Shown here: piece by piece, positions 1-64,000 of the stretch
How the letters are laid out: each line of letters starts with the position of its first letter
Position numbering within the stretch: position 1 is the first letter of the stretch
Source: a virus
Virus record (IMG/VR): IMGVR_UViG_3300009431_000016
Strand: one strand, 5' to 3'
DNA length: 64,000 bases
Notes under the pieces: model-generated
What the model saw: only the letters and a program-made list of their open reading frames with translations
Told to the model about the DNA's origin: nothing
Database searches by the model: none
Position numbers and translations under genes: made by a program

Positions 1-25
1 AAGCCCGCAGAAGGCTGCATCCGAG

Positions 26-493
26 ATGACTGAGTGCATTGGAGTACTCGACGTAGAGATTCTGACTCGCATGTTCAAGGTCGTGAAATCTGCCAAGAAG
101 CAAGGCCTCGTGAGAGCGCCGATCCTTGCCGCGGCCTATAGAGCCACACAAACCATTCCAGCAGAGAAGGTGCTGGAGTGGCTGGAGATTCTCACTACCG
201 GATCTCCGAAACCAGAGCACAGTGCTGCTGTGAAATTCAAAGACCAGCAGGCAGCCAACAAGGGGGGCGACAAGCGAGAACAAGCCAACACGTATTTGCG
301 GGCATGCAATTCGATCTTGAAGTTCGCTGCAGGAGAAGTTGTTCAACAGCTTCCGCCGTTAAGGAGCGACCCGTTTCCGTTACTTGGAGAATTGGCGGCC
401 GTGCGCAGGAGTCAGAAAACAGACCGCAGGGACGTAAGCGGGAAGTTCGGCGCCATGGCCAAAGACGAAGACAGGTGGGCGGAGTTCCTGTAA
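26..493 (+). CDS. hypothetical protein (may begin upstream of the window)
   Basis: 155-aa ORF; first Met falls right at the window edge; no recognisable motif. Confidence 0.3.
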   Translation: MTECIGVLDVEILTRMFKVVKSAKKQGLVRAPILAAAYRATQTIPAEKVLEWLEILTTGSPKPEHSAAVKFKDQQAANKGGDKREQANTYLRACNSILKFAAGEVVQQLPPLRSDPFPLLGELAAVRRSQKTDRRDVSGKFGAMAKDEDRWAEFL

Positions 494-496
494 ACA

Positions 497-1369
497 ATGA
501 CTGCCATTCAGCCAACACACCAAGCCGCCGAAGCTAGAATATTCGTTGGCGATTGCCGCGAAATTCTGCCGAGGCTACCAAAGAAGACTGTCAACTGTGT
601 AGTGACATCTCCACCATATTGGAACCTGCGAGATTACGATGTGGGAGGCCAGATCGGAATCGAGGGAACTATTCAGGAGTATGTCTCCTCGCTGGTTGAC
701 GTCTTCGGTTTGGTGCGTGACGTTCTTCGTGACGACGGGACGGTATGGCTTGTGCTTGGCGACTCGTACGCACAGAGTGAAATCAGAAACAGGCAGGGAC
801 AGAGTGAGTTCAGTATCCTCCGAGACGACCACGACGCGAGAACAAAGAATCATCAAGTCGGACGCAAGGTCAATCACGGGCTGAAAAACAAAAACCTTAT
901 CGGCATGCCGTGGCGAATCGCACTAGCTTTGCAGGATGACGGATGGATCTTGCGGTCAGACATTATCTGGTCAAAACCAAACGCCATGCCAGAGTCAGCT
1001 AAAGATCGACCAACGAAATCTCATGAGTATGTCTTCCTGCTTGCGAAGCGTCAGAAATATTACTACGACTATCGGTCGATCCAAGTTCCGTCGAAAGAAG
1101 GCGGACGAAAAAACAAAAGAACGGTTTGGCAAATCCCAGTAGGGCGGTCACCCGGAGTACACTTTGCGACCTTTCCGCAACCATTGGCCGAGGCGTGTGT
1201 CCTTGCAGGCTGCCCAGAGAAGGGTACGGTGCTTGACCCATTCCTTGGATCTGGCGTAACATCGCTAGTTGCGAGAGACTGTGGCTGCCGCAGCATCGGA
1301 ATCGAAATCAATGAAGAATACGCCAAGCTTGCGTACGACAGGCTTCGGCAAAGGAGCTTATTGGCATGA
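497..1369 (+). CDS. DNA methyltransferase, beta-class (N6-adenine or N4-cytosine), orphan
   Basis: catalytic motif IV TSPPYWN near the N-terminus and AdoMet motif I DPFLGSGVT near the C-terminus, the beta-class order; no adjacent restriction enzyme. Confidence 0.8.
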   Translation: MTAIQPTHQAAEARIFVGDCREILPRLPKKTVNCVVTSPPYWNLRDYDVGGQIGIEGTIQEYVSSLVDVFGLVRDVLRDDGTVWLVLGDSYAQSEIRNRQGQSEFSILRDDHDARTKNHQVGRKVNHGLKNKNLIGMPWRIALALQDDGWILRSDIIWSKPNAMPESAKDRPTKSHEYVFLLAKRQKYYYDYRSIQVPSKEGGRKNKRTVWQIPVGRSPGVHFATFPQPLAEACVLAGCPEKGTVLDPFLGSGVTSLVARDCGCRSIGIEINEEYAKLAYDRLRQRSLLA

Positions 1370-1707
1370 GCGTCACGTCACTCCTGCTGGCTGCCGTCAT
1401 CGCGGCGCCGTCCGACTCACTTGCTGACCAACAGGCGCCGAAGCGACGCTCCTCTATTGAGGAGCGCAAGGCCTTAGTCAAACGACTACGGCAAGAGAAA
1501 TCGGCCCGCGAGTCTGCAGCCAGGAAAGCGAGGCTCCGTCAGCGACAGTACGAGACCGGGCGCCGGGTCCGTGCGGCCTACAACTACCAGCGGCGCCACG
1601 CATACGACTTCGCCGAGCTGGCCAAGCGGCAAATGGCTTACGATGTCGCGCGGCGGGCCGGGCTGATTCGAGTTCCGAGTTGTTCTTCGCGTAGGGAGGT
1701 GAGATGA
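1366..1707 (+). CDS. hypothetical basic protein
   Basis: 113-aa Arg/Lys-rich ORF; ATGA overlap with upstream gene. Confidence 0.3.
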   Translation: MSVTSLLLAAVIAAPSDSLADQQAPKRRSSIEERKALVKRLRQEKSARESAARKARLRQRQYETGRRVRAAYNYQRRHAYDFAELAKRQMAYDVARRAGLIRVPSCSSRREVR

Positions 1708-2147
1708 TGGATTGGTTGAATCAAATCGTGAAACTACATCCCTGCAGCAATGCCATTGAGTGGGCCCAAACGATGCCAAATCCTAAGGCAGCCTGGTTGC
1801 AGTGTGAGCGAGGAGACTGGATGCTGTGGCTGCTCGGGAAGCTGGCGGGCCCGCCACAAGATGATTCACGGCGTAGGCTCGTATTGGCGACGTGCGACTG
1901 TGCGGAGCCGGCCCTAAAATATGTATCTGTCGGTGAGAACAGACTGCGACAGGCGATCGAGGCAGCAAGACAATGGGCGAGAAATGAGAATGATGTATCA
2001 CTAAGTGACGTTCGCCGTGCCGCCAACGCCGCCCGTGCCGCTGCCGCCGCTGCCGCCGCTTACGCCGCTGACAGGGCGGATATACTTAAGCAATGTGCTG
2101 GCATCGTGCGCCGACATTATCCGAACCCGCCACTACTAGGCAATTAA
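1704..2147 (+). CDS. hypothetical protein (Ala-rich C-terminus)
   Basis: 147-aa ORF; overlapping start; poly-Ala stretch AAAAAAAYAA. Confidence 0.3.
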   Translation: MMDWLNQIVKLHPCSNAIEWAQTMPNPKAAWLQCERGDWMLWLLGKLAGPPQDDSRRRLVLATCDCAEPALKYVSVGENRLRQAIEAARQWARNENDVSLSDVRRAANAARAAAAAAAAYAADRADILKQCAGIVRRHYPNPPLLGN

Positions 2148-2181
2148 CCGATAATAGTTAGCTAATAGCAGGGAGACTGAA

Positions 2182-3108
2182 ATGATTATTTTCGATATTG
2201 AAACGACACCAAAAGAAGATGCCGCACTGAAGAAGCTGATGCCATACTCGCCGGGCGAGGTGAAGGATCTCGGAAAATTCGACGAGTCATCGGTCAAGCT
2301 TGGACCGGCCCCGCGGATGATTGAGAAACTGCGAAAACAGATTCACGAAGCCCGTAAGAAGGCGGGCCCGGATCCGGACGAGAAGACTGCTTCAAAAATC
2401 ACCGACATGATGAATGACCTCGAGGAGCGATGTCGAGCAAAAAAAGAGAAGATCGACGCTGCCAGAAAGGAACACGAAGACGCGGCTAAGACTGTCATGA
2501 ACAAAGAACTCGGCGCCGAAGCGGAACATTATACGAAGGTCAAGTCAGAGGCGGCCTTATCTCCAGTCCTCGGGCGGATCCTCGTCATCGGGTACTACAA
2601 CACAATCAGCGAGTCTTTCATGTATGATGATGGCACCCGCGAAGGCGCAGAGCACCTTGATCCTCTTCGGAATCCCCGTCAGCGTCGACAATCATCGGAG
2701 TCTGCAATCCTGAAACGGTTTTGGGGCATCTACGCCAGCTGTAAGAGCAATCAGGTCACGATGGCCGGCGTCAATATCTTCGACTTCGACCTGCCATTTA
2801 TCGTTAATCGGTCCTGGGTCTACAAGATCAAGACACCAGCCGACGTGATCAAAAATGACCGATACTGGAACCCAATCTTCGTGGATTTACGGAGGCGCTG
2901 GCTTTGCGGTCGCTTTGGATCCGGGATCACCGTAAAGTCGTCTTTTGACTGGCTGAGCAAGGCGTTCAAGACGTCCAGCAAGCCACAGGGCGTCACCGGT
3001 GCCGACTTCGCCGGGTTATGGAAAACGGATCGCAACAAGGCAGTGGAGTACCTCAGGGGCGACGTCGAGATTCCAGCGACATGGGCGGAGGCCATGGGCG
3101 TCGTCTAA
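2182..3108 (+). CDS. DEDD-family 3'-5' exonuclease (DnaQ/RNase D-like)
   Basis: N-terminal IIFDIETT (Exo I DxE), GVNIFDFDLPF (Exo II), YLRGD (Exo III Yx3D). Confidence 0.6.
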   Translation: MIIFDIETTPKEDAALKKLMPYSPGEVKDLGKFDESSVKLGPAPRMIEKLRKQIHEARKKAGPDPDEKTASKITDMMNDLEERCRAKKEKIDAARKEHEDAAKTVMNKELGAEAEHYTKVKSEAALSPVLGRILVIGYYNTISESFMYDDGTREGAEHLDPLRNPRQRRQSSESAILKRFWGIYASCKSNQVTMAGVNIFDFDLPFIVNRSWVYKIKTPADVIKNDRYWNPIFVDLRRRWLCGRFGSGITVKSSFDWLSKAFKTSSKPQGVTGADFAGLWKTDRNKAVEYLRGDVEIPATWAEAMGVV

Positions 3109-3154
3109 GGTTTACCATTATTTACTATTTCAAGGCTTTTTGGAGGCGAGAAGC

Positions 3155-4270
3155 ATGGGTATGTTTCAAAAGGCTGTGCGATACAAAAAGAAGGCTCGCA
3201 TAGCCCTATGTGGTCCCGCCGGAAGCGGCAAGACCTACACCGCCCTTCGGCTGGCTTTTGAGCTGGCCGGATGGAGCAAGGACACTCGCGGTGGGCGGGT
3301 CGTCTTGGTCGACACCGAGCACGGGTCCGGCAGCCTGTACGCTGGTGAGGACCCGGACGGGTTTCCGTGGCAGTACGACACGTGTGTGTTACAACACTTT
3401 GCACCAACAGCGTACACTGGCGTGTTAGGTGCCATTAACGCAGAGGGCTATGACGTTGCGATCGTAGACTCCCTGTCGCACGCTTGGGAAGGCGTTGGCG
3501 GCGCCCTGGACCAGGTCGACAAGAAAGCCGCAACGGCTGTCGGTGGATCGTGGGGCGCTTGGCGAGATGTTACGCCACAGCACCGAATGCTCGTCGAGTC
3601 TCTACTTAGCTGTAAGGTGCACCTGCTCGTTACGATGCGCACTAAAGTGGAGTATGAGACACAGGAGACCATAAAAAACGGCAAGAAGAAGTTGGCCGTT
3701 CAGAAGATTGGCACGAAGCCGATACAACGTGAGGGCCTCGACTACGAGTTTGACGTTGTGTGCGACATGGACACAGAACACTTGCTGAAGGTCGGCAAGA
3801 CTCGATGTAAGCATTTGGACGGTGTGACGTCCGTCAAGCCTGGACCAGAGCTCGTTGCGGTCTACGTCAAGTGGCTCAACTCCGGAGAGGTCGCCCCGGA
3901 AATTCGGCCGGTTACACCTATTGAGGCGGCAGAGAATACTGTCCGCGATGAAGGGGTAAAGCGGGAAGCTGAGGCGACTGTAGGCGCGGATCAGCCGCCA
4001 CAAGGAAGTGGCGGCCGCGGGCGACAGCTGTCGAGCGAGCCGAATGATGCGGCTACGTCATCCGAGCAGGGGCCCAATGATCCGTGTGGCATTGTCGTGG
4101 GTGGCGACATCATCGCATGTTGCAAAGATCTCGATTGGACAGTCGACAAGATCAAGGCGCTATTTACTAAGCTCGAAGTCTCAAAGGCTTCCGAGATTCC
4201 ACATAGACATGCCGGACGCCTGCTTGCTACGCTGCGGACGAAGGTTTCGGAGAAGCAGTTCCCTTCTTAA
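3155..4270 (+). CDS. RecA-fold Walker ATPase, Sak4-like phage recombination ATPase
   Basis: Walker A ALCGPAGSGKTYTAL; hhhhD Walker B (VVLVDTE); RBS GGAGGCGAG 5 nt upstream of ATG 3155; followed by a DUF669-like gene as in Sak4 modules. Confidence 0.55.
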   Translation: MGMFQKAVRYKKKARIALCGPAGSGKTYTALRLAFELAGWSKDTRGGRVVLVDTEHGSGSLYAGEDPDGFPWQYDTCVLQHFAPTAYTGVLGAINAEGYDVAIVDSLSHAWEGVGGALDQVDKKAATAVGGSWGAWRDVTPQHRMLVESLLSCKVHLLVTMRTKVEYETQETIKNGKKKLAVQKIGTKPIQREGLDYEFDVVCDMDTEHLLKVGKTRCKHLDGVTSVKPGPELVAVYVKWLNSGEVAPEIRPVTPIEAAENTVRDEGVKREAEATVGADQPPQGSGGRGRQLSSEPNDAATSSEQGPNDPCGIVVGGDIIACCKDLDWTVDKIKALFTKLEVSKASEIPHRHAGRLLATLRTKVSEKQFPS

Positions 4271-4430
4271 ATGCGACCGGCCTGTCGCGATTCGCGACTC
4301 CGCTGGTCGAAGAATACGGCGTCGAGGACTTTTGGTGGAAAGGCCTCGACACTCTTGGTTACCCACCGACCTGGCTTCATACGTTCAAAGAGTCACAATT
4401 AGTTTCACAAACACTTGAGAGGTAGATATC

Positions 4431-4970
4431 ATGGTCCAAGTGGATGCTACGAATTATAGCTCTGAAGATGACGTTGCCAGCAACAAGAAGCCGCAGGCTG
4501 GTACGTATCACGCCCTGATCACGCGTGCGGAGGATAGCCCCGAGAAGTTCCCGGACAAGGTCATTATGGACTTTGAGATTTTGGCGGGAACGCTCCCCGG
4601 CCAAGAAGGAACCAGCCTGACTGAATTTTTCGCGACGACGCCGAAGGCAATACCGCGGTTGACCCGCCTCGCGATGTGTCTGGGTCTGCTCGGCCCGCAG
4701 GAGAAAAAAAACATTGATTTCGCTAAGGCTGAACGCCAGCAGTGTGTGATCGAAGTTGAAGACACTGAGTACACAAAAAAGGGGGCCTCTGAACCGACTA
4801 AGACCGTGTCTATTTCTTACTTCGGCTTCTGGAGCGTAGGCAATAAAGCCGTCGCAAACGTCCCGAAGAACGAGAAGTTTCTCGAACACGTTCCGAACCA
4901 GAAAGGCGCCGAGAGCGGGCAAGACGAAGACCCGCAAGGAGGCGGACAGAATTGGGACGGGTTTGTGTAA
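4431..4970 (+). CDS. DUF669-like protein (putative SSB partner of Sak4)
   Basis: N-terminal PQAGTYHALITRAE...FEIL pattern resembling DUF669; synteny with the Sak4-like ATPase; RBS GAGAGG. Confidence 0.4.
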   Translation: MVQVDATNYSSEDDVASNKKPQAGTYHALITRAEDSPEKFPDKVIMDFEILAGTLPGQEGTSLTEFFATTPKAIPRLTRLAMCLGLLGPQEKKNIDFAKAERQQCVIEVEDTEYTKKGASEPTKTVSISYFGFWSVGNKAVANVPKNEKFLEHVPNQKGAESGQDEDPQGGGQNWDGFV

Positions 4971-5115
4971 CGTGTGATATCTTCTCCAGACCCGGCGCCG
5001 TGCACCCCGAAAGGTAGTCCGCATAATCCACCTCGTCAAAGGTGGCGTCCTACCGAAGGCTCTGGCGGCGCCGGGTTTTTTTCTGCCGCTACACACCCAT
5101 TTCACGAGGCGAGAC

Positions 5116-7413
5116 ATGACACGCAAACTCGTCGAGATCATCGCCGCCTTTCGGTGGGAGAAGATCCGATTCGACAAAGACGTACAAGAAGACGAGGAGT
5201 CTACTGCCCTCCTGGAGTGCGACCTTCAGCAAGACGGTCTATTCGACCAGAATGTCATCGTGAAGGTAATGTGCATGCCGGACGATTTTGCCGTAGGCCT
5301 GAATTACCGGTTCTACGGCAGCTGGCACACACACGAGAAGTACGGCAAACAGTTCCACGCCAAAACATTCGTCATTGCCCAACCACACGGCGAGGCCGGG
5401 ATCGTCCGATATCTAATCCGGGCCCCACACATCGGCCAGGTGGCCGCCAGGAAGCTATACCAGCAATTCCAAGGCGACGCGGTCCGGATCGCACGAGAAC
5501 AGCCTGACGTTGCCGCCGTGGCTGTAGGCGGCTCATTCAACCTGGAGAGGGCTCAAATTGCCTCTTCTTATTTTGAGCAGGAAAAGGCCACAGAGGAAAC
5601 AACAATCGACATGATTGAGCTCCTGGGCGGCCGCGGGTTTCCGAAAGATCTAGGGCGGCGACTCGTTGCTGAATGGGGGAATCGGGCTCCTGAGCTGATT
5701 CGCCGGAATCCATATCTCTTGATGAAATTCCGATCATGCGGATTTCTACGCACTCACCAAATGTACCTAGACCTTGGCGGCGATCCCGCGAGACTGAAAT
5801 GCCAAACGCTCTGTGGGTGGTATGCGGCCGCCAGAGACACGACAGGGCACACGTGGCACACATCCAGGACGATTGAGGCGGGCATGCGAGAAATGATCGC
5901 AGGGACGCACGTGCGGCCCCTGGACGCGGTTCTGCTGGGCATTCGGTCTGGGCTGCTCAGCAAGTGGCGGGATCGGAATGGCAAGCTGTGGCTGGCGGAG
6001 GGCGGTAAGGCCAGGAAGGAAGAGATTGTCGCCGCGCGCGTCAGGCAGTGGATTAGTGACGATGCCGAGTGGCCGGACGATTATAAACTTAATGTCAGCG
6101 ATCATCAGGGCGAAAAGCTTTTGGAGGCACTGGAATCGCCCATCTCGATCCTTTCGGGCGGCCCGGGAACCGGGAAGACCTACTCCGCCGCCAGGATGAT
6201 CGCCGCCGCCATACAGAGCGGCCGTGGTCAGGCCTGTGCATGTGCGCCAACCGGCAAGGCCGCGGTTCGGCTGACCGAGCTCCTGGACGGCTACGAAATC
6301 CCCCTGAAGGCCAAGACGATCCATTCGACCCTCCGGGTGGCCTCGCATAGCGAAGGCGCCGGCTGGGCATTCGAACATCATGACGAAAATCCGCTACCGT
6401 ACAAATGGGTCTTCGTGGACGAGGCGTCGATGCTCGACACGAATCTGGCGTCGTCCCTCTTTCAGGCCTGCCCCACCGGCTCGCACATCATGCTGATCGG
6501 GGACACCGGTCAGCTCCCGCCCGTAGGACACGGGGCACCGCTGCGCGACCTGACCGCTGCCGGCGTCCCCCATGGAACGCTCACGGAGATCCGCCGCAAC
6601 TCTGGTCGGATTGTGAGGGCGTGCCATCAGATCCTGGTCGGCGAGCAGTTCTCTATAAGTCAGTCGTTTAATCCTGATCGGGGCGAAAACCTCGCTTTAC
6701 TGGCCTCCAGCGATCCGAGCCGGTCTCACAAGAAGATCGTCGAGACAATAAGCAAAATTGGCTCACGCGGTATAGCGGACCCCGTGTGGGGCGTCCAAGT
6801 GATCTGTGCTGTCAACGCCAAATCGCAGCTCAGCCGTGAGGTCCTGAATAAACAGCTCCAGAGCGAATTAAATCCTACCGGCCGGAAGGTCCCCGGCAAT
6901 CCGTTTCGCCAAGGCGACAAGATCGTCTGCTTGAAGAATGGCCTGTATCCAGTAGTGCCAGAGGCGCCGTCCGGCTATAATACAGACCGGGTTGACGGAA
7001 AGGTTTCGGTCGCCAACGGCGAGCAAGGATTGGTCAAAGTCGTTGAGCTGCGCAGAACGATCGTTCAGCTGTCCGCACCAGACCGGCTGATTATTGTCCC
7101 ACGAGGCACCGAGAGTCAGGGCGACGGAGATAATTCGGATAAGTCCGGTGACTCTGGGTGTCAGTGGGACCTCGCATACGCCATCAGCTGTCACAAGTCA
7201 CAGGGCAGTGAGTGGCCCGTTGTTATCGTGGTGCTCGACGAGTATCCGGGCTCCAAGATGGTTTGCAGTCGAGAATGGCTGTATACCGCAGTCAGCAGAG
7301 CAAAGGGAGCGTGTTTCTTAGTCGGCCGTCTCTCGACCGCCTACGACATGATCGATCGGCAGGCGATCTATCATCGCAAGACGTTTCTCAAAGAGCTTAT
7401 CTCCAATGACTAA
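5116..7413 (+). CDS. RecD-like SF1 DNA helicase
   Basis: Walker A GGPGTGKT, Walker B VFVDEASML, motif III LIGDTGQLPPVG, C-terminal YAISCHKSQGSEWPVVIVVL (RecD/TraA family motifs). Confidence 0.85.
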   Translation: MTRKLVEIIAAFRWEKIRFDKDVQEDEESTALLECDLQQDGLFDQNVIVKVMCMPDDFAVGLNYRFYGSWHTHEKYGKQFHAKTFVIAQPHGEAGIVRYLIRAPHIGQVAARKLYQQFQGDAVRIAREQPDVAAVAVGGSFNLERAQIASSYFEQEKATEETTIDMIELLGGRGFPKDLGRRLVAEWGNRAPELIRRNPYLLMKFRSCGFLRTHQMYLDLGGDPARLKCQTLCGWYAAARDTTGHTWHTSRTIEAGMREMIAGTHVRPLDAVLLGIRSGLLSKWRDRNGKLWLAEGGKARKEEIVAARVRQWISDDAEWPDDYKLNVSDHQGEKLLEALESPISILSGGPGTGKTYSAARMIAAAIQSGRGQACACAPTGKAAVRLTELLDGYEIPLKAKTIHSTLRVASHSEGAGWAFEHHDENPLPYKWVFVDEASMLDTNLASSLFQACPTGSHIMLIGDTGQLPPVGHGAPLRDLTAAGVPHGTLTEIRRNSGRIVRACHQILVGEQFSISQSFNPDRGENLALLASSDPSRSHKKIVETISKIGSRGIADPVWGVQVICAVNAKSQLSREVLNKQLQSELNPTGRKVPGNPFRQGDKIVCLKNGLYPVVPEAPSGYNTDRVDGKVSVANGEQGLVKVVELRRTIVQLSAPDRLIIVPRGTESQGDGDNSDKSGDSGCQWDLAYAISCHKSQGSEWPVVIVVLDEYPGSKMVCSREWLYTAVSRAKGACFLVGRLSTAYDMIDRQAIYHRKTFLKELISND

Positions 7414-7771
7414 GCGAACCAAACACGTAAAGACGGAACCAGAAGTCTGCCAAATGGCAGGAGACTTCTACTGTTCGAAGGATTCACCTGTCGGCAAACA
7501 GCTGACCGTTGATCACCTGCAGGACCAGCTCGATCGGCTACGTTCTCATGTCGCAGGCCTGAAGACACTCGTATTAGCCTTATCGGCTCGCGTTGACATG
7601 ATGGGCGGAGTTGTTGAGGTTGACCCGCGGAAGATCCGGGCAGACGGTCGGCCGATCGAGCGCGACAAAGACAAAAAACTGGACATCTACACGTCAGGCT
7701 CGATCTTCGCCAGCGCCATGTCGGGCACACACGTCCGCAACCCCGAGTGCACGCCATACTCCAATGACTAA
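7406..7771 (+). CDS. hypothetical protein; its first 15 codons duplicate the start of the downstream nuclease gene
   Basis: 121-aa ORF whose 5' end lies in a 51-bp direct repeat; diverges afterwards. Confidence 0.3.
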   Translation: MTKRTKHVKTEPEVCQMAGDFYCSKDSPVGKQLTVDHLQDQLDRLRSHVAGLKTLVLALSARVDMMGGVVEVDPRKIRADGRPIERDKDKKLDIYTSGSIFASAMSGTHVRNPECTPYSND

Positions 7772-8273
7772 GCGAACCAAACACGTAAAGACGGAACCAG
7801 AAGTCTGCCCGTTTGTCATCCAAGTCGACCAGCGGGAGAAGGCGCCATATCGCTTTGAGGGCATCGAAAAAGACGATCAGGAGATCGTCGTTCCAACCGA
7901 ATCGGTTCACATCAAAACGGGAGACTACACGATACGCGGATTGAGTGACAAGATTGCGATCGAGCGAAAGAGTCTTGTCGACTTATACGGATCAGTCGGT
8001 CGCAATCGAGATAGGTTCTGCGCTGAGCACGAGCGGCTCGCTCAGTTTGAGCGGGCCGCTGTTGTTATTGAGGCGTCGTGGTACACAATCATGCACTGGC
8101 CGCCTGACATGTCAAAGCTGTCTCCGCGGGTGGTGTGGCGTACACACGCAAGTTGGTTCACTCGTTTCGGCGTTCCATGGTTCACGCTAGAGGACCGGCG
8201 CCTCAGCGAGCTGTTTACGTTTCAACTCTTAGATAGGTTTTGGAGACATGACAATGGTGCGAGAGCTGAATAG
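7764..8273 (+). CDS. ERCC4/XPF-Mus81-type nuclease (possible junction resolvase or flap nuclease)
   Basis: signature VDQRE ... GDYTIRG ... IAIERKSLVDLYGS matching the ERCC4 VDxRE / GDY / ERKx3DLxxS motifs. Confidence 0.55.
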   Translation: MTKRTKHVKTEPEVCPFVIQVDQREKAPYRFEGIEKDDQEIVVPTESVHIKTGDYTIRGLSDKIAIERKSLVDLYGSVGRNRDRFCAEHERLAQFERAAVVIEASWYTIMHWPPDMSKLSPRVVWRTHASWFTRFGVPWFTLEDRRLSELFTFQLLDRFWRHDNGARAE

Positions 8274-9060
8274 CGATGATCTTCCAGACGAGGCAGCAGA
8301 AATATCACGGGAGGATATGCTGGATAACGACAACTTTGATGACCTGGAAGGCGATCTTGAAGAGATGCTAGCAGAGGAAACGGACCAAGAGGAGGCCGAG
8401 CTAATAGCCAAGTCGGACGGTCCGGTTGTCGATGCCAGTGGCCCTGAGGAATCACCGCCAAACGAGCCAAAAGAATTGGAAGAGCCGGAAAAGCCGTCGC
8501 CCGCCGAGGTAAATCCGTTGCAAGCGGACATCCTTCGGCAGATTCGCGACGCCGAAAACCGGTGTCAAAACGCTGAGCTGGCCGTCTTGAACGCCAAGCT
8601 CGAATTGAAGGATGAAAAGGCTGAGTTTGCTGGAGCGGTTACGGCTCTCCGGAGTCTGATTAAGAGCCTGACGAACGACAATACTCGTCCGCTAATCAAG
8701 GTCTTTGATGTGGCCGAACAAAATGGCGATAGTAAAAAGCAGACTGATCCGGGGAAAGAACAGACCGACGAAGCTGATCCGGAACTGCTTGCCGAAGAGG
8801 CCGAATTCGATGAGCTCCTGATGGAGGACCTGGCTGTACTTGGCCTTTCAGATGCCACGTTTGGCAAGCTAGTTGAATGTGGAGTCGAGACAATCGGAGG
8901 GCTCGAAGAGTTGCGGAAGGATATCAGCAAAGGCAAGGCAAGGTGGCCAAAAGGTATTGGACGGGTCACCGTGACGAAGATCGAAGAAGCTGTTATTGAG
9001 TGGCTCGCAAACTTGGAGATTTCCGGCGATGCCGATACGGAAGACAAAGAAGAAAAGTAA
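8248..9060 (+). CDS. acidic protein with C-terminal helix-hairpin-helix-like segment
   Basis: N-terminal 100 aa about 40% D/E; coiled-coil; LGLSDATFGKLVECGVETIGGLEEL. Confidence 0.35.
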   Translation: MTMVRELNSDDLPDEAAEISREDMLDNDNFDDLEGDLEEMLAEETDQEEAELIAKSDGPVVDASGPEESPPNEPKELEEPEKPSPAEVNPLQADILRQIRDAENRCQNAELAVLNAKLELKDEKAEFAGAVTALRSLIKSLTNDNTRPLIKVFDVAEQNGDSKKQTDPGKEQTDEADPELLAEEAEFDELLMEDLAVLGLSDATFGKLVECGVETIGGLEELRKDISKGKARWPKGIGRVTVTKIEEAVIEWLANLEISGDADTEDKEEK

Positions 9061-11599
9061 GGGCCTTGATAAGGCCGAAGTGAAGCGTGCTGCGGAAGGG
9101 CGCTGGCCGGAAATCCTTGAATGCATAGCGGGGATTCCGGCCGGTTGTCTAACCGGCAAACACGGGCCCTGCCCAAAATGCGGCGGCAAGGATCGTTTCC
9201 GGTTCATCGATGAGGAGAAGGGCGCCGTACTATGTAACGCGTGCTTCTCATGTCGAAACGGTGACGGACTTGCAGCCATCCAGTGGATGAAGAATCGACC
9301 GCCGACTAACTTTAAAAAAACAGTCTACGAGGTGGCCGAGTATCTCGGCCTCAATATTGGTGACGCTAGGCGACCGATCGATGCGGATGAACAGTTGGCA
9401 TTCCGAAAGTGGGACGACATTTTTACGCTTCGATGGTGCGAAGCCAAACAGCCAGTCAAACCGGAGTCTATTCAGAAGATTGGTGGCCAGCAGGCTATCT
9501 ACATGTCACGCTACCGCGTCTTCGCGATACCGATCTGGGGCACACATCTCGATGAGGCTGGACCTGTTGGCTGGATCGTCATGAGTTGTAATCCGTCTCA
9601 CGGTTTACCAAAACGTGGGCAGGACGGAAAGATCGAGTTCATTACCAAGCCGAAGTTGACGGCTGGGTCATCGCCGGGCCTGATCGGTGACATGAAGACA
9701 TTGCGATCAGAGGCAACAACAACTGTTTGGAAGCTCGAAGGTATTACCGACCTGCTGGCCTGGTACTCAATGCCGGATCGCCCGGAAGGCCACGTGGCGG
9801 TCACCAACTCAAACGGATGTATGCAGCGGCCGTCAAAGTGGATGGTCGACGCGATACAGGGTGACACCTCGACGCGATCCATCTACGTGATCCATGACGC
9901 CGACCTTCCAGGCCAACGCGGGGCGACAGGCTGGACTGAACACGGGCAACACCGTAACGGATGGGCGGAAGAACTGGCCACAAAAGAGAGACCGGCCGTC
10001 AATGTAGTCCTACCGTTCGTGGTGCACGACACTAATGGCCAAGATTTCCGCGATTGGTGTATGGACTATGGGACATTCACCGACCTTCGGGCAATGGCGG
10101 AAGTATCGCCCGAGATCTTGATATCCAGGATAGTAGCCAATGAACTACCAGACGATCCGTTCCGACTCGCACGACTGAATCTCGATCAGTACGAAGCTAA
10201 GACTGGCGGCCGCACCATCAAATACTGGATGGACAGCTGGTGGGTCTGGAAGCGACAGAGGTACGTCGAGATCGGGCGCCACGAGTTGCGGGCTAAGTTG
10301 ACGATGTCCATCAAGGAAGAGTTCGACCGGCTGAATATGCAGGAGATGGAGGCGTACGAGAAGCGACGCGCAGCCGGCGAGGCGGATGACGAGACGTCAC
10401 CGACAGCACGCAAGATCAGCGTACAGACAGTGTTAAACGTTGAAGCCGCCACCCGCGGCCTGACATACCTGCCTGGGAGCTGCGCACTGGGAACGTGGAT
10501 CCCAACGCGGGAGCGGCGCCCGTACGTATCACTCCGCAACGGGATCCTGGACGTCGATAAAGCTTTGCGATCCGAAGTGGGCTATCTGCTCGAACATTCG
10601 CCGGACTGGTTCTCTACGAGCCACCTCGACTTCGACTTCAAACCCGAAGCTACTTGCACGACCTGGCTGGAGTTTCTCGAATACAACCTTGATGCGGACT
10701 GGCAGATGATCCGCTTCCTACAGGAGTGGGTCGGCTACCTCTTGCTGCCAGACACCCGCGAGCAGTCGTTCTTGATCCTGCACGGCGAGGGCGGCAACGG
10801 CAAGACGGTGTTCTGCGCAGGGGTCGAAGCACTGCTCGGGACCGACAACTGCTCGTCGGTTCCGCTGGAGTCGTTCGGAGATCGGTTTTCGAAGACCGGC
10901 ACGCTTGGGCGCCTCGTGAACATTTGCGGCGACGTGGGCGAACTCGACGCAGTGGCCGAGGGAACGATCAAGGCGTTCACCGGGGGCAATAAGGTCTCGT
11001 TCGACCGGAAAGGCATACCGGCGGTCGAGGCACACCCCACCGCGAGGTTGATGATAGCCTGCAATAATCTCCCGCGGATCCGCGACCGGTCCGAGGGCAT
11101 CTGGCGCCGCATGCTCATCTCGCCGTGGGAGAAGTCGGTTCCGCCGGATAAGCGAGTCAAGGGCATGGACAGCCCGGACTGGTGGATCCGTACGGGGGAG
11201 CTGTCCGGGATGTTCAATTGGGCCCTTGTCGGCTTGCATCGCCTCCGCGAGAAGGGCGCCTTCTCTGAGGTGGCCACGATGAGCGAGGCCCGCCGCGAGT
11301 ACCAGGACACCAGCAACTCCGCCCGGCTTTTTCTGAGGGAACACACCGACAAGACGTCAGGTGTCAATCTCAAGTGCTCGCACCTCTTTCGTACCTACGC
11401 CGCGTGGTGCAAAGAGAATGGATTCTCGTCATTCTCGTCGGTTAATTTCTACCGCGAAGTGCACCGCTATCACACCGGAATCGACACCCGGCGCATCGGG
11501 CCGCGGGGGCAGCAGCAGAAATTTTATGTAGATCTTGACTACATTTCCCTTGACACGTCAGATGAGGAGTTGGCTGGTGCTTACACCTCAAACTTCTAA
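8996..11599 (+). CDS. zinc-finger primase fused to SF3 helicase (P4 alpha / D5-like replicative primase-helicase)
   Basis: CPKCGGKDRFRFIDEEKGAVLCNAC zinc ribbon; central primase-like region; C-terminal Walker A LILHGEGGNGKTVF typical of P4/D5 C-terminal helicase; start may instead be Met at 9029. Confidence 0.75.
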   Translation: MSGSQTWRFPAMPIRKTKKKSKGLDKAEVKRAAEGRWPEILECIAGIPAGCLTGKHGPCPKCGGKDRFRFIDEEKGAVLCNACFSCRNGDGLAAIQWMKNRPPTNFKKTVYEVAEYLGLNIGDARRPIDADEQLAFRKWDDIFTLRWCEAKQPVKPESIQKIGGQQAIYMSRYRVFAIPIWGTHLDEAGPVGWIVMSCNPSHGLPKRGQDGKIEFITKPKLTAGSSPGLIGDMKTLRSEATTTVWKLEGITDLLAWYSMPDRPEGHVAVTNSNGCMQRPSKWMVDAIQGDTSTRSIYVIHDADLPGQRGATGWTEHGQHRNGWAEELATKERPAVNVVLPFVVHDTNGQDFRDWCMDYGTFTDLRAMAEVSPEILISRIVANELPDDPFRLARLNLDQYEAKTGGRTIKYWMDSWWVWKRQRYVEIGRHELRAKLTMSIKEEFDRLNMQEMEAYEKRRAAGEADDETSPTARKISVQTVLNVEAATRGLTYLPGSCALGTWIPTRERRPYVSLRNGILDVDKALRSEVGYLLEHSPDWFSTSHLDFDFKPEATCTTWLEFLEYNLDADWQMIRFLQEWVGYLLLPDTREQSFLILHGEGGNGKTVFCAGVEALLGTDNCSSVPLESFGDRFSKTGTLGRLVNICGDVGELDAVAEGTIKAFTGGNKVSFDRKGIPAVEAHPTARLMIACNNLPRIRDRSEGIWRRMLISPWEKSVPPDKRVKGMDSPDWWIRTGELSGMFNWALVGLHRLREKGAFSEVATMSEARREYQDTSNSARLFLREHTDKTSGVNLKCSHLFRTYAAWCKENGFSSFSSVNFYREVHRYHTGIDTRRIGPRGQQQKFYVDLDYISLDTSDEELAGAYTSNF

Positions 11600-11970
11600 G
11601 GCGGGCGCCGTAGTATCGATGTCGGTACTACGGGGTTGCCATCGGTACTACGGAGCTGTCGCCGCAAGGTGTTGCCTCACAGGCACTTGCGACGCCCGTA
11701 GTACCCGTAGTCCCGTAGTCCCGATGTTTCCGACCCCCCTATATAGTTGTTGTTGTTATCTTCTACTCACCCTTTTACGGTTCTTATCCCCTTATGCGTG
11801 CGTAGGAAGAACTATACTACGGGTACTACGGGACAGTAACTATCATGGTACTACATACTTAAGACCACTCGCCGCGATACTACCACCAGGACTACACCGG
11901 TACTACGGCGTGAAATTTTTCTCTTACTTGTTTATGGTTCAGGCTTTACGTTAACACACATCGGTACTAC
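11600..11970. repeat. iteron array, about 12 copies of GTACTAC(GG)/CCGTAGTA in both orientations; putative replication origin
   Basis: noncoding 370 bp directly downstream of the primase-helicase; repeats such as cggtactacgg, cccgtagtacccgtagtcccgtagtcccg and actacgggtactacggg. Confidence 0.6.
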
Positions 11971-11971
11971 C

Positions 11972-12463
11972 ATGCGAAACCTACTGGCAACGATGTCTGA
12001 GGCGACGAAGACTTCTTCCATGGCCGGAGAATTACAGCCTGAGATGAAGCCCGCCCGGGAGGAGTTGGCGGTCGCCGGCCTTACTCGATTCTCCGATCAG
12101 ATGGTCGTGTACAAAAACGCCGACCTCCTGCCACAGGCCACGATCTGCTTCCAGTGTGGCGGGCATCTGATGTGGCTGGACGGGTACGGACAGATGACCT
12201 GCGAGAAATGCAATCCGGCGCCGTTTGCGAAGCTCGCCCTGGCCCGATGGCTGATCCACAACGGAAAATGGCTAATTCTTCAGGATGGCGAATATCACCC
12301 GATTTGCCGCGAGCGAAAGGACGCCTACCGGAAAAAATGCCCAGATTCTTGCGGACTTATTCCGGAGAGGTGGGTTGAAACGAAGAGCAAAACTGGTTAT
12401 CCTCATCTGGAATGCGGCCGTTGTGGCCGCTTCATTGGCTATGTGAAGCCGCCAAAGCTCTGA
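11972..12463 (+). CDS. zinc-ribbon protein, unknown function
   Basis: CFQCGG...CEKCN and C-terminal CGRCGRF motifs. Confidence 0.3.
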   Translation: MRNLLATMSEATKTSSMAGELQPEMKPAREELAVAGLTRFSDQMVVYKNADLLPQATICFQCGGHLMWLDGYGQMTCEKCNPAPFAKLALARWLIHNGKWLILQDGEYHPICRERKDAYRKKCPDSCGLIPERWVETKSKTGYPHLECGRCGRFIGYVKPPKL

Positions 12464-12479
12464 AAGCGAGGTAACAATC

Positions 12480-12857
12480 ATGAAGTCCGAAAAAGAATTG
12501 CCGAAGATCTTGTTTCTGTATAATTTTGGTTTTGGGCCGCAGCGATCGAATTCAAGACTTAAATATGTTCTTGATCCAAGTGGCACACAGTATTATCGCG
12601 TGCTTGAAGAGTACGATGACGCCGATCGGTTTCTAGCTTGTGAATATTGTCGCAAACCGATCGAATTCACCTACCAAAAAAAAACGGCAAAGAGCAAAGG
12701 CAGGGTCTACCAAAATCACAAGTGCCCGCCAAAACAGGACCAAGTCGACAAAATGCTGAACACCCGAGGGCACGAAATCTACGAGGACAGGCCTACGTTT
12801 GCACGCAGACTTGATGACGGCTTCGCTATGTTAGCGATGGCCGGGGACACTGATTGA
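12480..12857 (+). CDS. hypothetical protein (Cys motif CEYCRK...HKCP)
   Basis: 125-aa ORF with RBS. Confidence 0.3.
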   Translation: MKSEKELPKILFLYNFGFGPQRSNSRLKYVLDPSGTQYYRVLEEYDDADRFLACEYCRKPIEFTYQKKTAKSKGRVYQNHKCPPKQDQVDKMLNTRGHEIYEDRPTFARRLDDGFAMLAMAGDTD

Positions 12858-13459
12858 CATTTTCTCTTCAGAAAGGCAAGACAATGGAGATCGTGTGGGG
12901 AATCGCAACCGTTTTGTTTTGTTCGGCAGCAGCATTTGCCGGGTACTCGGTTGGAATGTATCTCGGTAAAACAGAGGTCTGGAAGGAGGCCGAAGTGAAA
13001 GGGTTTGGCCGATGGAAGGTTGGGACGGACAACATTCTTGCGTTCTATTGGTTTTGGGTCCGTTCGAATGACAACGTTGTAGTGGACGACCTCGAAGAGA
13101 CGACACAACCGACGTCAATCAAGAAGGCACCGACACCTCCGGTTGGTGAAATTCGCAAGGTATGTGATGAAGTCAAGAAGGTTGCAGGTGCCATTCGACA
13201 AACCAAAGAAGAGGTCGAATGGAGGGCTTTCAAGAACGCCTTTCCGTACGACATCGATCAGCTCGATAAAGACGAACTCATCATGATGACTCGCATCCAG
13301 AACCGCATTCGTTCCCAGCAAGGCAAGCCGCAACTCGTAATTCCAACACTGGAACTTCTCGGCGACTTTAAAGTAGCGTCCATGCCGAGCACACCATCGA
13401 CCTCTGACAGCGAGGCGCCGCGAATCATTACGCGCGCCCTTCCAAACGCTAGAGGCTGA
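12854..13459 (+). CDS. membrane-anchored hypothetical protein
   Basis: N-terminal transmembrane segment IVWGIATVLFCSAAAFAGYSVGMYL; true start possibly Met at 12884. Confidence 0.3.
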   Translation: MTFSLQKGKTMEIVWGIATVLFCSAAAFAGYSVGMYLGKTEVWKEAEVKGFGRWKVGTDNILAFYWFWVRSNDNVVVDDLEETTQPTSIKKAPTPPVGEIRKVCDEVKKVAGAIRQTKEEVEWRAFKNAFPYDIDQLDKDELIMMTRIQNRIRSQQGKPQLVIPTLELLGDFKVASMPSTPSTSDSEAPRIITRALPNARG

Positions 13460-13488
13460 CGTTCAGACTAATCGTAAGCGAGGACACA

Positions 13489-14067
13489 ATGCCGACTGGA
13501 TACGAGATGGATCAGTGCGATGTCTGCCAAAAGTCGAGATTGCACGCTTTGCTTGAAATACGCGTCATCGACGGCGTAACGCACCTCGCTTGCGAGGAGT
13601 GCAAGCTCAAGACGGTGTGTTCTACCTGCGAAGAGGTACACAGCGTCCTGCAACACCGCAAGATCGGAAGACTTAGGAAGCTTGTTTGTGAAGAATGTCA
13701 CCAGAAGAGCATGGCTTGCTCTGTCTGTCATTTACCAAAGAGGCCACTTACCTATCGTCGCTTGGATGGCACCAAAAGGTATGTCTGTGATGAATGTTTT
13801 GACAAAGTGCAATGCGGATTCTGCCTGGGGCAGGTGCGTAAGTTTCGTGCGAAGATTGCACAACAAGATTCGATTTGGTTTTACCTATGCAAGAAGTGTC
13901 AGCGTGCTTGGGCGGAGCGGTTCAGCGTCCCTAAGGGTGTACCATCTCAAGATCAGATTGAGCAGCGGGCTGCTCAGATCCGCGCGACATGGACGCCCGA
14001 GGAACGCGACAAGCGACGCTCTGGTATTCGTGAACTGCTTGCTGTATTAGCGGGAGACACTGAATGA
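13489..14067 (+). CDS. multi-zinc-finger protein (at least 7 CxxC pairs)
   Basis: CDVCQ, CEECK, CSTCEE, CEECH, CSVCH, CDECF, CGFC, CKKCQ spaced regularly. Confidence 0.4.
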   Translation: MPTGYEMDQCDVCQKSRLHALLEIRVIDGVTHLACEECKLKTVCSTCEEVHSVLQHRKIGRLRKLVCEECHQKSMACSVCHLPKRPLTYRRLDGTKRYVCDECFDKVQCGFCLGQVRKFRAKIAQQDSIWFYLCKKCQRAWAERFSVPKGVPSQDQIEQRAAQIRATWTPEERDKRRSGIRELLAVLAGDTE

Positions 14068-14498
14068 CGCGTTCACGCGATTTATCAGAGTTCGGCCTCC
14101 TAGAAGCCCAGGAGCTAACAAACCAGGGGAGGTACTGGTATCTCGCCAGCCCCTACACCAAGTACACCGACCACGACTATGCTTTCCGGGAGATCGCTCG
14201 CTGTGCTGGCTGGCTTCTTCGCAGGAAGGTGCACACTTTCTGTCCGATCACGCACAGTCACCCGATCTCTTTGTATGGTGACATTCCGCTGTGTGATCAC
14301 GGTATCTGGATTCCGGCAGACGAGCCGATCTTGCGTGGCGCCTGTGGAATGATCATTGCCCTAATGCCTGGTTGGGATGACAGCAAGGGTATCGAGATTG
14401 AGACCGACATCTTCTGCGAGATGGGTCTGCCGGTTCGTCATTTACTTTGGCCACGAGACGATCCTGAATGGGAGGCATGCCGTGCACGACTCGGGTAA
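14064..14498 (+). CDS. hypothetical protein
   Basis: 144-aa ORF; ATGA overlap. Confidence 0.3.
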   Translation: MTRSRDLSEFGLLEAQELTNQGRYWYLASPYTKYTDHDYAFREIARCAGWLLRRKVHTFCPITHSHPISLYGDIPLCDHGIWIPADEPILRGACGMIIALMPGWDDSKGIEIETDIFCEMGLPVRHLLWPRDDPEWEACRARLG

Positions 14499-15036
14499 GA
14501 GAGAGCAATTCAAAGGCGGTACTGTGCGAGATACAGCAGAAGGAAAACCGAGGCCAGACCTAGCGTCTCCATTTGCAGAAAAGCGAATTGGAGAATGGTT
14601 CAGGCTTGGCGCAGAGAAGTACGCAGCCAGAAACTGGGAGACCGGGATGCCGATCTCACGAGTCTGGGCATCACTGCGCAGACACGTACTCGACTGGCAG
14701 TCCGGAGACCGTTCCGAAGATCACCTCGCAGCTATTGCATGGAACGCCGAGGCGATCATGCACTATGAGGAGATGATCGTCCGCGGGCGACTTCCGGAAG
14801 AGCTGGCAGACATGCCGGACTACAAAGTCGCCGAGAAGTTCCAGTGTTTCAAGTTCCGTGCCCCGGCGGTCGAATCGGAGGAGTCTATCAACGAGAAGAT
14901 GCGGGAGGCCTCAGACTGTCTCACGTGCATGTACGACGGGGAGTGCGATGGGAATGTCTGTCAGTGTCCTCCGGAGGGCGCCCAACAGCGAGGCTACGAT
15001 CCCATCGATATCACTGAACCCAATTCCGGAGAATAA
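14482..15036 (+). CDS. protein with dATP/dGTP diphosphohydrolase N-terminal-like domain
   Basis: GKPRPDL...GAEKYAARNWETG...SRVWASLRRHVLDWQSGDRSEDHLAAIAWNA matches the conserved KPRxDL / GA.KY..NW / RH..W / ED.HLAA pattern; GTG start at 14482 after GGAGG. Confidence 0.5.
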   Translation: MHDSGKREQFKGGTVRDTAEGKPRPDLASPFAEKRIGEWFRLGAEKYAARNWETGMPISRVWASLRRHVLDWQSGDRSEDHLAAIAWNAEAIMHYEEMIVRGRLPEELADMPDYKVAEKFQCFKFRAPAVESEESINEKMREASDCLTCMYDGECDGNVCQCPPEGAQQRGYDPIDITEPNSGE

Positions 15037-15037
15037 T

Positions 15038-15595
15038 ATGGACGCCGCCTTCGCATGGTTGAGTGAGTTAATCTATGCCGTGGCAAAGATTCTACCGCGG
15101 CGTGTGATCGTTCAGGCGACGCACCAACTGCTCGTGTACAAACGAGGGCGCCACGTCCGAGTGAAGGATCCCGGTGTGCGGTGGTACTGGCCATTCTGGA
15201 CCAAGGTACAACTCTGGCCGGTTGTTCGTCAGCGTGTCATCACTGAGCAGAGGATCGAAGAGAAAGGTGGTCAGACCGTTTGGGTCAAGGCCGTCGTTCT
15301 CTATCGTGTCAAAGACCTAAAGGTCTTTCTGACGAAGAACTACGAGCCTGACGACATGATGGGCGAGATTGCCGAAGCTGGCGTCAAAGAGGCCGTAAAT
15401 GAGCACACCATCGAGTACATACGCTCATACGGCATAGACGACGAGCTGTTAAAGAAGGTGCGTATGTCGTGCCGCAGTATGGGTGTCATGGTCTTGCGTG
15501 CGAGGCTTACCGAATTCTGTCCTACTGTGGTGTACAGCCTGACTGGAATAACCGGCGCACTGGTGCCTCCGGCGTCCGACGAGGAAGAAGAATGA
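15038..15595 (+). CDS. membrane-associated protein, possibly SPFH/band-7-like
   Basis: N-terminal hydrophobic segment then VKDPGVRWYWPF...WPVV pattern reminiscent of SPFH domains; weak. Confidence 0.3.
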   Translation: MDAAFAWLSELIYAVAKILPRRVIVQATHQLLVYKRGRHVRVKDPGVRWYWPFWTKVQLWPVVRQRVITEQRIEEKGGQTVWVKAVVLYRVKDLKVFLTKNYEPDDMMGEIAEAGVKEAVNEHTIEYIRSYGIDDELLKKVRMSCRSMGVMVLRARLTEFCPTVVYSLTGITGALVPPASDEEEE

Positions 15596-15704
15596 GGTTT
15601 GAAAAACTTGGATATCATGCGGCTCTTGGCGAATTCCGAGAGTTTGGAGAGGATGTTGTTAACGAGGCAATACGAACAGTCGCATTTAATCAACCGAAGG
15701 GCGG

Positions 15705-16169
15705 ATGCCAATGACTAAGACGCCAGACCGCGATCGAGACGGCCGGCTTCAGAAGCTCTCTGAGGAGGCCCTTCGTGAAACCGTTGAAGTCTTTCTGGAG
15801 TGTGATCAGGTCGGTTCTGTGGCTGCCGCCAAGCTAGGTATGCAGCCATCCACTTTCCGCAGTCGCTTACAACGTGCAAGGCGCCGCGGATTCCTGGAAC
15901 CACGACTCCAGGACGTGATACGAATGGAAGCGAGGAAGAAGCGAGAGAGAGAGCAGCTCGGCTGGAATGAGCTAATGCCAGAGAAGAGTCTCGACGAGCT
16001 GCTGGCAGTCCGTCGTTCTTACCAAATAGGTGTCTTGAAGCCGCTCACAGAGAAGGACATTTTTGATCGTTGCAAGAGTGCCATTCCTGGCTTCAATCCA
16101 AACTTCAAGCAATTCAGGGAGTGGCTTAATGACAAAGAAATCCAATCGCCGGGCGATAAGCCTAGCTGA
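15705..16169 (+). CDS. putative HTH DNA-binding protein
   Basis: VGSVAAAKLGMQPSTFRSRLQRARRRG helix-turn-helix-like segment. Confidence 0.3.
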   Translation: MPMTKTPDRDRDGRLQKLSEEALRETVEVFLECDQVGSVAAAKLGMQPSTFRSRLQRARRRGFLEPRLQDVIRMEARKKREREQLGWNELMPEKSLDELLAVRRSYQIGVLKPLTEKDIFDRCKSAIPGFNPNFKQFREWLNDKEIQSPGDKPS

Positions 16170-17220
16170 AGATCTGCAACAAGAAGCCGAGTACCTTGGC
16201 AGTTCTGGACGAGACGTCCACCTGTCGAAACTGACCACAGACTTGTCAGTTCTCAGGAAGAAGTACAAGGAGGCTATTGAGACAATCAAGTTGCAGGAGC
16301 TGTCGATTGCAGCATTCCAGAGACTGAAGGAAACGCCGATTACGAGGAAGAAGATCCGCAAGCGGAAGTTCACCAAGCCGGTGGGTGGCGCTGCGGTTGC
16401 GGTCGTCTGGAACGATTGGCACCTCGAAGAGGTCATCGATCCGAATGTGTTGGAGTACCCAAACGAACACAACCTTGAGATTGGTAAGCGACGTTTCGAG
16501 ATGTGCATCGCGAAGGCGAAGCTGCTTCTCGATTTATCTCGGACCTTCGCGGACGTAAACGAGTTTCACGTGTTCATTCTCGGCGACTTAATGTCGAATT
16601 ATCTGCACGAGGAAAGCGTCGAGACAAACGAACTAGGTCCCACTGAGGCGATGCTCGAAGCCCGTGACCGGATCGAGACGGGTGTTATGGATCTCCATGA
16701 GTACGCCAAGGCGGATCGGTTCAAGGTCACGACCTGCCATGGTAACCATGGTCGGCTGACTCATCGTCGCCGCTATAAGGTCGCTCACAAGACCAACCTT
16801 GAATGGCAGGTCTGTGAGGATTTGAAGCGGCGCCATGCTGAACGGGGCAGTCTGATCGAGTGGCAGGTCAGTAAGAGCAACTTTGCCCGAACTGATGTCT
16901 TAAATTGGAAGGTTCGTCTCACTCATGGCGATGACCTGAACCATCAAGGCGGCATTGGCGGTCTGACGATTCCGCTTCTCAAGGCCTGTAAGCAGTGGGA
17001 CGCTAACCAGAAGGCTGACTATACTATCGTTGGCCACTGGCATCAGTTCATCCGCTTGTGGAACATTCTCGTGTGTGGCTGCGCTTGCGGCTTCAATGAG
17101 TACGCACAGGGCAAAAAAATGGAGGGGCAGCCTCCAACACAGACATTCATTTTGTTTGATTCCGACAAGAAGGTTATTTTGGCGGAACCATTATTCATTG
17201 AACCAGGACACGTGGCGTGA
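16129..17220 (+). CDS. calcineurin-like metallophosphoesterase
   Basis: FILGDLMSNY (GDxx), HGNHG (GNH), TIVGHWHQ (GHxH) motifs in the canonical order. Confidence 0.55.
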   Translation: MTKKSNRRAISLAEDLQQEAEYLGSSGRDVHLSKLTTDLSVLRKKYKEAIETIKLQELSIAAFQRLKETPITRKKIRKRKFTKPVGGAAVAVVWNDWHLEEVIDPNVLEYPNEHNLEIGKRRFEMCIAKAKLLLDLSRTFADVNEFHVFILGDLMSNYLHEESVETNELGPTEAMLEARDRIETGVMDLHEYAKADRFKVTTCHGNHGRLTHRRRYKVAHKTNLEWQVCEDLKRRHAERGSLIEWQVSKSNFARTDVLNWKVRLTHGDDLNHQGGIGGLTIPLLKACKQWDANQKADYTIVGHWHQFIRLWNILVCGCACGFNEYAQGKKMEGQPPTQTFILFDSDKKVILAEPLFIEPGHVA

Positions 17221-17221
17221 G

Positions 17222-17512
17222 ATGGGACTTCAAGAACAGCTGATGTGTGAGGCGATTGACCTCTATTCGCAGGCAAAAGCGTATCAAACGTTCGCCGAGG
17301 CAAAATTGTCGGCAGCTAGGTGCGCGATCGAACATGCTGAAGGGGCCGTTGCTAAAACGGAAAAAGAAATGATTGCCGCCGCAGTGAAAGCCGTTCAGAT
17401 CGGCAAAGGTAAAAGCCAAGTTGTGGTTCGCAACAACCAGGGCTACGAATTTAAAAAGGACAACAGTGGTGCAGTTTCCTTAACAGAAGTCTTTGACGTC
17501 GTTTTATTCTGA
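17222..17512 (+). CDS. hypothetical protein
   Basis: 96-aa ORF directly following the phosphoesterase. Confidence 0.3.
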   Translation: MGLQEQLMCEAIDLYSQAKAYQTFAEAKLSAARCAIEHAEGAVAKTEKEMIAAAVKAVQIGKGKSQVVVRNNQGYEFKKDNSGAVSLTEVFDVVLF

Positions 17513-17572
17513 CGTTGACTAATTGCCCGCCGTCAAATTTCTGGTATCCTGTTAGGGTGGACATCCTAGTGA

Positions 17573-18010
17573 ATGGGGGTCGGCATGAATCAGCCAACTG
17601 CGCCTAAAAACCGCACCTTTCTGGGCGACTTGACCGTTCGAAAGACGCCAGCTATTCTCGGAGGCCGCCCAATTTGGGAGCTACGAGAACCGTTCGGCTA
17701 CCAATATGGCTCTAATCTCGAGACATATTCTGTGTGGGTTCCGGCGGAATTCACGACCGATTTTGCCTCAATTCCGCGGTTTTTCTGGCGCCTGATTCCG
17801 CCATCTACCGGTATTGAGGCTGCTGTAATACACGATTATCTGTACCGTGAACGGGTATTCGCGAGACACGTTTGCGACGCAATTTTCCGCGACGCCTTGA
17901 AAACTTGCGGTGTCGGACCATCCACGCGCTGGCTGATGTGGGCCGCTGTTCGGATGGCAGGCCGCCTCGCCTATGGTACGTCAGACGGCAACGAGGAGAG
18001 CGAGGCATGA
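17573..18010 (+). CDS. DUF1353 family protein
   Basis: VPAEFTTDFASIPRFFWRLIPPSTGIEAAVIHDYLY matches the DUF1353 F-TDGASIPR ... HDxLY signature. Confidence 0.5.
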   Translation: MGVGMNQPTAPKNRTFLGDLTVRKTPAILGGRPIWELREPFGYQYGSNLETYSVWVPAEFTTDFASIPRFFWRLIPPSTGIEAAVIHDYLYRERVFARHVCDAIFRDALKTCGVGPSTRWLMWAAVRMAGRLAYGTSDGNEESEA

Positions 18011-18384
18011 AGAAGTACGTGATTATCGTTGTGGCAGTTTTCCTGATTTTGATGCTGCTTCGTGTGTTGGGCCAAGATTCCGCACGGGGTGCCGAGATCT
18101 GGCAGTGGAATCCCACCGCGCCACACCACGATGCAGTTGTCGAGATTAGATGTGATCCAGCGTCCGCAGAACGAGACACCACTCCCGGACGCTGCCCAAA
18201 TTGTGGCGACATTCATGGTCCGCAGGGAGGTAGCAGGGCGGAACCTCAGAGTATGGGGCCGCTGCCAAATGGCGGCAGTTACAACGGAAACGGAAATGGC
18301 TCGCGGTATCGGATCCAACCACGCGGCGACATACGAGGCCTGCCAAACATGTTTGGGCCTAGTAAGTGCGGACCTGGCGGATGA
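18007..18384 (+). CDS. small membrane protein with CPNCG motif
   Basis: N-terminal transmembrane segment KKYVIIVVAVFLILMLL; Gly/Asn-rich tail. Confidence 0.3.
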   Translation: MKKYVIIVVAVFLILMLLRVLGQDSARGAEIWQWNPTAPHHDAVVEIRCDPASAERDTTPGRCPNCGDIHGPQGGSRAEPQSMGPLPNGGSYNGNGNGSRYRIQPRGDIRGLPNMFGPSKCGPGG

Positions 18385-18408
18385 ACTTCTGCCGATGGGT
18401 CGCAGGTT

Positions 18409-19992
18409 GTGATCACACCACGACGAGGCGTTGCAGCTCCTGCAGGGACTGGCGTCTTGGTCTGGAAGAATGCCCCTGACGGGGAAGATGCCACGGAGGG
18501 CATCATTCTTTCAGTCAAGCATATTCCATACAACGGAGGGATGAAGTATTCGCAGTCAGTCGTCACTTGGCAATTTCGAGAACAGACCTCCTTCGCCAAG
18601 CTCGTCGGAGTTGGGGAAAACTCCGACCTTTCCGTGTGGCTGGTTGATCCGCCTCCTGGATCCGTTACGATCCCGGTCGCCACATTTACCCCTAGTGTCG
18701 GTGAAGTCGCTGAAGTGTGCGGGTTTGGCTCCAGCGAAGGAAGTATGCGGGCCTTCAACGCGAAACTCACAGGCGTAGCCGAGCAGATGACTATCGACCG
18801 GCCTGTGATCTCTGGCGACTCAGGCGGCGCCCTGGTATGTCGCGGACAGCTGATTGGGATCATCTGGGGAGGCCACGGGACCAAGGGGTCCATCACCGAC
18901 AGAAACGGAAAGCGGCTTCCGCTCGTGCAACCAGCAAAGGCTTGGGGCTGCACGCCGATCCGCGATTTACTTGGTCGGCTCTTCCCAAAGTCAAGGGGCT
19001 TTGCGGATGGTCCGCAGCCCGGACAGATTGCCAGACCAGGCGGAGGCGCCGCGCCACCCGCCGGTCCGCCACAGATACCGATTCCAGATCCGACAACCAC
19101 CCCGACTCCGCCGGCGCCACCCGCGAAAGTCGTTGACCTCGGACCGATCAAAGAACGACTCGATGCAATCGACGCGAGGATTGACGCGATCGGTGGGATT
19201 GCAGCCGAGGCGAGAGGAACCGCCGACGAGGCCGTCTCTGTTACCGATCAACTGACCGTGCAATCGCTGAATGCCGCCAAACAGACTAAGGAGTGGCGCA
19301 GTTTACACGAGTCTAACGTAAACACCCTGCAAGGTTCGACAAAGTCTATCCGCACAGAGTCGATGACTCGGCACGAAGCGATCCTCGCCCAACTAAAGAA
19401 CACGGTCTCCGTCGAGGTGCTTGAAGCCAAATACAAGGAAGCTCGCAACGCCGGGTCCGCTGCCGGCATGGTAGCAGGAAAGCAAGCGGCCGTTTCCGTG
19501 TTCATCGAGAAGGTGGAGAACGCCAAGTTTTTCTCCCTTGGCCGGACATTGGCAACGGCTTTCGGGTTCGGCGGCCCGCTAGGACTCGGGGCAGGTCTAG
19601 CTGGCTGGTTCATTGGTCGCCGCGTACGTAAACGGGTTAGGGGGCGGCTTGGAGGCGGTGACTCACTCGCCGTCCCCCACCGGCCGCCCCAGCCGCCCCC
19701 GCCCCCCGTTACACCGCCTCCGGCGCCACAGCCTGCTTCGCAACCACAACAACCTCCAGACACTTCTGGCGAGAGTGGAGATCGAATAGTCGTCGTTGAT
19801 GCGATTCCGCCTGAACCTAACACTGTTATCGAGCAGCACTTTCAGCCCATTGAAACGGACTCCTACAGAAAGGCCCACGCCTGGGCGAGGAGTCATATGG
19901 CCAGGAGGTATCCAGGGACACTGGAAGCCCTGGAAACAGAACAAAGTCTGATCGACCAGTACCTGGCCGGTCTGGACAAAGATAAGGACTAA
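18409..19992 (+). CDS. trypsin-like (S1) serine protease with Pro-rich linker, coiled coil and C-terminal TM/Gly-zipper
   Basis: GDSGGALVCRGQLIGIIWGG catalytic Ser motif; PPAGPPQIPIPDPTTTPTPPAPP linker; FGFGGPLGLGAGLAGWFIG membrane segment; PPQPPPPPVTPPPAPQP tail. Confidence 0.6.
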   Translation: MITPRRGVAAPAGTGVLVWKNAPDGEDATEGIILSVKHIPYNGGMKYSQSVVTWQFREQTSFAKLVGVGENSDLSVWLVDPPPGSVTIPVATFTPSVGEVAEVCGFGSSEGSMRAFNAKLTGVAEQMTIDRPVISGDSGGALVCRGQLIGIIWGGHGTKGSITDRNGKRLPLVQPAKAWGCTPIRDLLGRLFPKSRGFADGPQPGQIARPGGGAAPPAGPPQIPIPDPTTTPTPPAPPAKVVDLGPIKERLDAIDARIDAIGGIAAEARGTADEAVSVTDQLTVQSLNAAKQTKEWRSLHESNVNTLQGSTKSIRTESMTRHEAILAQLKNTVSVEVLEAKYKEARNAGSAAGMVAGKQAAVSVFIEKVENAKFFSLGRTLATAFGFGGPLGLGAGLAGWFIGRRVRKRVRGRLGGGDSLAVPHRPPQPPPPPVTPPPAPQPASQPQQPPDTSGESGDRIVVVDAIPPEPNTVIEQHFQPIETDSYRKAHAWARSHMARRYPGTLEALETEQSLIDQYLAGLDKDKD

Positions 19993-19996
19993 AGAC

Positions 19997-20830
19997 ATGC
20001 CTGTTACAAACACTGACGCCGTTCTTCACTACAACGTTGGCATCTTCGGAGACTTGGGTTACGGTGTGCCGAACTTCGGCAACGATGTCGGCTCACTCAA
20101 CCCGCAGATCCTCGACCTGGTCAACAGCATGGGAGCTAACCTGTTCCACATCATGCATCATCAGGACGTTGACATGCGCACTCCGCCGTCAATCAACACG
20201 CTGACGCGCCTCCACAAGCTCTACGTTCGGACCGGCAAGATTCTCGAAGGTCGGGCCATCGCCCCGGGCGAGCTCAACATGGAGACGCGTCACGTCTCGC
20301 CTGGTGGGGAGGTGTTCATGGTCTTCCCCTGTCCGTACTTCAAGGTGCGTAACCCGTACATCAAACGATGGGCGGGCCTGCTGATGATGGCTCTCAGCGA
20401 GGCCATGCAGCACACAGAGAATAGGAAAGAGATGGAGATTTCCACCACCTTCGCCGGACTGGTTGACCAGTACCTGCGCAGGGTCTACGTTAACATGGCC
20501 GTCGAGATGTTCGGGATCGATCGCCCAACCGCATCGGCGCCCGGCTTCATCATGACGGCCGAACAGCTCGCCGGGTACGATCCCACGAAGTGGTTCACCG
20601 GAACGGAGATGGTTGACACTGTCCCGAGTCTGGCGAACGTTATGACCGAGGACCGGCTCGAGACTCTCCGTGAGGGCATCCCGGTTACGCAGCTCCCCGA
20701 TCTGAAGCCGTATCCGGTCAATCTCACGAGCTACTACGAGCTGATCCGCAATGGCGGCGGATCGACCGGCAGTAGTGACGCCAACGCCGCGTCCGGCGAT
20801 CGGGCCAGTTTCCCGACCCCAGGTGTTTGA
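19997..20830 (+). CDS. hypothetical protein
   Basis: 277-aa ORF. Confidence 0.3.
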   Translation: MPVTNTDAVLHYNVGIFGDLGYGVPNFGNDVGSLNPQILDLVNSMGANLFHIMHHQDVDMRTPPSINTLTRLHKLYVRTGKILEGRAIAPGELNMETRHVSPGGEVFMVFPCPYFKVRNPYIKRWAGLLMMALSEAMQHTENRKEMEISTTFAGLVDQYLRRVYVNMAVEMFGIDRPTASAPGFIMTAEQLAGYDPTKWFTGTEMVDTVPSLANVMTEDRLETLREGIPVTQLPDLKPYPVNLTSYYELIRNGGGSTGSSDANAASGDRASFPTPGV

Positions 20831-20937
20831 TCAACCTCACCTTCGATACTTAACGATGGGTGCCTGCCCCGGGTCGTTTAACCGCGGCCCGGGGCCTTTC
20901 CACAAAACGGTGAGAGTAGACTGAAGGGGCAATGACG

Positions 20938-21327
20938 ATGCCTGCTAAGAAGGAAAACAGCAAGCTCTTACAGTGGTGGCCGATCATGATCGGCGTTACA
21001 GAAATCCTTTTGATCTGCTCGCTGCCAGTGATCGGGTGGGGAGCAAACGCGTTAGTCAACCATGAATCACGCTTGTGTGTTGTCGAACAAGACATGCTCT
21101 CGAAGGACGATGGTAGGGACATCTACAATGCAATCACAGCTGTCGAGAGAGATGCAGGAGCGGCAGTCTCCCAAATTCGTCAAGCGCTCGCTGGCATACC
21201 CTCTGAGGTTCCGCCCGCGTGGTTTATTCAACGTGTCGACAAGATCGAGTCACGACAGGACAAGATCACGGACAAACTGGAGGAGATATCGGATGCTCTG
21301 ACTCGACTGGAAGGTCGTAAACAATAG
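20938..21327 (+). CDS. membrane protein with coiled-coil C-terminus
   Basis: two hydrophobic segments (LLQWWPIMIGVTEILLICSLPVIGWG) then coiled-coil; may be lysis-related, but no endolysin identified. Confidence 0.3.
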   Translation: MPAKKENSKLLQWWPIMIGVTEILLICSLPVIGWGANALVNHESRLCVVEQDMLSKDDGRDIYNAITAVERDAGAAVSQIRQALAGIPSEVPPAWFIQRVDKIESRQDKITDKLEEISDALTRLEGRKQ

Positions 21328-21375
21328 GGGTGTGAGAGTCTCGATCCAATTTCTTAATGTACGAAGGAGCTTGTC

Positions 21376-21711
21376 ATGTCGTCTGGAAAAACTGGCCCCG
21401 TAAAATACGCCAACATCAATGTGAGCGCCGCCACCTCCAACGAAATCGTTGCGGCCGTTGCTGAAAAGCAGATCCGTGTTTTGGGTATGTTTGTCTACGC
21501 CGCATCCGCCGTTACTGTCACTGTTGAAGATGAAGACGGAACCGACCTGATCGGTCCGACCGCGCTCGGGGACTCCGGTAGCGGATGGGTACTTCCGCCC
21601 CACGAACTCGGTCACCAAGAGGCTCCGACAGGAAAGGCCCTACACTTGCTTTTATCCGCAGCCGTTCAAGTTGGCGGGTGTGTGATTTACCAGGTAACAG
21701 ATTCAGATTGA
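21376..21711 (+). CDS. hypothetical protein
   Basis: 111-aa ORF with RBS GAAGGAG. Confidence 0.3.
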   Translation: MSSGKTGPVKYANINVSAATSNEIVAAVAEKQIRVLGMFVYAASAVTVTVEDEDGTDLIGPTALGDSGSGWVLPPHELGHQEAPTGKALHLLLSAAVQVGGCVIYQVTDSD

Positions 21712-21765
21712 GCGCAGCTAGCCTGAACTGACTGGGATACGCTTTTCATTGCAGGAATGTGACTA

Positions 21766-23922
21766 ATGGCATCCGTCAAGCTCTGTGGCCGGTCGTTTAC
21801 TTTCACGCGGGCGAGTGTGGCCTATACCCAGGATGATGACGCGTGCACGCAGGTAGCAGCTGATGTACCTGTCACTCGGCCTATGCAGCGATTGCATAGG
21901 GCCGCTGGCAAGGTGCAGAAGTATTCTTTCAGCGGCGACGACTTGATTGCTGACGATGAGGGCGCCGAGAATATCATCCCGATGGCAACTGACGGGATCT
22001 ACTTGTACGGCCGTCATGTCGGTGCGTCTGCTGTGCCCTGGCGCACTTCAGATCTCTTAACTTGGGTCAAGGTTGGCGGTGTTCAGGCAATTTCCTACAT
22101 GTATGCCATGAAAGATGGCACTCGACTCCTTGGTATCAACGGGTCCACCGCTTACTACTCTATCGATCAGGGAGCCACCTGGGTAGAGGCCACGACGCAG
22201 CCCGACTGGACCGCCGCCGGGCTAGTGTGGCCACTTGCAGACTCTGGCTGGTCCGAGGATGATTCTGGCGTTGTCATGTTTGGCGAGTACAAGGCCACGG
22301 CGGGCGGCCATCGCATACACAAGTCAACCGATGGCGGAGTGAACTGGTCTACTACACTCGACGTTGCCGGAGAATCCCCAGAGCCAAAGCACTGCCACTG
22401 CACATGCTGGCACGCCGCAACTGACACGTGGTTCGCCGTTTTCGGCGATAGTGAACAGCGGCAGTGGTGGAAGTCAACAGACAGCGGAGACAGCTGGGCC
22501 CTTTGGGGTGCTGGCGGCGCCGACAGAGGCCGCCAGCCAGTCAACCTGAGAGACTTTGGGGACGCGAAGTATCTATTTCTTGGCGCCGACGAAGGCTGCA
22601 GTGCGGCCGGTCTCGTTGATGCTACGGCAGCGGCGTTTGAAACCGCCGAGATTATTGAGTTTCGATGCTACTGGACTGACGGAATTGGTTTGCAACAGAA
22701 CTCATGGGCGATCGAGTATCACAATGGAATTGCGTACCTGTTTCAGCGAGCAACAGCAGCCGCGGCCACACAAATGCGTGAACTCTCCGTTTCTCAGAAT
22801 CTCACGGACTGGACGACAGTCGCTATTACAACAATAGCTACCGGCTTTGAGCATTCTGCTGGCGTGTTTCTCGGCAAGGTACACCTGAACCGTTCGCACG
22901 CCGACCACTACGTACTAGACATAACCGGCGTGGTCGATGACACAGCCGTGCTTCTGTCTCCTGGGCACACCAACCTATACGCGGAAGCGGCGTCCGATGC
23001 CTCAAATAAAGCGCTGTGGTTTGCAGCTTCGGGCCAAGCTTTAACGGATGACGCCGCTACTCCATATGTCGGCGCCTCTGCAGTGAAGGCCCGCAGGGCC
23101 GACGAAGCCGTCACAAATACCACGGTGTACGGCTGCTATTATTCAGTGGTGGCGCTCACACTGAACACGCTTTACTCCGCCAGCATGCGACTACGAGGAT
23201 ACAACACCGATGATTCATGCGAGTTTTTTCAGCTCCGTTTCGGACGATCCACTGGCGCTGAGGGGCTAACTGGGTCTGTCCGCCTTAGCGGCACAGATTG
23301 GGGTAAGGCTCAGGTGCAGCACACGCCAGGAGTGAGCGCCAACTTTTGGCTGACGGCAAACGCATTGCGTACCACCAACGGCGCCAACGACATTTTGCAC
23401 GATGCCCTTCAGATCAACGAAGGCGATCAGCAGCCGTGGCAGATCGGAGGAACAGCACTGGCTGCCACAGTAGCCTCCGCATCAGTTTCCGGAGACGTTT
23501 CTCACGAGATCGTGCTGCAACCATTCACCGCGTCATACCGACAGTCGAGCACGCCTCTTAAGTACATCTTCAGTTACGTTAAGGATGCCAGCAACTACCT
23601 GCGCATCTATTACGATCCGGCGGATAAGGTCTTCGGGTTCCAGCGCACTGTTGGTGGTGCTGATCAATCAGCCGTCGAGTCGGCTGCAGTCGAGTTTGGC
23701 GATCAGTCTGAGATCAGACTGACAGTCTCAATGACCGCCTCTGCCACCACGATGGTTGTGAAGGTGAATGAGGAAAGCGAGACTATCAGTGAAGAGAACG
23801 GACTCGACGGAATCGTCACCTGGAAATATGGTGACCAAGACGGAGCAAACGGCTGGACTTTCTGGCTGTCACAGACAGCTGGCGAGCAAAAGGCCGACCT
23901 TGCCCTGGTTGATGTTTCTTGA
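21766..23922 (+). CDS. BNR/Asp-box repeat (sialidase-like beta-propeller) protein
   Basis: three Asp-box motifs SIDQGATW, STDGGVNWS, STDSGDSWA (S-x-D-x-G-x-T-W) in N-terminal half. Confidence 0.45.
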   Translation: MASVKLCGRSFTFTRASVAYTQDDDACTQVAADVPVTRPMQRLHRAAGKVQKYSFSGDDLIADDEGAENIIPMATDGIYLYGRHVGASAVPWRTSDLLTWVKVGGVQAISYMYAMKDGTRLLGINGSTAYYSIDQGATWVEATTQPDWTAAGLVWPLADSGWSEDDSGVVMFGEYKATAGGHRIHKSTDGGVNWSTTLDVAGESPEPKHCHCTCWHAATDTWFAVFGDSEQRQWWKSTDSGDSWALWGAGGADRGRQPVNLRDFGDAKYLFLGADEGCSAAGLVDATAAAFETAEIIEFRCYWTDGIGLQQNSWAIEYHNGIAYLFQRATAAAATQMRELSVSQNLTDWTTVAITTIATGFEHSAGVFLGKVHLNRSHADHYVLDITGVVDDTAVLLSPGHTNLYAEAASDASNKALWFAASGQALTDDAATPYVGASAVKARRADEAVTNTTVYGCYYSVVALTLNTLYSASMRLRGYNTDDSCEFFQLRFGRSTGAEGLTGSVRLSGTDWGKAQVQHTPGVSANFWLTANALRTTNGANDILHDALQINEGDQQPWQIGGTALAATVASASVSGDVSHEIVLQPFTASYRQSSTPLKYIFSYVKDASNYLRIYYDPADKVFGFQRTVGGADQSAVESAAVEFGDQSEIRLTVSMTASATTMVVKVNEESETISEENGLDGIVTWKYGDQDGANGWTFWLSQTAGEQKADLALVDVS

Positions 23923-23991
23923 TTTTAACGCACTGAATCAACTTCAAATTTTGCTGTCCAAGTTTTAACTTCACGAGGCGAGGAGAACATT

Positions 23992-25062
23992 ATGCCTTCC
24001 CCCACTACTGAGCAATTCAATCAACACGTCGAAGCCCTTATCTTTGCCTGTGACGACTGGAGCCAACGCGACGAACCCGTGCGCGAGTGGTTCGGCGCCA
24101 TGGTCAAGGTCATTAGCGATGGGATCGACCAGGCTGCTATACAGCTAATTGATTTTTTAGAATCCGAGAACAGCACGCTAATTGAAGAGTCCAGCTGGCA
24201 CACTGTCTTGGCTGCTGACTACTTCGCAGAGAAGTGGCAAGCATGGAAGAAGAGCATCGCGATGCGGCCGCAGACGACGCACCCTGGTGGTGATGATTCG
24301 TTGTGGATCGCCTATCGTCAAATGTGCGAAGCACGCGAGCCGAGATTTTTCTCCACCCTCGAGGGCATGTTGGACTTAGAACGCCAAGGCGTCAGTATGC
24401 GACAGCGGGCCATCATGTACGGCTACTATCTCGACAACGGCGAGCCCGATTTAATGGCCGCCAATATTGAGACTGAGCGACAACGCAAGAAGGGCTATGA
24501 GCCAGCCGAAACAATGACGCCGGACGATCGCATTCGTGAGGAAACACATAAGGCTGACTGGGCTAAGCGATCGGTGCGCGTTACGGAAGTGATTGAGTCG
24601 AGGATTGACAAGCCGTCAAAACAGCCAACCGAGAGCGTGCACGACCTCGTGATCTTGCCACACATCACAAAGCGACAGATTAAATTGATGTTATCGGACG
24701 TCACCGACGACCAGATTGCCGAGGCCTGTGCCATTCACGGCGTCCGTCTTAACGAGCAACAGTTTGCTGTGCCGGAGCCGAGGCCCGAGACTCACGAGGA
24801 GGCCCAGAATGCCCTCGAGGCGGAGCAAAGGGCCGTGGCAGGGGAGGCGGACCGTCTGACTCATGCTGACGATGTGTCGCACATTGAAGACGTGGAAACT
24901 CGTATTATGGCGTTGCACGAGCAGCAAGGCCTGAAGGCTGGCGAGATTTCTAAGTTGCTTCTTAAGGACGGCACACAGATAGGACCATCGCGAGTTGGAA
25001 AGGTGATTTCTGAAATCAAAAAGCGGCGAAAGGAAGAATCACTTGCGGGTCATACAGGTTGA
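23992..25062 (+). CDS. hypothetical protein
   Basis: 356-aa ORF; RBS GAGGAGAA. Confidence 0.3.
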   Translation: MPSPTTEQFNQHVEALIFACDDWSQRDEPVREWFGAMVKVISDGIDQAAIQLIDFLESENSTLIEESSWHTVLAADYFAEKWQAWKKSIAMRPQTTHPGGDDSLWIAYRQMCEAREPRFFSTLEGMLDLERQGVSMRQRAIMYGYYLDNGEPDLMAANIETERQRKKGYEPAETMTPDDRIREETHKADWAKRSVRVTEVIESRIDKPSKQPTESVHDLVILPHITKRQIKLMLSDVTDDQIAEACAIHGVRLNEQQFAVPEPRPETHEEAQNALEAEQRAVAGEADRLTHADDVSHIEDVETRIMALHEQQGLKAGEISKLLLKDGTQIGPSRVGKVISEIKKRRKEESLAGHTG

Positions 25063-25118
25063 CAATCAGACAGAGTTTTGTTGACAATCCCCTACCTTTT
25101 ATAGAGACGAGATTCGCT

Positions 25119-25811
25119 ATGAGTCATGACTACGTAGCTCCGTCGTTTTCTGAGAAGATGGCTCAGCTTGCCGAACAAAATCGCAAGCTTGTAGAATTGG
25201 CCGGGCGCCTAGAGGCAGAGAACCAATCCTTGAAGGCCGGGAAGGCCGGGAAGGCCGGTTACAGTAAGGAAGGTCCGCCTCCAGACGGTATTGGTGGTTT
25301 GGGCCCCTGTCTTGATTGTCAGTCCCCATGCCAGTACGCAGGGACGCCTGGACCAGACAATACGCTAGAGGTCCATGACTGTGGTCCATCGCGACCTGTC
25401 GACATCGACCATTCGTTCGGCTCGCATCTGCCCGATACAGTGCATCTGCCGGTCAGCGAATCCGAGACCGGCGACTTAAATCTGACCGGCCCGGCGACCG
25501 AATTCTGCAGCCATCACGCATGTAGGCATGATGGAATGGTCATTGGCGGCGGGTCTAACGGTTCGGGATTCTCGATCTGTTGGCAGGTTGGGCCCACGAT
25601 TGATGATAGCGGCCAGCAATTCCAGAACGGGGCAATCGTCGATACCGTGATTGGCGCCTGCATTGATCGGCTGGCTGCTTATCAGCGATCGCCGATGGCG
25701 TGCAGCGAGACGGCACTGGCAATTCACCGTTTAAGATCGGCCCTAGAACATCTCCAACACCGCCGTAGCAAGAGGCAAGTACGGGGAGTACTCGGCACCC
25801 TGCAGCAGTGA
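25119..25811 (+). CDS. hypothetical protein (KAGKAGKAG repeat)
   Basis: 9-bp x3 tandem ggccgggaa repeat inside; Cys/His-rich middle. Confidence 0.3.
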   Translation: MSHDYVAPSFSEKMAQLAEQNRKLVELAGRLEAENQSLKAGKAGKAGYSKEGPPPDGIGGLGPCLDCQSPCQYAGTPGPDNTLEVHDCGPSRPVDIDHSFGSHLPDTVHLPVSESETGDLNLTGPATEFCSHHACRHDGMVIGGGSNGSGFSICWQVGPTIDDSGQQFQNGAIVDTVIGACIDRLAAYQRSPMACSETALAIHRLRSALEHLQHRRSKRQVRGVLGTLQQ

Positions 25812-25830
25812 AGTATACAAGAGCGTCGTC

Positions 25831-26607
25831 ATGAAGAACCAACACATGAAACCTTCGGCCAAAGACAGGTTACTCCGGCGGCGGGAGTTCGTCGCGGACC
25901 TGTATATCCGTGGCTGGAACCAATACAAGATTGCTGACCACCTGGGAGTCAACCAGGCGACGATTTCGCGCGACCTGGTTAAGGTCCGGAAGACCTGGCA
26001 GGACAACATGTCGGAATCGTGGGAGACTCACGTTGGTCGGGAGTTGGCGAAGGTGGACGCGATTGAGGCTGCGGCATGGGAGGCTTGGGAGCGTTCCAGG
26101 GCCGACAAGCTAACTTCCAAAGTCAAGAAAACCACCAAGGACGGTAAGATACAAGAGGTCATTCGGCATGGTCAATCTGGGTCTGGTGATCCACGATTCC
26201 TCGCCGAGGCCCGTCATTGCGTAGAACGCCGCTGTCGTATCCTTGGCCTGGAACAACAGCAGGACAACATCAACAGCACGCATGTCGATATCGTGGAGAT
26301 TGAGGTCACGAACCGCGAGGATGCCCACAGAATTCTCAGCGTCCAGGAATTCGAGCAGATGGGTGGTCACATCGATCTAAGCACATTGGACACTGAGGGC
26401 CTGCAGACGGTTGCACAGGAGCCCGCAGAGGACGCGACAAAACTACCAGCAACGCAGGACGGGAATGGGCGCCATGAGGGCAACGGGGACGGATTCCCGC
26501 TTCCGCCAGGAGGGCCGAAACGCCGAAAGCCGCAAGGTGGACATGGAGGTTCACTCAGCGGCGAAAGTCCCAGTGACAGTAAGCTAGGAGGCAATGGGAA
26601 ACCATGA
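25831..26607 (+). CDS. HTH DNA-binding protein; possible small terminase subunit or sigma-like regulator
   Basis: YKIADHLGVNQATISRDLVKV helix-turn-helix; located upstream of the packaging gene. Confidence 0.3.
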   Translation: MKNQHMKPSAKDRLLRRREFVADLYIRGWNQYKIADHLGVNQATISRDLVKVRKTWQDNMSESWETHVGRELAKVDAIEAAAWEAWERSRADKLTSKVKKTTKDGKIQEVIRHGQSGSGDPRFLAEARHCVERRCRILGLEQQQDNINSTHVDIVEIEVTNREDAHRILSVQEFEQMGGHIDLSTLDTEGLQTVAQEPAEDATKLPATQDGNGRHEGNGDGFPLPPGGPKRRKPQGGHGGSLSGESPSDSKLGGNGKP

Positions 26608-26729
26608 GCGGCATCCGACCACCTGACCACTTTTTAATCATCTTGGCGTCAGCTGCTTTGCTGACCACAGTGGCATACGTTGTTGCGTACGGTATGATAT
26701 TGATTCGACTGGCAATGTGAGGTGATACA

Positions 26730-27326
26730 ATGACGTTCGCAGAGAACGGGTTTCCACCCCTAGCAAAAGTTAGCTTCGGCGAAATGTCACAATTGCCGGG
26801 CGCCCTCGACATGCTGGCGGACATCATCCGCGGCGACGCGATCGATGTGGTGATAGAGATCGGATCAGCATCTGGCAACTTGGCAAGGTGGCTGTCCATG
26901 TTGGCCATTAACCACGGTCCGGATTATCAAGTGCACTCTTTCGATGTTGTAGAAGTGGCTGACAATTCTGGCCACTTCGCCAACTTTCACGTGGGTGACG
27001 TATTCGACTTCTCCCGAAGCTCTGGCGCCAGAACGCAAGTAATAGACCTGATCGACTCCGCTCGGCGCCCGCTGCTGCTGTGTGATGGCGGAAACAAGAT
27101 CCGCGAGGTCAATACGTTTGCACCACTGCTGCCGCCTGGTGGCATCGTGGCCGTTCATGATTTCGCGTTGACGCGTCGAGACTTCGAGGTGCGACTGCGC
27201 GGACAGGAGATCTGGCCGTGTTGCGAGTGCGTACTTGATGATATCGTGGCCGCTGTTGGAACGTGGCAGCCACTTTATGAAAGAACGCTGCCCGTCGCTT
27301 GGGGGATGTGGCGACGGACAGTGTAA
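26730..27326 (+). CDS. class I SAM-dependent methyltransferase (TylF/MycF-like O-methyltransferase family)
   Basis: VVIEIGSASGNLARW (motif I-like) and CDGGNKIREVNTFAPLLPPGGIVAVHDF. Confidence 0.45.
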   Translation: MTFAENGFPPLAKVSFGEMSQLPGALDMLADIIRGDAIDVVIEIGSASGNLARWLSMLAINHGPDYQVHSFDVVEVADNSGHFANFHVGDVFDFSRSSGARTQVIDLIDSARRPLLLCDGGNKIREVNTFAPLLPPGGIVAVHDFALTRRDFEVRLRGQEIWPCCECVLDDIVAAVGTWQPLYERTLPVAWGMWRRTV

Positions 27327-27505
27327 CGGAGGAGGGTAACAGGATGCACAGTCAATTCGCAATCAGGCGCCGCTGGTGCATTGTGTGGCCAAACGGCGGG
27401 TCATGGTCATGGTCGTACTTGATTACAGCAGCTTGGATTTTGTCTGCCGCATCTCCCTCGTTTTCTCAGTCTGAAGTAACGGACAATAGAACATTTGGTT
27501 CAGCT

Positions 27506-27892
27506 CTACAGGCTCAGGTTTGGCAGAACATGCAATGCGGCCAGTTTTTGCTGCATCCGCCGAATTACTGGTGTCCAACCTTGTGGAGTGGACGGCAACA
27601 GTCCTGTGCGGCCCACTGCTACCGACACCGGATGTCCGTCAGACATTCCTCCAGCATAAATAATAGAATTGCACCAAATTTGCCAGTTTCGATCGTCATC
27701 CCATTGCTCGATATTTCCAATATAGCCGCAGCTGAAGGAAAGGTCAGGATAGAACTCCTCCAGACAATTAGTTGCCCAGTGGATGTCGAATTGTCGTTTC
27801 GCTGCATTGATGGTCGCCATGTCAAGTTCCCTGTGCTGAAGACCCTTGAATTGCATCGGTCGACTTCCCGAAAAATGCCATCTACGATTCAA
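27506..27892 (-). CDS. hypothetical protein (reverse-strand moron)
   Basis: 128-aa minus-strand ORF with protein-like composition; opposite to the dominant strand. Confidence 0.3.
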   Translation of the reverse strand: MNRRWHFSGSRPMQFKGLQHRELDMATINAAKRQFDIHWATNCLEEFYPDLSFSCGYIGNIEQWDDDRNWQIWCNSIIYAGGMSDGHPVSVAVGRTGLLPSTPQGWTPVIRRMQQKLAALHVLPNLSL

Positions 27893-27925
27893 GAATTGCC
27901 TGAGCGAGCATCTAGGACAACGCCG

Positions 27926-28447
27926 CTACGTGGATGCGATTGCGGCGGGAAAGGGCTGCTCTTGGTTCAATTCTCTGATTGTCGCTTCGATGGCCGATCG
28001 GACTGGCTCCCATGTGGGACAATCACCGTAGTGGGACTCCTCCGAGCAGGCGTTGTCAAGGCAGGCCAATGCAGCGTCGTAATCGCTGTTGAGGATGTGA
28101 TCCATGGCGTCTTCTGCCAAACACTCCGCGTGATGCGCAGAAGCCGCACAAGTGTCACGGTACTCCCGAGCCGATTTCAGCGCCGAGAGATAATGTTCGC
28201 ACGCGTCCGCCGGGGGGGCATCAATGTCTGGGTCGGTAGGCTCAATCGCGATCTGCGATCCGCACAGCGACAAGCCGCCGCAATATTTGCAGTCGTCATC
28301 ATGAGCGCCGAACGAATGGGTCCATTCCCACCCTGTCCAGGATTGCGTGGCATTCTCATAAGTAGTTTTGATTTCAGTCGTCAGTTTTTCCAGCGTCGTC
28401 ATTTTCCGTCTCCCTGTGTTACTGCTGGTCATGTTTCCGTCTCTCAC
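27926..28447 (-). CDS. hypothetical acidic Cys/His-containing protein (reverse-strand moron)
   Basis: 173-aa minus-strand ORF; divergent from terminase gene. Confidence 0.35.
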   Translation of the reverse strand: MRDGNMTSSNTGRRKMTTLEKLTTEIKTTYENATQSWTGWEWTHSFGAHDDDCKYCGGLSLCGSQIAIEPTDPDIDAPPADACEHYLSALKSAREYRDTCAASAHHAECLAEDAMDHILNSDYDAALACLDNACSEESHYGDCPTWEPVRSAIEATIRELNQEQPFPAAIAST

Positions 28448-28519
28448 TGTCTACATTTTATCGGCTAGATAAGACGGCCGTCAATACCCCTGACGCCAAA
28501 ATTCCGGGAATTTTCCAAA

Positions 28520-29917
28520 ATGGTTAAAATGGCCGTAAAAAAGTGTTTTTTGCACCCCAAACAGGCCCAGTTTCGGCGCCTCCGGGAGCGGATCTGCGGC
28601 TTCGTGGGCGGCCGCGGCGTAGGCAAGACCTACGTGGGATCAGTTGATGCCATTTTCAGCACGCCCGGCGGGATGCATGCCATGGCGGTCAGCCCAACTT
28701 ATTCGGACGTGGAAGAGACCACGCTGCCCACTTTCATCCACGCCGCTGAGACCCTTGGCGTGTTACACCGCGTCCGTAGATCGCCCCCGCCGCGGGTCTG
28801 GTTCCGCGCGAGAGACGGCGGGATCGCCGAGATAGTTTTCCGGTCCGGGGAAGAGCCTGAGCGGTTACGCGGTCCCACAAAGTGTCTGCTGTGGATCGAT
28901 GAGGCGTCCGTCCAGGTCGAGGAAGTTTTCAAACTCGGCTTGCCAGTGTTGCGCGAACGCGGGCAGCCCGGTAGGCTGAGTATGACGTTTACCCCAAAGG
29001 GGCGTCGACACTGGACCTATTCTACATTCTTCCGTCGCGTTGGTGAGGAAGAGATCCCGAGGCCCAACACGGCTCTCGTTCAGGCGCACACGAGCGAGAA
29101 TCCGTTCCTTCCCGACGACTACGCCGCGACGATCGCCGAGTACTACTCGTCCGCGATGCGTGAGCAGGAGCTGGCCGGTAAGTTTGTCGACTTACTGGGG
29201 CTGATGTTTAAGCGTCACTGGTTCCAGCTGACAGATCACATTCCGACTGACGCCACCCGTATTCGTTATTGGGACAAAGCCGCCACGGAGGGCGCCGGGG
29301 CGTACTCGTGCGGCGTCCTGGCGTCCAGGACCCAACAGGGCAGGGTGACCGTGGAAGACGTCGTGCGAGGTCAATGGAGTTGGGAGAAGCGGAATCAGAT
29401 CATGCTGCAGACTGCGGAGGCAGACGCCGCGAAGTGGGGAAACGCGGTCATCATCTATTTTGAGCAGGAACCCGGATCCGGCGGCAAGGAGTCGGCACAA
29501 CAGACAATCCGTATGTTGTCGCGGTTTCCTGCCTACCGCGACATCGTGAGCGGGAAAGAATACCAGGTCAAGGACAAGCAAAAATTGCCCGGCGAGGCAA
29601 AAGTTGTCCGGGCTCGGCCATATTCTGCGCAATGTGAGGCTGGGAACGTGTATCTCCGGCGAGCGCCGTGGGTTGGGGATTACCTCGACGAGTTGACAGC
29701 ATTCCCGGAATACAGCTACGCCGACCAGGTGGATGCTAGCAGCGGCGCCTACAACAAGTTGGCGGACCGGTCCGGTTACTGGAATGAGCCACCATCTGCA
29801 ATGAGACCTGACCCTGTGGACGCTGGTGAGCGGTTTGGCATCCATTTTGAACGACACGAGGACGTAGGCCGGGATACCGGCGGGAGGCGAGAAGTGCCTT
29901 GGGAGAGACACCGATAA
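28520..29917 (+). CDS. terL: terminase large subunit
   Basis: N-terminal ATPase Walker A FVGGRGVGKTYVG, Walker B LLWIDEAS; C-terminal nuclease region with conserved acidic residues (YSYADQVDASSG). Confidence 0.8.
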   Translation: MVKMAVKKCFLHPKQAQFRRLRERICGFVGGRGVGKTYVGSVDAIFSTPGGMHAMAVSPTYSDVEETTLPTFIHAAETLGVLHRVRRSPPPRVWFRARDGGIAEIVFRSGEEPERLRGPTKCLLWIDEASVQVEEVFKLGLPVLRERGQPGRLSMTFTPKGRRHWTYSTFFRRVGEEEIPRPNTALVQAHTSENPFLPDDYAATIAEYYSSAMREQELAGKFVDLLGLMFKRHWFQLTDHIPTDATRIRYWDKAATEGAGAYSCGVLASRTQQGRVTVEDVVRGQWSWEKRNQIMLQTAEADAAKWGNAVIIYFEQEPGSGGKESAQQTIRMLSRFPAYRDIVSGKEYQVKDKQKLPGEAKVVRARPYSAQCEAGNVYLRRAPWVGDYLDELTAFPEYSYADQVDASSGAYNKLADRSGYWNEPPSAMRPDPVDAGERFGIHFERHEDVGRDTGGRREVPWERHR

Positions 29918-30044
29918 GACCAGTTTCATTTGCACTAAGATCCTTACAGGAGAATAGATGCCTTGTGGTTCTGTTCACCGCGTTAGCGTGTATAATATGT
30001 GCATCAGGAACGTTTGGCCCGTTTGCAATCTAAAGCACAAGGGG

Positions 30045-31016
30045 ATGGCGATGAGCGAGAAACTGACAGCACTTGAGACAGCACTTGAGGAAACAGCACT
30101 TGAGGAAGAGGCTCGACAGTGGACCGAGAAACCCGGTTTGCTAAACCCGGACAGCCCGCTAGCCTACAGTACAAGCGCCAGGGCGATGCGGTATGCCGCG
30201 GAGTTTATGCACGACGAGTGGTTTCAGTTGCCAAAGACTCGGGAATGGTGCGACATGACGACAGCCGTCATGCACATGACTCGGCAATTGCGGCGTCTTG
30301 CGGCCCATTACTACGTAACCGCTGGACGCGAGATCGAGCGTGTACGAGAGATTAAAGTGGAAGAAATTGAGGCCGAAATTGCAGCCGAATTTGAGCCAGA
30401 CGAAGAGCCTGAGGTGTTGGCGTACTTCGACGATTCCGGCGCCATATTGCCTCCTGGCGTGTGTAGCGTCAACGCGATTCCGGAAGGCACGAAAGATAAG
30501 CCGCCAGTCGTGTGTGATCCGGCGAAGCACATCCGCGGCATATGTGATTGCGACGACTGCGACCACCAGGTGTGTGGAACCGCTGACCAGTGCGTAAACC
30601 CGCAAGCTGACGACAGCTATCATGTCGAGGAGGTGATCACGACGAGATCAGCAGGACCTGAGCAACCTGCTGTTGACGTAAAATTAACCGGGATTTATGC
30701 GGCCACGGACGAGAAGTCACGGCTGCTTGCCGATATTGAACGACTGCAAGGCGCGGCCGCGGAGTCTGCGATACATAACTCCCGAAAAGACAGGATCGCC
30801 AGAGAGGAGGCAGCACGAAGTCGAGATATGGCGAGGTCTGAGATATATGCAATAAACGGGCACATACACAACCTCCGCGAGGCCGCTAAAGGCTGCCCAC
30901 GGTGCACGATCAGCAACGATAACACATTGAGCCATTGTCAGGCGTGTAAGGACGCCATCGCAGTCAAGAGCCGTTGCCTGTTTAATATCGAAGCCGAGCA
31001 ACTGGGAATCAGATAA
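30045..31016 (+). CDS. hypothetical protein with Cys cluster (CDCDDCDHQVCG, CPRCT, CQACK)
   Basis: RBS AAGGGGA before Met 30045; upstream perfect -10 TATAAT at about 29991. Confidence 0.3.
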   Translation: MAMSEKLTALETALEETALEEEARQWTEKPGLLNPDSPLAYSTSARAMRYAAEFMHDEWFQLPKTREWCDMTTAVMHMTRQLRRLAAHYYVTAGREIERVREIKVEEIEAEIAAEFEPDEEPEVLAYFDDSGAILPPGVCSVNAIPEGTKDKPPVVCDPAKHIRGICDCDDCDHQVCGTADQCVNPQADDSYHVEEVITTRSAGPEQPAVDVKLTGIYAATDEKSRLLADIERLQGAAAESAIHNSRKDRIAREEAARSRDMARSEIYAINGHIHNLREAAKGCPRCTISNDNTLSHCQACKDAIAVKSRCLFNIEAEQLGIR

Positions 31017-31135
31017 CCATGGCAGACATTCGCGAATGCATCGCATGTTCGGGCGCTACCTGAAAAGGAGGCAGTTGAGGCGAGTATCTGAGAGACGAAC
31101 GTTTGTAATCCATTTCCGAGTGAAGGAACGAAACC

Positions 31136-32149
31136 ATGACATTGAAAAAAATTCTAATGATGGGCTTCGCGCCCTTCTGTGTTTTGGGATTCGCATGCGA
31201 CGACGGCTGTAGCAAACACTCACACGGCGCCGAACAATCCGCCAACGCCGTGCAGACCGCCGACTTAGCTCCCGAGAACATAGCAGCACATCTACAATCT
31301 TGTTGCGTTACGCTCAAGGCTGGTAGCGCAGAGGGCTCTGGAACGATCTTCCTTCGGAGCGTTGAAGGCCAGTCTGTCGTCTTCATTTTGACGGCCCACC
31401 ATGTTGTTGAGGGCCTGCGCAGGACAAAAAAGGTAATCAATGACAAGGGAGACTCGAAGACTCAGATCTCATATGGCGATGCGCACGTGGTTCAGGAATG
31501 GCTCGACCAGGAGACCGGTGAACGTGTCGGCGAGACAAAAGTTCTGTCAAAAATCCTTACCGTCGACGCCAAGAGAGATATTGCGCTTCTCGAAGTCAAA
31601 GCGAAGGGATGGAAAAATGTCTCGATGCAGTTCAGCCAAGAGGAAAAGTTCATTGGAGCGGGCACGGCGATTATCCACTGCGGCTCGCCCGGCGGTCAGT
31701 CCATGGGTGCGGGAAGTGTGCTCTTCGGCAATGTCGCAAGGGTTGGCTGCCGCATCCCCGAGTTCGGCCCCTTCCCCTTCGACCAACTCGCCTGTCCAGC
31801 CCTCGGAGGATCCTCCGGCGGAATGGTCGTCCGACGAACAGGATCGGAAGCCGGCCGATGGGTCGGAATGATTACGCTTGGTCTACGCGGCGCCGACTCG
31901 TTCCACTGGATGGTCCCTATCAGGGTGTTGCGAGATTGGGCAGAAGAAGTGGACGTCGAGTGGTTGCTCGCCGACGACGGTAAGACGACGCGGGATGACA
32001 TCAACAAGATTCCGCTGGAGAACTCAAAGACCGGTTTCGACAGGAATTCCAAATACTCAGCACCGTCCTTCGTGCCGCCCCATCCTGGCGAACCATCAAG
32101 GCCGGAGTATCACCGGCTGATTCGCGGATCATTGAAGCCGCCTTGCTAG
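31136..32149 (+). CDS. secreted/lipoprotein trypsin-like (S1) serine protease
   Basis: signal peptide ending in Cys (MTLKKILMMGFAPFCVLGFAC); catalytic triad context TAHHVVEG (His), DIALLEV (Asp), GGSSGGMV (Ser). Confidence 0.55.
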   Translation: MTLKKILMMGFAPFCVLGFACDDGCSKHSHGAEQSANAVQTADLAPENIAAHLQSCCVTLKAGSAEGSGTIFLRSVEGQSVVFILTAHHVVEGLRRTKKVINDKGDSKTQISYGDAHVVQEWLDQETGERVGETKVLSKILTVDAKRDIALLEVKAKGWKNVSMQFSQEEKFIGAGTAIIHCGSPGGQSMGAGSVLFGNVARVGCRIPEFGPFPFDQLACPALGGSSGGMVVRRTGSEAGRWVGMITLGLRGADSFHWMVPIRVLRDWAEEVDVEWLLADDGKTTRDDINKIPLENSKTGFDRNSKYSAPSFVPPHPGEPSRPEYHRLIRGSLKPPC

Positions 32150-32195
32150 TGCGGCGAACCGTTTACGGCAAGAAGTGTTGTTTTAAGGCCAGGAA

Positions 32196-33431
32196 ATGTC
32201 AAGACTAGCAAAACTCGCCGCTGCGGCAGCAGAGAGGGCCGCTCAACGGGCCGCACGAAGAGCGTTTGCGCAGTCCCCGATCGGGCAAGTCGAGCAGGGA
32301 TTGCGGCGCCTACGTGCATCTAGCGGAGCCCAGCGTCAATTAGTGCAATCGGTACAGTCTGCTACAGGCGCTGGGATTCTCGGCGACATAGAGAGGGCCG
32401 GCGGAGTCGAGCGGTATGCCATGGGGTTGGCAGCGCAGGTCGCCCTCAGGACACTGCTCGGCTCCTTAGGTCCGCTCGGTATGGTTTTTCAGACTCTTGC
32501 TGAAGCTCAGATGCGCGGTCGCCAGGTCGAACGTCAAGTTGAAGTCGCGACGAGGTTTCTACAGGCTATGGGATATGATGTCCGGAAGGCCGCCGGAACG
32601 ATGCGCAGCGCTATGAGGACGCTAGAGACCAGTCAAAGTCGGAAAGACAAAGACATCGCGAAGGCACTGCGCGGTCTTGCTAAAGAACACGCCAAACAGG
32701 AGAAGCAAGAGAAGCGGCGTGCATCCCGTGTGAATCGAGCCAGGGCAAAACTGCGTACTGCACGGCCGGGCACGAAGCCCCACAGGGACGCGATCGCAAC
32801 CCTGGAACAAGAGGGGATTATCCCCGAGATTTGGCCGGAAGAGCAGGTTATTCCGACCAGGGCTCGCGGCGCCCCACAGCCCGGCGAAGGTATCCTGGAG
32901 AAGGAGATTGAGACACCGGGAAGTAGTAACGTGTTCTCGATCGCCTTCCAGCGCGAAAGTAGATACAACGGTGTAATGTTTGTGACGTTCAAGGCGTGGG
33001 CGCCAGGGATGAAGGGTGCAAAGCGGGCTCATATTCGCGGGCCGATGTATGGCTATTATGGCGTCCCTACAGCCCGTTGGGCGAAGTTCAAGCGAGAGAT
33101 AGGATCGTCCGGTAAGGGCGCTGGGAAGGCCGTCTGGGATCATCTGCGCACCAGGGGTAGTCGATACGAACACCAATTCTCGTATCGGTTGCAGCAAGGC
33201 GCCTTGTTTGCCAATGTGCCTGGTTCGCCAATGCCGGACGATATCCCGGTCCCACCGGGTGGAGTGTACATTCCGCGAAAGGCGACAGCCAAGGGATTTA
33301 AGACCCGCCATTTGCCGATGCAGGGGCCAGGTGGTCGGATGCGAGGTCGATCGGGCGTGATGCGCAGTACGTTGCCAGAAGTCGAATTCCGAGCGAGACC
33401 AAACACGGGGGCAGCCTCGAGGGAGACGTGA
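32196..33431 (+). CDS. KTSC-domain protein
   Basis: C-terminal VMFVTFKAWAPG...YGYYGVPTARWAKFK...SGKGAGKAVWDHLR...YEHQF matches KTSC domain pattern; N-terminal Ala/Arg-rich helix. Confidence 0.4.
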   Translation: MSRLAKLAAAAAERAAQRAARRAFAQSPIGQVEQGLRRLRASSGAQRQLVQSVQSATGAGILGDIERAGGVERYAMGLAAQVALRTLLGSLGPLGMVFQTLAEAQMRGRQVERQVEVATRFLQAMGYDVRKAAGTMRSAMRTLETSQSRKDKDIAKALRGLAKEHAKQEKQEKRRASRVNRARAKLRTARPGTKPHRDAIATLEQEGIIPEIWPEEQVIPTRARGAPQPGEGILEKEIETPGSSNVFSIAFQRESRYNGVMFVTFKAWAPGMKGAKRAHIRGPMYGYYGVPTARWAKFKREIGSSGKGAGKAVWDHLRTRGSRYEHQFSYRLQQGALFANVPGSPMPDDIPVPPGGVYIPRKATAKGFKTRHLPMQGPGGRMRGRSGVMRSTLPEVEFRARPNTGAASRET

Positions 33432-33493
33432 GATGACTAGACCAACCTTGGATGTCCCGAGATCACTGGACGCCGAAAAAGAAGGATGACGCA

Positions 33494-33868
33494 ATGCCAA
33501 AACTCATGGCATACTCGACGCGGTTTCGTCGCGGACAAGGCTGGACCGCTTTGTTTCGCGCTCGATTACCGAGCGGTTCGTATATCACACCAGATACGAT
33601 ATCCACCGTTAACTGCAAGGTGCAGTACCAAGACGGAACTGAAACGTACGATACCAACTTGACGGTTGCAAATGTTGTCAAGAGCGACCTTGTTACGGAT
33701 GACGCGAGGTGGACGAAGGATTCTACTGGCTACAATTTCTTGCATGAGGTGCCAGCTTCCGCGTTTGACGCAGCCGGTTACGTGTGCGTCGAGTTTATGT
33801 TTACTCCAGTGGCTGGCCAAACTTTCATTGTGGCGTACAATGGGCCAGTTTTTAGTAAATTAACATGA
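33494..33868 (+). CDS. hypothetical protein
   Basis: ORF in structural region. Confidence 0.25.
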   Translation: MPKLMAYSTRFRRGQGWTALFRARLPSGSYITPDTISTVNCKVQYQDGTETYDTNLTVANVVKSDLVTDDARWTKDSTGYNFLHEVPASAFDAAGYVCVEFMFTPVAGQTFIVAYNGPVFSKLT

Positions 33869-33903
33869 TCGCAAAAGGCGTTCTATAAAGAAATGGAATA
33901 ATC

Positions 33904-34485
33904 ATGACGCTTTTAGACTCAACAGCATGGTCTGCGGCCGAAAAGCAGAACCTCGAAATGAACACGTCCGGCAGCGGCTACAGAAAGATCGCCACCTTTT
34001 CGCCGCCCGCCGACACTGCTTGGTGTGTAGTCGGCTGCGTGTTGGCCGCCGCCGTTGAAAAAACAGACGAAGCGACGCTGATTGCCAACATCGAGTCGCT
34101 CTCGCAAGTAACCTCCGTCCATGACCCGCGAGTGTGGCTTGACGCGCCTGCCAGCATCGAAGACGCCGCGAAGGAATTGAGATTGCACGTCAATGCCAAC
34201 GAATCGGGCAATCAAGGCTTTGGCGGGGATGTGTGGGGATATAGCCGCAAATTCAGTGAGAATATACTGCTGACATCATACCTAGGAAAGGCGATGTTTG
34301 TGCTCGCGCTACGAGTTCCTGCTGACCTCGACGCTGCTGCTATTACCGCCTTGGAGACCGCAATCACTGGAGTAACTGGGATTTTAAGCACCGAGCACCT
34401 CGTTGGTGGATTAGTGCCCGCCAACTCCAGCAGCGTGAGTCTAAGCGTAGAGATCCGATTCCGCATTGATGACATTTCAACGTAA
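33904..34485 (+). CDS. hypothetical virion-associated protein
   Basis: 193-aa ORF. Confidence 0.3.
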   Translation: MTLLDSTAWSAAEKQNLEMNTSGSGYRKIATFSPPADTAWCVVGCVLAAAVEKTDEATLIANIESLSQVTSVHDPRVWLDAPASIEDAAKELRLHVNANESGNQGFGGDVWGYSRKFSENILLTSYLGKAMFVLALRVPADLDAAAITALETAITGVTGILSTEHLVGGLVPANSSSVSLSVEIRFRIDDIST

Positions 34486-34492
34486 CTGAACC

Positions 34493-35905
34493 ATGACGAC
34501 GAAGTATTACCGATCCAACAACTCTGATTGGAACACGGACGCCAACTGGTCAACAACCAGTGGCGGCGGCGCGGATACTACGTTTCCAACGGCCGGCGAT
34601 GACGCAATCTTCGACGACAACAGCGGCAACTGCACTCTGGACTTAGCTGCCGCTTGCGACAAGATCACCATTGGCACAGTCGGGGCTCTCTACACTGGCA
34701 CGCTAGACGCCGCCACTTACGACGTTACCATCGGCACGGGTGGCTTGGACTGCACCTATGGCGGCTCGGCTACGCTCGACTTGGGCAGCGGGACTTGGAC
34801 TTGTAGCGGGGATTGGGACTCTCAGGATTTAGGGACGCTAACACCTGGCACATCGCGCGTCAAACTAACTGGTTTGACAAAAAACGTCCGCACTCACGGC
34901 ACTAACGGCCCGCTGTATGAGTTGGAAATAACAGGATCTTACACACACACAGACTCCTCCAGCTATCTCGCGATCACTAGCGGCCTCTATGTGTCGGGTT
35001 CGTTGATTAACAGCGACACAATCTATGCCACGAATGCCGACGTTCAAAACACTGGATCGATCACCGGCGCGGCCAAGATACAATTGGGGTATTTAACCAA
35101 TTCGTCTAACATCAGCGTTCAGTCTGGCACGCTCTCTGTTCCACTAGACGTACAGTGGGGAAGTACAATCTGCGCGGCGACATACGGGGGTGCTGTGACA
35201 TTTTCGTGCAGTTCGTCTTTGACTCGCACTAGCACATGGGGAGCGGGTACGTACACCTTTGAGGATGTTTTTGCTGTTGATGAAGCACATCCAACGGGGA
35301 CATACGTAATGGACCTGGCCACCAACAATCCGGATATGGCGTTCCAGGGCAACGTGACAATATCAGAGTCAGGCGGCGGAACAGTTACCTGGACCAAAGG
35401 CACGGGCACAATCACGCTCTCGGGCTCGTCGAACCAAACCATTACTACCCTCAACAAGCCCCTCGAAGATATCGTCATCGACAAGACTGCGGGCGACATA
35501 CAGCTTGCTGACGGCCTGACTACTGAATCCTTCACTGGCACATCTACAGGCACGGGCGACTTCGACCCCAACGAACAGACACTCACCATCGGCGGCAACT
35601 GTTCCTGGGCTGCGGCGTTCACGATGGAGGGCAGCGCCGACCATATGAATGGCAGCGACTGGCAGGTGACGGGCAACTTTACTGCGAATGGACAATCGTT
35701 GTCCGCTACTGCTGGCTGGGATTTAGACGTTACAGGAACGGCCGTGGCGTCTGGTACGGGCGATGTTGAATATTGCACAGCAGGCGGAACGGAGATAGAC
35801 GCGAGCGCTGGGCCATGGACGGATAACGGGAATAATACTAACTGGAATTTTGGGGCCGCGGGTGGCCGGATTAATGTAATGGTTGGCGGTGGAATTTTTG
35901 GTTGA
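34493..35905 (+). CDS. Thr/Gly/Ser-rich beta-structure protein (fiber or adhesin-like)
   Basis: 470 aa, about 35% T+G+S; repetitive TGT/GTG motifs typical of beta-helix or fiber proteins. Confidence 0.35.
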   Translation: MTTKYYRSNNSDWNTDANWSTTSGGGADTTFPTAGDDAIFDDNSGNCTLDLAAACDKITIGTVGALYTGTLDAATYDVTIGTGGLDCTYGGSATLDLGSGTWTCSGDWDSQDLGTLTPGTSRVKLTGLTKNVRTHGTNGPLYELEITGSYTHTDSSSYLAITSGLYVSGSLINSDTIYATNADVQNTGSITGAAKIQLGYLTNSSNISVQSGTLSVPLDVQWGSTICAATYGGAVTFSCSSSLTRTSTWGAGTYTFEDVFAVDEAHPTGTYVMDLATNNPDMAFQGNVTISESGGGTVTWTKGTGTITLSGSSNQTITTLNKPLEDIVIDKTAGDIQLADGLTTESFTGTSTGTGDFDPNEQTLTIGGNCSWAAAFTMEGSADHMNGSDWQVTGNFTANGQSLSATAGWDLDVTGTAVASGTGDVEYCTAGGTEIDASAGPWTDNGNNTNWNFGAAGGRINVMVGGGIFG

Positions 35906-35929
35906 CGGAAAGAATAAAGGAACGCAAAA

Positions 35930-37243
35930 ATGGTGCAGCCAACTCCAGATGGCCTGACACTAAACGCCGGTTCGGGCGGAAGTGATCTGTACGGGGACAC
36001 AATCGGCACGCAGTTTGCCGAAGGCGTTCTGCTGTGTTACTCCACAGGCGACGGGTCTGCCAATTTTGTGCAGGACGACACTGGTTTGCCAATAGTACCA
36101 GCTACCGGCGCCACGTTTCAGTTGGCGGCCGGAACCGCAGCCATCGGAAAGCTTGCTGCGAATAGCGGTGTGGATATTGGAGACGTTGATGTTATATCCA
36201 TACCAGCTACTGCGACCGAAGCTGCGGCCTTGCCGTCTGTGTTCATGGTTGTAGCTGGAGACGATGGAACAGACACGCATCCGTTGCAGACAAATGCCGT
36301 GGGCGATCTCAAGGTAACTCTTGACAGTGAGACAGTGGCAGTCACGCAAAGCGGTGCGTGGAACGTCACGAACATCAGCGGCACGGTGAGTCTGCCGACG
36401 GGAGCTGCGACCGAAGCCACCTTAAATACCCTGGACGGAAAAGTAACCGCATGCAATACGGGTGCGGTCGTCATTTCGTCCGGGACCGTCACAACAGTCT
36501 CTGCAGTCACGGCCATCACTAATGCACTTCCTGCTGGCGACAACAACATTGGCAATGTAGATGTCGTTACGCTCCCGGCTGGCAACCTGGGCATGCAAGC
36601 CATGTCTGCGTCTTTATCAACTGTGCCGGCGTCCGATATTACAGACGCCACCTACATTGGGGATATCAAATTTGGCGAAAGCTTACCGGCTGGCACAAGC
36701 GCCATTGGGACCGTTACGGCTGTTGGCGCCGCGGCGGAAGACGCGGCAACCTCCGGGAATCCTGTGCTGTTGGCAGGTCGGTATGACTCAAGTGAGCGTA
36801 CCACTGAAACTGGTGACGTTACGACACTGGCAGCATCCGCCCAGGGCTGGATGATGGTCGGTAATCAGTCGTCTTATCTGTTCGATGGAGCCGTGCGGTG
36901 TGAAGTCAAGCGTGCGTCTGGCGTGGCTGCAACTGGAACCGTCGAGATGATACCGGCAGCCGCCGGCAAAAAAGCCAGGATCTTGGCTCTTACACTCATT
37001 CCGACATCAACAACTGTAACGAATGTTTACGTCGCCTCCACAACAGATACCGATATGCTCGGGAATGCGGCCAACCCGATCCCGCTATCAACTGCAGTCG
37101 CCGGAAATGATATGCCGGGCTTTGTTTTGCCGTACAATCAGGGCGGATGGATGCAATGCAGCACAGCCAATGAGGCCATTAACGTGATACTTTCCGCTGC
37201 GCAAGACGTTATTTGGTCTGCGACTTGGATTGAGGTTAACTGA
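35930..37243 (+). CDS. Ala/Thr/Gly-rich structural protein
   Basis: 437 aa with repetitive AT-rich amino-acid tracts. Confidence 0.35.
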   Translation: MVQPTPDGLTLNAGSGGSDLYGDTIGTQFAEGVLLCYSTGDGSANFVQDDTGLPIVPATGATFQLAAGTAAIGKLAANSGVDIGDVDVISIPATATEAAALPSVFMVVAGDDGTDTHPLQTNAVGDLKVTLDSETVAVTQSGAWNVTNISGTVSLPTGAATEATLNTLDGKVTACNTGAVVISSGTVTTVSAVTAITNALPAGDNNIGNVDVVTLPAGNLGMQAMSASLSTVPASDITDATYIGDIKFGESLPAGTSAIGTVTAVGAAAEDAATSGNPVLLAGRYDSSERTTETGDVTTLAASAQGWMMVGNQSSYLFDGAVRCEVKRASGVAATGTVEMIPAAAGKKARILALTLIPTSTTVTNVYVASTTDTDMLGNAANPIPLSTAVAGNDMPGFVLPYNQGGWMQCSTANEAINVILSAAQDVIWSATWIEVN

Positions 37244-37244
37244 C

Positions 37245-37403
37245 ATGCCGGCTGGATCTTGGCTGTTGAATCTCTTGTTTGGAGGCACTATTGCCGGGAC
37301 AGGCATCGCCGCCGATACGTCGGAAGATGGCGATTCATTTCTTGCTGGAGCGGATGGAGCTGATAGCTTTCTTGCTGGAGCGGATGAAGCTGATAGCTAT
37401 TGA
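37245..37403 (+). CDS. small ORF (52 aa) with hydrophobic N-terminus and duplicated SFLAGADxAD
   Basis: below the ORF-track threshold; contains a 30-bp tandem repeat; fills the gap before the giant gene. Confidence 0.2.
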   Translation: MPAGSWLLNLLFGGTIAGTGIAADTSEDGDSFLAGADGADSFLAGADEADSY

Positions 37404-37415
37404 TGATTGGAGAAA

Positions 37416-40400
37416 ATGATGGACGATTTCCCGCCACGCAATGTTGGTGTCAGCGAACGCGTTATCAATTTAGCTGACCTTAATAAGTACCCTGCTACAG
37501 TTGTCAACGAGCAGACCAAGGATCCAGCGCACGGGGTCGACGGCGCCCCGCCGAATTTCGCTAGACCAATGGTTCCGCACATCCATACGGTGCAGGGTCG
37601 CGTTGGGACTATCTCTCGCGTCTATCGTCCCTCTGACGAAGCCCTCCGTCACTCGTATCACAACGCTCGTTATATGCGCAACGAGTGCGGCATCATGGAA
37701 TGCCTCGAAGGTCGGCAACGCGGGTCGATTTTACTGAAGTGGCATCTTGAGCCAGAAGACGAAAAGTCAACCGACCAGCAAGCCCTGGTACAACAGCTAA
37801 CTGACATCATTGACCGCATCCCGGACTTCACGGAGTATCGCAGAAATCTCCTCGAGGCCCTGTGGTTTGGAAAATATGCAACCGCACATAATTGGGGCTG
37901 GGACTGGGTGAAGGGCCGCCGGCGGAAAGTCATTAAGACGTGGGAACCGCGACATGGCGATAAGATCGTTTTCCGTTACGACGATGGCCGTCACAATTAC
38001 GACCCGCGTCAGATCGGCATCCGGATTGGTGCCGATTATCAATGGGACGTGCACCACAAAAACTTTCTCGGTGAACCGCACAAAAAGGTCGAGGCTACCG
38101 ACCAAGGTCTTGCGTATTTCCTCAATCAGTGGGAGCGAGACTTCCTCATTGCCATACATAAACACATCATAGAAGACGGTGCCTATGAAGACCCGGAACA
38201 GGCTGGTAGCATTCATGGCATCGGCATCAGGTCGCGCATTTATTGGACGTGGTATCAAATGTCTGAGTGCACGGCATGGCTGATGGAATATCTCGAACGC
38301 ACAAGTTTTGGCGTTGAGCTGTGGCCGTACAAAGCTGGCAACCCGACCAGCGAACAGAAGACGCGCGAAGCCGCGCAAAAGCGAATCGGCGGCGGCCGGT
38401 CGATCGTCTTGGTGCCCATTCAGGAAGGTGAGGATCCGGCGTTGTGGCAAGTTCAGCACTTGGAACCTGGTCTGGCTGGTGCGGATGCCGTGAAAGACGT
38501 CATACAATCGTTCTTCCTGCAAAGAATCAAGCGATACATACTCGGGCAAACCCTCACGAGCGAAGCAGAGGCTACTGGGCTCGGCTCTGGTGTTGCGGAC
38601 GCTCACCTCGCGACTTACATGGATATCGTGCGATACGACGCCCGTAAACTCGAAGAAACCCTCACGACGGACCTGGTACGACCTTTGCAGCTGCAAAACT
38701 TCCCAGCATCGCACAGTATTCGGATCAAGTTCAAAATCGACACGGAAGCTGACAACGCGTCCGAAATGCTCGAAGCTTACGAGCGAGCGTGGGCGATGGG
38801 GTTGCGGATCAAGGCTGATGACGTGGCGAGTATGATTGGCGCCGCGAAGCCCGATACCGACGACGAGACACTTCGTAACCCGCGGCTCGAACAGGCCGAA
38901 CAACAGCAGGCAATGCTGGAACAGCAGCAAGCGATGGGTCTGGGGGCCGGTCCGGGGCAACCGGGGCAACCAGGACAACCCGGCCAGCCAAACGGCTTGC
39001 CCACGCAGGTCCCCGGCTGGACTCCACCCAGCAGTGACAATGAAGACGTGGAAGAATTTGATGATCCAGAAGGCCCGGATGGAGGAAAGAATGTCAATCT
39101 GATCCCTGAGTTTCGTCCTGGCGGGCCGTTTGATGATGAGGAAGAGCGGCACGCCAAACAGTGGGACGAGAGTAAACACCCGCGTGCTGCAGACGGGAAA
39201 TTCGGACACGGCGAAGGCGCCATTGCTCCCGGTGTAGCAGAAAAGTTGGCTCTCGCAGAGGCAAATGAGGAGGGCGTGCAGTACGCCCAGCTTGGCTTCA
39301 ACTTCAAAGAGGAAGACCATCCACGCGACGCTTCCGGGAAATTCACTGAAGGTGCCGGAGAGAAGAAAAAGCCCGCGGCCGCCGAAGCCGACAAGCCCTT
39401 CGAACTGAAGAATAAAGCCCCCTGGAAGAAAGCCGAATTTACGCCAGAGAAAAAGAAACAGGGGCAGCTCCTGGCCGGGTTGGACCTGTCGCCTGGACAG
39501 ACTGATTTTCTGGAGGAACGGCCCGAGTTGGCCGCGGAGACGCATCCAAACCCCAAGCCTGAGCTTGCGGCAGAGACACACCCAGAGAGCAGCGGGGACG
39601 CGTCAGCTAAAGACTGGGCTGACAAGATCATGCCGGCGGGCAAGTTCATTGACGAAGATGGTAACGAGCGAGGCGGAGACTGGTTTTGGGACGTGGTTGG
39701 CGAGATGTCCGACGAACAGCTCCAGGAAGCCCTAGAGCACGTTCGCGAGAACGGTACGCCACAACAGCAGAGGTGGCTTGTTCCGCCAATCAAGAGTGAG
39801 CTCGGCAAGCGAGCCAAGGGTGAGCCAAAGGAACCGCCGGCCGCCGCCGCGAAGCAAGCAAAAGCCGTGAAGGAACCGTGGGAGATGACTGGATATGAGT
39901 ATGCAACTCAGCATTCTGGGAGAATGAGGGAGTTGCGGGAAGCAAAACCGAGACCGATCGATAAATTATACGGAAAGAATGGCCCCACGCCCGAACAGGC
40001 AGCCGAACACAAGCAATTGATGAAAAGATGGAATCGTGCTTATCGTGCTGCATCTAAGGCGCATAAGGCATACCTGGAAGATCAAGGGAAACATCAGCGA
40101 CTTGTTAAACAGGCCATCGACGACGGCAAACCTGTCCCGGCTAAGGTTCTCGAAGGCTACCCAAGCCTCGCTTCTGATAAGGAACGAGAACGCCATACCA
40201 TGCAAAACGACCAGTCTCTCGGCGCACTCTTCCGCGAGTGCTATCGCAATATGTCCTCTCCTGGCCAGCAGTCAATCATGGGAAAGGGCGGAACCGGAAG
40301 CCGATCAGCCAAGACTCAACAGGGACTGAAGTGGATCACGATCGGAGGTTCTCCGGGCGAAGGCGGCGAGCACGAGGGCGGCACACCGGTCAAAATAGAC

Positions 40401-42887
40401 GAGAAGGGCCGAATACATGGCGGGTCCGAGGCATTGACCGGAGAGACGTTGGGGAAGATTGACAAGGACAAGGTTGGCGACAAGGGTGGCGGGAAGGCTG
40501 GCGGCGGGAAGCCAGAGAAGGTGTCGGAGGGTGGCGGCCCTGCAATGAAAGACATAGCTCCTGGGCACGAAAAGAAGATCCAAGATGCCTTGGCCGCCAT
40601 CGCTGAGCATGACCCGCAATTACTGGCCGGCCTCAAGCAGATTCAGGGCGGTACGCTGCCTCCAGGATTGAAGGCCAATGCGGTCGCAAGTACATCGTCT
40701 GGTACGATTTGGCTGCCTGACGGAAAAGCACCAGAAGAGCATTCAACTCTGGTTCACGAGCTAACGCATTTAAGGCAAGCAGCGGAAGGCAAAATTCCAG
40801 AAGGCGGTCGAGATGTAATGGAGCCAGACGCTTACAATCAACTCGAAATGGAGGCACGCCGCGCAGCCGCAAAGTACCAAGAACACGTTGATGAGAAACG
40901 GATCATGGACTATCTGAGTAAGTCTCAGGGAAAAGTCGGCCTGCGCGACCTTCGTACCGCCCTGGGCCATCCAAAGGTCGATCCTCAGGACCCGCTGTCA
41001 AACCAGATTCATAAAGCACTGGCCGGACTGCGGGACGCCGGTCGGGTTCAGGCTCACGAACCGGAACGCGGGGAGCCTAGCTTTTCGGCGAAGCCGGCTC
41101 AGCGGGCGGCCGCGGAAGGCAGTGAGGAGTCGGCTCCCTCCGCTTCTCCGCCATCGACTCCCACTGAGGCCTCCGTGAAAGCCCAGCCAACCCTAAAGGA
41201 ACCCACAGCCGTATCGATACAGGGACACGATATGGACGTAGGCCAGTCCCGGGGAATGTGGTTTTTCCGGAGGTCATCTGCAGCTGGTTGGGTTGGGGCC
41301 AGTCCTGGCCTGTCTGCAGCCATTGAGCAACAGCTCGGAGGCGGACAGGAAGAGCCTACAGAAACCCCTAAGGAGCGCGGTCGCGCGTCAGCAAAACAGT
41401 CACTAGACGAGGCTGTAGCCAGTGCTGTGGGTGACTCGCCGGAAGATCAGGCCGGATTCAGGACCGTCGTCGATGAGGTATGGAAACGGCGAAACAGAGA
41501 GGCGGCGGCCGAAAATAGCTCACTCAGGAACTTGCTTGGCAATTTCGGATACGATGGCGCCAGACAGGGAGCACTAATACGGACCATACAAAAGACAGAG
41601 GACCCAGACCAGCTGACAAAAGGCAAGTCTGGGCTGAGGAAGCAGTGGGATCAAATCGTGGAATACGCGATTGCACACCACCCAGATCTCTTGGAATGGG
41701 GTGGTGGCGAGTTTATCGGGAAAGACGATGCCGAATACGCACTATTCAACCGCCTAAAAAAGGGGCTGGTGAAGGCCCCGCCGCGACATGACCCGGAAGT
41801 AATCCAGGAGGCCCTGGACTACACGGAGACGGCGTCCGGCGGCGAGTTCGGAGAAGGTGAGGGCGATCTAAGTGGCCCGTGGGATGAATCACTGGCCGCA
41901 CAGTCTGAGTCGTTTTCGGCTGGGATGTGGGAGCGAGCTGTAATTTACGCGAGGCGAGGCAATGCTGAGCAATATAAACAATTGACGACATTTGTGGAAA
42001 GCGAACACCCGCGAAATGCAGATGGGGAATTTACAGATAAGGCCCGTGGACCTACAATGAAAACAGTGATTCGCAGTGGCAAATCATTTGTCATGGGTGA
42101 CGGATCGCCGCTTCCTACGTACATTCCGCGAATCCCTCCAGCATGGACAAAAGTATCGGTTGCAACCTCGCCGGATGCCCCTCTCTTGGTGACTGGGATT
42201 GATGCGAAAGGGCGAAAACAAAGCATCTATTCTACCTCTCATGCCATGCGGGCTGCTGCAGCGAAATTTGCGAAGATATCAGAATTGGTTGCGAAACGCA
42301 ATGAAGTTATAAATGAAATGCGAGAAGCTACGTCTCGCGGGAATACGGAGGCAGAGGTCGCCCTGCTGATCAACGAAACGGGCTTGCGCCCTGGCTCTGG
42401 GCGGGACACAAAGGCTGAGAAACAGGCATATGGTGCGACAACGCTTCTGGGGCGTCATGTTGTCGTGACCGATAGTGGCGTAAGACTGGTTTTTACAGGC
42501 AAGAAGGGCGTGGCTATTGACGTGGCAGTCACCAATCCTGCTATTTCGTCCATGTTGGCCAAACGCAAGCTGACAGTTGGCGAGCATGGCAGGCTGTTTG
42601 ACACCAATGATCAGAAATTGCGGGCGTATGTGGCCACTCTTGATGGTGGAAAATTCAAGCCCAAAGACTTCCGTACTCTTGTCGGAACGACTCTTGCATC
42701 AGATTCAGTGCGGGAGAGGGTGCCAGCCAAAAATGATAAAGAATACAAGAAGCAAGTGCGTGAAATCGCACAGCACGTAGCGGCAAAGCTGGGCAATACA
42801 CCGACCGTGGCGCTGCAGTCGTATATTGATCCGACGGTTTTTAGTCGATTGCGGCCAATTTCACATGAGGAATCAGGTAATGAATGA
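37416..42887 (+). CDS. giant multidomain virion protein: portal-like N-terminal region, 3x EHPR-x-DGKF motifs, HExxH motif, C-terminal type IB topoisomerase domain
   Basis: 1820-plus aa. QQQAMLEQQQAM-GQPGQPGQPGQP linker at about aa 500. EHPRAADGKF, DHPRDASGKF and EHPRNADGEF motifs. LVHELTHL HExxH. C-terminal LRPGSGRD / GATTLLGRHV / FTGKKG / KDFRT / ALQSYIDP aligns to topoisomerase IB catalytic motifs, with the active-site Tyr in SYIDP. ORF track starts at TTG 37407; ATG 37416 preferred. Confidence 0.7.
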   Translation: MMDDFPPRNVGVSERVINLADLNKYPATVVNEQTKDPAHGVDGAPPNFARPMVPHIHTVQGRVGTISRVYRPSDEALRHSYHNARYMRNECGIMECLEGRQRGSILLKWHLEPEDEKSTDQQALVQQLTDIIDRIPDFTEYRRNLLEALWFGKYATAHNWGWDWVKGRRRKVIKTWEPRHGDKIVFRYDDGRHNYDPRQIGIRIGADYQWDVHHKNFLGEPHKKVEATDQGLAYFLNQWERDFLIAIHKHIIEDGAYEDPEQAGSIHGIGIRSRIYWTWYQMSECTAWLMEYLERTSFGVELWPYKAGNPTSEQKTREAAQKRIGGGRSIVLVPIQEGEDPALWQVQHLEPGLAGADAVKDVIQSFFLQRIKRYILGQTLTSEAEATGLGSGVADAHLATYMDIVRYDARKLEETLTTDLVRPLQLQNFPASHSIRIKFKIDTEADNASEMLEAYERAWAMGLRIKADDVASMIGAAKPDTDDETLRNPRLEQAEQQQAMLEQQQAMGLGAGPGQPGQPGQPGQPNGLPTQVPGWTPPSSDNEDVEEFDDPEGPDGGKNVNLIPEFRPGGPFDDEEERHAKQWDESKHPRAADGKFGHGEGAIAPGVAEKLALAEANEEGVQYAQLGFNFKEEDHPRDASGKFTEGAGEKKKPAAAEADKPFELKNKAPWKKAEFTPEKKKQGQLLAGLDLSPGQTDFLEERPELAAETHPNPKPELAAETHPESSGDASAKDWADKIMPAGKFIDEDGNERGGDWFWDVVGEMSDEQLQEALEHVRENGTPQQQRWLVPPIKSELGKRAKGEPKEPPAAAAKQAKAVKEPWEMTGYEYATQHSGRMRELREAKPRPIDKLYGKNGPTPEQAAEHKQLMKRWNRAYRAASKAHKAYLEDQGKHQRLVKQAIDDGKPVPAKVLEGYPSLASDKERERHTMQNDQSLGALFRECYRNMSSPGQQSIMGKGGTGSRSAKTQQGLKWITIGGSPGEGGEHEGGTPVKIDEKGRIHGGSEALTGETLGKIDKDKVGDKGGGKAGGGKPEKVSEGGGPAMKDIAPGHEKKIQDALAAIAEHDPQLLAGLKQIQGGTLPPGLKANAVASTSSGTIWLPDGKAPEEHSTLVHELTHLRQAAEGKIPEGGRDVMEPDAYNQLEMEARRAAAKYQEHVDEKRIMDYLSKSQGKVGLRDLRTALGHPKVDPQDPLSNQIHKALAGLRDAGRVQAHEPERGEPSFSAKPAQRAAAEGSEESAPSASPPSTPTEASVKAQPTLKEPTAVSIQGHDMDVGQSRGMWFFRRSSAAGWVGASPGLSAAIEQQLGGGQEEPTETPKERGRASAKQSLDEAVASAVGDSPEDQAGFRTVVDEVWKRRNREAAAENSSLRNLLGNFGYDGARQGALIRTIQKTEDPDQLTKGKSGLRKQWDQIVEYAIAHHPDLLEWGGGEFIGKDDAEYALFNRLKKGLVKAPPRHDPEVIQEALDYTETASGGEFGEGEGDLSGPWDESLAAQSESFSAGMWERAVIYARRGNAEQYKQLTTFVESEHPRNADGEFTDKARGPTMKTVIRSGKSFVMGDGSPLPTYIPRIPPAWTKVSVATSPDAPLLVTGIDAKGRKQSIYSTSHAMRAAAAKFAKISELVAKRNEVINEMREATSRGNTEAEVALLINETGLRPGSGRDTKAEKQAYGATTLLGRHVVVTDSGVRLVFTGKKGVAIDVAVTNPAISSMLAKRKLTVGEHGRLFDTNDQKLRAYVATLDGGKFKPKDFRTLVGTTLASDSVRERVPAKNDKEYKKQVREIAQHVAAKLGNTPTVALQSYIDPTVFSRLRPISHEESGNE

Positions 42888-43086
42888 TCCGCATAATGCT
42901 GGTGCAGACATCTTTTTTGTTGGCAAAGACGAGATTGATTGGCGAGAAGAAGAAGAAACGGAGGACCCAGATGATTTACAGGTTGAAACGCCAGTAGATG
43001 TGACTCTTGTTCTTGGATTTGATCCAACAACGTGTGAGGATGTCGGCTGCGGCGGGAAACCCGAAAGTTTGGCGAACGAGCTGTAA
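42876..43086 (+). CDS. small acidic protein
   Basis: 70-aa ORF (EEEETEDPDD) overlapping the giant-gene stop; ends inside the second copy of the 32-bp repeat. Confidence 0.25.
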
Positions 43087-43104
43087 TTTACGCGAGGCGA
43101 GGCA

Positions 43105-43725
43105 ATGCCGATACCGGATCCGCCGTTTGATCGCCAGCAGATACTGGCGATGGGAATGGAAGACTGGCAGGACGGGTGCGTCAAGTACGCGGTAGATGTT
43201 GATGCATGTTGGGAAGACAACGTGCGGCGCGCCGAAATGCTCGGCCTGATGGCCACGCAACAGCATTACGTCCTAGACCTTGGTGCCGGCTTCGGATTCT
43301 TTGGGGCGGCTACAGGCCTCAAAGATCATGTGGTGTTCTCGCTCGATTGCGATCGGCCAATCATTCGCCGCGCGGCAGAGATCATTGGAGGCCGCCGCAT
43401 CTGGGGCAAAATCGAAGACGCCATCTCTGGCAACCTTTGGCCGGACGCGCCAATCTCGCTTGTCACAATGTGGCAGGTCATCTCAGGCGACGTGTGGAAC
43501 ATTGGCTTACTCACGTCTAGCATTGCGGCAGTCCTGTTGAGGCTCCCGAATGACGGCCGGTTCGTAATCGGTTGGAACGAAACGCCCGCCGACTGTGACC
43601 TGCATCGCAGCACGTCATACGTCATGGGGCAGCTGGCCAAAATCTTTGCGGTGGAGAACCATGAAGGCTTGGCCATGAAGACCGGAACTTACAAAATGTC
43701 CATCATTCGCAGGCAAAGGAATTAG
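43105..43725 (+). CDS. class I SAM-dependent methyltransferase
   Basis: motif I VLDLGAGFGFFG; start codon is embedded in the 32-bp junction repeat. Confidence 0.45.
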   Translation: MPIPDPPFDRQQILAMGMEDWQDGCVKYAVDVDACWEDNVRRAEMLGLMATQQHYVLDLGAGFGFFGAATGLKDHVVFSLDCDRPIIRRAAEIIGGRRIWGKIEDAISGNLWPDAPISLVTMWQVISGDVWNIGLLTSSIAAVLLRLPNDGRFVIGWNETPADCDLHRSTSYVMGQLAKIFAVENHEGLAMKTGTYKMSIIRRQRN

Positions 43726-43727
43726 AT

Positions 43728-44765
43728 ATGTATCCAGCACACAACACGCAAGTGTCTCTCGCGGGAACGATCGCAAATGCCGTTACGCGTCATGCCCCGG
43801 TCGAGATGCGCGGAACGTACATGTTAGATACAACGTTGCACCTTCAGAAGGGAGACCACCCGCGGCCGCGATGGATCGCGGGACTACACCTGTTTGGCGG
43901 CGGCCCAATGTGGGATCACCAGTGCGGTGCGGATTGGTTTTGCTGGGGCGGCGCCGCACTAAAGTGGCGGGGCAGGAAAGGTGGCACGATGGCGTCAGGC
44001 CACACTATCAACTCATTGTTCCAAGGGATCGCCTACCACGGGGCCAAGGCCGCCGAAATCTGTCATCACATTAAGTTTTCAACTGGATGGGGGACATCAC
44101 GGAATACGTGGCGGGACTGTGCATTCGAAAACGCCGATCTGGCGATCGTCGCAGGAGAGAAAAAGGAAGACGGAAACAATGACACATGTCGCATCGAGAA
44201 CTGCCGATTCAATCATCTCGACGCCGCGTTTGAAACTCGTAATTGGCAAAGCTTCGGACATGTCATTTCGGACCCGATCGTGCGCCACACAGCTGCCCTG
44301 GTCCGGGTGAAGTACGGCGGCAAGGTGACCGTCCAGCGGCCAATGATCATGAGTGTTGAGGCCATCTTTGACGTCGAGCGCACGACTGATCAACTGAATC
44401 AGTTCACTCTGGACGGGTTTGGCGTTGACGGTGACGGAGATCCTCCCACACTGATGTGGGCCCATAATCTGCCCGGCTATCCTCCAGTGTTCTTCGTCGC
44501 GAGGGACGGCCACACGACGAAGCCTAACGACGTCAATCCAGTGATCCGTGCGGATAGCGATGTGATTGCCAGTCTGTCAAACATTCGCCGTCTAGGGTGC
44601 TTGTGCGACGGTCCGGCCAGGGCACGCATTCGAATCGAGAATTGCGTGATCGCGGACAATTGCGTGCCCGGCTATCCCGCCGGCCTCGCCAACGGCCAGC
44701 TCTTGTACGACAACGGAGACTGGTCGGGTGAGCTGTCCTACGTTGAGGCCGGCACTCACCTATAA
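43728..44765 (+). CDS. putative right-handed beta-helix protein (pectate-lyase-like fold?)
   Basis: repeated xIENCxF/IENCVI rungs, Gly/Asn-rich turns. Confidence 0.3.
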   Translation: MYPAHNTQVSLAGTIANAVTRHAPVEMRGTYMLDTTLHLQKGDHPRPRWIAGLHLFGGGPMWDHQCGADWFCWGGAALKWRGRKGGTMASGHTINSLFQGIAYHGAKAAEICHHIKFSTGWGTSRNTWRDCAFENADLAIVAGEKKEDGNNDTCRIENCRFNHLDAAFETRNWQSFGHVISDPIVRHTAALVRVKYGGKVTVQRPMIMSVEAIFDVERTTDQLNQFTLDGFGVDGDGDPPTLMWAHNLPGYPPVFFVARDGHTTKPNDVNPVIRADSDVIASLSNIRRLGCLCDGPARARIRIENCVIADNCVPGYPAGLANGQLLYDNGDWSGELSYVEAGTHL

Positions 44766-44964
44766 ACTACGGCCGCCCGCTACAGGTCGATCGTTTCGCC
44801 GCGGTGGCGCACTAACCGTGACATGCCATTCGACACTGAAATCTCGGTGTCAATCTTCGAGATTTCAATGTAAGTGGAAGATTTTCCGGTAGACTGTACC
44901 GGATAGAGGCTGAGGAAACGCCAGGGCTCGGCACCCCTTACTGCGACCCGTTGACCATTAACCC

Positions 44965-44992
44965 TTGACTCGCCCGGTTTCTATGCTAATCT
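44965..44992 (+). promoter_or_regulatory. sigma70-like promoter candidate (TTGACT-N16-TAATCT)
   Basis: seen in the 230-bp noncoding gap after the beta-helix gene; a second TTGACC lies 14 bp upstream. Confidence 0.25.
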
Positions 44993-45079
44993 TGCACATT
45001 GACTGGGCGTTTTTTGTACGGTCTGGCGAGAGGCACCTTTTCACCGACAACCAGCGTGGACAGCGTGGAGGGTGCCCAG

Positions 45080-45313
45080 ATGGCCAGAAAGAGCCGTAAC
45101 AAGAGGCGCCACACCATTGAAGGCGACGATGCTGACCTCCATAATGCCCTGGCTATCGACCGGGCTTGTGCGCAGCTAAGGAATCTGGCTATCGATCAGA
45201 TCCCTGCGGGCTCTGGACACGGTTGGGTCAGCTGTAAGATTCGCTACAGTAAGCACAGGATCACGTACAGCGATCTTGACACACATGAGGCCATCCAGGC
45301 TGATAAAAACTAG
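45080..45313 (+). CDS. small basic protein (77 aa) in its own promoter-terminator unit
   Basis: GGAGGG RBS 10 nt upstream; ORF track lists a longer 44999 start. Confidence 0.25.
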   Translation: MARKSRNKRRHTIEGDDADLHNALAIDRACAQLRNLAIDQIPAGSGHGWVSCKIRYSKHRITYSDLDTHEAIQADKN

Positions 45314-45356
45314 AACGCGATAGCCGCGTCACCCACAACCCGAAAGGCCAAGCGAA

Positions 45357-45413
45357 GGGCCATTTCCTCTAGACCCGCAACCGCGGGTCTAGAGAAAATG
45401 GCCTTTTTTTATT
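45357..45413 (+). terminator. rho-independent terminator
   Basis: about 21-bp GC-rich stem GGGCCATTTCCTCTAGACCCGC / GCGGGTCTAGAGAAAATGGCC (one mismatch) followed by TTTTTTTATT. Confidence 0.7.
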
Positions 45414-45416
45414 GTC

Positions 45417-46883
45417 ATGATAGCAAAAGCAAATCTTGCCGAGCTGGAACAGATCGCTCAGGACACTTTCAGTCCGGCGAAATTCATTCGCGTGCCTGAC
45501 GTGTGTGTCTTCGGGGAACACGAAACGCAAGACAGAAAGGGTAAGCCACAAAAGTACGACAAGGCCGCTCTTGACGCGATTTGCGCACGGTGCAACGAGA
45601 GGATACTCGACACTGGCGACTTCGCCACTCTGGTTGACGGCCACACGCCCTCGCGGGCGGAGCTCCTCCAAGGTGCGAGGATGCCGGTTGTCGTTGGTTT
45701 CGCCGGACCATTCCGGGTCAAGAAGTTCGGTCGCGTAAGGTCCCGCTGGGGGATCTTCACCGACGAGTTTCACTTCAAAGACGATCACGACAGCTTGGTA
45801 AAACGACCTCGTCGGAGCGTAGAGCTGTGGATGTCGGACGACATGGCAAAACGCTTCTTCGACCCTATTGCCTGCCTGGGAGCTGAAACGCCGAGACTTG
45901 ATCTTGGCGTCAGGTTCTGCAGGTTGGTAAGCGGCGAGACGGTTGAGAAGTACACTGCCGTAGCACCGAGTGCGGGTAGTACGTTCGTCCAGGCATTCAA
46001 AGGCTCTGACGAAGAGCAAGACCAATATGAAGGGGACCAGACGATGCTCGCTCCCGACGAAATTCAACAGATCGTGGCAGCCATTAACGAGCTTGATTTC
46101 GTCCAATGGGCGAGACAAAAAATGAGCGAAGAGGAAGCCGCTGCTGAAAAAGACGAGTCGCTCGAAGACGCCGGAGAAGGGATTGGGGGAGGCCCCAGTC
46201 CAACTGGCGTTGAAGCCGCCATGGGCGGCGAAGGCGAAGCCGAGATGACTGGTGAGCCGGAAGGCGTTTTACCGGCTGAAGCAACTGTCGCACCAAAACC
46301 TCCTCTGGTAGCTGCCGTCGCCCCTGCGACTGGCACTCCCGTAGAGGAGGAGGACTACGCCTGCAAACCTAAAAAAGAGGACAAAGTCAAGATGGCCAAA
46401 AAAACCCCCGACACTGACCGCGAAAACTACGCCAAACTCCGAGTTGATCACGATCAGCTCAGTGAGAAATACGCGAAGCTGGTTGTTGACAACCAGGCCA
46501 AGGACGACCGGATTACCGCTCTGGAGAAGGATGCTTCTGATGGCCGGAGATCCGCCATTATCGAGCGGCTCGTGAACACCTACGCTATTGACGGCGAGGC
46601 CGAGAGGGGCCTGTGTCTCTACTCCATGGAGTCCGATGAGCGGAAGGAAACCATGACCGACGAACAATTTAATGCACACGTCTCCACGATCGAGAAGTAC
46701 GCGACGCCTAGTGCAGTTGGCGCTCCGACCCTCCCGGCTGGCGAGCTCCCAGAGGAGTCTGACAAGCAGGAGGCGGAAAAGTACCAGCGAGCTCTTGACT
46801 ATGCTGACGTCCAGCGAAAACAGGGCAAGGACATCACGTGGGCTCAGGCTGAGGCGTGGGTCGAAGCCAACCCGAAAGGCTGA
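45417..46883 (+). CDS. putative scaffolding / prohead-maturation protein (acidic coiled-coil C-terminal half)
   Basis: position immediately upstream of decoration-like and capsid-like genes; Glu/Ala-rich coiled-coil after aa 230. Confidence 0.3.
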   Translation: MIAKANLAELEQIAQDTFSPAKFIRVPDVCVFGEHETQDRKGKPQKYDKAALDAICARCNERILDTGDFATLVDGHTPSRAELLQGARMPVVVGFAGPFRVKKFGRVRSRWGIFTDEFHFKDDHDSLVKRPRRSVELWMSDDMAKRFFDPIACLGAETPRLDLGVRFCRLVSGETVEKYTAVAPSAGSTFVQAFKGSDEEQDQYEGDQTMLAPDEIQQIVAAINELDFVQWARQKMSEEEAAAEKDESLEDAGEGIGGGPSPTGVEAAMGGEGEAEMTGEPEGVLPAEATVAPKPPLVAAVAPATGTPVEEEDYACKPKKEDKVKMAKKTPDTDRENYAKLRVDHDQLSEKYAKLVVDNQAKDDRITALEKDASDGRRSAIIERLVNTYAIDGEAERGLCLYSMESDERKETMTDEQFNAHVSTIEKYATPSAVGAPTLPAGELPEESDKQEAEKYQRALDYADVQRKQGKDITWAQAEAWVEANPKG

Positions 46884-46951
46884 TCGTTTTTTCACCGGCA
46901 AGTGCGGAGCGTAAGCCGCCAAGCAAACTCTCACAATGAGGACTAATAGTC

Positions 46952-47374
46952 ATGGTACGAGAAAATCCAACCTTTATGGCCGGTGGGAATATTGTGCCCA
47001 GTCGGTTCGTGAAATGGAATCTCGGCGAGGATAATACTGTTATCCAGGCAACGGCTAACGCCAAGATTCAAGGCATTGCGCAGGAGGGCAGCCGTGAGGC
47101 GCCGATTCCTTCCGTCAGCACCGTCTACGCCGCACAAGACGGCGAAGAAATTCACGTTTACGGGCAGGGCGAAGTGTGTCTGCTCGAACTGGGCGGAACG
47201 GTTGCGGCCGCAGACGACCTGAAGTCCGATGCGAACGGCAAGGGGGTCGTTGTGACGGCCGGAACGACCACGCAAGAGGTCGGCGCCCAGGCGTTGCAGT
47301 CGGGCGTAAGTGGAGAGAAGATTCGCGTCCAGGTCTTGCTGAAGGCCGAGGGCCAGACTGTCATCTCCAGCTGA
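46952..47374 (+). CDS. putative head decoration protein (DUF2190-like)
   Basis: 140 aa, Gly/Ala/Val-rich beta protein located between scaffold-like and capsid-like genes. Confidence 0.3.
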   Translation: MVRENPTFMAGGNIVPSRFVKWNLGEDNTVIQATANAKIQGIAQEGSREAPIPSVSTVYAAQDGEEIHVYGQGEVCLLELGGTVAAADDLKSDANGKGVVVTAGTTTQEVGAQALQSGVSGEKIRVQVLLKAEGQTVISS

Positions 47375-47470
47375 CCAGAAGTAAACGTTTACTCTCCTCG
47401 CCCTTCACTGCCATGTGCGGGGCGGGGAGAGTTTTAACAAACCCCTCGGGTGCACACGCTACCCAACTAA

Positions 47471-48556
47471 ATGAGGAACGAAATCATGGCAAGTGGAACA
47501 GCTGTTCATCCGAGTGGCCTTAATACTTTTGTGAAAGACCACCGTGCGACCGGCGGATTGATCGTAGACTTCTCTCGCAACCCAACTAAGTTTGCGATCA
47601 ACCGTTACATCCAATTGCGGAAGGTGCAAAAAAGCTCTGGCTATTTTTTACAGATGACCGTCGAGGAAGCAGGACGAATCCTCAATACGAATCTTTCGGA
47701 TTTCGTATGGCCAGATTCTCAGCCTCGTCCCGAGCGGCGTGAAGGAACGGAAACGTTCAAGTTCACGGATTACCTCACGCAGCGCTACGAGTATGGATTC
47801 ATGCTCGGTGACAAGGCGATCGAACAGGCCGACTGGGACATCGTTGGCACACACTCGCGAATCAAAGCGCAACAAGCGATGACCGCGAGAACGCAACTCG
47901 TCAAGACGGCCCTCGACACGATCGGCGACGGCGCCGGAGGTGGTGATACCACGCACACGTCCGCCGTCTCTTCGATTACCGGCAATACCGGTAAGTGGTC
48001 TGCCTCGACCACGCAGCGCCAGGACGTCAAGCGATCCCTTAATTCCTCCGCCGAGATCATCTTGGCTGACACGCTGGGCGCCGTCGAAGAGGAAGCGTTG
48101 ATGCTGGTCGTTTCTCCTAACGTTGCGATCCAGTTGTCACAGTGTCAGGAGATCGTAGATCATATCAAGGGATCTCCCGGTGCGACCGATCAGGTCAAGG
48201 GCAATGCCGCATTCGGTAACCCGAATGCACGCTGGGGTCTCCCGCTGCAGCTGTACGGCTTCGATGTGGTCGTTGACGCGACCTACAAGGTCTCAACAAT
48301 CAAGGGCGCTAGCTCGACGACTCGCGAGGCTGTCCTCGGAACCGACGTTGCCTATTTGGTCTCGCGACCGGGCGACTTGGTGGCGGCCTCCGGCGGTCCC
48401 TCTTTCTCGACTCTCATGATCTTCGCTTATGAGGAGATGACCGTCGAGACACTGCGAGACTCCGACCACAGAAGGGTTAGGGGATCGGTTGTGGATGACA
48501 TCGACGTAGTTGTGACGGCGCCTGCCACTGGGTTCCGGTTCACCTCGGCCGTTTGA
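47471..48556 (+). CDS. putative major capsid protein
   Basis: 361 aa, position and size; followed by a strong stem-loop. Confidence 0.45.
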   Translation: MRNEIMASGTAVHPSGLNTFVKDHRATGGLIVDFSRNPTKFAINRYIQLRKVQKSSGYFLQMTVEEAGRILNTNLSDFVWPDSQPRPERREGTETFKFTDYLTQRYEYGFMLGDKAIEQADWDIVGTHSRIKAQQAMTARTQLVKTALDTIGDGAGGGDTTHTSAVSSITGNTGKWSASTTQRQDVKRSLNSSAEIILADTLGAVEEEALMLVVSPNVAIQLSQCQEIVDHIKGSPGATDQVKGNAAFGNPNARWGLPLQLYGFDVVVDATYKVSTIKGASSTTREAVLGTDVAYLVSRPGDLVAASGGPSFSTLMIFAYEEMTVETLRDSDHRRVRGSVVDDIDVVVTAPATGFRFTSAV

Positions 48557-48602
48557 TCATTCCAAGACAGTATCATTTGTGGCGCTATTTTGGACATGCA
48601 AA

Positions 48603-48637
48603 CCCGCGGGTGGGAACTTGAAATTCCCATCCGCGGG
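48603..48637 (+). terminator. GC-rich stem-loop after capsid gene (terminator or RNA-stabilising hairpin; no U-tract)
   Basis: CCCGCGGGTGGGAA-cttgaaa-TTCCCATCCGCGGG, 14-bp stem with one mismatch. Confidence 0.3.
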
Positions 48638-48659
48638 ACAATTCTGAACCGAGACGACC

Positions 48660-49169
48660 ATGGCTTATGCCACTGCAGCACAGCTTTTTGATCATCACGA
48701 CATTCGAACTATTAGTCGACTGGCGAGCGATAGCGGCGGCGAGCTAAACCGACAAGATCTTGCGACGTGTTCGAAGGTAACATCAGCCCTCACGGCGGCC
48801 AGCGGCGAGGTCGACGCAGCCCTCCTGGCTGGTAGCCGGTACTCACCAAGTGATTTATCTGGCCTCTCCGGCAATGCCGCCGCACATCTCGTGCAGATGA
48901 CCTGTGACATCACAATGTCACGCCTCTTTCGTCGGCGCCCGGCCTTGGATCCGGATCTCGCCAAGTCTTACCACGAGGTGGCGAGAGAACACCTCGAAGC
49001 CCTGCGTAAGGGAGTCAACGTCTTCAATCTAACGTCTCAGCAGGCAAAGATGCACCCGACAGTGGACGGGCCAACATCGCTGGAGTACCAACAGAACAAC
49101 CTCCTGCCGGACCGCACGAAGCACTACTACCCTGCTCGTGAGTCAAGGCTGCCAACTATCCGCACATGA
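48660..49169 (+). CDS. hypothetical head-tail joining region protein
   Basis: 169-aa ORF after capsid gene. Confidence 0.25.
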   Translation: MAYATAAQLFDHHDIRTISRLASDSGGELNRQDLATCSKVTSALTAASGEVDAALLAGSRYSPSDLSGLSGNAAAHLVQMTCDITMSRLFRRRPALDPDLAKSYHEVAREHLEALRKGVNVFNLTSQQAKMHPTVDGPTSLEYQQNNLLPDRTKHYYPARESRLPTIRT

Positions 49170-49181
49170 TAAGGTGACGAC

Positions 49182-49688
49182 ATGGCCCAACAGATCCAAG
49201 TCGCAAAGGTCACGACCGTCAAAGTCGACACGGGCGATGGCTCTGGCCTTCAAACGTTGGGCCAAGCCCTCGACATGCCGGAGACGCGAGACCAGTCTTT
49301 CATGCACGACGTTCCAGGAGACTCACACGGCGGACCGCAAGGCCCGCCAATTGATATACAGTTCCTGGGGCGCATTGTTCATGTCCGCTGCGAGTTAAGC
49401 AAATTCGACAAGACGGTAGCTGATCAAATTCGAGCCCGTCTCGCAGCCAATACCGAAGCACTGAAGGGAACCGTTCAGACAGCCGACATTGGGACCTTAA
49501 TGATCCAGGACGCCAAGTATATGCGCGTTTTGCTGTCGAACACCAATGACCCCATGAATTTCCCGATCTGTATTGTACGAAACCCGATCGAGATAGCGCA
49601 TGGTACGAAGTTTTCGTCCATAGTGCTTGAGTTCGAAGCACACCGCAATCAGACAACCGGGGTGATTTACAACACGTTAAATTCGTAA
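49182..49688 (+). CDS. hypothetical structural protein
   Basis: 168-aa ORF. Confidence 0.25.
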   Translation: MAQQIQVAKVTTVKVDTGDGSGLQTLGQALDMPETRDQSFMHDVPGDSHGGPQGPPIDIQFLGRIVHVRCELSKFDKTVADQIRARLAANTEALKGTVQTADIGTLMIQDAKYMRVLLSNTNDPMNFPICIVRNPIEIAHGTKFSSIVLEFEAHRNQTTGVIYNTLNS

Positions 49689-49709
49689 TCCTTGGATGGG
49701 AGGTGAGGG

Positions 49710-50144
49710 ATGTTTTGGCAGCGAAAGAAGAAGAGGTGGATCTTCACGTACTTTGACGGACTCTGCACGAGATCTGTGGATCCAATGGTTGCCTTTCGGA
49801 CACTGCGAGATGACAAAGAGTTCCGTGCAGAAGTGCATCCGCATCTCGTGGACGTTGGCGATGAGGAGGCCGTCCAAGTCACCCTGCGTGCTATACGGCG
49901 CACTTTTGGCGTTACAGCCTATGCAGACGATCTGGCGGGAGGGCTCACGGAACTTGAAACACTGGAACTTCTCGGCGACTTTTATGAATTCATCGATTCC
50001 GTAAAAAAAAACACCAGGCCTTCGCAGACGCCATCTGCCTCTACGGAGCCGATCTTGTCGCCCTTGAACGAGATGAGCCCGAGCGATACGGCGCCTTGCT
50101 CTTGCTCCAGCCAAGAGAAGAGCTTCGAGCAGCCAACAGAATAA
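49710..50144 (+). CDS. hypothetical structural protein
   Basis: 144-aa ORF. Confidence 0.25.
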   Translation: MFWQRKKKRWIFTYFDGLCTRSVDPMVAFRTLRDDKEFRAEVHPHLVDVGDEEAVQVTLRAIRRTFGVTAYADDLAGGLTELETLELLGDFYEFIDSVKKNTRPSQTPSASTEPILSPLNEMSPSDTAPCSCSSQEKSFEQPTE

Positions 50145-50309
50145 GGGCGGGTGCCGATGCGGCGATTGGCATGGTCACGGGGCGACGCTTGCCGCCTGGA
50201 TGGTTTGATGCGATGGCTGACACGCCTGAGGAAGCAACGTATCTGGCGGACAAACACAAGGCACTAAGCCGCCTCAACGAAGCGCCCGGTACGCAATGAG
50301 GTAACATCA

Positions 50310-51281
50310 ATGGCCGGTACGCTGCTCGCATCTATAGCTGGAACTCTCGCCTCCCTGCTGGCCCGCCTCGGCTTGGGCGCTGCCGCGTCTCAAGCCGGGG
50401 CGGCCAGTGGTGCTTCTGTGGGCGGAGCCAAGGCAGTTGGACTCGGCGGGCGGGCCGCGGCGGCCGCCGAGTCCCGCCGCGTTATAGCCGCGGCGGCCGC
50501 CGAGTCCCGCCGCCAAGCCGCCGCCAGTGGTGCTACTGTGGGCGGAGCCAGGACAGTTGGACTCGGCGGGCAGGCCGCGGCGGCCGCCGAGTCCCAGGCG
50601 AGCTTACTTCAGAAGTTTGGCAAGATGGGGGCCATTGCCGATCAAGTCTCTAGTACGGGGGTAAAGGCGAGACAACAACAACAACACGAGGACGCACTAA
50701 AGGAAGCCAAAGCCCAGGCGTTAAAGACAACCAAGCGACTCACGTTCGGCATTCTTGGCATGTCTCTTGCCATGATTGGACTGCCAAAGGCCATCCAGAA
50801 AGTAACCGAGCGACTAACTGAGAAAGCCAGGGCCCTGGAACAGTTCGGCGGGGCCATCGCGATCGCATCGCAGAACCTTGAGGCTCAGCGCCTCGCTCGC
50901 CACGTTCATTTGGCCAGTATGACCGGGGCGTCTTCGACACGGTTGATGAGGAGTCAGAACGATCTTGAGAAAGCGATGTTGCCATACAAGGTAATGTCCA
51001 CAAATGTGCTCAACGATATAGCCGCCGCCGCCAATAGGGCTACCGCGTTCGCTGTCTCAAACGCTAGAGCTATCAGCGCCAAGTTTGACCTGTTAATGCG
51101 TCTTCTGGAACTGTGGTATGGCGAAGCAAACCCCATGGCCGTCCCATGGGTCAACTTCATCAATGATTTGTCGAATGGTGACGTCGGTAGAGTCAGTGTT
51201 CGCGAGCGAATGATGGAGGAGAGGCGAGCGGCCGAGGCAGCGGCCAGAGAGCGGCGCCGGCAAGGCCGCGTGGCTCCATAA
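50310..51281 (+). CDS. Ala-rich repeat protein with central TM segment
   Basis: internal 120-bp tandem repeat; hydrophobic LTFGILGMSLAMIGLP; coiled-coil C-terminus. Confidence 0.3.
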   Translation: MAGTLLASIAGTLASLLARLGLGAAASQAGAASGASVGGAKAVGLGGRAAAAAESRRVIAAAAAESRRQAAASGATVGGARTVGLGGQAAAAAESQASLLQKFGKMGAIADQVSSTGVKARQQQQHEDALKEAKAQALKTTKRLTFGILGMSLAMIGLPKAIQKVTERLTEKARALEQFGGAIAIASQNLEAQRLARHVHLASMTGASSTRLMRSQNDLEKAMLPYKVMSTNVLNDIAAAANRATAFAVSNARAISAKFDLLMRLLELWYGEANPMAVPWVNFINDLSNGDVGRVSVRERMMEERRAAEAAARERRRQGRVAP

Positions 51282-51291
51282 GGATGGTCAC

Positions 51292-53055
51292 ATGTCAACA
51301 GTCATGATATACAACGGGGTGCAACTGCTGGACGTGCAGACGCTCGTTTTTGATGAGACTGCACAGTACGACGAGAGCGATACCGATTTACTATACCACG
51401 ACTTTCGGATACGCGTAATGGGATTAGCCCACACTACCAGCTTGGCCGGAAGTGGTCACGTAATCGTCCCATGGGGAGCACCGCCAACAGCAGCAAATGC
51501 TGTCGAGCAGATTCATGGCCAGCTGATGCACCCGCGGGCTGACTTCTTGTATGCTATCAATGGCGAAACCGTACTGCAGGCTACCAGTAATCCAAATTCG
51601 GGGGACTTGGATGTGCGTAGTGGGCCCCGGCCAATCTCTTGCAGCATTACGCATGTGGCGGGATCAAAGGTAATCCGCATTGAGTATGAAATACAGGTAT
51701 GTGTTTTGAAGTGCGGCTCCGAATGGAGTGATGGCGAGTATAGCCAGACGGGTCGCCCGGTCCAAAATGTCCTCAATAATAAATGGTCGCTTGAAGACAC
51801 GAGAGACGAAAATTTCTATGTGACCCGTACGTGGGAAGGAGTGTTGCGGGTTTCGCACGCGAGCAAGTTCCCGAATGCGTACCGCAATGTCGTTATCCCA
51901 CCGCTGCGCGATGGCTACAAGCGAACATTTAATCGATTTCGGTCGACGCCTGACGGTCTAAATCTTCGCTACTCGATCACCGACAAGCAGGTGCATGCGG
52001 CGCCGCCATCTCCCGCCAAGTCCTGGAAGGCGAGCCATACGGAAGGGATTGCTGCGGGCGGCGGAAAGGGGCATGCGGAGGTCCATGTAACATTGACGGG
52101 GGCGCCAGAGACCAACAAGCGAGACCTGATCGTGAAGTGTGCCCAGGTCGTTGAGGCGAGACTCGGCGACATGCGTAAGAGTTTTGGTGCAGATAGTGAG
52201 AACGGACAACTTCTACAGAGTGCTTCACTCGTAGAAGAACTAGACACAAATAGGGTGTCGATGCACGTTCGGGTCATGAGGGTACCCAACCAGGAGACGT
52301 ATCTCAATTTGCTAAAGAAAGACCTTGGTGAATTTCTGGACCAAGGCCCGAAGCCGATTCCAAACTACAATCACACGAAAAGTCCATTCCCGCCAACATT
52401 CGACGACGAAACGAAGCCCTCTGTCATGTTCGCGACATATCTCCAGAGCCCATGTCACAGCGAACATGGTGTGCCGCAGATCAAAGAACTGGAACTAGAG
52501 TCTCCTGGCGACAAATATAATAAACGCAAGGTGCCAGTCGAGATTTCGGGCGAGGACGAGAAATTTGACTCTGGCCACGGGTTATCACAGGCACATCAGA
52601 ATAACATGTACACGTATGTTGAGGTCAGCAGCGAGTACATGACACACCGCGGTGTTTACCAGATGCCAATTTCGGCTTATAGTGGCACTCGCCAAGAGGA
52701 TGCGGACACCAGCGCTTTCGTGCAAGCGCACGAGCCTATAACAAAACGGGTTTACAAAGTAATCGCCGAACGGGTTGGCGAATGGCCCGACGTGGCTGGA
52801 CCTGTTGAATCCCGGACGGACCCTAATGGAATCACCGAGCGATTGCTCGATGACACAATACATTTGTCCGATCCAGAGCTGGCTTCAGACGGACGTTCCC
52901 TGCTTTATCACATTGAGCTGGCCTACACATACGGCCTCAGCCGTACGCCAACCCTGGCCGAGACATTGAAGTCGGGGACCTCGCCAATGCTAAGTAGGAA
53001 GCCATGGGAAAACTACTTCCTTGGCTATGAGCATTACAACACAGAGGCAGAATAA
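51292..53055 (+). CDS. hypothetical tail or virion protein
   Basis: 587-aa ORF in late region. Confidence 0.3.
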   Translation: MSTVMIYNGVQLLDVQTLVFDETAQYDESDTDLLYHDFRIRVMGLAHTTSLAGSGHVIVPWGAPPTAANAVEQIHGQLMHPRADFLYAINGETVLQATSNPNSGDLDVRSGPRPISCSITHVAGSKVIRIEYEIQVCVLKCGSEWSDGEYSQTGRPVQNVLNNKWSLEDTRDENFYVTRTWEGVLRVSHASKFPNAYRNVVIPPLRDGYKRTFNRFRSTPDGLNLRYSITDKQVHAAPPSPAKSWKASHTEGIAAGGGKGHAEVHVTLTGAPETNKRDLIVKCAQVVEARLGDMRKSFGADSENGQLLQSASLVEELDTNRVSMHVRVMRVPNQETYLNLLKKDLGEFLDQGPKPIPNYNHTKSPFPPTFDDETKPSVMFATYLQSPCHSEHGVPQIKELELESPGDKYNKRKVPVEISGEDEKFDSGHGLSQAHQNNMYTYVEVSSEYMTHRGVYQMPISAYSGTRQEDADTSAFVQAHEPITKRVYKVIAERVGEWPDVAGPVESRTDPNGITERLLDDTIHLSDPELASDGRSLLYHIELAYTYGLSRTPTLAETLKSGTSPMLSRKPWENYFLGYEHYNTEAE

Positions 53056-54704
53056 TGGCCATCACACTGACCGGCAACACGGGGCTGTTTACTCAGCTCG
53101 GCAAAATCTTCTATGCCCAAGAGCTGATCAATGCCGCACGCGGAACAACCGTTGAGAATCAATTCGACGCGATTATTACGCAGTTTGAATATCTGGCGGA
53201 CGAGATTGATATCCAGCGGTTGATCGAGAACCTGATGCGTGAGTTTGTCAACTGGCGAGAAGTTAATACAGCAACGGCTGCCCTGCAGTCAATGGCCTCG
53301 AACATGTTGGTTAAGTTTGCTGACGATGACGTGAACTTGGAAAACCTTGACGTGCGTATCGCCATGCTGGAGCTTATTGACCAAATGGAGGGCGCCGGCG
53401 GTGAATCGAATCCAGACAATGACGTGAATGCAAGCACAGCCGCCGCGTCTGTTACTGCCGGTACTGGCAACAATACAGATGCGGAGCTGACAGTTAGCGT
53501 CCTAAATGGAGACGGGCGTAACGCAGAAAATACGTTGGGCGAAACGGTGCGCGGCACGGTGACCTCCGTATCTGGGAATGGCGGAATCGCCCTGGCCGGC
53601 GAGGCGTCCGTTTACACAATCGATAGCTCACAATGGCCGCAGGGAAGCGCCGCTTCAGCCTCGCAGTCTGCGGCAGCTAGCGGCCTGCTGGCCAATGGAA
53701 GTTTCGACGCTGAAGACGACCGCGACAATACGCCAGACGATTGGGACGTTGTTGTCGGATCGATTGGCACTACGATTAAGATGACCAATTACGAAGTCCA
53801 GACGGTCACGATTACGGGAACGCCAACAAGTGGAACCTTCATACTCGTATATACGGACGTCAATAGTCATGTCCAGTATACGGCCCCCGTGGCGTACAAT
53901 GCCGGTGCAGCGGTCGTACAGTCCGCCCTAAGGGCCCTCAGCGGATTAGCAAGCGTGACGGTATCTAGGAGTGGAACAGCTCCGAATTACGTGTACACGG
54001 TCACGTTTAAGCAGGCGCATCCGCCAGGTGACATACCCACACTATCGTCAAGCGACACATTCGATGCTGGCGGCCTTTCTCACGGCACAACTGTTGCGGG
54101 TACCGCCCATGTCCTGAGGGGTAAAGCTGTCGAGTTCGATGGAAACGGGACCAATTTGACGTCCATCCAGCAAAGGCTGTCCGGACTTAAGCGGCGGACG
54201 GTCTACGCATGGAATGTGTACCTTAAAATGGATGTATTCCCGGCCGCCGGCGCATTGGTCGTCGAGCTGGTTGATGGGACTGGGACCGTTATCGCGGACG
54301 CTCAAGGGACCAATAACACCACTACGCAAAGCCTGATCAGTGGCGGCGGCCTCAGCATAACGGCATTCACTGCGGTTAATGGCTACTTTAGAATGCCGGC
54401 GGTTGTGCCTGATGTTGTCAATTTCCGAATCAGACTATCGACGGCCATCACGTCCGGGTCGAGTCTCTTTATCGATGAGGCGACCTTCCTGGCTGCCACG
54501 GAGTTATACACAGGCGGACCGTTCGTCGCATTCTTCCGCGGAGGTACTGATCTCGGCGCCGACGACACGTGGGAAATCACCGTAACAAACGACCGAGCCG
54601 GAGAATTCCAAGAATGGTTCCGGCGCAACTTCAGACAAGACGACTTGCTGCTGCCGAGCAACAGTGCTGGCGGCGAAACAATTTCTGATGGACTGATTTC
54701 TTAA
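53055..54704 (+). CDS. hypothetical tail or virion protein
   Basis: 549-aa ORF; ATGG overlap with upstream gene. Confidence 0.3.
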   Translation: MAITLTGNTGLFTQLGKIFYAQELINAARGTTVENQFDAIITQFEYLADEIDIQRLIENLMREFVNWREVNTATAALQSMASNMLVKFADDDVNLENLDVRIAMLELIDQMEGAGGESNPDNDVNASTAAASVTAGTGNNTDAELTVSVLNGDGRNAENTLGETVRGTVTSVSGNGGIALAGEASVYTIDSSQWPQGSAASASQSAAASGLLANGSFDAEDDRDNTPDDWDVVVGSIGTTIKMTNYEVQTVTITGTPTSGTFILVYTDVNSHVQYTAPVAYNAGAAVVQSALRALSGLASVTVSRSGTAPNYVYTVTFKQAHPPGDIPTLSSSDTFDAGGLSHGTTVAGTAHVLRGKAVEFDGNGTNLTSIQQRLSGLKRRTVYAWNVYLKMDVFPAAGALVVELVDGTGTVIADAQGTNNTTTQSLISGGGLSITAFTAVNGYFRMPAVVPDVVNFRIRLSTAITSGSSLFIDEATFLAATELYTGGPFVAFFRGGTDLGADDTWEITVTNDRAGEFQEWFRRNFRQDDLLLPSNSAGGETISDGLIS

Positions 54705-54727
54705 CCCCCCGCAAGAGGACCAGACAA

Positions 54728-54955
54728 ATGGCTACCTTTGCAGACCGAGTTGCCGCAGCCGTTCTGCCGATCGGCAACACCACTTATCGAACCAACATCG
54801 ATACGGCCGTTGACACCTTCGAGGCTGCCGTTAAGGCCGAGGTGATCACCGGCGCCAGTCGCACCGAAGAGGCCGGAGGTTGGTTGGACATTCAAGACAA
54901 GATGATCGATATCACCCGGATGATCGCCAGCGAGCTTGCTGACACAAGCGACTGA
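54728..54955 (+). CDS. small hypothetical protein
   Basis: 75-aa ORF with RBS. Confidence 0.25.
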   Translation: MATFADRVAAAVLPIGNTTYRTNIDTAVDTFEAAVKAEVITGASRTEEAGGWLDIQDKMIDITRMIASELADTSD

Positions 54956-54985
54956 CCGTAACGCACAGGTGAGAGGAGATGCGTT

Positions 54986-55492
54986 ATGACTCGGGAATAC
55001 GCGACCGAAGAACAGATCCTGGAGTCAATTGTGGAACGACTCCGGGACAAGATTGACGAGTGGTCTGGCGATAGCGTCATGCTGACCGACCACCCGCAGC
55101 CGTTGAAGGTCCCACCAAGCGACACGTTCTGTACAGTGTCTGCAGGCGACGGGACCTTCCCACCGGAGATGTTTCAAGGCGGAGGCGATCTTACGTGCAC
55201 GGAAGTCTGCAACATCATTGTGGCTCCGTATTCACAGCACGATTTAGACAGCATCGATTCACTAGAACACGCCCTTCTGAAGGCAGAGCGGGGCGTGCTG
55301 TCGCGATACAAGCGACAGATCTTGAAGATGCTGCTAAAGGACTGGGAACCCACCTACAATGGAAATGAGCTCCTGCGGTCCATGATGCGTCCCGCTTACA
55401 GTACCAAGCCGGAGGTTTTGACCGTGCCTGGTGGGATGTCATTTGTGACCATCAGCCTCGTGTTCGAGGTTGAGTTTGACTGGGAACTGTAA
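54986..55492 (+). CDS. hypothetical protein
   Basis: 168-aa ORF. Confidence 0.3.
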   Translation: MTREYATEEQILESIVERLRDKIDEWSGDSVMLTDHPQPLKVPPSDTFCTVSAGDGTFPPEMFQGGGDLTCTEVCNIIVAPYSQHDLDSIDSLEHALLKAERGVLSRYKRQILKMLLKDWEPTYNGNELLRSMMRPAYSTKPEVLTVPGGMSFVTISLVFEVEFDWEL

Positions 55493-55494
55493 CC

Positions 55495-56520
55495 ATGGCG
55501 AGAGCGAAAAAGGTTCTGATCATTTCTGATCGTCCGAATTGGTGTTTCACGCGCCGCGCGGAGGCTATTCGTACAACGCAACCTGACGATCTGCAATACG
55601 AGATCATCTGCTATGACGAGACGCCAATCGAGACGATCGCGTTCTCGAAGTATGACATGATCTTTTGTCTTCCGACTAACATCGTCGGGATGCTGCGCAG
55701 GCTACTGGACGCCGCAAAGCTGGACATCCCGGTCGTCTCGTCGCACAACTCCGGACTCGGGCGCCGACATTGGATGTTAGTCGAATCGATCATGGCGGCC
55801 GACTACACGATCGTGAATAATTATGCATCGTGGGTCAATATGAGAGCCGTCTCGATGGAACACAAGTACACCGCGTGCAATATCTCCAACGGAGTTGACA
55901 CCAACGCCTTTTATCCGACAGTGCCGATCAAAGAGAGACCGCACAGGGTGCTGTGGTGTGCGTCGAAGTCAAAGATCGACCCGAATCAATCCGAGGAGAT
56001 GAAGGCCGGACAGCCGGACGTGAAGGGCTTCTGGCGTATCCTGACGCCGCTACGGGAGCTTTTAGATAACGTCGGGGACGGGTGGGACACACACTACCTG
56101 GTGCCGGACACAGGATGCGGTCTCGACCAGGACCAAATGCGAGAGTGGTACAATTCAGGGTCTTACCTGATCTGCGCATCGTCGAGCGAAGGAACACCGA
56201 ACATTGCCCTTGAGGCCGCTGCGTGTGGGTGCGTTGTCGTCACGACACCGGTCGGCAATATGCCGGAGCTGATACAGCATTGCGTCAATGGAGTCTTCTT
56301 CTCAGACTGCACGTTGACGAGTGGCGCCTGGAAGGCCTTGCAGATCGCCCGCGAGAATCGCGAGTTTCTGTCGGTGAACATGAACTCGTCAATAAGGCAG
56401 TGGGACTGGAAGATCCGGGCGGAGTGGTTTCATAGGGTCTTCGGGATGATTGTACGCGGCGACTTACCTCGTCCATTCACCTGGTTGGACACTGCACCAG
56501 AGGCAATCCAGAGGATGTAA
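55495..56520 (+). CDS. GT-B glycosyltransferase (GT4-like)
   Basis: C-terminal LICASSSEGTPNIALEAAACGCVVVTTPVGNMPELI matches the E-x7-E / EA.A.G.PVV retaining GT-B motif; abuts the fiber gene with 2-nt spacing. Confidence 0.65.
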   Translation: MARAKKVLIISDRPNWCFTRRAEAIRTTQPDDLQYEIICYDETPIETIAFSKYDMIFCLPTNIVGMLRRLLDAAKLDIPVVSSHNSGLGRRHWMLVESIMAADYTIVNNYASWVNMRAVSMEHKYTACNISNGVDTNAFYPTVPIKERPHRVLWCASKSKIDPNQSEEMKAGQPDVKGFWRILTPLRELLDNVGDGWDTHYLVPDTGCGLDQDQMREWYNSGSYLICASSSEGTPNIALEAAACGCVVVTTPVGNMPELIQHCVNGVFFSDCTLTSGAWKALQIARENREFLSVNMNSSIRQWDWKIRAEWFHRVFGMIVRGDLPRPFTWLDTAPEAIQRM

Positions 56521-56522
56521 TC

Positions 56523-59500
56523 ATGGCAGCAGTATCCATCACATACGCCGGACAGCCGTTGTTGATCTTGGATCCACAGCTTCACAATTGGCTAGAGAAG
56601 TGGTACGACCTAGACCAGATCAATCGCATTCAGACTGACGTCCTGGATCGGTCGCCGTGCATCAGCCGGATCGACCCGCCGAAGATGAAGGTCAACCAGC
56701 TGTACTGGCCACTTGGCGCCCAGCGGTGGAGCTCGTTTTGGGGTCTCACGACGGCCATTGGCAAGGATGCGATTGCCTCGAAATATCCGAACAGTCGGAC
56801 GATGGACGTGATTCCCGAATTGATTGTCAGGGCAATTCACGAGGCTGGTGGACGCGAGGAGAATTTGATTGAATCAACCCTGACGGCTAAGATGTGGCTG
56901 CTTCCCCCAATTCCGGTCACATACACCTATTCCAGCAACACAACCCGAGACGATAGTCTCTGGCTATTGCCACTTGTCGATCAGAGATATTGGTGGCAAT
57001 TCCGTGATGTTGGCGCAATGACGCTCACGAAGACATCAACGTGGGCAAATCTGTTTAGTGATCTTGGGTCAGCAATCGGAGTGACGATTGACCTGGATGA
57101 TGTCAATCCATACTACCTGAACCCCGATCCGGTTTCATTTAACCAAGACCACCATCCGGCGCCGTCTTTGCTTGATGCAGCTGCTTATTCAATCGGCCAC
57201 AGAATCATTGCCGGCTTCGACGGAACCGTGAAGACGCAAAGTTTCAGTTCTGCTCGGCCGGTTTCGTTCGAAGCGGAAGCGACTTCCTATCGGTCTGGCG
57301 GAAATGACGGTAGTGATATGCTGGCCCAGGGTGCTGCCCCGGAGAAAGTGGCTATAAGTTGCGGCCGAATCCGCCACTACGTTCCGCGAAAGGACGGATT
57401 GCGGCACGTGTACCGGGTAGATCATTCTATTGATGAGTACTTTCCCGACTCGGCTGTGACTCCTGGTACTGAGAAAATCATCCGCACGACTGCTTACGCC
57501 GACTTCACCGCAGGCGGAGCTACACCAAGCAACACTTCATCTCTCCACGATCTCGCAACGCAAATTACTACTGACTACTATCTTCGCATGCGAGACAATT
57601 ACGACATTGTGAAGAATGGACTCGACACTGCAGAACAGACAGCCTATGACGACGTGATGCTGTATTCGGTCGCCATGCTCCGTGAGGACCGACATGGTGG
57701 CCAGTATGATGTATCAACTCGCTGGACCACGGCTCCGATCAACGAAGAAATCGAGGAGATGTATCAGCAGGACCCAACAGATATTTTGACAAGCCCGCAG
57801 AAGGGCAAAAACGATGGTATTAGGGCGCCCGGAGGGAGCGGGCAGACTTCCATTTACAATGACGGGGGCGACACCGGCCTGAATGTGCGCGGTTATTACG
57901 ATTGGGCAGAAGGGACGGAATCAATTCCGGCAGACACCGAACTGGTACTGGATTTTTTTGAGGACGATGATAAGTGGATCATACGGGCCGACCTGGATGC
58001 GGATACGGAAGTCTTTTGGGGATTTACAGAATCCAACTGGGAACAAAATGGCGGCGACCCGAAGGTATCGTGTAAACTTGTGACCGGTTCGCCAGGAAGA
58101 ACCTCGTCAACCACTTCCGGAGACGCCTTCGACGTATTCCTCCCGCGTACCTGCGGAGGGCAGGATCCTAATGTTGTGGCATGCCGCAACATTGCCTTTA
58201 TGGTGGACACGGACGGCAACCGTGTGTGCGTGAGCGACTACCTCGACGATAAGATCTTGACCGTCAAGATGTGGGTAGGAACAACTGCCAATATACCTAC
58301 TGGCTGGGCCGTCATGAATGGAGTGACCAATTCGGTCGGAAACGGCGGATCGGGCATCGTAATGGCGCAAGGCTCAGACAAATATTTTGCACGAGCCACA
58401 GATGCTGATGTGGAAGTTGGAAATGCCGGCGGATCAGACAACAGCATTATTGACCCTCACACGGCCACTGAAGTGGTCGCGTGCATTCAAGACCACAATG
58501 CGGCCGACATTGACAATCATATAGCTAAGACTACAGGATACGAGTCGGAACATACGCACTCAGGAGTCACAGACTCTGATGGAGCACACGCTCACAGCGG
58601 AACGGCCAGTGACGCAACTGGCGATACGGATTATGCCGTAGTTGTCCTTGAGACACATACAGCAGCCGACGTTGTTGCGTGCATTGAGGATCACAATGCC
58701 AATGTCATTGATACCCACGCAGCTAGTACGACTGGACTTGATGGGGATCACACGCATTCCGGCTTGACTCAAACCGACGGGAACCATAGTCATACTGGAA
58801 CAACTGACGGACGCGCCATAACAACTGATAATGGCTATGCCAATATTGGAGATCACACCGGCGCCGAAGTTGCGGCGGTCCTGGAAGATCATGACGCGTC
58901 AGCGATAGATACTCACCTTGCTGGCGTTACCGGCTCCGATGGTGCACACACTCACGGCGGAACAACAAATACTGATGGCGCGCATGGTCACATCGGGAAT
59001 ACCGACGCCTCCCCTGGAAGTACTGGTGACGAGACAACAGACATTACGGTGGATGCACATACAGCATTGGAGGTTGTTGCGTGTATCCAGGATCACAATG
59101 CAAATGTGATTGATGACCATGCAGCTGGCGTCACTGGCGCCGGAAGCTCGCACAATCACGGCGGCGTCACCGGAGGTGGCACGGGGAATGTTGCCGAGGG
59201 ATATGCAGATTGTGAGGACTCTGGACATCATCACGACTCTGGGCAGGACGTGACGGTTGATAATAACAATGATGGGTCCGTTGTCGATGCCTGGTCGTCG
59301 AGCTCGCCGTCTGATGATGGCGTAGCAGTGATCACTGATCTTGGCCACACACACGGTGCCGGAACTCACACCCACACGATTCCAGCGGAAAACACACACA
59401 CCCACGCAACGCCGGTACACACACACACTGGGACTTTGGAACACACAGCCACTGCAGCCACCCTACCACATTCAGTCGATGAAGATCCACATTCTCACTC

Positions 59501-60113
59501 TATAGGAGCGCACACACACCCGTTCTCAATTGCATCAAGCGGGGCGCATAATCACGTTTTCACAACAGATGGAGCTACTCCAGCCACGCACACCCACACG
59601 TCGCCGGCACATGCACATACCGGAACTTTAGAGCACGCCGGAACGCTGCTTGGCACCCTGGGACACACAGACTCCGGGCACGTCCACACAGACGGCGAAC
59701 ATACGCACGGAGTTTCTCTGGGACCGGATGGGCCTCACTACCATGTGATTATCGTTGGTGATTTAAGCACTTCTGAAAAGCATGACCACACCACACCAGC
59801 ATATCCGCATACCGGAACTTTGCCGCACAGTCCAACGCTGAACGATCTTTCACACACAGAGCCCTTACCAGGTCATCGGCATGGGCTGGCGGAGCACACA
59901 CACCCAGTGGTGATTCCGTTGGGAGGTCCTCACTATCACGCAATTACCGGCCTGAACGCAGCAACTGCACATCAACATACTATCTCACAGTACGTCCACT
60001 CCGGATACCTCTCGCACTTACCAACAGAAGCTACGCTTGATCATGATGCAGTAGACACGATACCGCCATGCCGATACGTGATGTACATTGAGCGACTAGA
60101 TAATTCGATCTAA
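56523..60113 (+). CDS. tail fiber or tailspike-like protein with His/Thr-rich tandem repeats
   Basis: 1196 aa. Four tandem units of about 65 aa (VVACIQDHNAxxIDxHxAxxTG...HTHSG...) at roughly aa 640-905. Then a THTH/HxH-rich C-terminal 300 aa (HTHTGTLEH x2, PHYH x2). Confidence 0.5.
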   Translation: MAAVSITYAGQPLLILDPQLHNWLEKWYDLDQINRIQTDVLDRSPCISRIDPPKMKVNQLYWPLGAQRWSSFWGLTTAIGKDAIASKYPNSRTMDVIPELIVRAIHEAGGREENLIESTLTAKMWLLPPIPVTYTYSSNTTRDDSLWLLPLVDQRYWWQFRDVGAMTLTKTSTWANLFSDLGSAIGVTIDLDDVNPYYLNPDPVSFNQDHHPAPSLLDAAAYSIGHRIIAGFDGTVKTQSFSSARPVSFEAEATSYRSGGNDGSDMLAQGAAPEKVAISCGRIRHYVPRKDGLRHVYRVDHSIDEYFPDSAVTPGTEKIIRTTAYADFTAGGATPSNTSSLHDLATQITTDYYLRMRDNYDIVKNGLDTAEQTAYDDVMLYSVAMLREDRHGGQYDVSTRWTTAPINEEIEEMYQQDPTDILTSPQKGKNDGIRAPGGSGQTSIYNDGGDTGLNVRGYYDWAEGTESIPADTELVLDFFEDDDKWIIRADLDADTEVFWGFTESNWEQNGGDPKVSCKLVTGSPGRTSSTTSGDAFDVFLPRTCGGQDPNVVACRNIAFMVDTDGNRVCVSDYLDDKILTVKMWVGTTANIPTGWAVMNGVTNSVGNGGSGIVMAQGSDKYFARATDADVEVGNAGGSDNSIIDPHTATEVVACIQDHNAADIDNHIAKTTGYESEHTHSGVTDSDGAHAHSGTASDATGDTDYAVVVLETHTAADVVACIEDHNANVIDTHAASTTGLDGDHTHSGLTQTDGNHSHTGTTDGRAITTDNGYANIGDHTGAEVAAVLEDHDASAIDTHLAGVTGSDGAHTHGGTTNTDGAHGHIGNTDASPGSTGDETTDITVDAHTALEVVACIQDHNANVIDDHAAGVTGAGSSHNHGGVTGGGTGNVAEGYADCEDSGHHHDSGQDVTVDNNNDGSVVDAWSSSSPSDDGVAVITDLGHTHGAGTHTHTIPAENTHTHATPVHTHTGTLEHTATAATLPHSVDEDPHSHSIGAHTHPFSIASSGAHNHVFTTDGATPATHTHTSPAHAHTGTLEHAGTLLGTLGHTDSGHVHTDGEHTHGVSLGPDGPHYHVIIVGDLSTSEKHDHTTPAYPHTGTLPHSPTLNDLSHTEPLPGHRHGLAEHTHPVVIPLGGPHYHAITGLNAATAHQHTISQYVHSGYLSHLPTEATLDHDAVDTIPPCRYVMYIERLDNSI

Positions 60114-61276
60114 GTAATTCCGAATTGCTCGCGTAGGAAGTCCCGCACGGTCTGAGGCTCAAACTCTACCCCTGCCTGTTTACTGGCTCGGCTGATCACT
60201 GCGAAGATTGGATCTGCCCACCCTGCTGGCGATAGCTTGTGTTTCCAATAGTATGGATTCATGCTGTGTGAGTGGGTTTTGAGATAAATGGTGTCGTCTA
60301 TGCGCGGGGCCTCCAGATCGAGATGCCCGAGTACGTTATCGATGGTAAACTCTTCCCGGACTTTTTTTGAGAAGTAGTCTAAACTGGGCCACCATGCGTT
60401 TTGCGCAGAGCTCCAGATCAGGAAGCGGTCACCGAGATTGCCATCGGGAAGTGTCCGCCATCCGAGTGATGAGTCATAAGGCTTCGTTCCAACCATCTCT
60501 GATGGCGTCACTAGAAACGGCTTTTTTATTGCGGGATCGCACTTCCGGCGCCCGGCTGGAAACGACCAGTCTCCGGCACAGCCATTGTCTACAAGGATGG
60601 GAATCTCATCGCGTAGTGCACAGATCTCACTATCTGATCCGGCCAAAGCCCAGCGTCCATGGATAAAACACCATCTGCCATTTTCGCCGAAAAACTGGCG
60701 ATAGTGGTTTCGTGCGTGTTTTACGTAGCGACTAAAGCGTGCTGAGTCCAGTCTTGGTGTACTGTGCTCTTGGATCCATAACCGCATCGCAAGCTGCTCG
60801 TTTGTGAGTGGCGGGTGAGTCCTAGGAATAAGCTTTGGTGCAGGACATGCATTCTGGGTCCAGAGCTCGTGATGTATATGGAGATGGATGTCAGCAAGCT
60901 GGTCCCAGGCTGTTGCAATGACGCCATTAAGAGACGGTTGGTACGGATTTCGTGCAAAGACAACCTGGTCGTTACTTGGTGGATCATACAGAGATGGAAC
61001 AGGAATGTCCTTCGCTAGCCATGGCCGATACTGCGGATCTAAAAACAGGGACCACTTCGTGTATCTCGTTGACGCGATGTATGCATGAAACGCCTCTAGA
61101 CTATACAGATGGCTTTGTTGGACGTACCAGTCGGGCTCGAAGTGGTCCGTGTGGATGTGGACGATACGATTGAATTGCTTCTGCTTGCAGATTATTTCAA
61201 TTCGCTTGGCGATCTGATTGAGCATTCCCGTATCTCCGAATGGCTTCGTGAAACAGGCGGGCGTATTGGGCGGCAA
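60110..61276 (-). CDS. hypothetical His-rich protein, possibly carbohydrate-modifying
   Basis: 388-aa minus-strand ORF convergent with the fiber gene (3-nt overlap of stops); HIHTDH, HIHHELW motifs. Confidence 0.3.
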   Translation of the reverse strand: MPPNTPACFTKPFGDTGMLNQIAKRIEIICKQKQFNRIVHIHTDHFEPDWYVQQSHLYSLEAFHAYIASTRYTKWSLFLDPQYRPWLAKDIPVPSLYDPPSNDQVVFARNPYQPSLNGVIATAWDQLADIHLHIHHELWTQNACPAPKLIPRTHPPLTNEQLAMRLWIQEHSTPRLDSARFSRYVKHARNHYRQFFGENGRWCFIHGRWALAGSDSEICALRDEIPILVDNGCAGDWSFPAGRRKCDPAIKKPFLVTPSEMVGTKPYDSSLGWRTLPDGNLGDRFLIWSSAQNAWWPSLDYFSKKVREEFTIDNVLGHLDLEAPRIDDTIYLKTHSHSMNPYYWKHKLSPAGWADPIFAVISRASKQAGVEFEPQTVRDFLREQFGIT

Positions 61277-62222
61277 CGTAAGAAGCCTGATAACATTGCC
61301 GCATTCGCTTGCAGTTATAGATGCGAAGGGCTGTTGTCTCCTCCCAACAGTCCAGTATATTGGTCACGACATCCTTCAGGTCAGACCAGTCAGACTTACA
61401 AAACCACACGCTATCAGCTGTGAGGATATTCGGATCCGTCTTTACGAACGACGTGTCTGGTTTAATCAGGACGCACCCAGCAAACAGGGCTTCGTAGTCG
61501 CGGTATGCCATTTCGCCGTAGCCCCAAGGTGATACGCAGATCTTCGAGCTGCACAGCGCCATGTCGTATGCTTTGCGTATCATAACACGCGAGTCGTGTA
61601 GCAGGTGTTTACCTGATATCGCCCTTATGGCGCGTACACACCCCTCCCTGTGGCTTGTAATGGCATCAACGCCGTACTTGGTAGTGCCGGCAAACATGCA
61701 GTCGAGTTCGCGTACTCCACATACGACCTCCTCTGCGGTCTTGTATTGCAGCCATGGCCACATGTGGGAGTAGGCGCCGTAGGATGGGCCTACTCGAAAC
61801 TTCCGCAAGGCTGACGTTGACAGTGGCTGGCGGTCAAGGTTTGGTTGGTCCTCTAGCAGCCATACGTGATACCGGCTGTGTTTCGCATGATTTGGCAAGT
61901 GACTAAGTAGAGCTCCCTTGATCGACATGATAACGCTGTGGTGTTCTGTCAGACGACGCGAGAATGGGGTCGCGGCATCGGCTCGCTCTAAAATGACGAC
62001 AGGCTCGGCTTCTTCAAGCCAAGGTTCATTACCGTACAATAGCGTCTGTTGTGCGACAACGAGATCGCACGCACCGACCGGACGTCGGTCAGCAAACAAC
62101 TTTAGCTCCCAGCCGAGATCCGCCAGCTCTTGTGAAGCCCGAATCAGCGGACCTGCCGTTCCCAGATCTGTCGGACGAAACCACAAGTGTACTCTCTTCG
62201 TTCTTGGCATGTTTTGACTCAT
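61197..62222 (-). CDS. glycosyltransferase-like protein (GT-B C-terminal motif)
   Basis: CVSPWGYGEMAYRDYEALFAGCVLIKPD resembles the E-x7-E GT-B nucleotide-sugar binding motif; start chosen at internal Met to reduce a 240-nt overlap. Confidence 0.35.
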   Translation of the reverse strand: MSQNMPRTKRVHLWFRPTDLGTAGPLIRASQELADLGWELKLFADRRPVGACDLVVAQQTLLYGNEPWLEEAEPVVILERADAATPFSRRLTEHHSVIMSIKGALLSHLPNHAKHSRYHVWLLEDQPNLDRQPLSTSALRKFRVGPSYGAYSHMWPWLQYKTAEEVVCGVRELDCMFAGTTKYGVDAITSHREGCVRAIRAISGKHLLHDSRVMIRKAYDMALCSSKICVSPWGYGEMAYRDYEALFAGCVLIKPDTSFVKTDPNILTADSVWFCKSDWSDLKDVVTNILDCWEETTALRIYNCKRMRQCYQASYVAAQYARLFHEAIRRYGNAQSDRQAN

Positions 62223-63069
62223 TGATTGGAATTTCCGTCTTGCGTGCTGTAACCAGTTGCCGCCCCGCGACAACATCACACTCGATGATCTGTAGGCCCG
62301 CGTCGCGGCACATGATTTCGAGGCCCACAATTGTCGAGTAGGTCGTCTCCTCTGGTCGGACCGGTAGGTTGGTCCCCATCGCCTGTGTGCTGAAGAACAG
62401 AATACCGTTAGGCTTCAAGGCGGACGCGAGCGAACGTACGGTGCGGTAGCCGCTCGTGACATGCTCGAAGGCTTCAGAGAAAACGATTAAGTCTGGCTGT
62501 TTGTATCCATCCAATGCGAGCGAAACCACTTCGATGTTGTTGCAGGAGAGCTGGTTTAAGTTGAACATTACGGCCTGGATGAAGTCAAAATGTCTGTCCA
62601 TGTATCTGACGTATCGTAGGTTTCCATCGATCCCGACAAACATCTTCCAGTTTCTGTCACACTGTGCGTTGGCCACAATGAGGTACTGGCCAATTCCGCA
62701 CGCTACATCCCACATAATGGTGGCACTGTCAGGTACGTGCTTAATGAATCGTTCGTACCGCGAGTAGTACCCACACCACGCCTTACTGTTGTCGGCATGT
62801 TCCGGGCGACCCATTTTCTGCACGTAGTGGTCACCTACATGGGACTGGTTGGTCGGAACCGTCTCCAGGTACACAGAATGGCAGCGCATGCACTGCGCGA
62901 ACACGTAACGGTCTTTGGCGTCAAGGGTCGAAAGGTTCTCGATCTTTGCCATCGGAAGAATGACAGGTTCGGGTAACGGCTTGAACGGAATGATCCAGCA
63001 TATTGTAGAAAGGTGGAAGTTGCACACCGGACACGTCTCTCGCTTCATCTTGTTGATCATAACTCTCAC
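62089..63069 (-). CDS. SAM-dependent methyltransferase with N-terminal zinc ribbon (sugar C- or O-methyltransferase-like)
   Basis: CPVCNFH...C..C zinc ribbon then motif I DVACGIGQY and LIVFSEAFEHV (motif II/III). Confidence 0.5.
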   Translation of the reverse strand: MRVMINKMKRETCPVCNFHLSTICWIIPFKPLPEPVILPMAKIENLSTLDAKDRYVFAQCMRCHSVYLETVPTNQSHVGDHYVQKMGRPEHADNSKAWCGYYSRYERFIKHVPDSATIMWDVACGIGQYLIVANAQCDRNWKMFVGIDGNLRYVRYMDRHFDFIQAVMFNLNQLSCNNIEVVSLALDGYKQPDLIVFSEAFEHVTSGYRTVRSLASALKPNGILFFSTQAMGTNLPVRPEETTYSTIVGLEIMCRDAGLQIIECDVVAGRQLVTARKTEIPINESKHAKNEESTLVVSSDRSGNGRSADSGFTRAGGSRLGAKVVC

Positions 63070-63704
63070 CTTCGTATTGGAATGTAGTGTTTGGCACCCA
63101 TCCCCACATCAACGACGTCTCCACACGCGAGATTGAGGGCGTACGGGTCGTTTTTCCGACCATAGAGAGATGGATTGAAGATCACGTCGATGCCGTAATT
63201 GAGGGCCTCCTGGAAGAACGGCTCGTCGCCTTGCAGGTCGTTCGCCGAGGCGACTGCGTTGTAGGTCACCAGGACGTCGCAGCTGGCCACTAGGGCGCCT
63301 TGCCATCTTTGATGGCTGACTGTACAATTACTCCCCAGGAACGCCCCCAGGCGCCGCGCGAGGTTATACCGGCCCGTCTCCGCGGCCATTACATCGTAGC
63401 CTGTCATGGCGAGGGTGTGGCCCAATTGACAGAGCCCGCCACAGATCTCCAAGACCCGGCAAGGCCTTGGGAAATGCTTGTGTATATAGAGGAATAATAC
63501 TTCGTCCGCCACAGAAATAATCCCGTGGATGTTTCTGAGTTTCGACGCGTAGTAATTTCCGAGCCCGCCAGACGCCTTTTCGCCCGTTTTCTTCAGTTCC
63601 GTCTGACACCATTCAGTTATTTGGTTGTCAATGTCGTATAGCCGCATCTGCAGAATTGTGGTCACTCTTCGTCTCCTTGAATTGTCCAGCAGTTTAATAT
63701 ACAC
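63066..63704 (-). CDS. SAM-dependent methyltransferase-like protein
   Basis: VLEICGGLCQLGHTLAMTGYDV resembles methyltransferase motif I. Confidence 0.35.
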   Translation of the reverse strand: MYIKLLDNSRRRRVTTILQMRLYDIDNQITEWCQTELKKTGEKASGGLGNYYASKLRNIHGIISVADEVLFLYIHKHFPRPCRVLEICGGLCQLGHTLAMTGYDVMAAETGRYNLARRLGAFLGSNCTVSHQRWQGALVASCDVLVTYNAVASANDLQGDEPFFQEALNYGIDVIFNPSLYGRKNDPYALNLACGDVVDVGMGAKHYIPIRR

Positions 63705-63711
63705 GCGAACT

Positions 63712-63731
63712 TAGAACATGCTAGAACATGC
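63712..63731. promoter_or_regulatory. tandem 10-bp repeat TAGAACATGC x2 in divergent promoter region
   Basis: exact tandem duplication just upstream of the minus-strand cluster start. Confidence 0.3.
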
Positions 63732-63837
63732 AAGAGCTATATTATATACAAAAGGAATGCGTAAGTCGTTGCTATGCAATGCTTTGCGTTTACATTAAAG
63801 AAAAAGGCAACGTTTTGCGAAAAACATAGAAGGCCAG

Positions 63838-63867
63838 TTGACGCGGGCCTATTGTTCAGCTTATACT
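63838..63867 (+). promoter_or_regulatory. sigma70-like promoter TTGACG-N18-TATACT
   Basis: good -35 and -10 match in AT-rich gap; downstream GGAG RBS and ATG at 63901. Confidence 0.4.
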
Positions 63868-63900
63868 TCTGGTTGGGGAATGCAACATGGAGACGAAAAC

Positions 63901-64000
63901 ATGAACATTGATCTGTCGGGCGTGCCAGCACGCCATCGGAAACGCATTAAGTTGGCTCTTGACAGTGGGCGGTGCATTATAGCAAAATGCGATGGGGCTG
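63901..64000 (+). CDS. 5' end of a + strand gene running off the window
   Basis: ATG 63901 with GGAG 8 nt upstream; open to window end. Confidence 0.3.
   Translation, partial: MNIDLSGVPARHRKRIKLALDSGRCIIAKCDGA

Follow-up and report, generated by a model that had tools for sequence, protein, structure and literature searches.

Joints between mosaic segments of phage genomes are nearly always too old to reveal how they were formed. At the locus described here the footprint persists: an additional small ORF lies between a helicase gene and a nuclease gene, flanked by two copies of a perfect direct repeat, and the empty site can be reconstructed exactly. We asked how this ORF came to separate two genes that overlap in the inferred ancestor. 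The analysis covered a stretch of 64,000 nucleotides from IMG/VR record IMGVR_UViG_3300009431_000016 (the window), which belongs to an uncultivated tailed phage of ~66 kb whose host is probably a member of the Planctomycetota. The locus is part of a replication/recombination operon and has the following features.

5116-7413, + strand: gene of a RecD2-like SF1 helicase (765 aa), assigned by Pfam and PHROG; its final 13 nt (S-N-D-stop) lie within repeat copy 1.

7401-7451, + strand: repeat copy 1 (51 bp), in native upstream context, with the helicase end, the ATGACTAA overlap and the first 15 codons of the nuclease, with which ORF121 now begins.

7406-7771, + strand: chimeric ORF121 (121 aa), made of 15 nuclease-derived residues, Q, 101 insert-encoded residues and S-N-D-stop from the helicase end.

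7452-7758, + strand: insert X (307 bp), open in a single frame, starting 2 nt ahead of an in-frame ATG (7454) and ending within a TA|C codon.

7454-7771, + strand: alternative 105-aa form of the inserted ORF (protein P0001), with the start taken from the JGI gene calls.

7759-7809, + strand: repeat copy 2 (51 bp), in native downstream context, giving the inserted ORF its stop and the nuclease its start.

7764-8273, + strand: gene of an ERCC4/XPF-type nuclease (169 aa), assigned by Pfam, PHROG and NCBIfam, with its start in repeat copy 2.

The 51-mer CTCCAATGACTAAGCGAACCAAACACGTAAAGACGGAACCAGAAGTCTGCC occurred exactly twice, at 7401-7451 and 7759-7809, in agreement with the original prediction of a perfect direct repeat at these positions. 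No third copy was present in the window at up to three mismatches, and a comparable repeat arose in 0 of 100 dinucleotide-preserving shuffles. The borders are sharp, as the adjacent bases differ at both ends and similarity does not decay gradually outside the copies. Each copy combines 13 nt of the helicase 3′ end, stop included, with 46 nt (15 codons) of the nuclease 5′ end; the claimed duplication of the nuclease 5′ end holds, and the end of the helicase is duplicated with it. Stop and start overlap in each copy by the 8 nt ATGACTAA (in copy 1, ATG at 7406-7408 and TAA at 7411-7413), and the ATGA overlap that had been described has to be corrected to this longer one. Contigs of JGI samples 3300009320, 3300013120 and 3300009314 showed the same structure, 100% identical across 601 bp, so that the insert was present in 4 of 4 assemblies, with no gain or loss polymorphism among them. 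These three contigs differ from the window elsewhere by a few SNPs and one indel, indicating that they are separate assemblies of near-identical strains and not one assembly error.

Both neighbours are readily recognisable. The helicase contains the Pfam domains AAA_19 (2e-30), AAA_30, UvrD_C_2, OB_YrrC and HHH_RecD2, matches PHROG 4412 (9e-88) and terminates with ..ISND* inside copy 1. The nuclease matches Pfam ERCC4 (5e-07), PHROG 3490 (1.6e-11) and the Hef/Xpf family of NCBIfam. Among 88 nuclease homologues, the N-terminal tails ahead of the conserved CPF..VD.REK block are variable in sequence and similar in length. The tail of this nuclease is native: relatives carry variable tails of ~7-16 residues before the CPF motif. 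An AAA_24/Sak4-like protein is encoded at 3155-4270, adjoining the helicase and the nuclease.

The two repeat copies are spaced 358 nt apart (1 mod 3), so the inserted ORF reads copy 1 in the nuclease frame and copy 2 in the helicase frame. It starts in copy 1 and ends with ..YSND* in copy 2, and MTKRTKHVKTEPEVC is common to its N-terminus and that of the nuclease. This bears out the view that the two proteins share their N-termini through 15 duplicated codons and that the duplication created a chimera with a nuclease-derived beginning and a helicase-derived ..SND* end. The proposed layout, in which copy 1 ends the helicase and opens a 121-aa ORF while copy 2 ends that ORF and opens the nuclease, is correct as to the reading frames; the JGI gene calls differ in starting the ORF at 7454 (105 aa). 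Insert X has no stop codon of its own and is fused to the duplicated sequence of its neighbours. Its composition matches that of the phage and gives no sign of foreign origin: GC content is 0.57 (helicase 0.58, window 0.55), GC by codon position is.63/.42/.68 (helicase.62/.45/.69), and the codon-usage score of 0.159 per codon falls at the 65th percentile of resident genes.

ORF121 had no match in Pfam, PHROG, NCBIfam or PDB, and the AlphaFold2 model reached a pLDDT of 46, with one helix at residues 35-62. A free-standing homing endonuclease gene was not supported, as neither ORF121 nor ORF105 contained an HNH, GIY-YIG, LAGLIDADG or similar nuclease domain; a structured RNA, self-splicing element or intron was rejected, as Rfam gave no match in 7000-8300 at E values up to 1. 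An exhaustive phmmer search of 1.84 billion representatives returned a single weak match (P0090; E 1.4e-5, 28-33% identity), a 292-aa protein of 116-aa repeats whose units begin AGDFY like the 105-aa form from residue 2. A profile including P0090 retrieved no further homologue. None was found in 5.8 billion protein clusters, in GenBank phages (tblastn), IMG/VR or GTDB genomes, or among the six-frame ORFs of all 130 fetched loci. On neither strand did tblastx or blastn link the insert to flanking DNA, to other parts of the window or to the relatives. The original prediction had allowed for the ORF being a conserved ancestral gene; with one weak homologue and none in the slots of relatives, the inserted gene is, by these searches, an ORFan and not a gene of that kind.

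The empty site was reconstructed in silico by removing one repeat copy together with the insert, which yielded an intact ..KELISND* and MTKRTKHVKTEPEVCPFVIQVDQREK... In the reconstruction, helicase stop and nuclease residue 20 are 50 nt apart, and the same distance is 33-59 nt in the closest relatives with an empty slot (L016, L017, L020, L021, L025, L026, L028 and L102). In the closest syntenic relatives the stop of the RecD2-like helicase gene either overlaps the start of the ERCC4 nuclease gene or lies directly next to it, with no insert; the nearest of them share ~55-75% amino-acid identity in the helicase and 50-56% in the nuclease. Because its removal restores a junction like theirs, the segment between the repeats would be a derived insertion, with parsimony and the reconstruction pointing to the empty junction as ancestral. 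The suggested check for relatives with a single copy and no insert thus yielded relatives with a single junction. No near-identical genome with a single 51-mer was found: every contig retrieved by exact match to the helicase, the nuclease or the ORF bore the insert, and a DNA search of GenBank phages for the empty site gave no match.

The locus sits in a slot that unrelated genes fill in dozens of related phages. Among 62 related loci, the slot was empty in 27 and a larger gap with genes was present in 35. Most of the occupants, among them ORFans, an HNH endonuclease, a Dam methylase and an SNF2 helicase, bore no relation to each other, and HNH genes lay in the same slot in relative L089 and probably in L034. 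This makes the slot a hypervariable, family-wide insertion hot spot. Within the junction, the repeat region is the part least conserved among relatives. A junction repeat above chance was detected in 0 of 33 occupied slots tested; together with the perfect identity of the two copies, this suggests that the insertion at 7452-7758 is probably recent. At the depth of these 33 loci, a junction repeat does not appear to be a habit of the family.

We consider it likely that the locus records a young gene gain, in which a 307-bp segment entered the overlapping helicase/nuclease junction and 51 bp were duplicated. In the inferred ancestor, helicase and nuclease would have overlapped by 8 nt (ATGACTAA). 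A protein-coding segment of ~101 codons with phage-like codon usage would then have entered the junction, with the two joints on the recipient offset by 51 bp. The left one would follow nuclease codon 15, and the right one would precede the helicase stop by 4 codons. Such an offset would place a copy of the 51 bp at each end of the insert. An insertion between overlapping genes can leave both of them intact only if it duplicates the overlap or more, and the duplication can be read both as a filter for viability and as a footprint of the mechanism. The repeat may accordingly be a mere by-product of the insertion and not its mediator. How the joints were made is a more tentative matter: a single illegitimate event, either copy-choice template switching onto the donor with return to the recipient 51 nt behind the point of departure or staggered-break repair, is the most likely account, at somewhat less than an even chance. 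Once formed, the repeats should permit precise loss of the insert by recombination. The footprint thus consists of an insertion between overlapping genes accompanied by a junction duplication that preserves both neighbours, and the duplication would also supply the newcomer with an initiation context.

The duplication could also have been produced by homology. Ends-in (Campbell) homologous recombination duplicates the region of homology around the inserted DNA, and the repeat-insert-repeat geometry, perfect identity and sharp borders seen here are exactly those of a single crossover through 51 bp of homology. The donor would have been a 358-bp circular or concatemeric molecule of repeat plus insert, excised earlier from a near-identical genome, which recombined with the resident junction; the cassette would then be reversibly mobile in the population, and the Sak4-like annealase, the helicase and the nuclease of the phage, encoded side by side, could catalyse the crossover. 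However, this route needs a donor that already bears the 51-bp target, and neither such a donor or circle nor an empty-site or other-context copy was seen in any collection searched. It also leaves the first repeat-insert and insert-repeat joints unexplained, so that an illegitimate event is still required upstream, and the poor conservation of the repeat region means that different phages share no linker for exchange. We regard this origin as possible but unlikely.

A close precedent for a cassette of this kind is the PeSL system of T4-type phages (PMC2839356; Comeau et al. 2014, PMC4122927), in which a single small ORFan likewise lies between direct repeats; there, relatives have one copy and no ORFan. 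Phages RB49 and phi1 have been shown to form PeSL mini-circles of ~400-800 bp with one ORFan each, and reinsertion of the circles has been proposed (Arbiol et al. 2010, PMC2839356). The sizes are alike (circles of ~400 bp for PeSL210, 358 bp for repeat plus insert here), and in both cases recombination between the repeats would precisely delete the gene and release a circle able to reinsert. In contrast, PeSL is a dispersed, multi-copy intergenic motif composed of an early promoter and a stem-loop terminator, whereas the 51-bp repeat is unique to its site, occurs in two copies only, is coding in two overlapping genes and shows no promoter- or terminator-like signal. The repeat described here would link genes by translation and not by transcription.

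A broader proposal is that the phage or its family regularly loads ORFs into translationally coupled operons, using cassettes of one ORF and one junction copy that arrive as mini-circles or through template switching and enter overlapping stop/start junctions, duplicating 30-50 bp there. We find this doubtful. The window does contain a second junction duplication of the same architecture, a 32-bp repeat at 41934/43077 whose insert encodes a topoisomerase IB. The two inserts are unrelated, the repeat lengths differ, the two long local repeat pairs have no relation to each other, and no further junction duplication above chance was present in the window. The idea of a recurrent mechanism, drawn from the 32-bp case, is supported only in part: the second duplication is real, and it lends partial support to recurrence. 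Were ORF loading true, a new ORF would inherit the initiation region of its neighbour, be expressed at once as an N-terminal chimera and be precisely losable, and the two footprints in a 64-kb genome and the family-wide hypervariable slot with its ATGA overlaps at either side would represent young and old stages of one process. On present evidence, the event is a single ordinary recombination accident, caught unusually early.

As an aside, a part of the topoisomerase IB of the second insert in illegitimate joining is speculation, and no CCCTT-like motif was seen by eye at the joints.

Direct repeats of target sequence around an insert are also a hallmark of transposition, and a tiny element cut in by a transposase or integrase with a 51-nt stagger would leave a very long target-site duplication. 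The insert, 307 bp with one small ORF, is reminiscent of ultra-small phage elements such as the MPMEs of mycobacteriophages, and its two ends show, at distances of 2 and 1 nt, a 5-bp inverted match (ATGGC/GCCAT). This match is within chance and makes no convincing terminal inverted repeat, however; no transposase, integrase or nuclease domain was recognised in the ORF, no second copy of the insert was present in the genome or in any collection searched, and known target-site duplications of ~2-15 bp are far shorter than 51 bp. The second case, with a 32-bp repeat and an unrelated insert, does not conform either, and we judge a transposon-like origin very unlikely.

Equally improbable, in our assessment, is an old resident gene whose junctions became identical later through ectopic gene conversion, or whose junctions selection has held identical. 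About half of the related phages hold some gene in the slot, and the codon usage of the insert is fully ameliorated. Gene conversion, however, requires pre-existing homology between the two junctions, and the borders are sharp with no residual flanking similarity; moreover, no relative carries a homologue of the ORF in its slot, none of the 33 occupied slots shows junction similarity, and the duplicated nuclease tail has no known role in the ORF.

An assembly artefact, in which a graph loop was mis-threaded through a 51-bp repeat common to two molecules, has to be considered since all data are short-read metagenome assemblies. We hold it to be highly unlikely, because the identical structure recurs in four contigs, from at least three samples, that differ by SNPs elsewhere, the frame relations make biological sense, the sole open frame of the insert is the one connecting ATG 7406 with the duplicated stop, its codon usage is that of resident genes, and a chance 51-nt identity of unrelated molecules is not credible.

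Derivation of the insert from the helicase 3′ end or the nuclease 5′ region by local tandem or inverted duplication and divergence, which the 15 N-terminal residues common with the nuclease and a hairpin joining the repeat end to the insert start might suggest, was rejected as extremely improbable, as the insert and its reverse complement scored no higher than shuffled controls against 7000-7451 and 7759-8273, no protein-level match was found between them, perfect repeats beside wholly unrelated sequence are incompatible with gradual divergence, and the hairpin ranks no better than in the top 5% genome-wide.

The hairpin spans the left junction between repeat and insert.

7436-7476, + strand: interrupted 15-pair hairpin from RNA MFE folding, with loop AAAT at 7452-7455.

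Its RNA MFE was -17.2 kcal/mol (z -3.1), equalled by 1 of 200 shuffles. It performed well against shuffles and was downgraded as a mechanistic clue on its rank among all 47-nt windows of the genome; it is a weak feature that may have arisen by chance.

The label of a moron, raised in the original prediction, fits the young insertion partly. Classical morons, in the concept of Hendrix and Juhala, carry their own promoter and terminator and often deviate in base composition. The insert resembles them as an extra gene that separates two genes found side by side in related phages, and the slot varies across the family; but no promoter or terminator of its own was seen, it has no stop codon of its own and its composition is not deviant. 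The accompanying suggestion that homologues might occur elsewhere led only to the weak P0090 match.

Across 7400-7810, a consensus scan of the + strand, which may not suit the presumed host, turned up neither a sigma-70-like promoter nor an intrinsic terminator. The layout fits a putative translationally coupled chain from the helicase to the 121-aa chimera (or the 105-aa form from ATG 7454) and on to the nuclease. Each repeat copy carries the stop/start overlap. Ribosomes ending the helicase could reinitiate at ATG 7406, translate the insert as part of the chimeric ORF, terminate at the duplicated TAA and reinitiate once more on the nuclease. The new gene would in this way join the chain without a promoter or ribosome-binding site of its own. 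Coupling seems to be the norm in this slot, because older single-gene occupants in relatives overlap both neighbours by 4-16 nt.

The locus offers a concrete model for operon invasion and a natural construct for the study of termination-reinitiation, chimeric N-termini and repeat-mediated gene loss. ORFans are known to insert into bacterial operons by a mechanism that "remains unclear", and subsequent deletion has been proposed as the source of canonical 4-nt overlaps (Price, Arkin & Alm 2006, PMC1480536). The phage locus is similar in having a new ORFan beside native genes within an existing operon, and the ATGA/GTGA overlaps of older slot occupants in relatives match the view of later deletion (PMC1480536). 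In contrast to those cases, the footprint of the event is still present at the phage locus.

Exact searching placed the 51-mer CTCCAATGACTAAGCGAACCAAACACGTAAAGACGGAACCAGAAGTCTGCC at exactly two sites in the window, 7401-7451 (copy 1) and 7759-7809 (copy 2), which bears out the perfect direct repeat of the original prediction; allowing as many as 3 mismatches added no further copy in the window, and 100 shuffles contained none. The edges of the repeat are sharp, as the neighbouring bases at both ends differ between the copies, and fading similarity outside the 51-bp borders was looked for and not found. Domain and PHROG matches revealed a phage replication/recombination module around the 307-bp insert (7452-7758) between the copies:

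3155-4270, Sak4-like AAA_24 protein
5116-7413, RecD2-like SF1 helicase (Pfam AAA_19/AAA_30/UvrD_C_2; PHROG 4412, 9e-88), ending ..KELISND-stop, final 13 nt within copy 1 (ORF map)
7406-7771, inserted ORF of 121 aa, beginning in copy 1 as MTKRTKHVKTEPEVC and ending ..TPYSND-stop in copy 2
7764-8273, ERCC4/XPF-type nuclease (PF02732; PHROG 3490), beginning in copy 2
8996-11599, D5-type primase-helicase
37407 onward, outside the module, Mu-type portal domain

The ORF map agreed with the earlier reading that the 121-aa ORF and the nuclease share their first 15 residues, while the helicase/nuclease stop-start overlap, previously described as ATGA, proved to be ATGACTAA, 8 nt long and present in both copies. 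Since the repeat spacing is 358 nt, or 1 mod 3, the inserted ORF starts out in the frame of the nuclease and ends in that of the helicase.

A search for relatives with a single junction and no insert had been proposed with the original prediction, and such relatives were found among the closest syntenic ones (amino-acid identity ~55-75% for the helicase, 50-56% for the nuclease). In these the stop of the helicase gene either overlaps the start of the nuclease gene or lies directly next to it, with no gene between (L016, L017, L020, L021, L025, L026, L028 and L102). Removal of one repeat copy and the 307-bp insert in silico left the helicase and nuclease ends intact and gave a stop-to-residue-20 distance of 50 nt, compared with 33-59 nt in these empty-slot relatives. 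In the nuclease alignment the conserved CPF..VD.REK block is preceded by an N-terminal tail that is short and variable, as is normal in the family. This clean reconstruction and the native tail identify copy 2 and the sequence downstream as the native nuclease start, and copy 1 and the sequence upstream as the native helicase end. Judged from the sequences compared, the segment between the repeats is shown to be an insertion. Between the helicase end (RKTFLKELI) and the nuclease start, both conserved, conservation is lowest across the 51 bp.

The insertion duplicated 51 bp of the target junction and left both neighbour genes intact. With the genes overlapping by 8 nt, no insertion could spare both of them unless at least these 8 nt were duplicated; joints in the opposite order would delete essential sequence, and such events would be lost. 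The length of 51 bp would then reflect chance placing of the joints, the left one after nuclease codon 15 and the right one 4 codons before the helicase stop. A single illegitimate event seems the likeliest route, either a copy-choice template switch to a donor, with return 51 nt behind the point of departure, or repair of a staggered break. The main alternative is that a 358-bp circle of repeat plus insert integrated by a single crossover, the route put forward for the PeSL mini-circles of T4-type phages (PMC2839356); it yields the same repeat-insert-repeat product, but presupposes an earlier illegitimate event. Little weight is given to a hairpin across the left joint (7436-7476, -17.2 kcal/mol, z -3.1) as a clue to mechanism, as it ranks only in the top 5% of genome windows.

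The repeat structure is unlikely to be an assembly artefact. Exact-protein look-up matched the nuclease, helicase and inserted ORF on contigs from three other JGI samples, 3300009320 (38 kb), 3300013120 (13 kb) and 3300009314 (5.9 kb), and the protein cluster tables listed four contigs, the longest of 66,481 bp. Both repeat copies were present in all three retrieved contigs, with 100% identity to the window over 601 bp. Outside those 601 bp the contigs differed from the window by 2-12 substitutions and one indel, so that the repeat-insert-repeat structure was, by this comparison of assemblies, assembled independently from near-identical strains. In the fetched contig L013 (4234-4311), 42 extra nt relative to window ~2040-2070 lie in a short, imperfect tandem repeat rich in GCCGC(T/C), a strain-level length polymorphism.

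The insert is open in one of the three + strand frames, its codon-usage score of 0.159 per codon is at the 65th percentile when ranked among 306-nt windows taken from long ORFs of the phage, and its GC by codon position (.63/.42/.68) agrees with that of the helicase (.62/.45/.69). The single open frame and resident codon usage indicate a genuine coding sequence, which on these statistics comes from a genome with the same codon usage and is not junk. On neither strand did the insert resemble the flanks, the rest of the window or the fetched loci, which ruled out a diverged local duplication as its source. Homologues of ORF 7406-7771 were sought across databases: Pfam, PHROG, NCBIfam and PDB gave no match, and none was found in GenBank phages, IMG/VR, GTDB genomes or 5.8 billion protein clusters. 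Exhaustive phmmer over 1.84 billion representatives returned one weak match (E 1.4e-5), the only detectable relative, P0090, a 292-aa protein without a Pfam match and composed of ~2.5 tandem 116-aa units. Each unit opens with AGDFY, a likeness to the 105-aa form of the inserted ORF at residue 2 that hints at ATG 7454 as the ORF's native start. The insert begins 2 nt 5' of this ATG and ends within a TA|C codon, limits that would suit a piece almost the exact size of an ORF, its leading AA left from a preceding TAA and its trailing TA from the stop codon of the ORF. The predicted structure was uninformative (pLDDT 46).

We surveyed the slot between the two genes in 62 related loci with a helicase C-terminus upstream of the nuclease on the same strand. 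The genes were adjacent in 27 and separated by 71-2938 nt in 35, which marks the slot as a hypervariable, family-wide insertion hot spot. Occupants included six unrelated ORFans of 107-137 aa, an HNH endonuclease (L089), a Dam-type methylase (L045) and an SNF2 helicase with methylase (L040, L048); they were mostly unrelated among themselves, and none was related to the window's insert. Where a single small ORF filled the slot, it overlapped the helicase stop in most cases and the nuclease start in all, by 4-16 nt (ATGA/GTGA), so translational coupling appears to be the rule in the slot. No junction repeat above chance was detected in 33 occupied slots (longest exact match ≤12 nt, null maxima 9-15). 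As the 51-bp footprint is perfect and confined to the window's phage, the insertion is probably young. In L060, a 12-nt exact repeat (GCAAATCAGATC; 1017 and 2368) lies at both borders of a 1.46-kb occupant; borderline against shuffles (null maxima 9-10), it might be a decayed footprint or chance.

Under such coupling, ribosomes would stop at TAA 7411-7413, restart at ATG 7406 in the full ancestral nuclease-start context, read the chimeric ORF as far as the second TAA, the duplicate at 7769-7771, and begin again at ATG 7764, so that the nuclease is translated. The new gene would then need no signals of its own to be expressed, and the coupling of nuclease expression would persist. The repeats should permit precise loss of the inserted gene. 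The insert is kept in all four assemblies, which may reflect a useful gene or a recent sweep.

The locus is a real, ordinary gene gain, probably recent, with an unusually well preserved footprint. It resembles a moron in position, but its composition does not set it apart, and no promoter- or terminator-like signal was found on the + strand in 7400-7810. Rfam gave no match at the insertion locus. PeSL cassettes resemble it in geometry, whereas their repeat is a dispersed regulatory motif and that of the window a unique coding junction. A target-site duplication would likewise flank the insert with duplicated target, but 51 bp greatly exceeds the length of such duplications, and neither a transposase nor a second insert copy was found. 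In outline the locus matches what is described for ORFan insertion into operons, for which Price et al. considered the mechanism unclear and canonical overlaps to arise later, by deletion (PMC1480536); the latter view matches the ATGA overlaps of older slot occupants in relatives.

The window holds only two long local direct repeats, the 51-bp pair and a second one:

41934-41965 and 43077-43108, second repeat, 32 bp perfect, or 38 bp with two mismatches
41966-43076, second insert, 1111 bp, of lower GC (50%)

A complete topoisomerase IB (PF01028, 3.4e-17) is encoded by the second insert as an in-frame C-terminal fusion to the 1826-aa Mu-portal fusion ORF 37407-42887. The insert carries, in addition, an 86-aa ORF whose stop lies inside copy 2 of the 32-bp repeat, where the ATG of a 206-aa gene (43105-43725) is also found. 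With the stretch between the 32-bp repeats deleted in silico, the protein is 1526 aa long, and the end of its ORF shares 26 nt with the start of the following gene. By this reconstruction an overlapping junction was again invaded and duplicated. Of the recurrent junction-mediated insertion suggested originally, the two cases back the recurrence but do not demonstrate that junctions drive insertion.

The best-matching GTDB relatives are contigs binned with Planctomycetota MAGs, and the phage host is therefore probably a planctomycete. Among the related helicase-nuclease modules from GTDB genomes, many are on contigs of this kind, with bins that include Pirellulales, Gemmata and Thermoguttaceae (L102-L106, L110, L114, L116, L118, L127). 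The presence of one module within a 2.3-Mb Gemmataceae scaffold suggests a prophage and, for the phage family, hosts among the planctomycetes.

Other repeats were noted in the window. A 25-37-nt perfect repeat with the core AACACTGGAACTTCTCGGCGACTTT has three copies, separated by as much as 36 kb, of which the first two at least are inside long ORFs:

13345-13369, + strand, AACACTGGAACTTCTCGGCGACTTT-core repeat
14824-14860, inverted, AACACTGGAACTTCTCGGCGACTTT-core repeat
49946-49982, + strand, AACACTGGAACTTCTCGGCGACTTT-core repeat

In coding sequence at 50400-50600 a GC-rich unit recurs every 120 nt (76 nt at 93% identity), with 27-nt repeats nested in it, and coding sequence at 58456-59137 contains an 82-nt unit in three copies at 67-79% identity; both probably encode repeat domains of structural proteins. 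An inverted repeat at 45355-45406 (24-nt arms, 4-nt loop, 92% complementarity) may serve to terminate transcription or, as a palindrome, to bind a protein.

Follow-up and report, generated by a model that had tools for sequence, protein, structure and literature searches.

A repeat array 3′ of a primase-helicase gene as a probable replication origin in an uncultured phage group with likely Planctomycetota hosts

What is the function of an intergenic gap that carries many copies of one short repeat and separates the primase-helicase gene of a tailed phage from the gene that follows? The gap measures 372 nt, from the TAA stop codon of the primase-helicase (11597-11599) to the next ATG (11972), and lies within a 64,000-nt stretch of the IMG/VR record IMGVR_UViG_3300009431_000016 (hereafter, the window). 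A sequence-only reading had suggested that the repeats mark a replication origin. Our analysis supports this computationally on five counts: the position of the array; two opposed sets of sites around an AT-rich spacer; the same layout in relatives; co-variation of the repeat with a winged helix of the primase-helicase; and the precedent of the SaPI/PICI islands. We conclude that 11608-11972 is probably a phage replication origin of the SaPI/PICI/P4 pri-rep-ori type, at which replication would fire.

The array and its central spacer

The window is a tailed-phage genome with a replication/recombination module at 0.5-12 kb (genes for a DNA methylase, an AAA_24 ATPase, a RecD-like helicase, an ERCC4 nuclease and the primase-helicase), nucleotide-metabolism genes at 14-15 kb and a large terminase gene at 28520-29917. 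On the plus strand at 14064-15036, adjacent ORFs encode a DUF1937 protein (nucleoside 2-deoxyribosyltransferase-like in PHROGs) and a dATP/dGTP diphosphohydrolase N-terminal domain (PF18909), and the annotations of the pair hint that the phage edits the nucleotide pool or modifies bases. None of 50,697 phage records matched the window at the DNA level, and neither an Rfam scan nor a tRNA scan of the window returned anything.

The gap contains 13 copies of (G/T)ACTAC within 11608-11972, with the full consensus GGTACTACGG. The sequence-only reading had counted about 12 copies of GTACTAC(GG) in both orientations, some of them in tandem, within a noncoding stretch right after a P4/D5-type primase-helicase gene; this description stands, with the count now exact and with no JGI gene call in the 372 nt. 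Against 0.23 sites expected from the rest of the window, [TG]ACTAC occurs 13 times in 11600-11975 (Poisson P 7e-19), and ACTACGG occurs nine times in the same interval against 0.02 expected. Exact GTACTAC is found 11 times in 64 kb where 2.3 would be expected, a count reached in 0 of 100 shuffles, and seven of the 11 copies are inside 11625-11970. The cluster is single: elsewhere in the 64 kb, two [TG]ACTAC sites are the most that any 376-nt stretch contains, in a scan that covered the window and thus all but ~2.5 kb of the 66.5-kb source contig.

The array adjoins the gene of the proposed initiator, as had been suggested, with its first site 9 nt 3′ of the primase-helicase stop codon. It spans 365 nt, with six sites to the left of a 90-nt AT-rich spacer and seven plus-strand sites to its right; overall, the minus strand has four sites (starting at 11608, 11696, 11705 and 11713) and the plus strand nine, and tandem sites are spaced by 8-9 nt. 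The left outer group (11608-11653; orientation -, +, +) comprises site 1 on the minus strand (GATACTACGG, 11608-11617) and, on the plus strand, sites 2 and 3 (both GGTACTACGG, 11624-11633 and 11644-11653), which are 20 nt apart. The left inner group is a minus-strand triplet, with GGTACTACGG at 11696-11705 (site 4) and GGGACTACGG at both 11705-11714 (site 5) and 11713-11722 (site 6), at spacings of 9 and 8 nt; the string cccgtagtacccgtagtcccgtagtcccg is located here, at 11695-11723. The right group (sites 7-12, 11813-11908) is entirely on the plus strand: TATACTACGG at 11813-11822, GGTACTACGG at 11822-11831, GGTACTACAT at 11847-11856, GATACTACC at 11876-11884, GGACTACAC at 11889-11897 and GGTACTACGG again at 11899-11908. 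Site 13 (GGTACTACCA, 11963-11972, plus strand) ends on the A of the next gene's ATG.

Sites 4-6 (minus) and 7-8 (plus), which flank the spacer, oppose each other. The minus triplet and the first two right-arm sites together build a perfect 17-nt inverted repeat (11695-11711 and 11816-11832) that encloses 104 nt. Folding the array as single-stranded DNA gave z = -2.6, a value that only restates the inverted repeats.

The repeat-free central spacer (11723-11812, 90 nt) is the proposed melting region. In a 100-nt profile, GC content is 0.60-0.64 over the left arm and then drops to 0.43-0.47 over the spacer, compared with 0.55 for the surrounding 11 kb; the lowest 40-nt window has a GC of 0.33. 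The sequence-only reading had pointed to an AT-rich unwinding element next to the array. Such an element is present, but it sits in the centre of the array rather than beside it. The top strand of the spacer has a pyrimidine fraction of 0.66 and includes CCCCCCTATATAG and the alternating stretch TATGCGTGCGTA.

The layout in related loci

Searching IMG/VR for close relatives with the single protein returned nothing, while an alignment-based search did find relatives; cultured-phage homologues of the primase-helicase are at most 24-28% identical to it. Over 8-10 kb, the contigs L203 and L204, from the JGI samples 3300009320 and 3300013120, are identical to the window except for 2-3 bases, none of them inside the array, and the same phage therefore recurs across samples. 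Where the relatives come from genome assemblies, these are overwhelmingly Planctomycetota, and some homologues lie inside megabase chromosomal contigs; the host is thus most likely a planctomycete and some of the relatives are prophages. Homologues in such contigs include L128 (chromosome of Pirellulaceae bacterium SH449, 7.05 Mb), L130, L132 and L133, a location from which part of the family is integrated as prophages or islands. A clear GGGACAC array follows the gene in L130; L128 has none under the strict criterion described below.

Homologues at ~50% identity were located on their contigs. In L001 and L004 the repeat (G)GACTAC(G/C)G follows directly after the stop codon with the layout seen in the window: three sites, three inverted sites, a ~100-nt spacer opening CCCC-TATA, three sites and then the next gene. 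L002 has the layout of the window with a different repeat, ATTGTGCAC (the L002 type is also given as TTGTGCAC).

Another 117 loci were then taken from metagenomes and IMG/VR, with 80 more coming from genomes, and we used a position-blind test in which the densest exact 7-mer cluster of each whole locus was recorded and at least five copies counted as a cluster. Among the 88 distinct loci with at least 400 nt past the stop codon, 59 hold such a cluster. In 50 of these 59, the cluster starts between -100 and +1200 of the primase-helicase stop codon, an interval that accounts for 18% of the sequence (binomial P 1e-28); 42 of the 59 clusters start within 100 nt of the stop codon and three more straddle it. 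The arrangement is shared by 20 of 55 bacterial genome loci, including those of the distant Alcaligenaceae and Bosea. Under the strict exact-7-mer criterion, ~40% of related loci have no clear array. An 8-mer scan of 1.36 kb allowing one mismatch, which is too noisy for statistics, revealed arrays that the criterion had missed, e.g. in L004, L010, L021 and L024.

Most of ~140 related loci from metagenomes, viruses and Planctomycetota genomes have the layout after the homologous gene, and the comparative set comprises ~70 loci with a common layout and differing repeats. At least 20 repeat types were seen, among them GGACTACGG, TAGGACAC, TAGGAACA, TTGTGCAC and GCGTAACG. Measured over 52 arrays, the longest stretch free of repeats is 100 nt at the median, and its GC averages 0.41 where the locus has 0.57; its GC is below that of the locus in all 52, and the sites that flank it are inverted in 43. 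Given this survey and that of the loci, the layout is a conserved property of the 3′ flank of this gene family, and the sequence of the repeat is not.

The spacers have features of their own. Among those of the window and 45 related arrays, most carry a ~40-nt homopurine/homopyrimidine tract; the top strand is purine-rich in 33 of the 52 arrays and pyrimidine-rich in the clade of the window. An alternating purine-pyrimidine stretch follows the tract, namely TATGCGTGCGTA in the window and CGCGCACGCGCACGC in L040, L077 and L078. The elements CCCTAT on the left of the spacer and (A)TAGGGG on the right are constant across repeat types. These elements and the tract could serve as a promoter, as a second site of binding or, being prone to form structure, as an aid to melting.

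The first gene after the array (11972-12463, plus strand; JGI start 11993) encodes a small zinc-ribbon protein. At least 32 of 52 related loci have it next to the array, among them L001 (8745-9161) and L002 (9444-10031). The protein has an N-terminal MG(L/I)L..I followed by C-x2-C ... W..Y ... C-x2-C-xPxP, and Pfam and PHROGs searches with it gave no match. Other neighbours vary. The N-terminal motif IPFGKY(R/K)G.P is common to a 218-aa gene of L002 (8609-9265) and a 243-aa ORF of L098; in L002 the motif gene lies between the primase-helicase gene and the array, and in L098, where the array starts 210 nt after the primase-helicase stop codon, it is the first ORF 3′ of the array. From these two placements, the array has no rigid link to the gene on either side. 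L004 has a gene of the sigma-70 family (regions 2 and 4) at 9599-10579, ~1 kb downstream of its array; none was found among the window ORFs scanned.

The primase-helicase winged helix and its co-variation with the repeat

The primase-helicase gene (8996-11599, plus strand), which encodes the proposed initiator, gives 867 aa from a TTG at 8996; the JGI start at 9029 gives 856 aa. P0001 is 100% identical to the product. PHROGs calls it a DNA primase, and its Pfam domains are Zn_Ribbon_Prim (54-92), D5_N, an SF3 helicase core (DUF5906) and RFX_DNA_binding (775-848). In the alignment E248 is nearly invariant, and D301 and D303 are invariant. We read these residues as a Toprim-like signature; a Pfam scan of the protein gave no Toprim match.

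The C-terminal winged helix (residues 775-848; Pfam RFX_DNA_binding, E 1.4e-9) is encoded at 11318-11539 on the plus strand. An AlphaFold2 model of residues 735-867 has a pLDDT of 90 and places helices at 794-808 and 815-825 (the second long helix) and the wing hairpin at 830-849. Of the solved structures, the one whose fold it matches best is the RFX1 DNA-binding domain on DNA (1DP7), with a TM score of 0.91 on the target and an rmsd of 1.1 Å. RFX-type domains touch DNA via helix 3 and the wing (PMC2777425). The sole sequence match in the PDB is 7OLA (E 1.2e-10, query residues 512-825, reaching into the winged helix), which is PriRep5 of the staphylococcal island SaPI5 (PMC9371898).

If the repeats are read through the winged helix, then the winged helix should change when the repeat changes. 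We sorted 56 loci into repeat types and made all pairwise comparisons of the helicase core (548-770) and the winged helix (790-848). At equal helicase-core identity, pairs with the same repeat have a winged-helix identity higher by 0.056, which 0 of 2000 permutations reach, in a test that, like the others of this kind, cannot fully remove shared ancestry. The reverse control, helicase identity given the winged helix, was null (641 of 2000). We also used the 31 loci that have both the zinc-ribbon neighbour and a repeat class. Here the winged-helix excess was 0.090 (0 of 5000), and that of the downstream zinc-ribbon protein was null, at -0.004 (3239 of 5000). The zinc-ribbon protein is thus probably not the repeat binder, since its sequence does not track the repeat type. 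For a 270-aa protein encoded upstream, the comparison was underpowered, with eight loci and only two same-type pairs; in most loci that have an array, no conservation of this protein can be detected.

Across the 313 alignment columns, two positions in the wing loop, Q840 (z 15) and G835 (z 10), rank top, and R837, K842, T831 and D846 of the same hairpin are also among the top 15. In the 56 array loci, Q840 is limited to GACTAC repeats and occurs in two helicase lineages that are not neighbours, L840 is limited to GGAACA repeats and occurs in three separate helicase lineages, and R840 accompanies all other repeat types; the exception is L101, of the GGAACA type, which retains R840. The nearest helicase relatives of the Q840 and L840 groups have R840 and a different repeat. 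Because the residue has switched repeatedly and independently, direct read-out by the wing is the best explanation. L010 (GGGACTAA) had probably been misplaced in the ACTAC class, given that L048, its nearest relative, has ATAGGAC and that both have R840; L010 was reassigned for later tests.

The repeat-binding domain is therefore likely to be the C-terminal winged helix, at residues ~775-848, judging from the fold and from the co-variation. This corrects the earlier choice of the N-terminal domain for binding assays.

More tentatively, one or two wing-loop residues might form a readable recognition code (at 840, Q for GACTAC, R for GGACAC and L for GGAACA; at 835, G or R), with switches between them having produced dozens of orthogonal origins in Planctomycetota phages and prophages, and the composite spacer perhaps aiding melting. 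We regard this extended proposal as possible but rather doubtful. In its spacer part, an unusual DNA structure or a second conserved binding activity could assist melting.

Readings of the array and comparison with known systems

The position of the array could also suggest transcriptional control, in which the repeats would be operators for a promoter in the spacer that drives the downstream operon led by the zinc-ribbon gene, the regulator being the primase-helicase or another protein, and replication would start elsewhere. The final repeat runs into the next gene's ATG, and in relatives the last repeat group is ~10-20 nt or less 5′ of the start codon. In L002, L081 and L103 there is extra DNA between the primase stop codon and the array, so that the array keeps adjoining the downstream gene, and the TATA-like and G-rich elements of the spacer are constant across repeat types. 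Yet 13 opposed sites around a ~100-nt AT-rich gap go well beyond typical operators and match proven origins; a scan of 11300-12300 for sigma-70-type promoters found none (although the promoter type of the host may differ); and the primase gene keeps its array in L098 and L079, where the gene 3′ of the array is a different one. A terminator scan of the same interval gave a single terminator-like match, inside the next gene on the minus strand. Control of transcription in place of replication is accordingly unlikely in our view. A regulatory side role is possible, because the right arm extends as far as the next gene's start codon, and would be compatible with the array being an origin.

Packaging and partition sites are likewise arrays of short repeats, and the array might be a packaging site (pac/cos, bound by a small terminase) or a plasmid-partition centromere. 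Neither would account for a repeat type that co-varies with the winged helix of the primase-helicase, or for an array that follows the primase-helicase gene in relatives wherever this could be examined; moreover, the large terminase gene is 17 kb away and no ParA or ParB was found among the 30 ORFs scanned, so we consider both functions highly improbable. It is scarcely credible that the repeats are coding, i.e. peptide motifs of a real ORF at 11535-11954 (139 aa, TTG start). One stop-free frame does cross the array, but such a frame has no discriminating value, as chance puts one over 34 of the 52 short arrays. The ORF shares 65 nt with the end of the primase-helicase gene, it encodes a Cys/Arg/Leu-rich product with a low-complexity look, the repeats are on both strands, and the JGI gene calls for two near-identical contigs with the same protein leave the stretch empty. 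In the closest relatives the corresponding stretch is just 170 nt long (L001) or has 280 nt in another arrangement (L004), and with 170 nt in the closest relative the ORF cannot be conserved.

Returning to the origin, we propose that the C-terminal RFX-type winged helix of the primase-helicase encoded upstream would dock on the GGTACTACGG repeats, and that two helicase assemblies would load face to face and melt the 90-nt spacer. Two facing assemblies are proposed because the repeat groups beside the spacer point opposite ways. The SF3 helicase would then unwind outwards, the fused zinc-ribbon primase would make primers and a host polymerase would extend them; a host enzyme is proposed because no phage DNA polymerase was seen among the window ORFs scanned. 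That the protein physically binds the repeats, that the spacer melts, that firing is bidirectional and that a host polymerase takes part are our inferences. Cumulative GC skew over the whole window climbs steadily with gene orientation and makes no turn at 11.7 kb; it speaks neither for nor against an origin.

This analysis offers a concrete and testable pair of origin and initiator for a phage group without a cultured relative, whose likely hosts, the Planctomycetota, are a phylum with few genetic tools. The ~70 diversified loci could supply mutually compatible minimal replicons, and the comparative set is a natural experiment on DNA reading by the wing of RFX-type winged helices. For annotation, a repeat-rich gap 3′ of a P4-family primase gene is better labelled a putative origin than a small ORF.

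The closest precedent is that of the SaPIs, whose origins are immediately 3′ of rep and have 6-12 short repeats with an AT-rich centre, at least two on each side and oriented against those across the centre. What binds these repeats is a self-loading SF3 helicase, by way of its C-terminal winged helix, and the helicase needs no ATP for binding or melting (PMC9371898). The E. coli PICIs (EcCICFT073) have the same design, functionally tested (PMC6092414). As in SaPIbov1, SaPI1 and SaPI5, where the origin with its opposed repeats and AT-rich centre is directly 3′ of the pri-rep frame, the window has an upstream SF3 helicase, the presumed initiator, with a C-terminal winged helix, an array immediately 3′ of its frame, and an AT-rich centre with at least two opposed repeats on each side. 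All the sequence-level features of a SaPI/PICI origin are thus found here, and we therefore read the array as a phage origin. The window differs from these systems in being a tailed phage of 64+ kb with its own terminase rather than a satellite island, in having 13 sites of the 10-mer GGTACTACGG where SaPI/PICI repeats are 5-6 nt, in a right arm that reaches the next start codon, and in its primase, which belongs to the zinc-ribbon P4-alpha type. The protein shares little sequence identity with PriRep5 (E 1e-10, helicase part).

P4 alpha comprises a DnaG-type primase, an SF3 helicase and a C-terminal winged helix, in that order (PMC2777425). [quoted passage not shown] P4 alpha is reported to bind octamer repeats, TGTTCACC (Ziegelin and Lanka 1995, cited in PMC6092414). 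The repeat of L018 (2997-3260), TGTTCAATG, is close to this octamer. P4 requires two separated cis elements, ori and crr, whereas the window has one cluster in 64 kb, abutting the gene.

[quoted passage not shown] The perfect 17-nt inverted repeat of the window, enclosing 104 nt, is likewise downstream of the gene. However, pRN1 is an archaeal plasmid with a prim-pol primase, and its origin is a stem-loop without defined repeats for which specific binding could not be shown (PMC2777425).

There is also a likeness to the origins of iteron plasmids (RepA, pi, TrfA) and to the lambda ori, where initiator repeats lie beside an AT-rich unwinding element in or near the initiator gene. Iteron origins have direct, helically phased repeats of 17-22 bp, a non-helicase initiator, DnaA boxes and loading of the host DnaB. 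In contrast, the repeats here are 10 nt long, in both orientations and spaced by 8-9 nt, and with up to one mismatch allowed no DnaA box was found in the array, the count over the window being that expected by chance. The arrangement would not surprise a specialist; the diversified repeats, the matching wing residues and the composite spacer are its testable by-product. The design is already known, and what is new is this instance, in an uncultured group of Planctomycetota phages.

Follow-up and report, generated by a model that had tools for sequence, protein, structure and literature searches.

A phage portal protein with a long cargo arm ending in a predicted type IB topoisomerase that is probably packaged in the virion

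In the 64,000-nt stretch of viral DNA analyzed here (hereafter the window), a single gene encodes a predicted portal protein of the Mu type that continues, in the same reading frame, into a cargo arm whose C-terminus is predicted to be a complete type IB topoisomerase (TopIB). Like poxviruses, this phage probably packs a DNA-relaxing TopIB into its head. We infer this packaging from the portal fusion alone. The explanation that we favor, with moderate confidence, is that the portal carries an arm of ~1300 residues and that its TopIB would be loaded into the virion, delivered with the DNA and active early in the cell. An earlier reading of the letters of the window (the sequence-only reading) had seen in this gene a polyvalent, probably virion-packaged protein. 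This is the best supported view because the TopIB is covalently part of the only portal that could be recognized, and the multidomain make-up, head-gene context and mosaic cargo of the protein all agree with its polyvalent part. The accompanying label of “polyprotein” implies a cleavage for which the window shows nothing.

The gene is one uninterrupted ORF on the plus strand (37407..42887), and its domains are not separated by a frameshift. Counted from a TTG at position 37407, the product has 1826 aa. The ATG at 37416, preceded by GGAG 3 nt upstream, is the likelier start and gives a product of 1823 aa, the form used for residue numbers throughout; the ORF proposed earlier is the same, and its 1826 aa counted from 37416 were off by a trivial three codons. 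The setting among head genes that had been assigned to it also holds, since TerL, scaffold and capsid-like genes lie in the same region (Table 1). As judged from these genes, the context is a late/structural region. The ten nearest ORFs gave almost no matches against Pfam and PHROG; this phage is too divergent for a detailed annotation of the head module. Six modules or more make up the protein, namely portal, TopIB, zincin, winged helix and the two uncharacterised ones that it shares with other proteins, and its number of distinct domains and virion-gene context are those that define polyvalent proteins (2-15 distinct domains). A promoter-like site found within the gene, directly before the TopIB module, was no more than expected by chance.

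Table 1. Predicted features of the portal-TopIB gene and head genes of the same region (positions in the window; residues of the 1823-aa form).
Feature	Residues	Position	Strand	Remarks
Whole gene, portal-polyvalent protein		37416..42887	+	Single ORF; 1823 aa + stop; alternative TTG at 37407
Mu-type portal domain	1-515	37416..38960	+	PF06074; Pfam core aa 85-474 = 37668-38837
Q-rich and Gly/Pro-rich linker	493-560	38892..39095	+	Read straight from sequence
HPR tag, copy 1	583-596	39162..39203	+	WDESKHPRAADGKF
HPR tag, copy 2	630-643	39303..39344	+	FKEEDHPRDASGKF
Small uncharacterised module	~940-1030	40233..40505	+	BLASTP vs retrieved homologs
HExxH zincin-fold module, MPTase-like	1051-1160	40566..40895	+	AF2 model, conserved motif
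H1114-E1115-x-x-H1118	1114-1118	40755-40769	+	LVHELTHL at aa 1112
Glu-helix LEMEA	about 1143-1147			Within zincin-fold module
Winged-helix domain	1161-1238	40896..41129	+	Conserved family, pattern LRxLRxxLG..NPVxxAL..LRDxGxV..EPxxGEPxF
Uncharacterised module	~1300-1525	41313..41990	+	Common to other portal polyvalent proteins
HPR tag, copy 3	1526-1539	41991..42032	+	FVESEHPRNADGEF; directly upstream of TopIB
Type IB topoisomerase	1545-1815	42048..42860	+	PF01028; Deinococcus TopIB; structure model
TopIB N-terminal beta domain	about 1548-1605		+	
TopIB catalytic domain	about 1607-1812		+	
TopIB catalytic residues	R1658, K1696, K1750	42387, 42501, 42663	+	
TopIB catalytic residues	R1753, N1794, Y1803	42672, 42795, 42822-42824	+	
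TerL		28520-29917		Within window, same late/structural region as fusion gene
Scaffold protein		46952-47374		Within window, head-gene context of fusion gene
Probable major capsid protein		47471-48556		49% identity to syntenic gene in related phage

The N-terminal region, first described as portal- or MuF-like, turned out to be portal and not MuF. It matches PF06074 (Portal_Mu / DUF935, gp29-like) with an E-value of 1.3e-30 (107.3 bits vs a cut-off of 23.9) over profile positions 5-334 of 336, and also phrog_113, “portal protein” (E 7e-20), and the solved portal 8rka of the PDB (E 3e-7). The region is aligned by 119 of 120 homologs, and no second portal was recognized among the 30 larger ORFs scanned in the 64-kb window. 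According to these matches, aa 1-515 are a complete Mu-type portal, the sole one recognizable in the window. The Q/GP linker previously noted is present behind it, with a 9-nt tandem repeat in its DNA (38952-38980).

At the other end of the protein, all the TopIB hallmark blocks that had been listed are found in the right order, LRPGSGRD at aa 1657, GATTLLGRHV at 1673, FTGKKG at 1693, KDFRT at 1750 and ALQSYIDP at 1799. The profile PF01028 (Topoisom_I) matches with an E-value of 3.8e-17 (58.7 bits with the whole protein and 62.9 with the C-terminus, cut-off 23.7), so that the portal and topoisomerase profiles both score well above their curated cut-offs. Deinococcus TopIB (2f4q) matches at E 6.4e-18 and variola TopIB (2h7f) at E 1.5e-6, and a weak Top1B_N_bact match lies at the N-terminal domain, whose fold was confirmed. 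The catalytic Tyr, Arg and Lys are all at the expected positions: R1658, K1696, R1753, N1794 and Y1803 align to R137, K174, R239, N280 and Y289 of the Deinococcus enzyme, its five catalytic positions, and the full set R1658, K1696, K1750, R1753, N1794 and Y1803 corresponds to vaccinia R130, K167, K220, R223, H265 and Y274 (numbering of PMC2666729). These six residues are invariant in an alignment of 66 relatives. The AF2 model of the domain has a TopIB fold (pLDDT 93.4, pTM 0.84). Its top Foldseek matches were 3igc, 2h7g, 2h7f, 3m4a and 2f4q (E ~1e-13, 264-295 columns); they include TopIB-DNA complexes and cover both domains, and the separate vaccinia N-terminal domain 1vcc was matched as well. 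From sequence and model together, the C-terminus is a full two-domain TopIB of the poxvirus/bacterial type with a complete catalytic set, and the portal-fused enzyme is apparently catalytically active. Its nearest relatives in the phage clade are 45-59% identical and lie on phage-like contigs.

Fusion to head proteins is a recurrent condition of this TopIB. Of 304 homologs of the window protein, the 120 listed are all Mu-type portals with long, variable extensions, and the cargo among them comprises ART-PolyVal, InPase, LPD1, PBECR3, 2H/Acb1-like, NUDIX and methyltransferase domains. Besides the window protein, at least 8 full-length proteins and one truncated (P0208) join a Mu-type portal to TopIB. 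Other carriers are PF04860 (Phage_portal), found fused to TopIB in metagenomes, PF06381 (Phage_portal_3, n=3) and MuF, in both orientations (P0165, L015 and L018). Members of one TopIB clade are joined to portals of three families as well as to MuF. In a rough NJ tree, fused modules are interspersed with stand-alone ones, with at least 11 changes of carrier. In many cases the relatives of TopIB are encoded by stand-alone genes, outside recognizable head modules, and the enzyme could therefore also serve ordinary roles in phage replication or transcription. Among cultured phages, no portal-TopIB fusion was found; only two deposited phage genomes contain a related TopIB, both stand-alone. A possible host group is indicated by a Planctomycetaceae MAG contig, CALALR010000029.1.

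Comparison with two related phages (L024 and L001) revealed that TerL, portal, scaffold and capsid genes are syntenic with those of the window and 47-67% identical, while the cargo differs. The portal of L024, 67% identical to that of the window, carries LPD1/HEWGH, and that of L001 (51% identical) has TopIB and a short arm. In its middle, the window protein finds matches piece by piece in different homologs. By these comparisons the cargo is mosaic and quickly shuffled among related elements, as in polyvalent proteins.

The three HPR motifs pointed out in the sequence-only reading belong to an element conserved in relatives. The HPR motif, with the consensus [WF]xExxHPRxxxGxF, occurs 119 times in 241 retrieved relatives, against 0.05 occurrences expected from shuffles, and the flanks outside the HPR search pattern are also kept (W/F at -5; E at -3 in 117 of 119), which makes this tag, at the level of sequence, a genuine conserved element. 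It is found where modules meet and, as an N-terminal leader often seen in the phage TopIB clade, in front of stand-alone phage TopIBs. A tag of this type directly precedes TopIB in P0001, P0005, P0007, P0009 and P0036 as well as in L006 and L011-L014, and P0101 has a degenerate KVKR form at that position. PF18905 (DUF5661), considered as a counterpart of the tag, has no match in the window protein and matches P0021 at aa 575-612. The trypsin-like proteases of the phage (31136-32149 and 18409-19992) were considered as enzymes that could cut at the Arg of the tag; their co-occurrence was inconsistent, with none in L002-L005, and they are retained as a lead only. A tblastn search of deposited phages, ill-suited to so short a motif, gave one marginal match, in a “HI1409 family” protein of a Helicobacter prophage.

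Between the first two tags and TopIB lie modules for which no PDB sequence match, no NCBIfam match and no Pfam match over threshold were obtained. The small module at aa ~940-1030 has no Pfam match and is common to about 18 other portal polyvalent proteins. The HExxH motif behind it, already called metallopeptidase-like, lies in a region that with high confidence takes a zincin topology according to its AF2 model (pLDDT 93.9: helix, three strands, HExxH helix, long helix). This predicted topology agrees with the MPTase core, which has been described as an HExxH helix and a Glu-bearing helix on a three-stranded sheet (PMC5512222). No curated zincin family, including the MPTase models of polyvalent proteins, scored above its own cut-off for this module; below the cut-offs were DUF6782 (24.2 bits, cut-off 27), eCIS_core (20, cut-off 22) and a weak M91 match. 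Its relatives were recovered by an exhaustive HMMER search alone, a word-index search having given none. They form five clusters that keep HExxH...GGR...PD...LE.EA, one of which (P0243) exceeds the Peptidase_M91 cut-off. The top Foldseek match in the PDB was Wss1 (5xbv; E 7e-3, TMq 0.29, TMt 0.40), with further minigluzincins in the list (abylysin 4jiu, PprI 8sln), and WLM and SprT families gave no match at Pfam E <= 10 with the isolated module or E <= 1 with the whole protein. The adjoining aa 1161-1238 contain a three-helix bundle and a beta-hairpin wing, the hallmarks of a winged helix. The last module before TopIB (aa ~1300-1525) is 46.7% identical to aa 1862-2016 of P0008 and also matches P0016, P0015 and P0010; it lies outside all Pfam domains found in these matching homologs and has no PDB match. 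A divergent InPase was considered here since P0008 and P0016 carry PF18823, and was rejected because PF18823 maps elsewhere in both proteins. A weak match to RNase E/G (aa 1364-1426; 12.9-16.4 bits vs a cut-off of 326) was discounted as noise.

These data suggest how the enzyme could reach the cell. A portal ring has 12 subunits, with the C-terminal crown facing the capsid interior, so each virion would hold some 12 arms with their TopIB inside the head beside the DNA channel. [quoted passage not shown] Twelve arms of ~145 kDa are a large load for a capsid, and the full-length protein might therefore undergo processing or enter the capsid only in part. The arm would probably be cut into modules, as proposed for polyvalent proteins generally. 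Its zincin domain or a protease of the phage could make these cuts, perhaps in or beside the HPR tags. The modules would then leave through portal and tail together with the DNA at infection, and P1 DarA/Hdf provide a precedent for head-internal proteins that exit with DNA (PMC12810830). In the newly infected cell, the TopIB could act at once, ahead of phage gene expression. TopIB is the sole topoisomerase class without need for ATP or single-stranded DNA, and the poxvirus enzyme is also independent of Mg2+, which would make such immediate action possible. Its target could be the incoming genome, whose relaxation would favor early transcription and replication, or the host chromosome, with host shut-off or counter-defense as the outcome. 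Vaccinia virion TopIB has been proposed to favor early transcription; for the phage enzyme, such a role would hold by analogy only.

Alternatively, the enzyme might be a swivel that stays tethered to the portal within the capsid and relieves torsion of the phage DNA during packaging or ejection, with no delivery to the cell. We consider this unlikely, while credible. The fusion would bring 12 copies of TopIB to where the DNA channel opens into the head, and an enzyme without ATP requirement would be workable inside a capsid. TopIB has repeatedly been attached to portal or MuF, both proteins of the portal vertex, across unrelated families, and T4 packaging is impaired by topoisomerase II mutations, with a torsional-compression model proposed (PMC10893049). 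However, a partly disordered arm of ~1000 residues separates the TopIB from the crown, and many of its relatives are stand-alone and distant from head genes. Moreover, effectors plainly aimed at the host (ART, RNases, Acb1-like) occur in sister proteins, and this favors a role of the arm in delivery.

A broader version, rather unlikely as a whole, takes the protein as one case of a virion-loaded TopIB that tailed phages evolved repeatedly. Fusion to MuF or to one of three unrelated portal families would tether it at the portal vertex, or an HPR tag would address it there, and it would work on the phage genome while a Wss1-like protease and the winged helix clear its adducts. The tag, of ~15-25 residues and not recognized before, would then be a general address or processing signal for capsid cargo, and the TopIB either an ATP-free swivel in packaging or ejection or an end-joining or capping enzyme.

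It is very unlikely that the TopIB is a genome-end enzyme proper, charged on or acting near the end of the genome so as to join or cap the ends, with zincin and winged helix removing the adduct. Circularization would proceed by a strand transfer like that of TOPO cloning, or a cap would protect against exonucleases. TopIB chemistry permits strand transfer to a foreign 5'-OH, and Wss1, the best PDB fold match of the zincin module, is a protease for Top1-DNA adducts. A DNA-binding fold adjoins the zincin, and one relative (P0244) repeats the combination of portal, same zincin and TopIB. Nevertheless, the Wss1 match is weak and minimal zincins all look alike, no WLM or SprT family of Pfam was matched, TopIB accompanies the zincin in one of five homolog clusters, too few for significance, and most TopIB fusions have no zincin. 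Finally, we give next to no credence to an artefact or relic (an assembly chimera, genes merged by a frameshift, or a TopIB reduced to non-catalytic DNA binding): the sequence is metagenome-like and look-ups with two start codons found the exact protein nowhere else on record, but the fusion recurs on other carriers and in at least 8 further proteins from independent assemblies, which speaks against an assembly artefact, an open frame of 5.4 kb is beyond chance, and invariant catalytic residues in a fold modeled at pLDDT 93 argue against a relic.

If the portal-borne TopIB is packaged and active, it would, as far as we found, give bacteriophages a first equivalent of the topoisomerase carried in poxvirus virions, and control of DNA topology at genome entry or packaging would be under selection in phages. 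This selection would be strong, as TopIB has become linked to MuF and to portals of three families in independent events. An activity on DNA topology would also join the injected effectors, which include ADP-ribosyltransferases, RNases, nucleotide-signal degraders and methylases. The HPR tag may prove of wider value: should it be an address or cleavage signal, packaged proteins could be predicted from sequence and foreign proteins loaded into phage heads. At about 270 aa and with no expected need for a cofactor, the small, self-contained TopIB module is itself a candidate reagent enzyme.

Among known systems, the closest are polyvalent proteins, whose portal and MuF fusions are described as cargo for injection, organized around a zincin MPTase hub (Iyer et al. 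2017, PMC5512222). Like them, the window protein is a giant polypeptide encoded among the head genes of a terminase-portal phage, with the portal as carrier, an HExxH module of predicted zincin topology, unrelated modules with low-complexity linkers and cargo that varies between close relatives, and its homologs bear the signature domains LPD1, ART-PolyVal, InPase, PBECR3 and 2H. Unlike them, it has a type IB topoisomerase as terminal cargo, a zincin above no curated zincin cut-off and a conserved HPR tag at module boundaries. TopIB is absent as cargo from the main text of PMC5512222, and no report of it was found in the other literature searched. The suggestion that such fusions are not a described class must therefore be narrowed, since the parent class is described and it is TopIB as cargo on portal or MuF that appears undescribed. 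In MuF polymorphic toxins of temperate phages, a head protein likewise carries an enzymatic domain that varies at its C-terminus (Jamet et al. 2017, PMC5576092); here, the carrier is the portal itself, and that study makes no mention of topoisomerase, HPR motif, linker, cleavage or pre-toxin. Stand-alone TopIB genes are known in jumbo phages, unfused and discussed as enzymes of replication and topology (PMC7824862). By sequence, the window TopIB is closer to the bacterial enzymes (Deinococcus radiodurans 2f4q/3m4a; Pseudomonas aeruginosa PAT, PMC2666729), with the best match at E 6e-18, an identical catalytic set R-K-R-N-Y, including the Asn that Deinococcus also has in place of His, and an N-terminal domain. 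Bacterial TopIBs, however, are unfused enzymes of the cell, about 340 aa long, and the phage clade is separate from them. With the poxvirus enzymes (vaccinia/variola; 2h7f, 3igc, 1a41) it shares the family, the two-domain fold, the catalytic residues except for His to Asn and a predicted presence in the virion before infection. The poxvirus TopIB is a free core protein of 314 aa in a eukaryotic virus, whereas here the enzyme forms the end of a portal fusion of a tailed phage.

The stretch 37407..42887 (+) is one uninterrupted ORF, and the motifs quoted in the sequence-only reading were all found in it, each at its expected position. Translation most likely starts at the ATG at 37416, which follows a GGAG by three bases, and the product is then 1823 residues long; the 1826 residues of that reading result from a start at the TTG at 37407. 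The ~170-nt gap directly upstream contains two tandem copies, 96% identical, of a 30-bp unit (TTTCTTGCTGGAGCGGATGAAGCTGATAGC), which might serve as a site of regulation or binding.

The N-terminal ~515 residues, previously described as portal- or MuF-like, are by sequence a complete Mu-type portal and not a MuF protein. They match PF06074 at 107 bits (Pfam cut-off 23.9) over profile positions 5-334 of 336 and PHROG 113 "portal protein" (E 7e-20), and the closest solved structure by sequence is portal 8rka (E 3e-7). Neither a Pfam scan of the window's 30 larger ORFs nor PHROG revealed a second portal, so this protein is the only recognisable, and presumably the functional, portal within the window.

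The C-terminal ~270 residues form the proposed type IB topoisomerase (TopIB) domain, with 63 bits to PF01028 (Pfam cut-off 23.7) and sequence matches to the TopIBs of Deinococcus radiodurans (E 6e-18) and variola (E 1.5e-6). Its catalytic residues align with R137, K174, R239, N280 and Y289 of the Deinococcus enzyme, which we take to be the catalytic residues there. R1658, K1696, K1750, R1753, N1794 and Y1803 likewise align with vaccinia R130, K167, K220, R223, H265 and Y274 (numbering from PMC2666729), the Asn in place of the vaccinia His being the bacterial TopIB state. All six are invariant columns in an alignment of the domain with 65 relatives. With that alignment as input, AlphaFold gave a model of mean pLDDT 93.4. 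The PDB entries most similar to it in fold, variola TopIB-DNA complexes and Deinococcus TopIB (E ~1e-13), match it over the catalytic domain as well as over the small N-terminal beta domain. Nothing in the sequence or the predicted fold looks decayed, and the module is very probably catalytically competent. Within the gene, a sigma-70-like site (TTTACA-17-TACAAT, 10/12 matches) ends at Met1548, the first residue of the TopIB module; five such sites were observed against 2.8 expected, which makes it compatible with chance.

BLASTP against the retrieved homologs showed that the middle of the protein is a mosaic, residues ~580-740, 940-1050 and 1300-1540 each being similar to different subsets of other portal fusions. 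The HExxH region (residues ~1051-1160) had no match among the portal homologs by BLASTP and none by word-index search; an exhaustive HMMER search gave five homolog clusters that conserve HELTHLRQ...GGR...PD...LE.EA. One of these homologs (P0243) is above the Pfam Peptidase_M91 threshold, and another (P0244, 958 aa) has this zincin together with a divergent portal and a TopIB, as a compact counterpart of the window protein. The isolated module stays below the Pfam cut-offs of DUF6782 (24.2, threshold 27) and eCIS_core (20, threshold 22). In a model of residues 1040-1245 (pLDDT 93.9), a helix at the N-terminal side leads into a sheet of three strands, after which come the HExxH helix and another long helix, this one with a conserved Glu. 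This predicted topology is that of the zincin "MPTase" core, which Iyer et al. 2017 (PMC5512222) describe as the hub in polyvalent proteins, and it agrees with the metallopeptidase-like motif noted earlier. The best local PDB fold match is a weak one to yeast Wss1 (E 7e-3), followed by other minimal gluzincins. Residues 940-1030 and 1300-1525 matched no curated family and no solved structure. A small winged-helix family without a Pfam match (signature NPVxxAL..LRDxGxV..EPxxGEPxF) is also present, with ~37 homolog clusters (P0246-P0283) that occur as stand-alone proteins, beside DUF3560 or within InPase/PBECR3 polyvalent proteins.

Among 304 significant homologs, all 120 listed are Mu-type portals with long variable extensions, on which LPD1, ART-PolyVal, InPase, PBECR3, 2H/Acb1-like, NUDIX, zeta-toxin and methyltransferase domains were found; one (P0010) carries ART-PolyVal and a 2H/Acb1-like (anti-CBASS) domain. 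The window protein thus belongs to the phage-type polyvalent proteins, for which effector domains fused to portal and MuF were explicitly noted and argued to be packaged, injected and processed by the zincin peptidase (PMC5512222). Two related phage contigs, L024 (from a Planctomycetaceae MAG) and L001, share the head module of the window, with syntenic TerL, portal, scaffold and capsid-like genes that are 47-67% identical. Their cargo differs: the portal of L024 continues into a tag and an LPD1/HEWGH module, that of L001 into a short arm and TopIB. Cassette-like polymorphism of this kind is what the class would lead one to expect. The distance from TerL to portal is ~7.5 kb in the window (28520-37415) versus ~2.2 kb in L024 (2-3786), and among the additional genes are that of a trypsin-like protease and two ORFs (470 and 437 aa) that match nothing in Pfam or PHROG. 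The MAG label and one protein label point to Planctomycetes as a possible host group.

Eight other full-length Mu-portal proteins end in TopIB, and the truncated P0208 also contains it. The nearest relatives of the module are mostly proteins of 270-490 aa on phage-like contigs. Members of the same clade are fused to a GNAT-like region, to Phage_portal PF04860 (L009), to Phage_portal_3 PF06381 (L011-L013) and, in either order, to MuF PF04233 (P0165, L015, L018). In a rough neighbour-joining tree the fused modules lie interspersed with stand-alone ones, and carrier state changes at least 11 times. Among the comparative arguments for a TopIB meant for the virion interior, this independent attachment to several carriers inside the head is the strongest. 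Only two of 50,697 deposited phage genomes contain a related TopIB, both stand-alone, so the fusion to head proteins is known from uncultured phages only. It had been suggested that these fusions are not a described class. This holds for the cargo, no description of TopIB fused to phage structural proteins being found in the full-text literature searched, which covers subscription journals incompletely; it does not hold for the class, which is that of the polyvalent proteins.

The three copies of E/D-HPR-x-[AS]-x-G-[KE]-F noticed earlier are real and belong to a broader motif, [WF]-x-E-x-x-H-P-R-x-x-x-G-[KQE]-F; [ED][RKQ][YH] often comes before it and a glycine-rich stretch after it. Its strict core occurs 119 times in 88 of the 241 retrieved proteins (0.05 expected from shuffling), and conservation extends to positions outside the search pattern. 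The tag is located at module boundaries. Among the first seven Mu-portal fusions retrieved, five have it directly before TopIB and a sixth has a degenerate form there; it also directly precedes TopIB in fusions to a different portal family. Many stand-alone phage TopIBs likewise carry it in a short N-terminal leader, as do a stand-alone zincin copy (P0241) and an ATLF-like peptidase encoded near a MuF-TopIB gene; within the window it is confined to the portal-TopIB gene. It corresponds to no family in Pfam, NCBIfam or PHROG, and it is unmentioned in the main texts of the polyvalent-protein (PMC5512222) and MuF-toxin (PMC5576092) papers. It has the look of a mark that phage head cargo carries in general, with two obvious candidate roles, as a site of processing or as a peptide for docking or addressing. 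The trypsin-like proteases of the window could cut the arm behind the tag's Arg; they are absent from the related loci L002-L005. To our knowledge, phage head modules seldom contain trypsin-fold proteases.

The Pfam scans also gave a small-terminase-like HTH protein and replication genes. The glycosyltransferase, methylase and methyltransferase-like ORFs may serve DNA or virion modification. A 1196-aa ORF with long histidine-rich repeats and recurring D.H.A.. and HTH.G motifs had no Pfam match; its product may be a tail fibre or else a repeat protein that binds metal.

Coordinates of features in the window and in related sequences
Feature	Position	Location	Basis or remark
N6/N4 DNA methylase	497-1369	left end of window	
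Two trypsin-like serine protease ORFs	31136-32149; 18409-19992	among late genes	Trypsin_2 E 5e-9, weaker Trypsin match
Large terminase (TerL)	28520-29917		Pfam scan of larger ORFs
Tandem 30-bp repeat	37338-37398	upstream of portal gene	
Winged-helix region	40896-41129		
Sigma-70-like site	42030-42058	within portal-TopIB gene	
Scaffold protein	46952-47374		PHROG
Group-1 glycosyltransferase	55495-56520	among late genes	Pfam scan of larger ORFs
Histidine-rich ORF	56523-60113		
Two SAM-methyltransferase-like ORFs	62089-63704	right end of window, minus strand	
520-aa Trypsin gene	17992-19554	L001, related TopIB-portal phage	
HPR tag, further sites	P0121-P0240, P0241, P0242; L004 4961-5002; L006, L011-L014	retrieved proteins and related loci	

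Portals are dodecamers. Since the crown and wing of a Mu-type portal remain inside the capsid (PMC11445458), about 12 arms would project into the head, and we consider the presence of the TopIB arm there likely. By analogy with the polyvalent class and with P1 DarA/Hdf, head-internal proteins that leave with the DNA (PMC12810830), the arm would probably be processed and ejected with the genome; taken by themselves, release and ejection have about even chances. The delivered enzyme would then relax the incoming genome or the host chromosome on entry. TopIB needs neither ATP nor single-stranded DNA, which suits it to immediate action at that point. In vaccinia, the virion enzyme promotes early transcription, and its expression is harmful to E. 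coli, so that there is precedent for both targets. On balance we favour a packaged, delivered and catalytically active cargo. An in-capsid swivel for packaging or ejection, in line with the sensitivity of T4 packaging to topoisomerase II defects (PMC10893049), appears unlikely, and a role in joining or capping genome ends, tied to the Wss1-like zincin and the winged helix, more improbable still. That the fusion is an artefact or the TopIB a decayed domain is hardly credible, since its independent attachment to several head-interior carriers in other phages rules out misassembly, and the invariant catalytic positions and the confident model speak against decay.

Three points make the protein of interest: the parallel with poxviruses, the convergent recruitment of TopIB to several carriers, and the HPR tag, unexplained and seemingly general. 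With the known polyvalent proteins it has in common the portal carrier and the long variable arm; the TopIB cargo appears to be the new element.

Follow-up and report, generated by a model that had tools for sequence, protein, structure and literature searches.

A perfect 32-bp direct repeat around a topoisomerase IB cassette in a giant phage portal gene as a probable scar of recent recombination

In a 64,000-nucleotide stretch of viral DNA (IMG/VR record IMGVR_UViG_3300009431_000016; henceforth the window), the C-terminal type IB topoisomerase (TopIB) segment of a giant portal gene is bracketed by two exact + strand copies of the sequence CGAGCTGTAATTTACGCGAGGCGAGGCAATGC (41934–41965 and 43077–43108; no mismatches). 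We favor, with moderate confidence, the reading that a recent recombination between relatives with and without TopIB left these copies as its scar, and that they are not a machine; a parent without TopIB, the direction in which the event ran (a gain), and the crossover mechanism are all three what we infer. The perfect repeat that the first-pass annotation reported around this segment lies beyond chance: none of 100 shuffled sequences yielded a 32-bp match, even with three mismatches allowed, and in a scan for exact direct repeats with copies at most 8 kb apart only one other in the window is longer, the maximum in shuffled sequence being 16 nt. There are no copies elsewhere in the window and none in any relative. 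The copy-to-copy spacing of 1143 bp corresponds to 381 codons, and the similarity extends to 38 nt with one mismatch per side (GA[G/A]-R-[T/C]GA, where R denotes the 32-bp repeat); around both copies, the flanking mismatches are confined to third codon positions in frame 0 (p ~1/256).

Copy 1 lies in frame 0 of the giant gene (37407–42887, + strand, 1826 codons), where it is translated as RAVIYARRGNA and, judging from this frame, presently acts as a peptide spacer in a polyprotein. The product combines a Mu-type portal (aa 88–477), HPRxxDGxF linkers, an HExxH metallopeptidase-like region resembling DUF6782, and the C-terminal TopIB domain, with Pfam matches to PF06074, PF20573 (weak), and PF01028. 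A terminase homolog is encoded upstream and a Mu gp36-like gene downstream, i.e., several effector or enzymatic domains are joined to a portal in one protein of 1826 aa in a head-gene neighborhood, as in polyvalent proteins; the host is probably a member of the Planctomycetes. Copy 2 is read in part as GAG CTG TAA, the stop of a 68-aa ORF (42880–43086), and also provides GAGGCGAGG, a Shine-Dalgarno-like GAGG, and the ATG at 43105 of the next gene (gene B; 43105–43725, + strand, 206 aa), so that its present role appears to be that of a stop, ribosome-binding site (RBS), and start junction. Both of these readings agree with the frames originally described for the two copies. The identification of gene B as a methyltransferase, in contrast, could not be confirmed: it is an orphan that retrieved only itself from 5.8 billion proteins, has no Pfam match at E≤10 and no PHROG match, gives a poor single-sequence AlphaFold model (pLDDT 35), and displays the motif VLDLGAGFG as its only visible methyltransferase-related feature.

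Between the copies lies a cassette of 1,111 bp (41966–43076, + strand), which the earlier description equated with exactly the TopIB domain plus one small ORF. Both are indeed inside it, but a linker unit is included as well. This unit, EQYKQLTTFVESEHPRNADGEF (41967–42032, + strand), supplies the first codons of the cassette and is the third HPRxxDGxF linker in the protein according to a motif scan; it is of the type seen in polyvalent proteins (EQY..HPRNADGEF). Linkers of the HPRxxDGxF type occur in 84 of 245 TopIB homologs, and an HPR-type linker also precedes TopIB in P0008, P0036, P0123, and P0113 (of the phage contig L006). The TopIB domain itself (42054–42857, + strand; Pfam PF01028, E 7e-16, and PF21338) was aligned to the Deinococcus radiodurans enzyme (PDB 2F4Q, E 5.5e-18) and to a poxvirus TopIB (2H7F). 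All five catalytic residues (Arg, Lys, Arg, Asn, and Tyr) are present and the motifs LRPGS, GKKGV, DFRT, GNTP, and SYI are kept in the alignment to 2F4Q, which makes this a predicted type IB topoisomerase with the Arg-Lys-Arg-His/Asn-Tyr pentad in a Topoisom_I core. The acidic partner ORF (42880–43086, + strand, 68 aa; DWR..DPDD..ETP.DV..LGFDP) overlaps the TopIB stop by 8 nt, takes its last three codons and TAA from copy 2, and shows 14 invariant columns when aligned with its relatives; of seven phage contexts examined, six have a partner ORF behind TopIB (L004, L006, L007, L010, L013, and the present phage), the exception being L003. Given that linker and partner ORF recur around TopIB in other phages, the cassette can be regarded as a natural unit. 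On the left, it opens with the linker unit's first residue; on the right, it closes at the natural end of the partner ORF, a point at which the 64-aa counterpart in the closest relative terminates too. Hence, the two copies of R do sit at the boundaries of a discrete module, as first suggested.

The cassette further stands apart in composition, having the lowest GC and third-position GC (GC3) in the window: GC3 is 0.48 for TopIB and 0.40 for the partner ORF, against 0.53–0.77 for 40 other genes in the window, with both flanking genes being typical (0.69 for gene B). A GC3 change point at aa 1481–1509 adjoins copy 1, and this segment-versus-flank difference is that expected of a repeat-bracketed insertion. 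However, in the related phage L010 the TopIB region (0.54) and partner ORF (0.49) are likewise at the low end, so the composition break may be old.

The relatives bear on how recent the event was. The portal is 62–69% identical to that of L010 and 67% identical to that of L014, whose 1280-aa protein lacks TopIB and which is too diverged to show R; as L010 and L013 carry TopIB, the cargo is variable within the lineage. No bracketing repeats were found around TopIB in the TopIB-bearing relatives, suggesting that the repeat arose recently and in this phage only. The nearest TopIB homologs (P0122, P0124, and P0123) form the C-terminus of homologous portals in syntenic relatives, and the present domain groups with P0122 and P0124 in an unbootstrapped neighbor-joining tree. 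With the nearest TopIBs residing on the nearest portal relatives, the event would be an exchange or re-acquisition within the lineage, and the fusion architecture is not new here; vertical inheritance of TopIB in place could also account for these affinities. Neither a single-copy (empty-site) genome or contig nor a donor was found in the collections searched, which contain no close relative either; hence, we infer the gain, and the event may instead have been a loss in relatives.

A second repeat-bracketed insertion in the same genome offers a parallel. A perfect 51-bp repeat pair, unrelated to R, is present at 7401/7759 with its copies 358 bp apart. In the first copy (7401–7451, + strand), the end and stop of a RecD2-like helicase gene share bases with the ATG and initial 15 codons of an inserted orphan ORF (7406–7771, + strand, 121 aa; no Pfam or PHROG match), while the second (7759–7809, + strand) comprises the stop of this ORF and the start of an ERCC4-type nuclease gene (7764–8273; ERCC4, PF02732, at aa 21–107). 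The downstream gene thus contributes the opening 15 codons of the inserted ORF, and the upstream gene its three final codons and stop. The locus is an independent duplication of an overlapping stop/start junction around another in-frame inserted ORF. Dispersed perfect repeats of 25–37 nt also occur in this phage.

Together with the published precedent discussed below (PMC3029335), the module edges, the GC3 outlier, the TopIB-less L014, the lack of repeats in the relatives, and the second bracketed insertion partly support the original proposal of a recombinational insertion; the part of it that does not hold is that this event created the in-frame fusion as a new architecture, as the homologous portals of relatives end in TopIB. 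The accompanying view of R as a duplicated gene-junction sequence likewise needs qualification: the stop, RBS, and ATG are there in copy 2, but R was probably not a plain intergenic junction and instead looks like a stretch in which the giant gene's 3' coding end coincides with the initiation region of the next gene. This rests on the third-codon-position bias of the flanking mismatches and on P0008, which has a peptide (RAIYARR) similar to RAVIYARRGNA upstream of its linker and TopIB. The peptide match comes from one homolog, with a pairwise E of 5e-4 (roughly 0.03 allowing for the 245 proteins examined), and it and the flank pattern are no more than suggestive of R being native coding sequence.

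We propose that the starting point would have been a version of the phage without TopIB, whose giant portal gene ended in GMWERAVIYARRGNADTGSAV and a stop, with its last 26 nt overlapping the RBS and ATG of gene B; R would then have had two roles, closing the portal coding sequence at its 3' end and serving as the initiation region of gene B. The donor would be a related phage with the lineage's usual cargo cassette of linker, TopIB, and small acidic partner ORF. Recombination would have placed this cassette after R and then switched back to the genome without TopIB, 32 bp upstream of where it had left it, with the right crossover being illegitimate or unequal and the left one perhaps homologous or based on short homology. 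Among the products, only recombinants duplicating the overlap would have kept the frame into TopIB, the stop of the partner ORF, and the start signals of gene B together, and only these would have survived. Recombination between the copies is predicted to delete the cassette and restore the original order of portal gene, R, and gene B; as computed from the sequence, this deletion would be precise and in frame, leaving an empty site with a sensible giant-gene end overlapping the gene B start.

Among the alternatives, the one that fares best, though we consider it unlikely, is that TopIB was always in place behind a native R and that only the right copy is new, a 32–38-nt coding patch having been copied ~1.1 kb downstream by template switching in replication or repair, or with the arrival of gene B, and kept for its chance stop, RBS, and ATG. 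The position of the closest TopIBs on the closest portal relatives, with which the unbootstrapped tree agrees, the RAIYARR peptide before linker and TopIB in P0008, and the frame-0 codon-position bias around both copies are all compatible with it, as is the orphan status of gene B, of which no equivalent is seen among the ordered head genes that follow the portal-TopIB gene in L006. However, the compositional outlier is the cassette and not the genome-like gene B, the change point at copy 1 is left unexplained, and a correctly spaced stop, Shine-Dalgarno sequence, and ATG would have to come from a random coding patch by coincidence; nor does this account for the parallel 51-bp case, in which the duplicated sequence is plainly a native stop/start junction.

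A reading that we regard as quite improbable is that the 32-bp and 51-bp junction duplications, and perhaps the dispersed 25–37-nt repeats, are the substrate of short-homology capture and excision of cassettes, which would be driven by the AAA_24 protein of the phage (a family that we take to include Sak4-type recombinases), its RecD2-like helicase, and its ERCC4 nuclease. If so, virion cargo such as the TopIB-partner cassette would be reversibly gained and lost within a population and the repeats would be no one-off scar.

We give still less credence to R being a working recombination site, viz., an att core or cassette boundary at which a dedicated enzyme would insert and excise the cassette in a programmed manner. 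This enzyme might be TopIB itself, given the chemistry it has in common with tyrosine recombinases, and the cargo would be phase-variable. The perfect identity of the copies, the apparently intact TopIB active site, and the precise in-frame deletion between the copies would fit such a site. Against this, the second insertion has an unrelated repeat of another length and no enzyme, R occurs only at its own locus in the window and is absent from relatives, whose TopIB cassettes have no flanking repeats, a search up to 60 bp from each copy found no (C/T)CCTT, the cleavage motif of poxvirus-type TopIB, and neither a repeat search nor a stem-loop terminator scan (41500–43800) found an inverted repeat or hairpin overlapping R. 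Site-specific integration at an att core, whether tyrosine-recombinase-like or TopIB-catalyzed, is disfavored as a class by the missing cleavage motif, the confinement of R to this locus, and the unrelated repeat and lack of an enzyme at the second insertion.

The repeat structure is not confined to one assembly: two further JGI contigs from different samples (L001 and L002; 99.97–99.99% identity to the window) have both copies, and their shared synonymous SNP at 41984 sets them apart from the window, placing the structure in at least two haplotypes. An assembly artifact, in which a de Bruijn-graph path would have made a loop through 32 bp common to two molecules or strains, is thus hardly credible, for although these are short-read metagenome assemblies, and L001 and L002 start just 156 and 613 bp upstream of copy 1, the arrangement is identical in all three contigs with no break at either copy, the frames are intact across all four junctions, and the final k-mers usual in metagenome assemblers exceed 32 bp.

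If the recombination scar that we favor is correct, this locus is a clean, datable example of cargo swapping by giant phage polyproteins, with both joints kept to the base. A whole functional unit of linker, enzyme, and partner gene would have moved together, the overlapping stop and start having forced the duplication, and with its predicted precise deletion product the locus lends itself to the study of how uncultivated phages exchange modules. More broadly, TopIB fused to portal/MuF head proteins with a small acidic partner looks, from its recurrence across these sequences, like a widespread virion-delivered cargo, and poxviruses, which package TopIB, offer a parallel. The literature searched contained no description of this fusion with its acidic partner or of the conserved partner ORF as such.

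The giant protein resembles the polyvalent proteins of phages and conjugative elements (Iyer et al., 2017, J Bacteriol, PMC5512222) in being built on a portal/MuF head domain with multiple effector domains and a zincin-like peptidase, and in presumably being packaged and delivered to the host; TopIB is not discussed there as a cargo domain, the word “topoisomerase” occurring in the reference list only. A transposon or insertion sequence was considered and rejected, the segment coding for the linker, TopIB, and partner ORF only and having no inverted repeats at its ends. The direct repeats of target sequence around an inserted segment are reminiscent of target-site duplications, but terminal inverted repeats and a transposase are absent here and the two lengths (32 and 51 bp) are far above those typical of such elements.

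The junction type itself is already described in other phages. In mycobacteriophage LRRHood, 29-bp direct repeats surround an insertion of 1.35 kb, interpreted by its authors as acquired by recombination with an unknown partner or lost in relatives (Pope et al., 2011, PLoS One, PMC3029335). Common to both are an extra segment of ~1.1–1.4 kb between perfect direct repeats of ~30 bp, and a repeat located where one gene has its 3' end and shortly before the next; here, both the 32-bp and the 51-bp repeats flank an extra segment and lie at gene ends or junctions, with gene function on both sides apparently preserved. The two differ in that for LRRHood the empty site with one copy is known from Cali and further C1 phages, whereas none was found for the present phage, in that the repeat here is translated in frame and joins the incoming domain to a giant portal polyprotein, and in the insert, which is a cargo cassette here and an immunity gene in LRRHood. 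In the Island3 gene 68 insertion, ~50 bp of the 3' end of the upstream gene is duplicated (PMC3029335), and the inserted ORF ends in a copy of the C-terminal codons of that gene, comparable to 7401/7759 and to the donation of the stop at 43084–43086. Unlike the exact copies here, those of Island3 are described as closely related, and in the 51-bp case the duplicated junction additionally donates a start and 15 N-terminal codons. The model of phage mosaicism by illegitimate recombination plus selection is reportedly due to Hendrix, Hatfull, and colleagues. As summarized in PMC3029335, it shares with our proposal novel joints that fall between genes or modules where homology is low or absent, of which functional junctions alone survive; most such joints leave no duplication, whereas here the overlapping stop and start appear to force one of 32 bp and, elsewhere in the genome, one of 51 bp.

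The 32-bp direct repeat R (CGAGCTGTAATTTACGCGAGGCGAGGCAATGC) occurs exactly twice in the window, on the same strand at 41934-41965 and 43077-43108, which confirms the first-pass annotation as to both its perfection and its reading frames. No match to R was recovered in 100 shuffles with three mismatches permitted, and an exact-repeat scan over distances of up to 8 kb, in which the longest repeat in shuffled sequences did not exceed 16 nt, brought out only two prominent dispersed direct-repeat pairs, viz., R and a 51-mer at 7401/7759. Copy 1 is translated in frame with the 1826-codon ORF at 37407-42887 as RAVIYARRGNA. The bases of copy 2 are read one position over, with GAG CTG TAA forming the end of the ORF at 42880-43086, and also provide the GAGG Shine-Dalgarno (SD) sequence and the ATG of the ORF at 43105-43725 (gene B). 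The spacing of the copies (1143 bp) is a multiple of three, and their similarity reaches 38 nt if one mismatch per side is accepted; tandem duplication followed by divergence was rejected because the similarity breaks off sharply where the repeat ends. A function of R as promoter or terminator was likewise dropped, no such signal being found there. Copy 1 holds the same SD and ATG as the true gene start in copy 2, and these would start an out-of-frame 7-codon mini-ORF (41962-41985; MLSNINN*) inside the giant gene.

Perfect repeats of 25-37 nt are also scattered through coding regions of the window, with a three-copy short element at 13345-13374 (+), 14819-14860 (inverted), and 49946-49982 (+). 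Of these, 14824-14860 and 49946-49982 are 100% complementary over 37 nt, as the + strand mRNAs of the two sites would be, 13345-13369 and 49958-49982 are identical over 25 nt, and a 1.44-kb segment is flanked by the first two copies as 30-nt inverted repeats; two of the three encode TLELLGDF and the inverted one reads KVAEKFQCFKFR. Other repetitive tracts are an in-gene tandem or near-tandem array at 50400-50600 (120-bp period, GC-rich 27-33-nt units), just ahead of which the near-identical JGI contig L001 stops (50371), three 82-nt units, diverged from one another, at 58456-59137 within a 1196-aa ORF (56523-60113), and an inverted repeat at 45355-45406 (24-nt arms, 92% complementary, 4-nt loop) in the gap between the ORFs at 43728-44765 and 45417-46883, which resembles a strong hairpin or terminator.

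The giant ORF at 37407-42887 codes for a polyvalent portal protein with a Mu-type portal domain (aa 88-477), HPRxxDGxF linker units (near aa 591, 638, and 1534) that punctuate low-complexity stretches, a weak HExxH peptidase-like match, and a type IB topoisomerase (TopIB) in its C-terminal part. The 1,111-bp segment between the R copies (41966-43076) begins where the third linker unit (EQYKQLTTFVESEHPRNADGEF) begins, at its first residue, and ends at most three codons from the stop of the small acidic ORF at 42880-43086. In an alignment with Deinococcus TopIB (2F4Q), the TopIB of this segment shows the full set of five catalytic residues. Homologs of the acidic partner ORF, with the signature DWR..DPDD..ETP.DV..LGFDP, occur directly 3' of TopIB in loci L004, L006, L007, L010, and L013, mostly joined to it by a 4-nt ATGA overlap, and their alignment has 14 invariant columns; one TopIB context, L003, is without the partner. 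In that alignment the C-termini of the 68-aa partner protein and of the 64-aa protein in the closest relative roughly coincide. Truncation of this gene, relative to the 140-aa homolog in L006, was rejected given that 52-64-aa homologs exist, and the ORF is taken as full length. The linker start, the TopIB with a full catalytic set, and the recurrent partner ORF together indicate that the segment is one complete cassette, comprised of linker, enzyme, and partner, and that both its edges are natural module edges. The first-pass reading of R as a module boundary holds at both edges.

TopIB appears to be widespread as cargo at the C-terminus of polyvalent proteins, phage portal and MuF proteins among them (41967-43086 in the window, and the five loci with partner homologs). 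Among the 245 TopIB homologs retrieved, 81 are at least 600 aa long and 84 have an HPRxxxGxF linker; a conserved small acidic ORF with an LGFDP motif follows TopIB in six of seven contexts and belongs to no Pfam or PHROG family. TopIB with its acidic partner is apparently a widespread virion cargo, of which we found no description in the literature searched. Only one, distant TopIB turned up in the 50,697 cultured phage records; none of these records matched 37400-45000 by megablast, and no close cultured phage was found. L010 is syntenic with the window over about 9 kb (identities: terminase 58%, portal 62-69%, TopIB 60%, partner ORF 60%) and has a portal-TopIB protein of just 1011 aa; L013 resembles it (portal identity 55%). 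The closest portal (67% identity) is that of L014 (CALALR010000029.1, 3794-7636), in a 1280-aa polyvalent protein without TopIB. The cargo of this protein differs and includes an HEWGH peptidase-like region; its contig is binned to an uncultured Planctomycetaceae metagenome-assembled genome, a hint as to the host lineage.

The best three TopIB matches among 1.8 billion representatives, searched exhaustively, were all C-terminal on homologous portals, and the TopIB of the window pairs with that of L010 in a neighbor-joining tree (no bootstrap). The query was aa 1150-1826 and its top 150 matches were saturated by TopIB, so any homologs of the 360-aa stretch preceding the repeat would rank lower. 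Because the nearest TopIBs lie on homologous portals and L014 has none, TopIB is a lineage-typical yet variable cargo. As an architecture, the portal-TopIB fusion does not owe its origin to the event that made the repeat, and the de novo in-frame fusion by insertion proposed in the first-pass annotation is not borne out. None of the TopIB-bearing relatives has a bracketing repeat, so the R duplication is specific to this phage and, from the perfection of its copies, recent. The GMWF module abuts TopIB directly in L010, whereas about 240 aa, comprising the giant-protein tail (41321-41933; giant ORF aa ~1310-1509), the R peptide, and the linker, separate the two in the window; the polyprotein has thus undergone more than one remodeling near this point. 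Further upstream, the portal is separated from the homolog of a 125-aa gene (33479-33865) by three ORFs at 33904-37243 (193, 470, and 437 aa) without Pfam hits; portal and 125-aa gene are neighbors in L010, and L014 has no counterpart of the three ORFs, so this region is another insertion relative to both.

The third-position GC content (GC3) of the TopIB part (0.48) and the partner ORF (0.40) is the lowest among about 40 window genes (range 0.53-0.77), as against 0.60 in the remainder of the giant gene and 0.69 in gene B. A maximum-likelihood change point of GC3 within the giant ORF, at aa 1481-1509 (log-likelihood gain 6.2), adjoins copy 1, which starts at aa 1510. This break fits a different origin of the cassette, with the caveat that TopIB and partner ORF are likewise low-end in L010 (0.54 and 0.49). 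Tested as a sign of coding ancestry, the frame-0 codons of R rank at the 20th percentile, the codon bias of the genome being weak.

The predicted empty site is GGGATGTGGGAG-R-CGATACCGGATCC, and the junction of a circle formed by excision is predicted as TTTGGCGAA-R-TGAGCAATAT. Removing the cassette and one R copy in silico lets the giant gene end as ...GMWERAVIYARRGNADTGSAV*, 26 nt into gene B, which is suggestive of R having been the 3' terminus of the giant-gene coding sequence, within which the ribosome-binding site and ATG of B were embedded. Coding ancestry in that frame is also suggested by P0008, a TopIB protein sharing the WITIGG..GGTPVKID module with the giant protein, in which RAIYARR precedes the linker at the corresponding position (pairwise E-value 5e-4; roughly 0.03 allowing for the 245 proteins inspected), and by the mismatches flanking R, three of three at third codon positions of frame 0 (GAG/GAA, GCT/GCC, GAG/GAT; chance about 1/256). 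Exact R was not found in viral contigs, nor were a degenerate pattern for its peptide or the giant-protein tail in metagenome contigs, a collection evidently without the source contig. L014, though without TopIB, is too diverged to show R, and no genome with a single R copy was found. Gene B was called a methyltransferase in the first pass; it is an orphan, for which viral contigs and 5.8 billion proteins gave only gene B itself, in the latter case on four contigs. It matches no Pfam or PHROG family, its AlphaFold model is unusable (pLDDT 35), and a VLDLGAGFG motif alone hints at a SAM-binding fold.

We propose that the R duplication was probably made by unequal or illegitimate recombination between TopIB-carrying and TopIB-lacking relatives, in which the crossover would re-enter the TopIB-lacking genome 32 bp upstream of where it had left. 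With the end of the upstream gene overlapping the downstream start, only recombinants that duplicate the overlap would keep both genes working, and the scar would survive for this reason. The first-pass interpretation is partly supported, as regards the module boundary and the recombination footprint, whereas the insertion itself stays a proposal. That the event was a gain of the cassette is a direction we infer, since neither an empty-site (single-copy) genome nor a donor was found in the collections searched; that TopIB was always in place, with the right-hand R copy alone being new, is an unlikely alternative.

The 51-mer forms a second case, with perfect direct copies at 7401-7451 and 7759-7809 around an insert at 7452-7758. 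Its sequence is the stop/start overlap (ATGACTAA) that joins a RecD2-like helicase gene (5116-7413) to that of an ERCC4-type nuclease (7764-8273). To the 121-codon orphan ORF between the copies (7406-7771), copy 1 gives the ATG and first 15 codons of the nuclease, and copy 2 the final three helicase codons with their stop; the likely ATG of the ORF itself is 2 nt past copy 1. ERCC4 nuclease homologs, only 30-38% identical and not syntenic, yielded no empty site. In both cases overlapping genes have had their junction perfectly duplicated around an in-frame insert, and the repeats are unrelated in sequence and length, which speaks for a general process, independent of sequence and with subsequent selection, and against a site-specific system. 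A dedicated site-specific or phase-variable system at R is very unlikely, as no TopIB cleavage pentamer lies near either copy, R is reused nowhere, and the second case has no enzyme; site-specific insertion catalyzed by TopIB itself was dropped on the first and last of these grounds. An assembly artefact is the least credible explanation of the duplicated R, and the arrangement is not a one-off assembly accident: two further JGI contigs, L001 and L002, from other samples (3300009320, 3300009314), 99.97-99.99% identical to the window, have both copies, and because both differ from it by one shared synonymous change at 41984, 19 nt past copy 1, at least two haplotypes carry the arrangement. This position is the last base of the mini-ORF stop (41982-41984), where G>A turns TGA into TAA, still a stop.

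Recombination between relatives with and without the cassette has parallels among mycobacteriophages: LRRHood has a 1.35-kb insertion flanked by 29-bp repeats, of which Cali has a single copy, and gene 68 of Island3 is accompanied by an adjacent ~50-bp duplication of the 3' end of the upstream gene (PMC3029335). Both junctions match the account proposed for R, and by this analogy the repeat-bracketed cassette would belong to an already known kind of phage mosaic junction.
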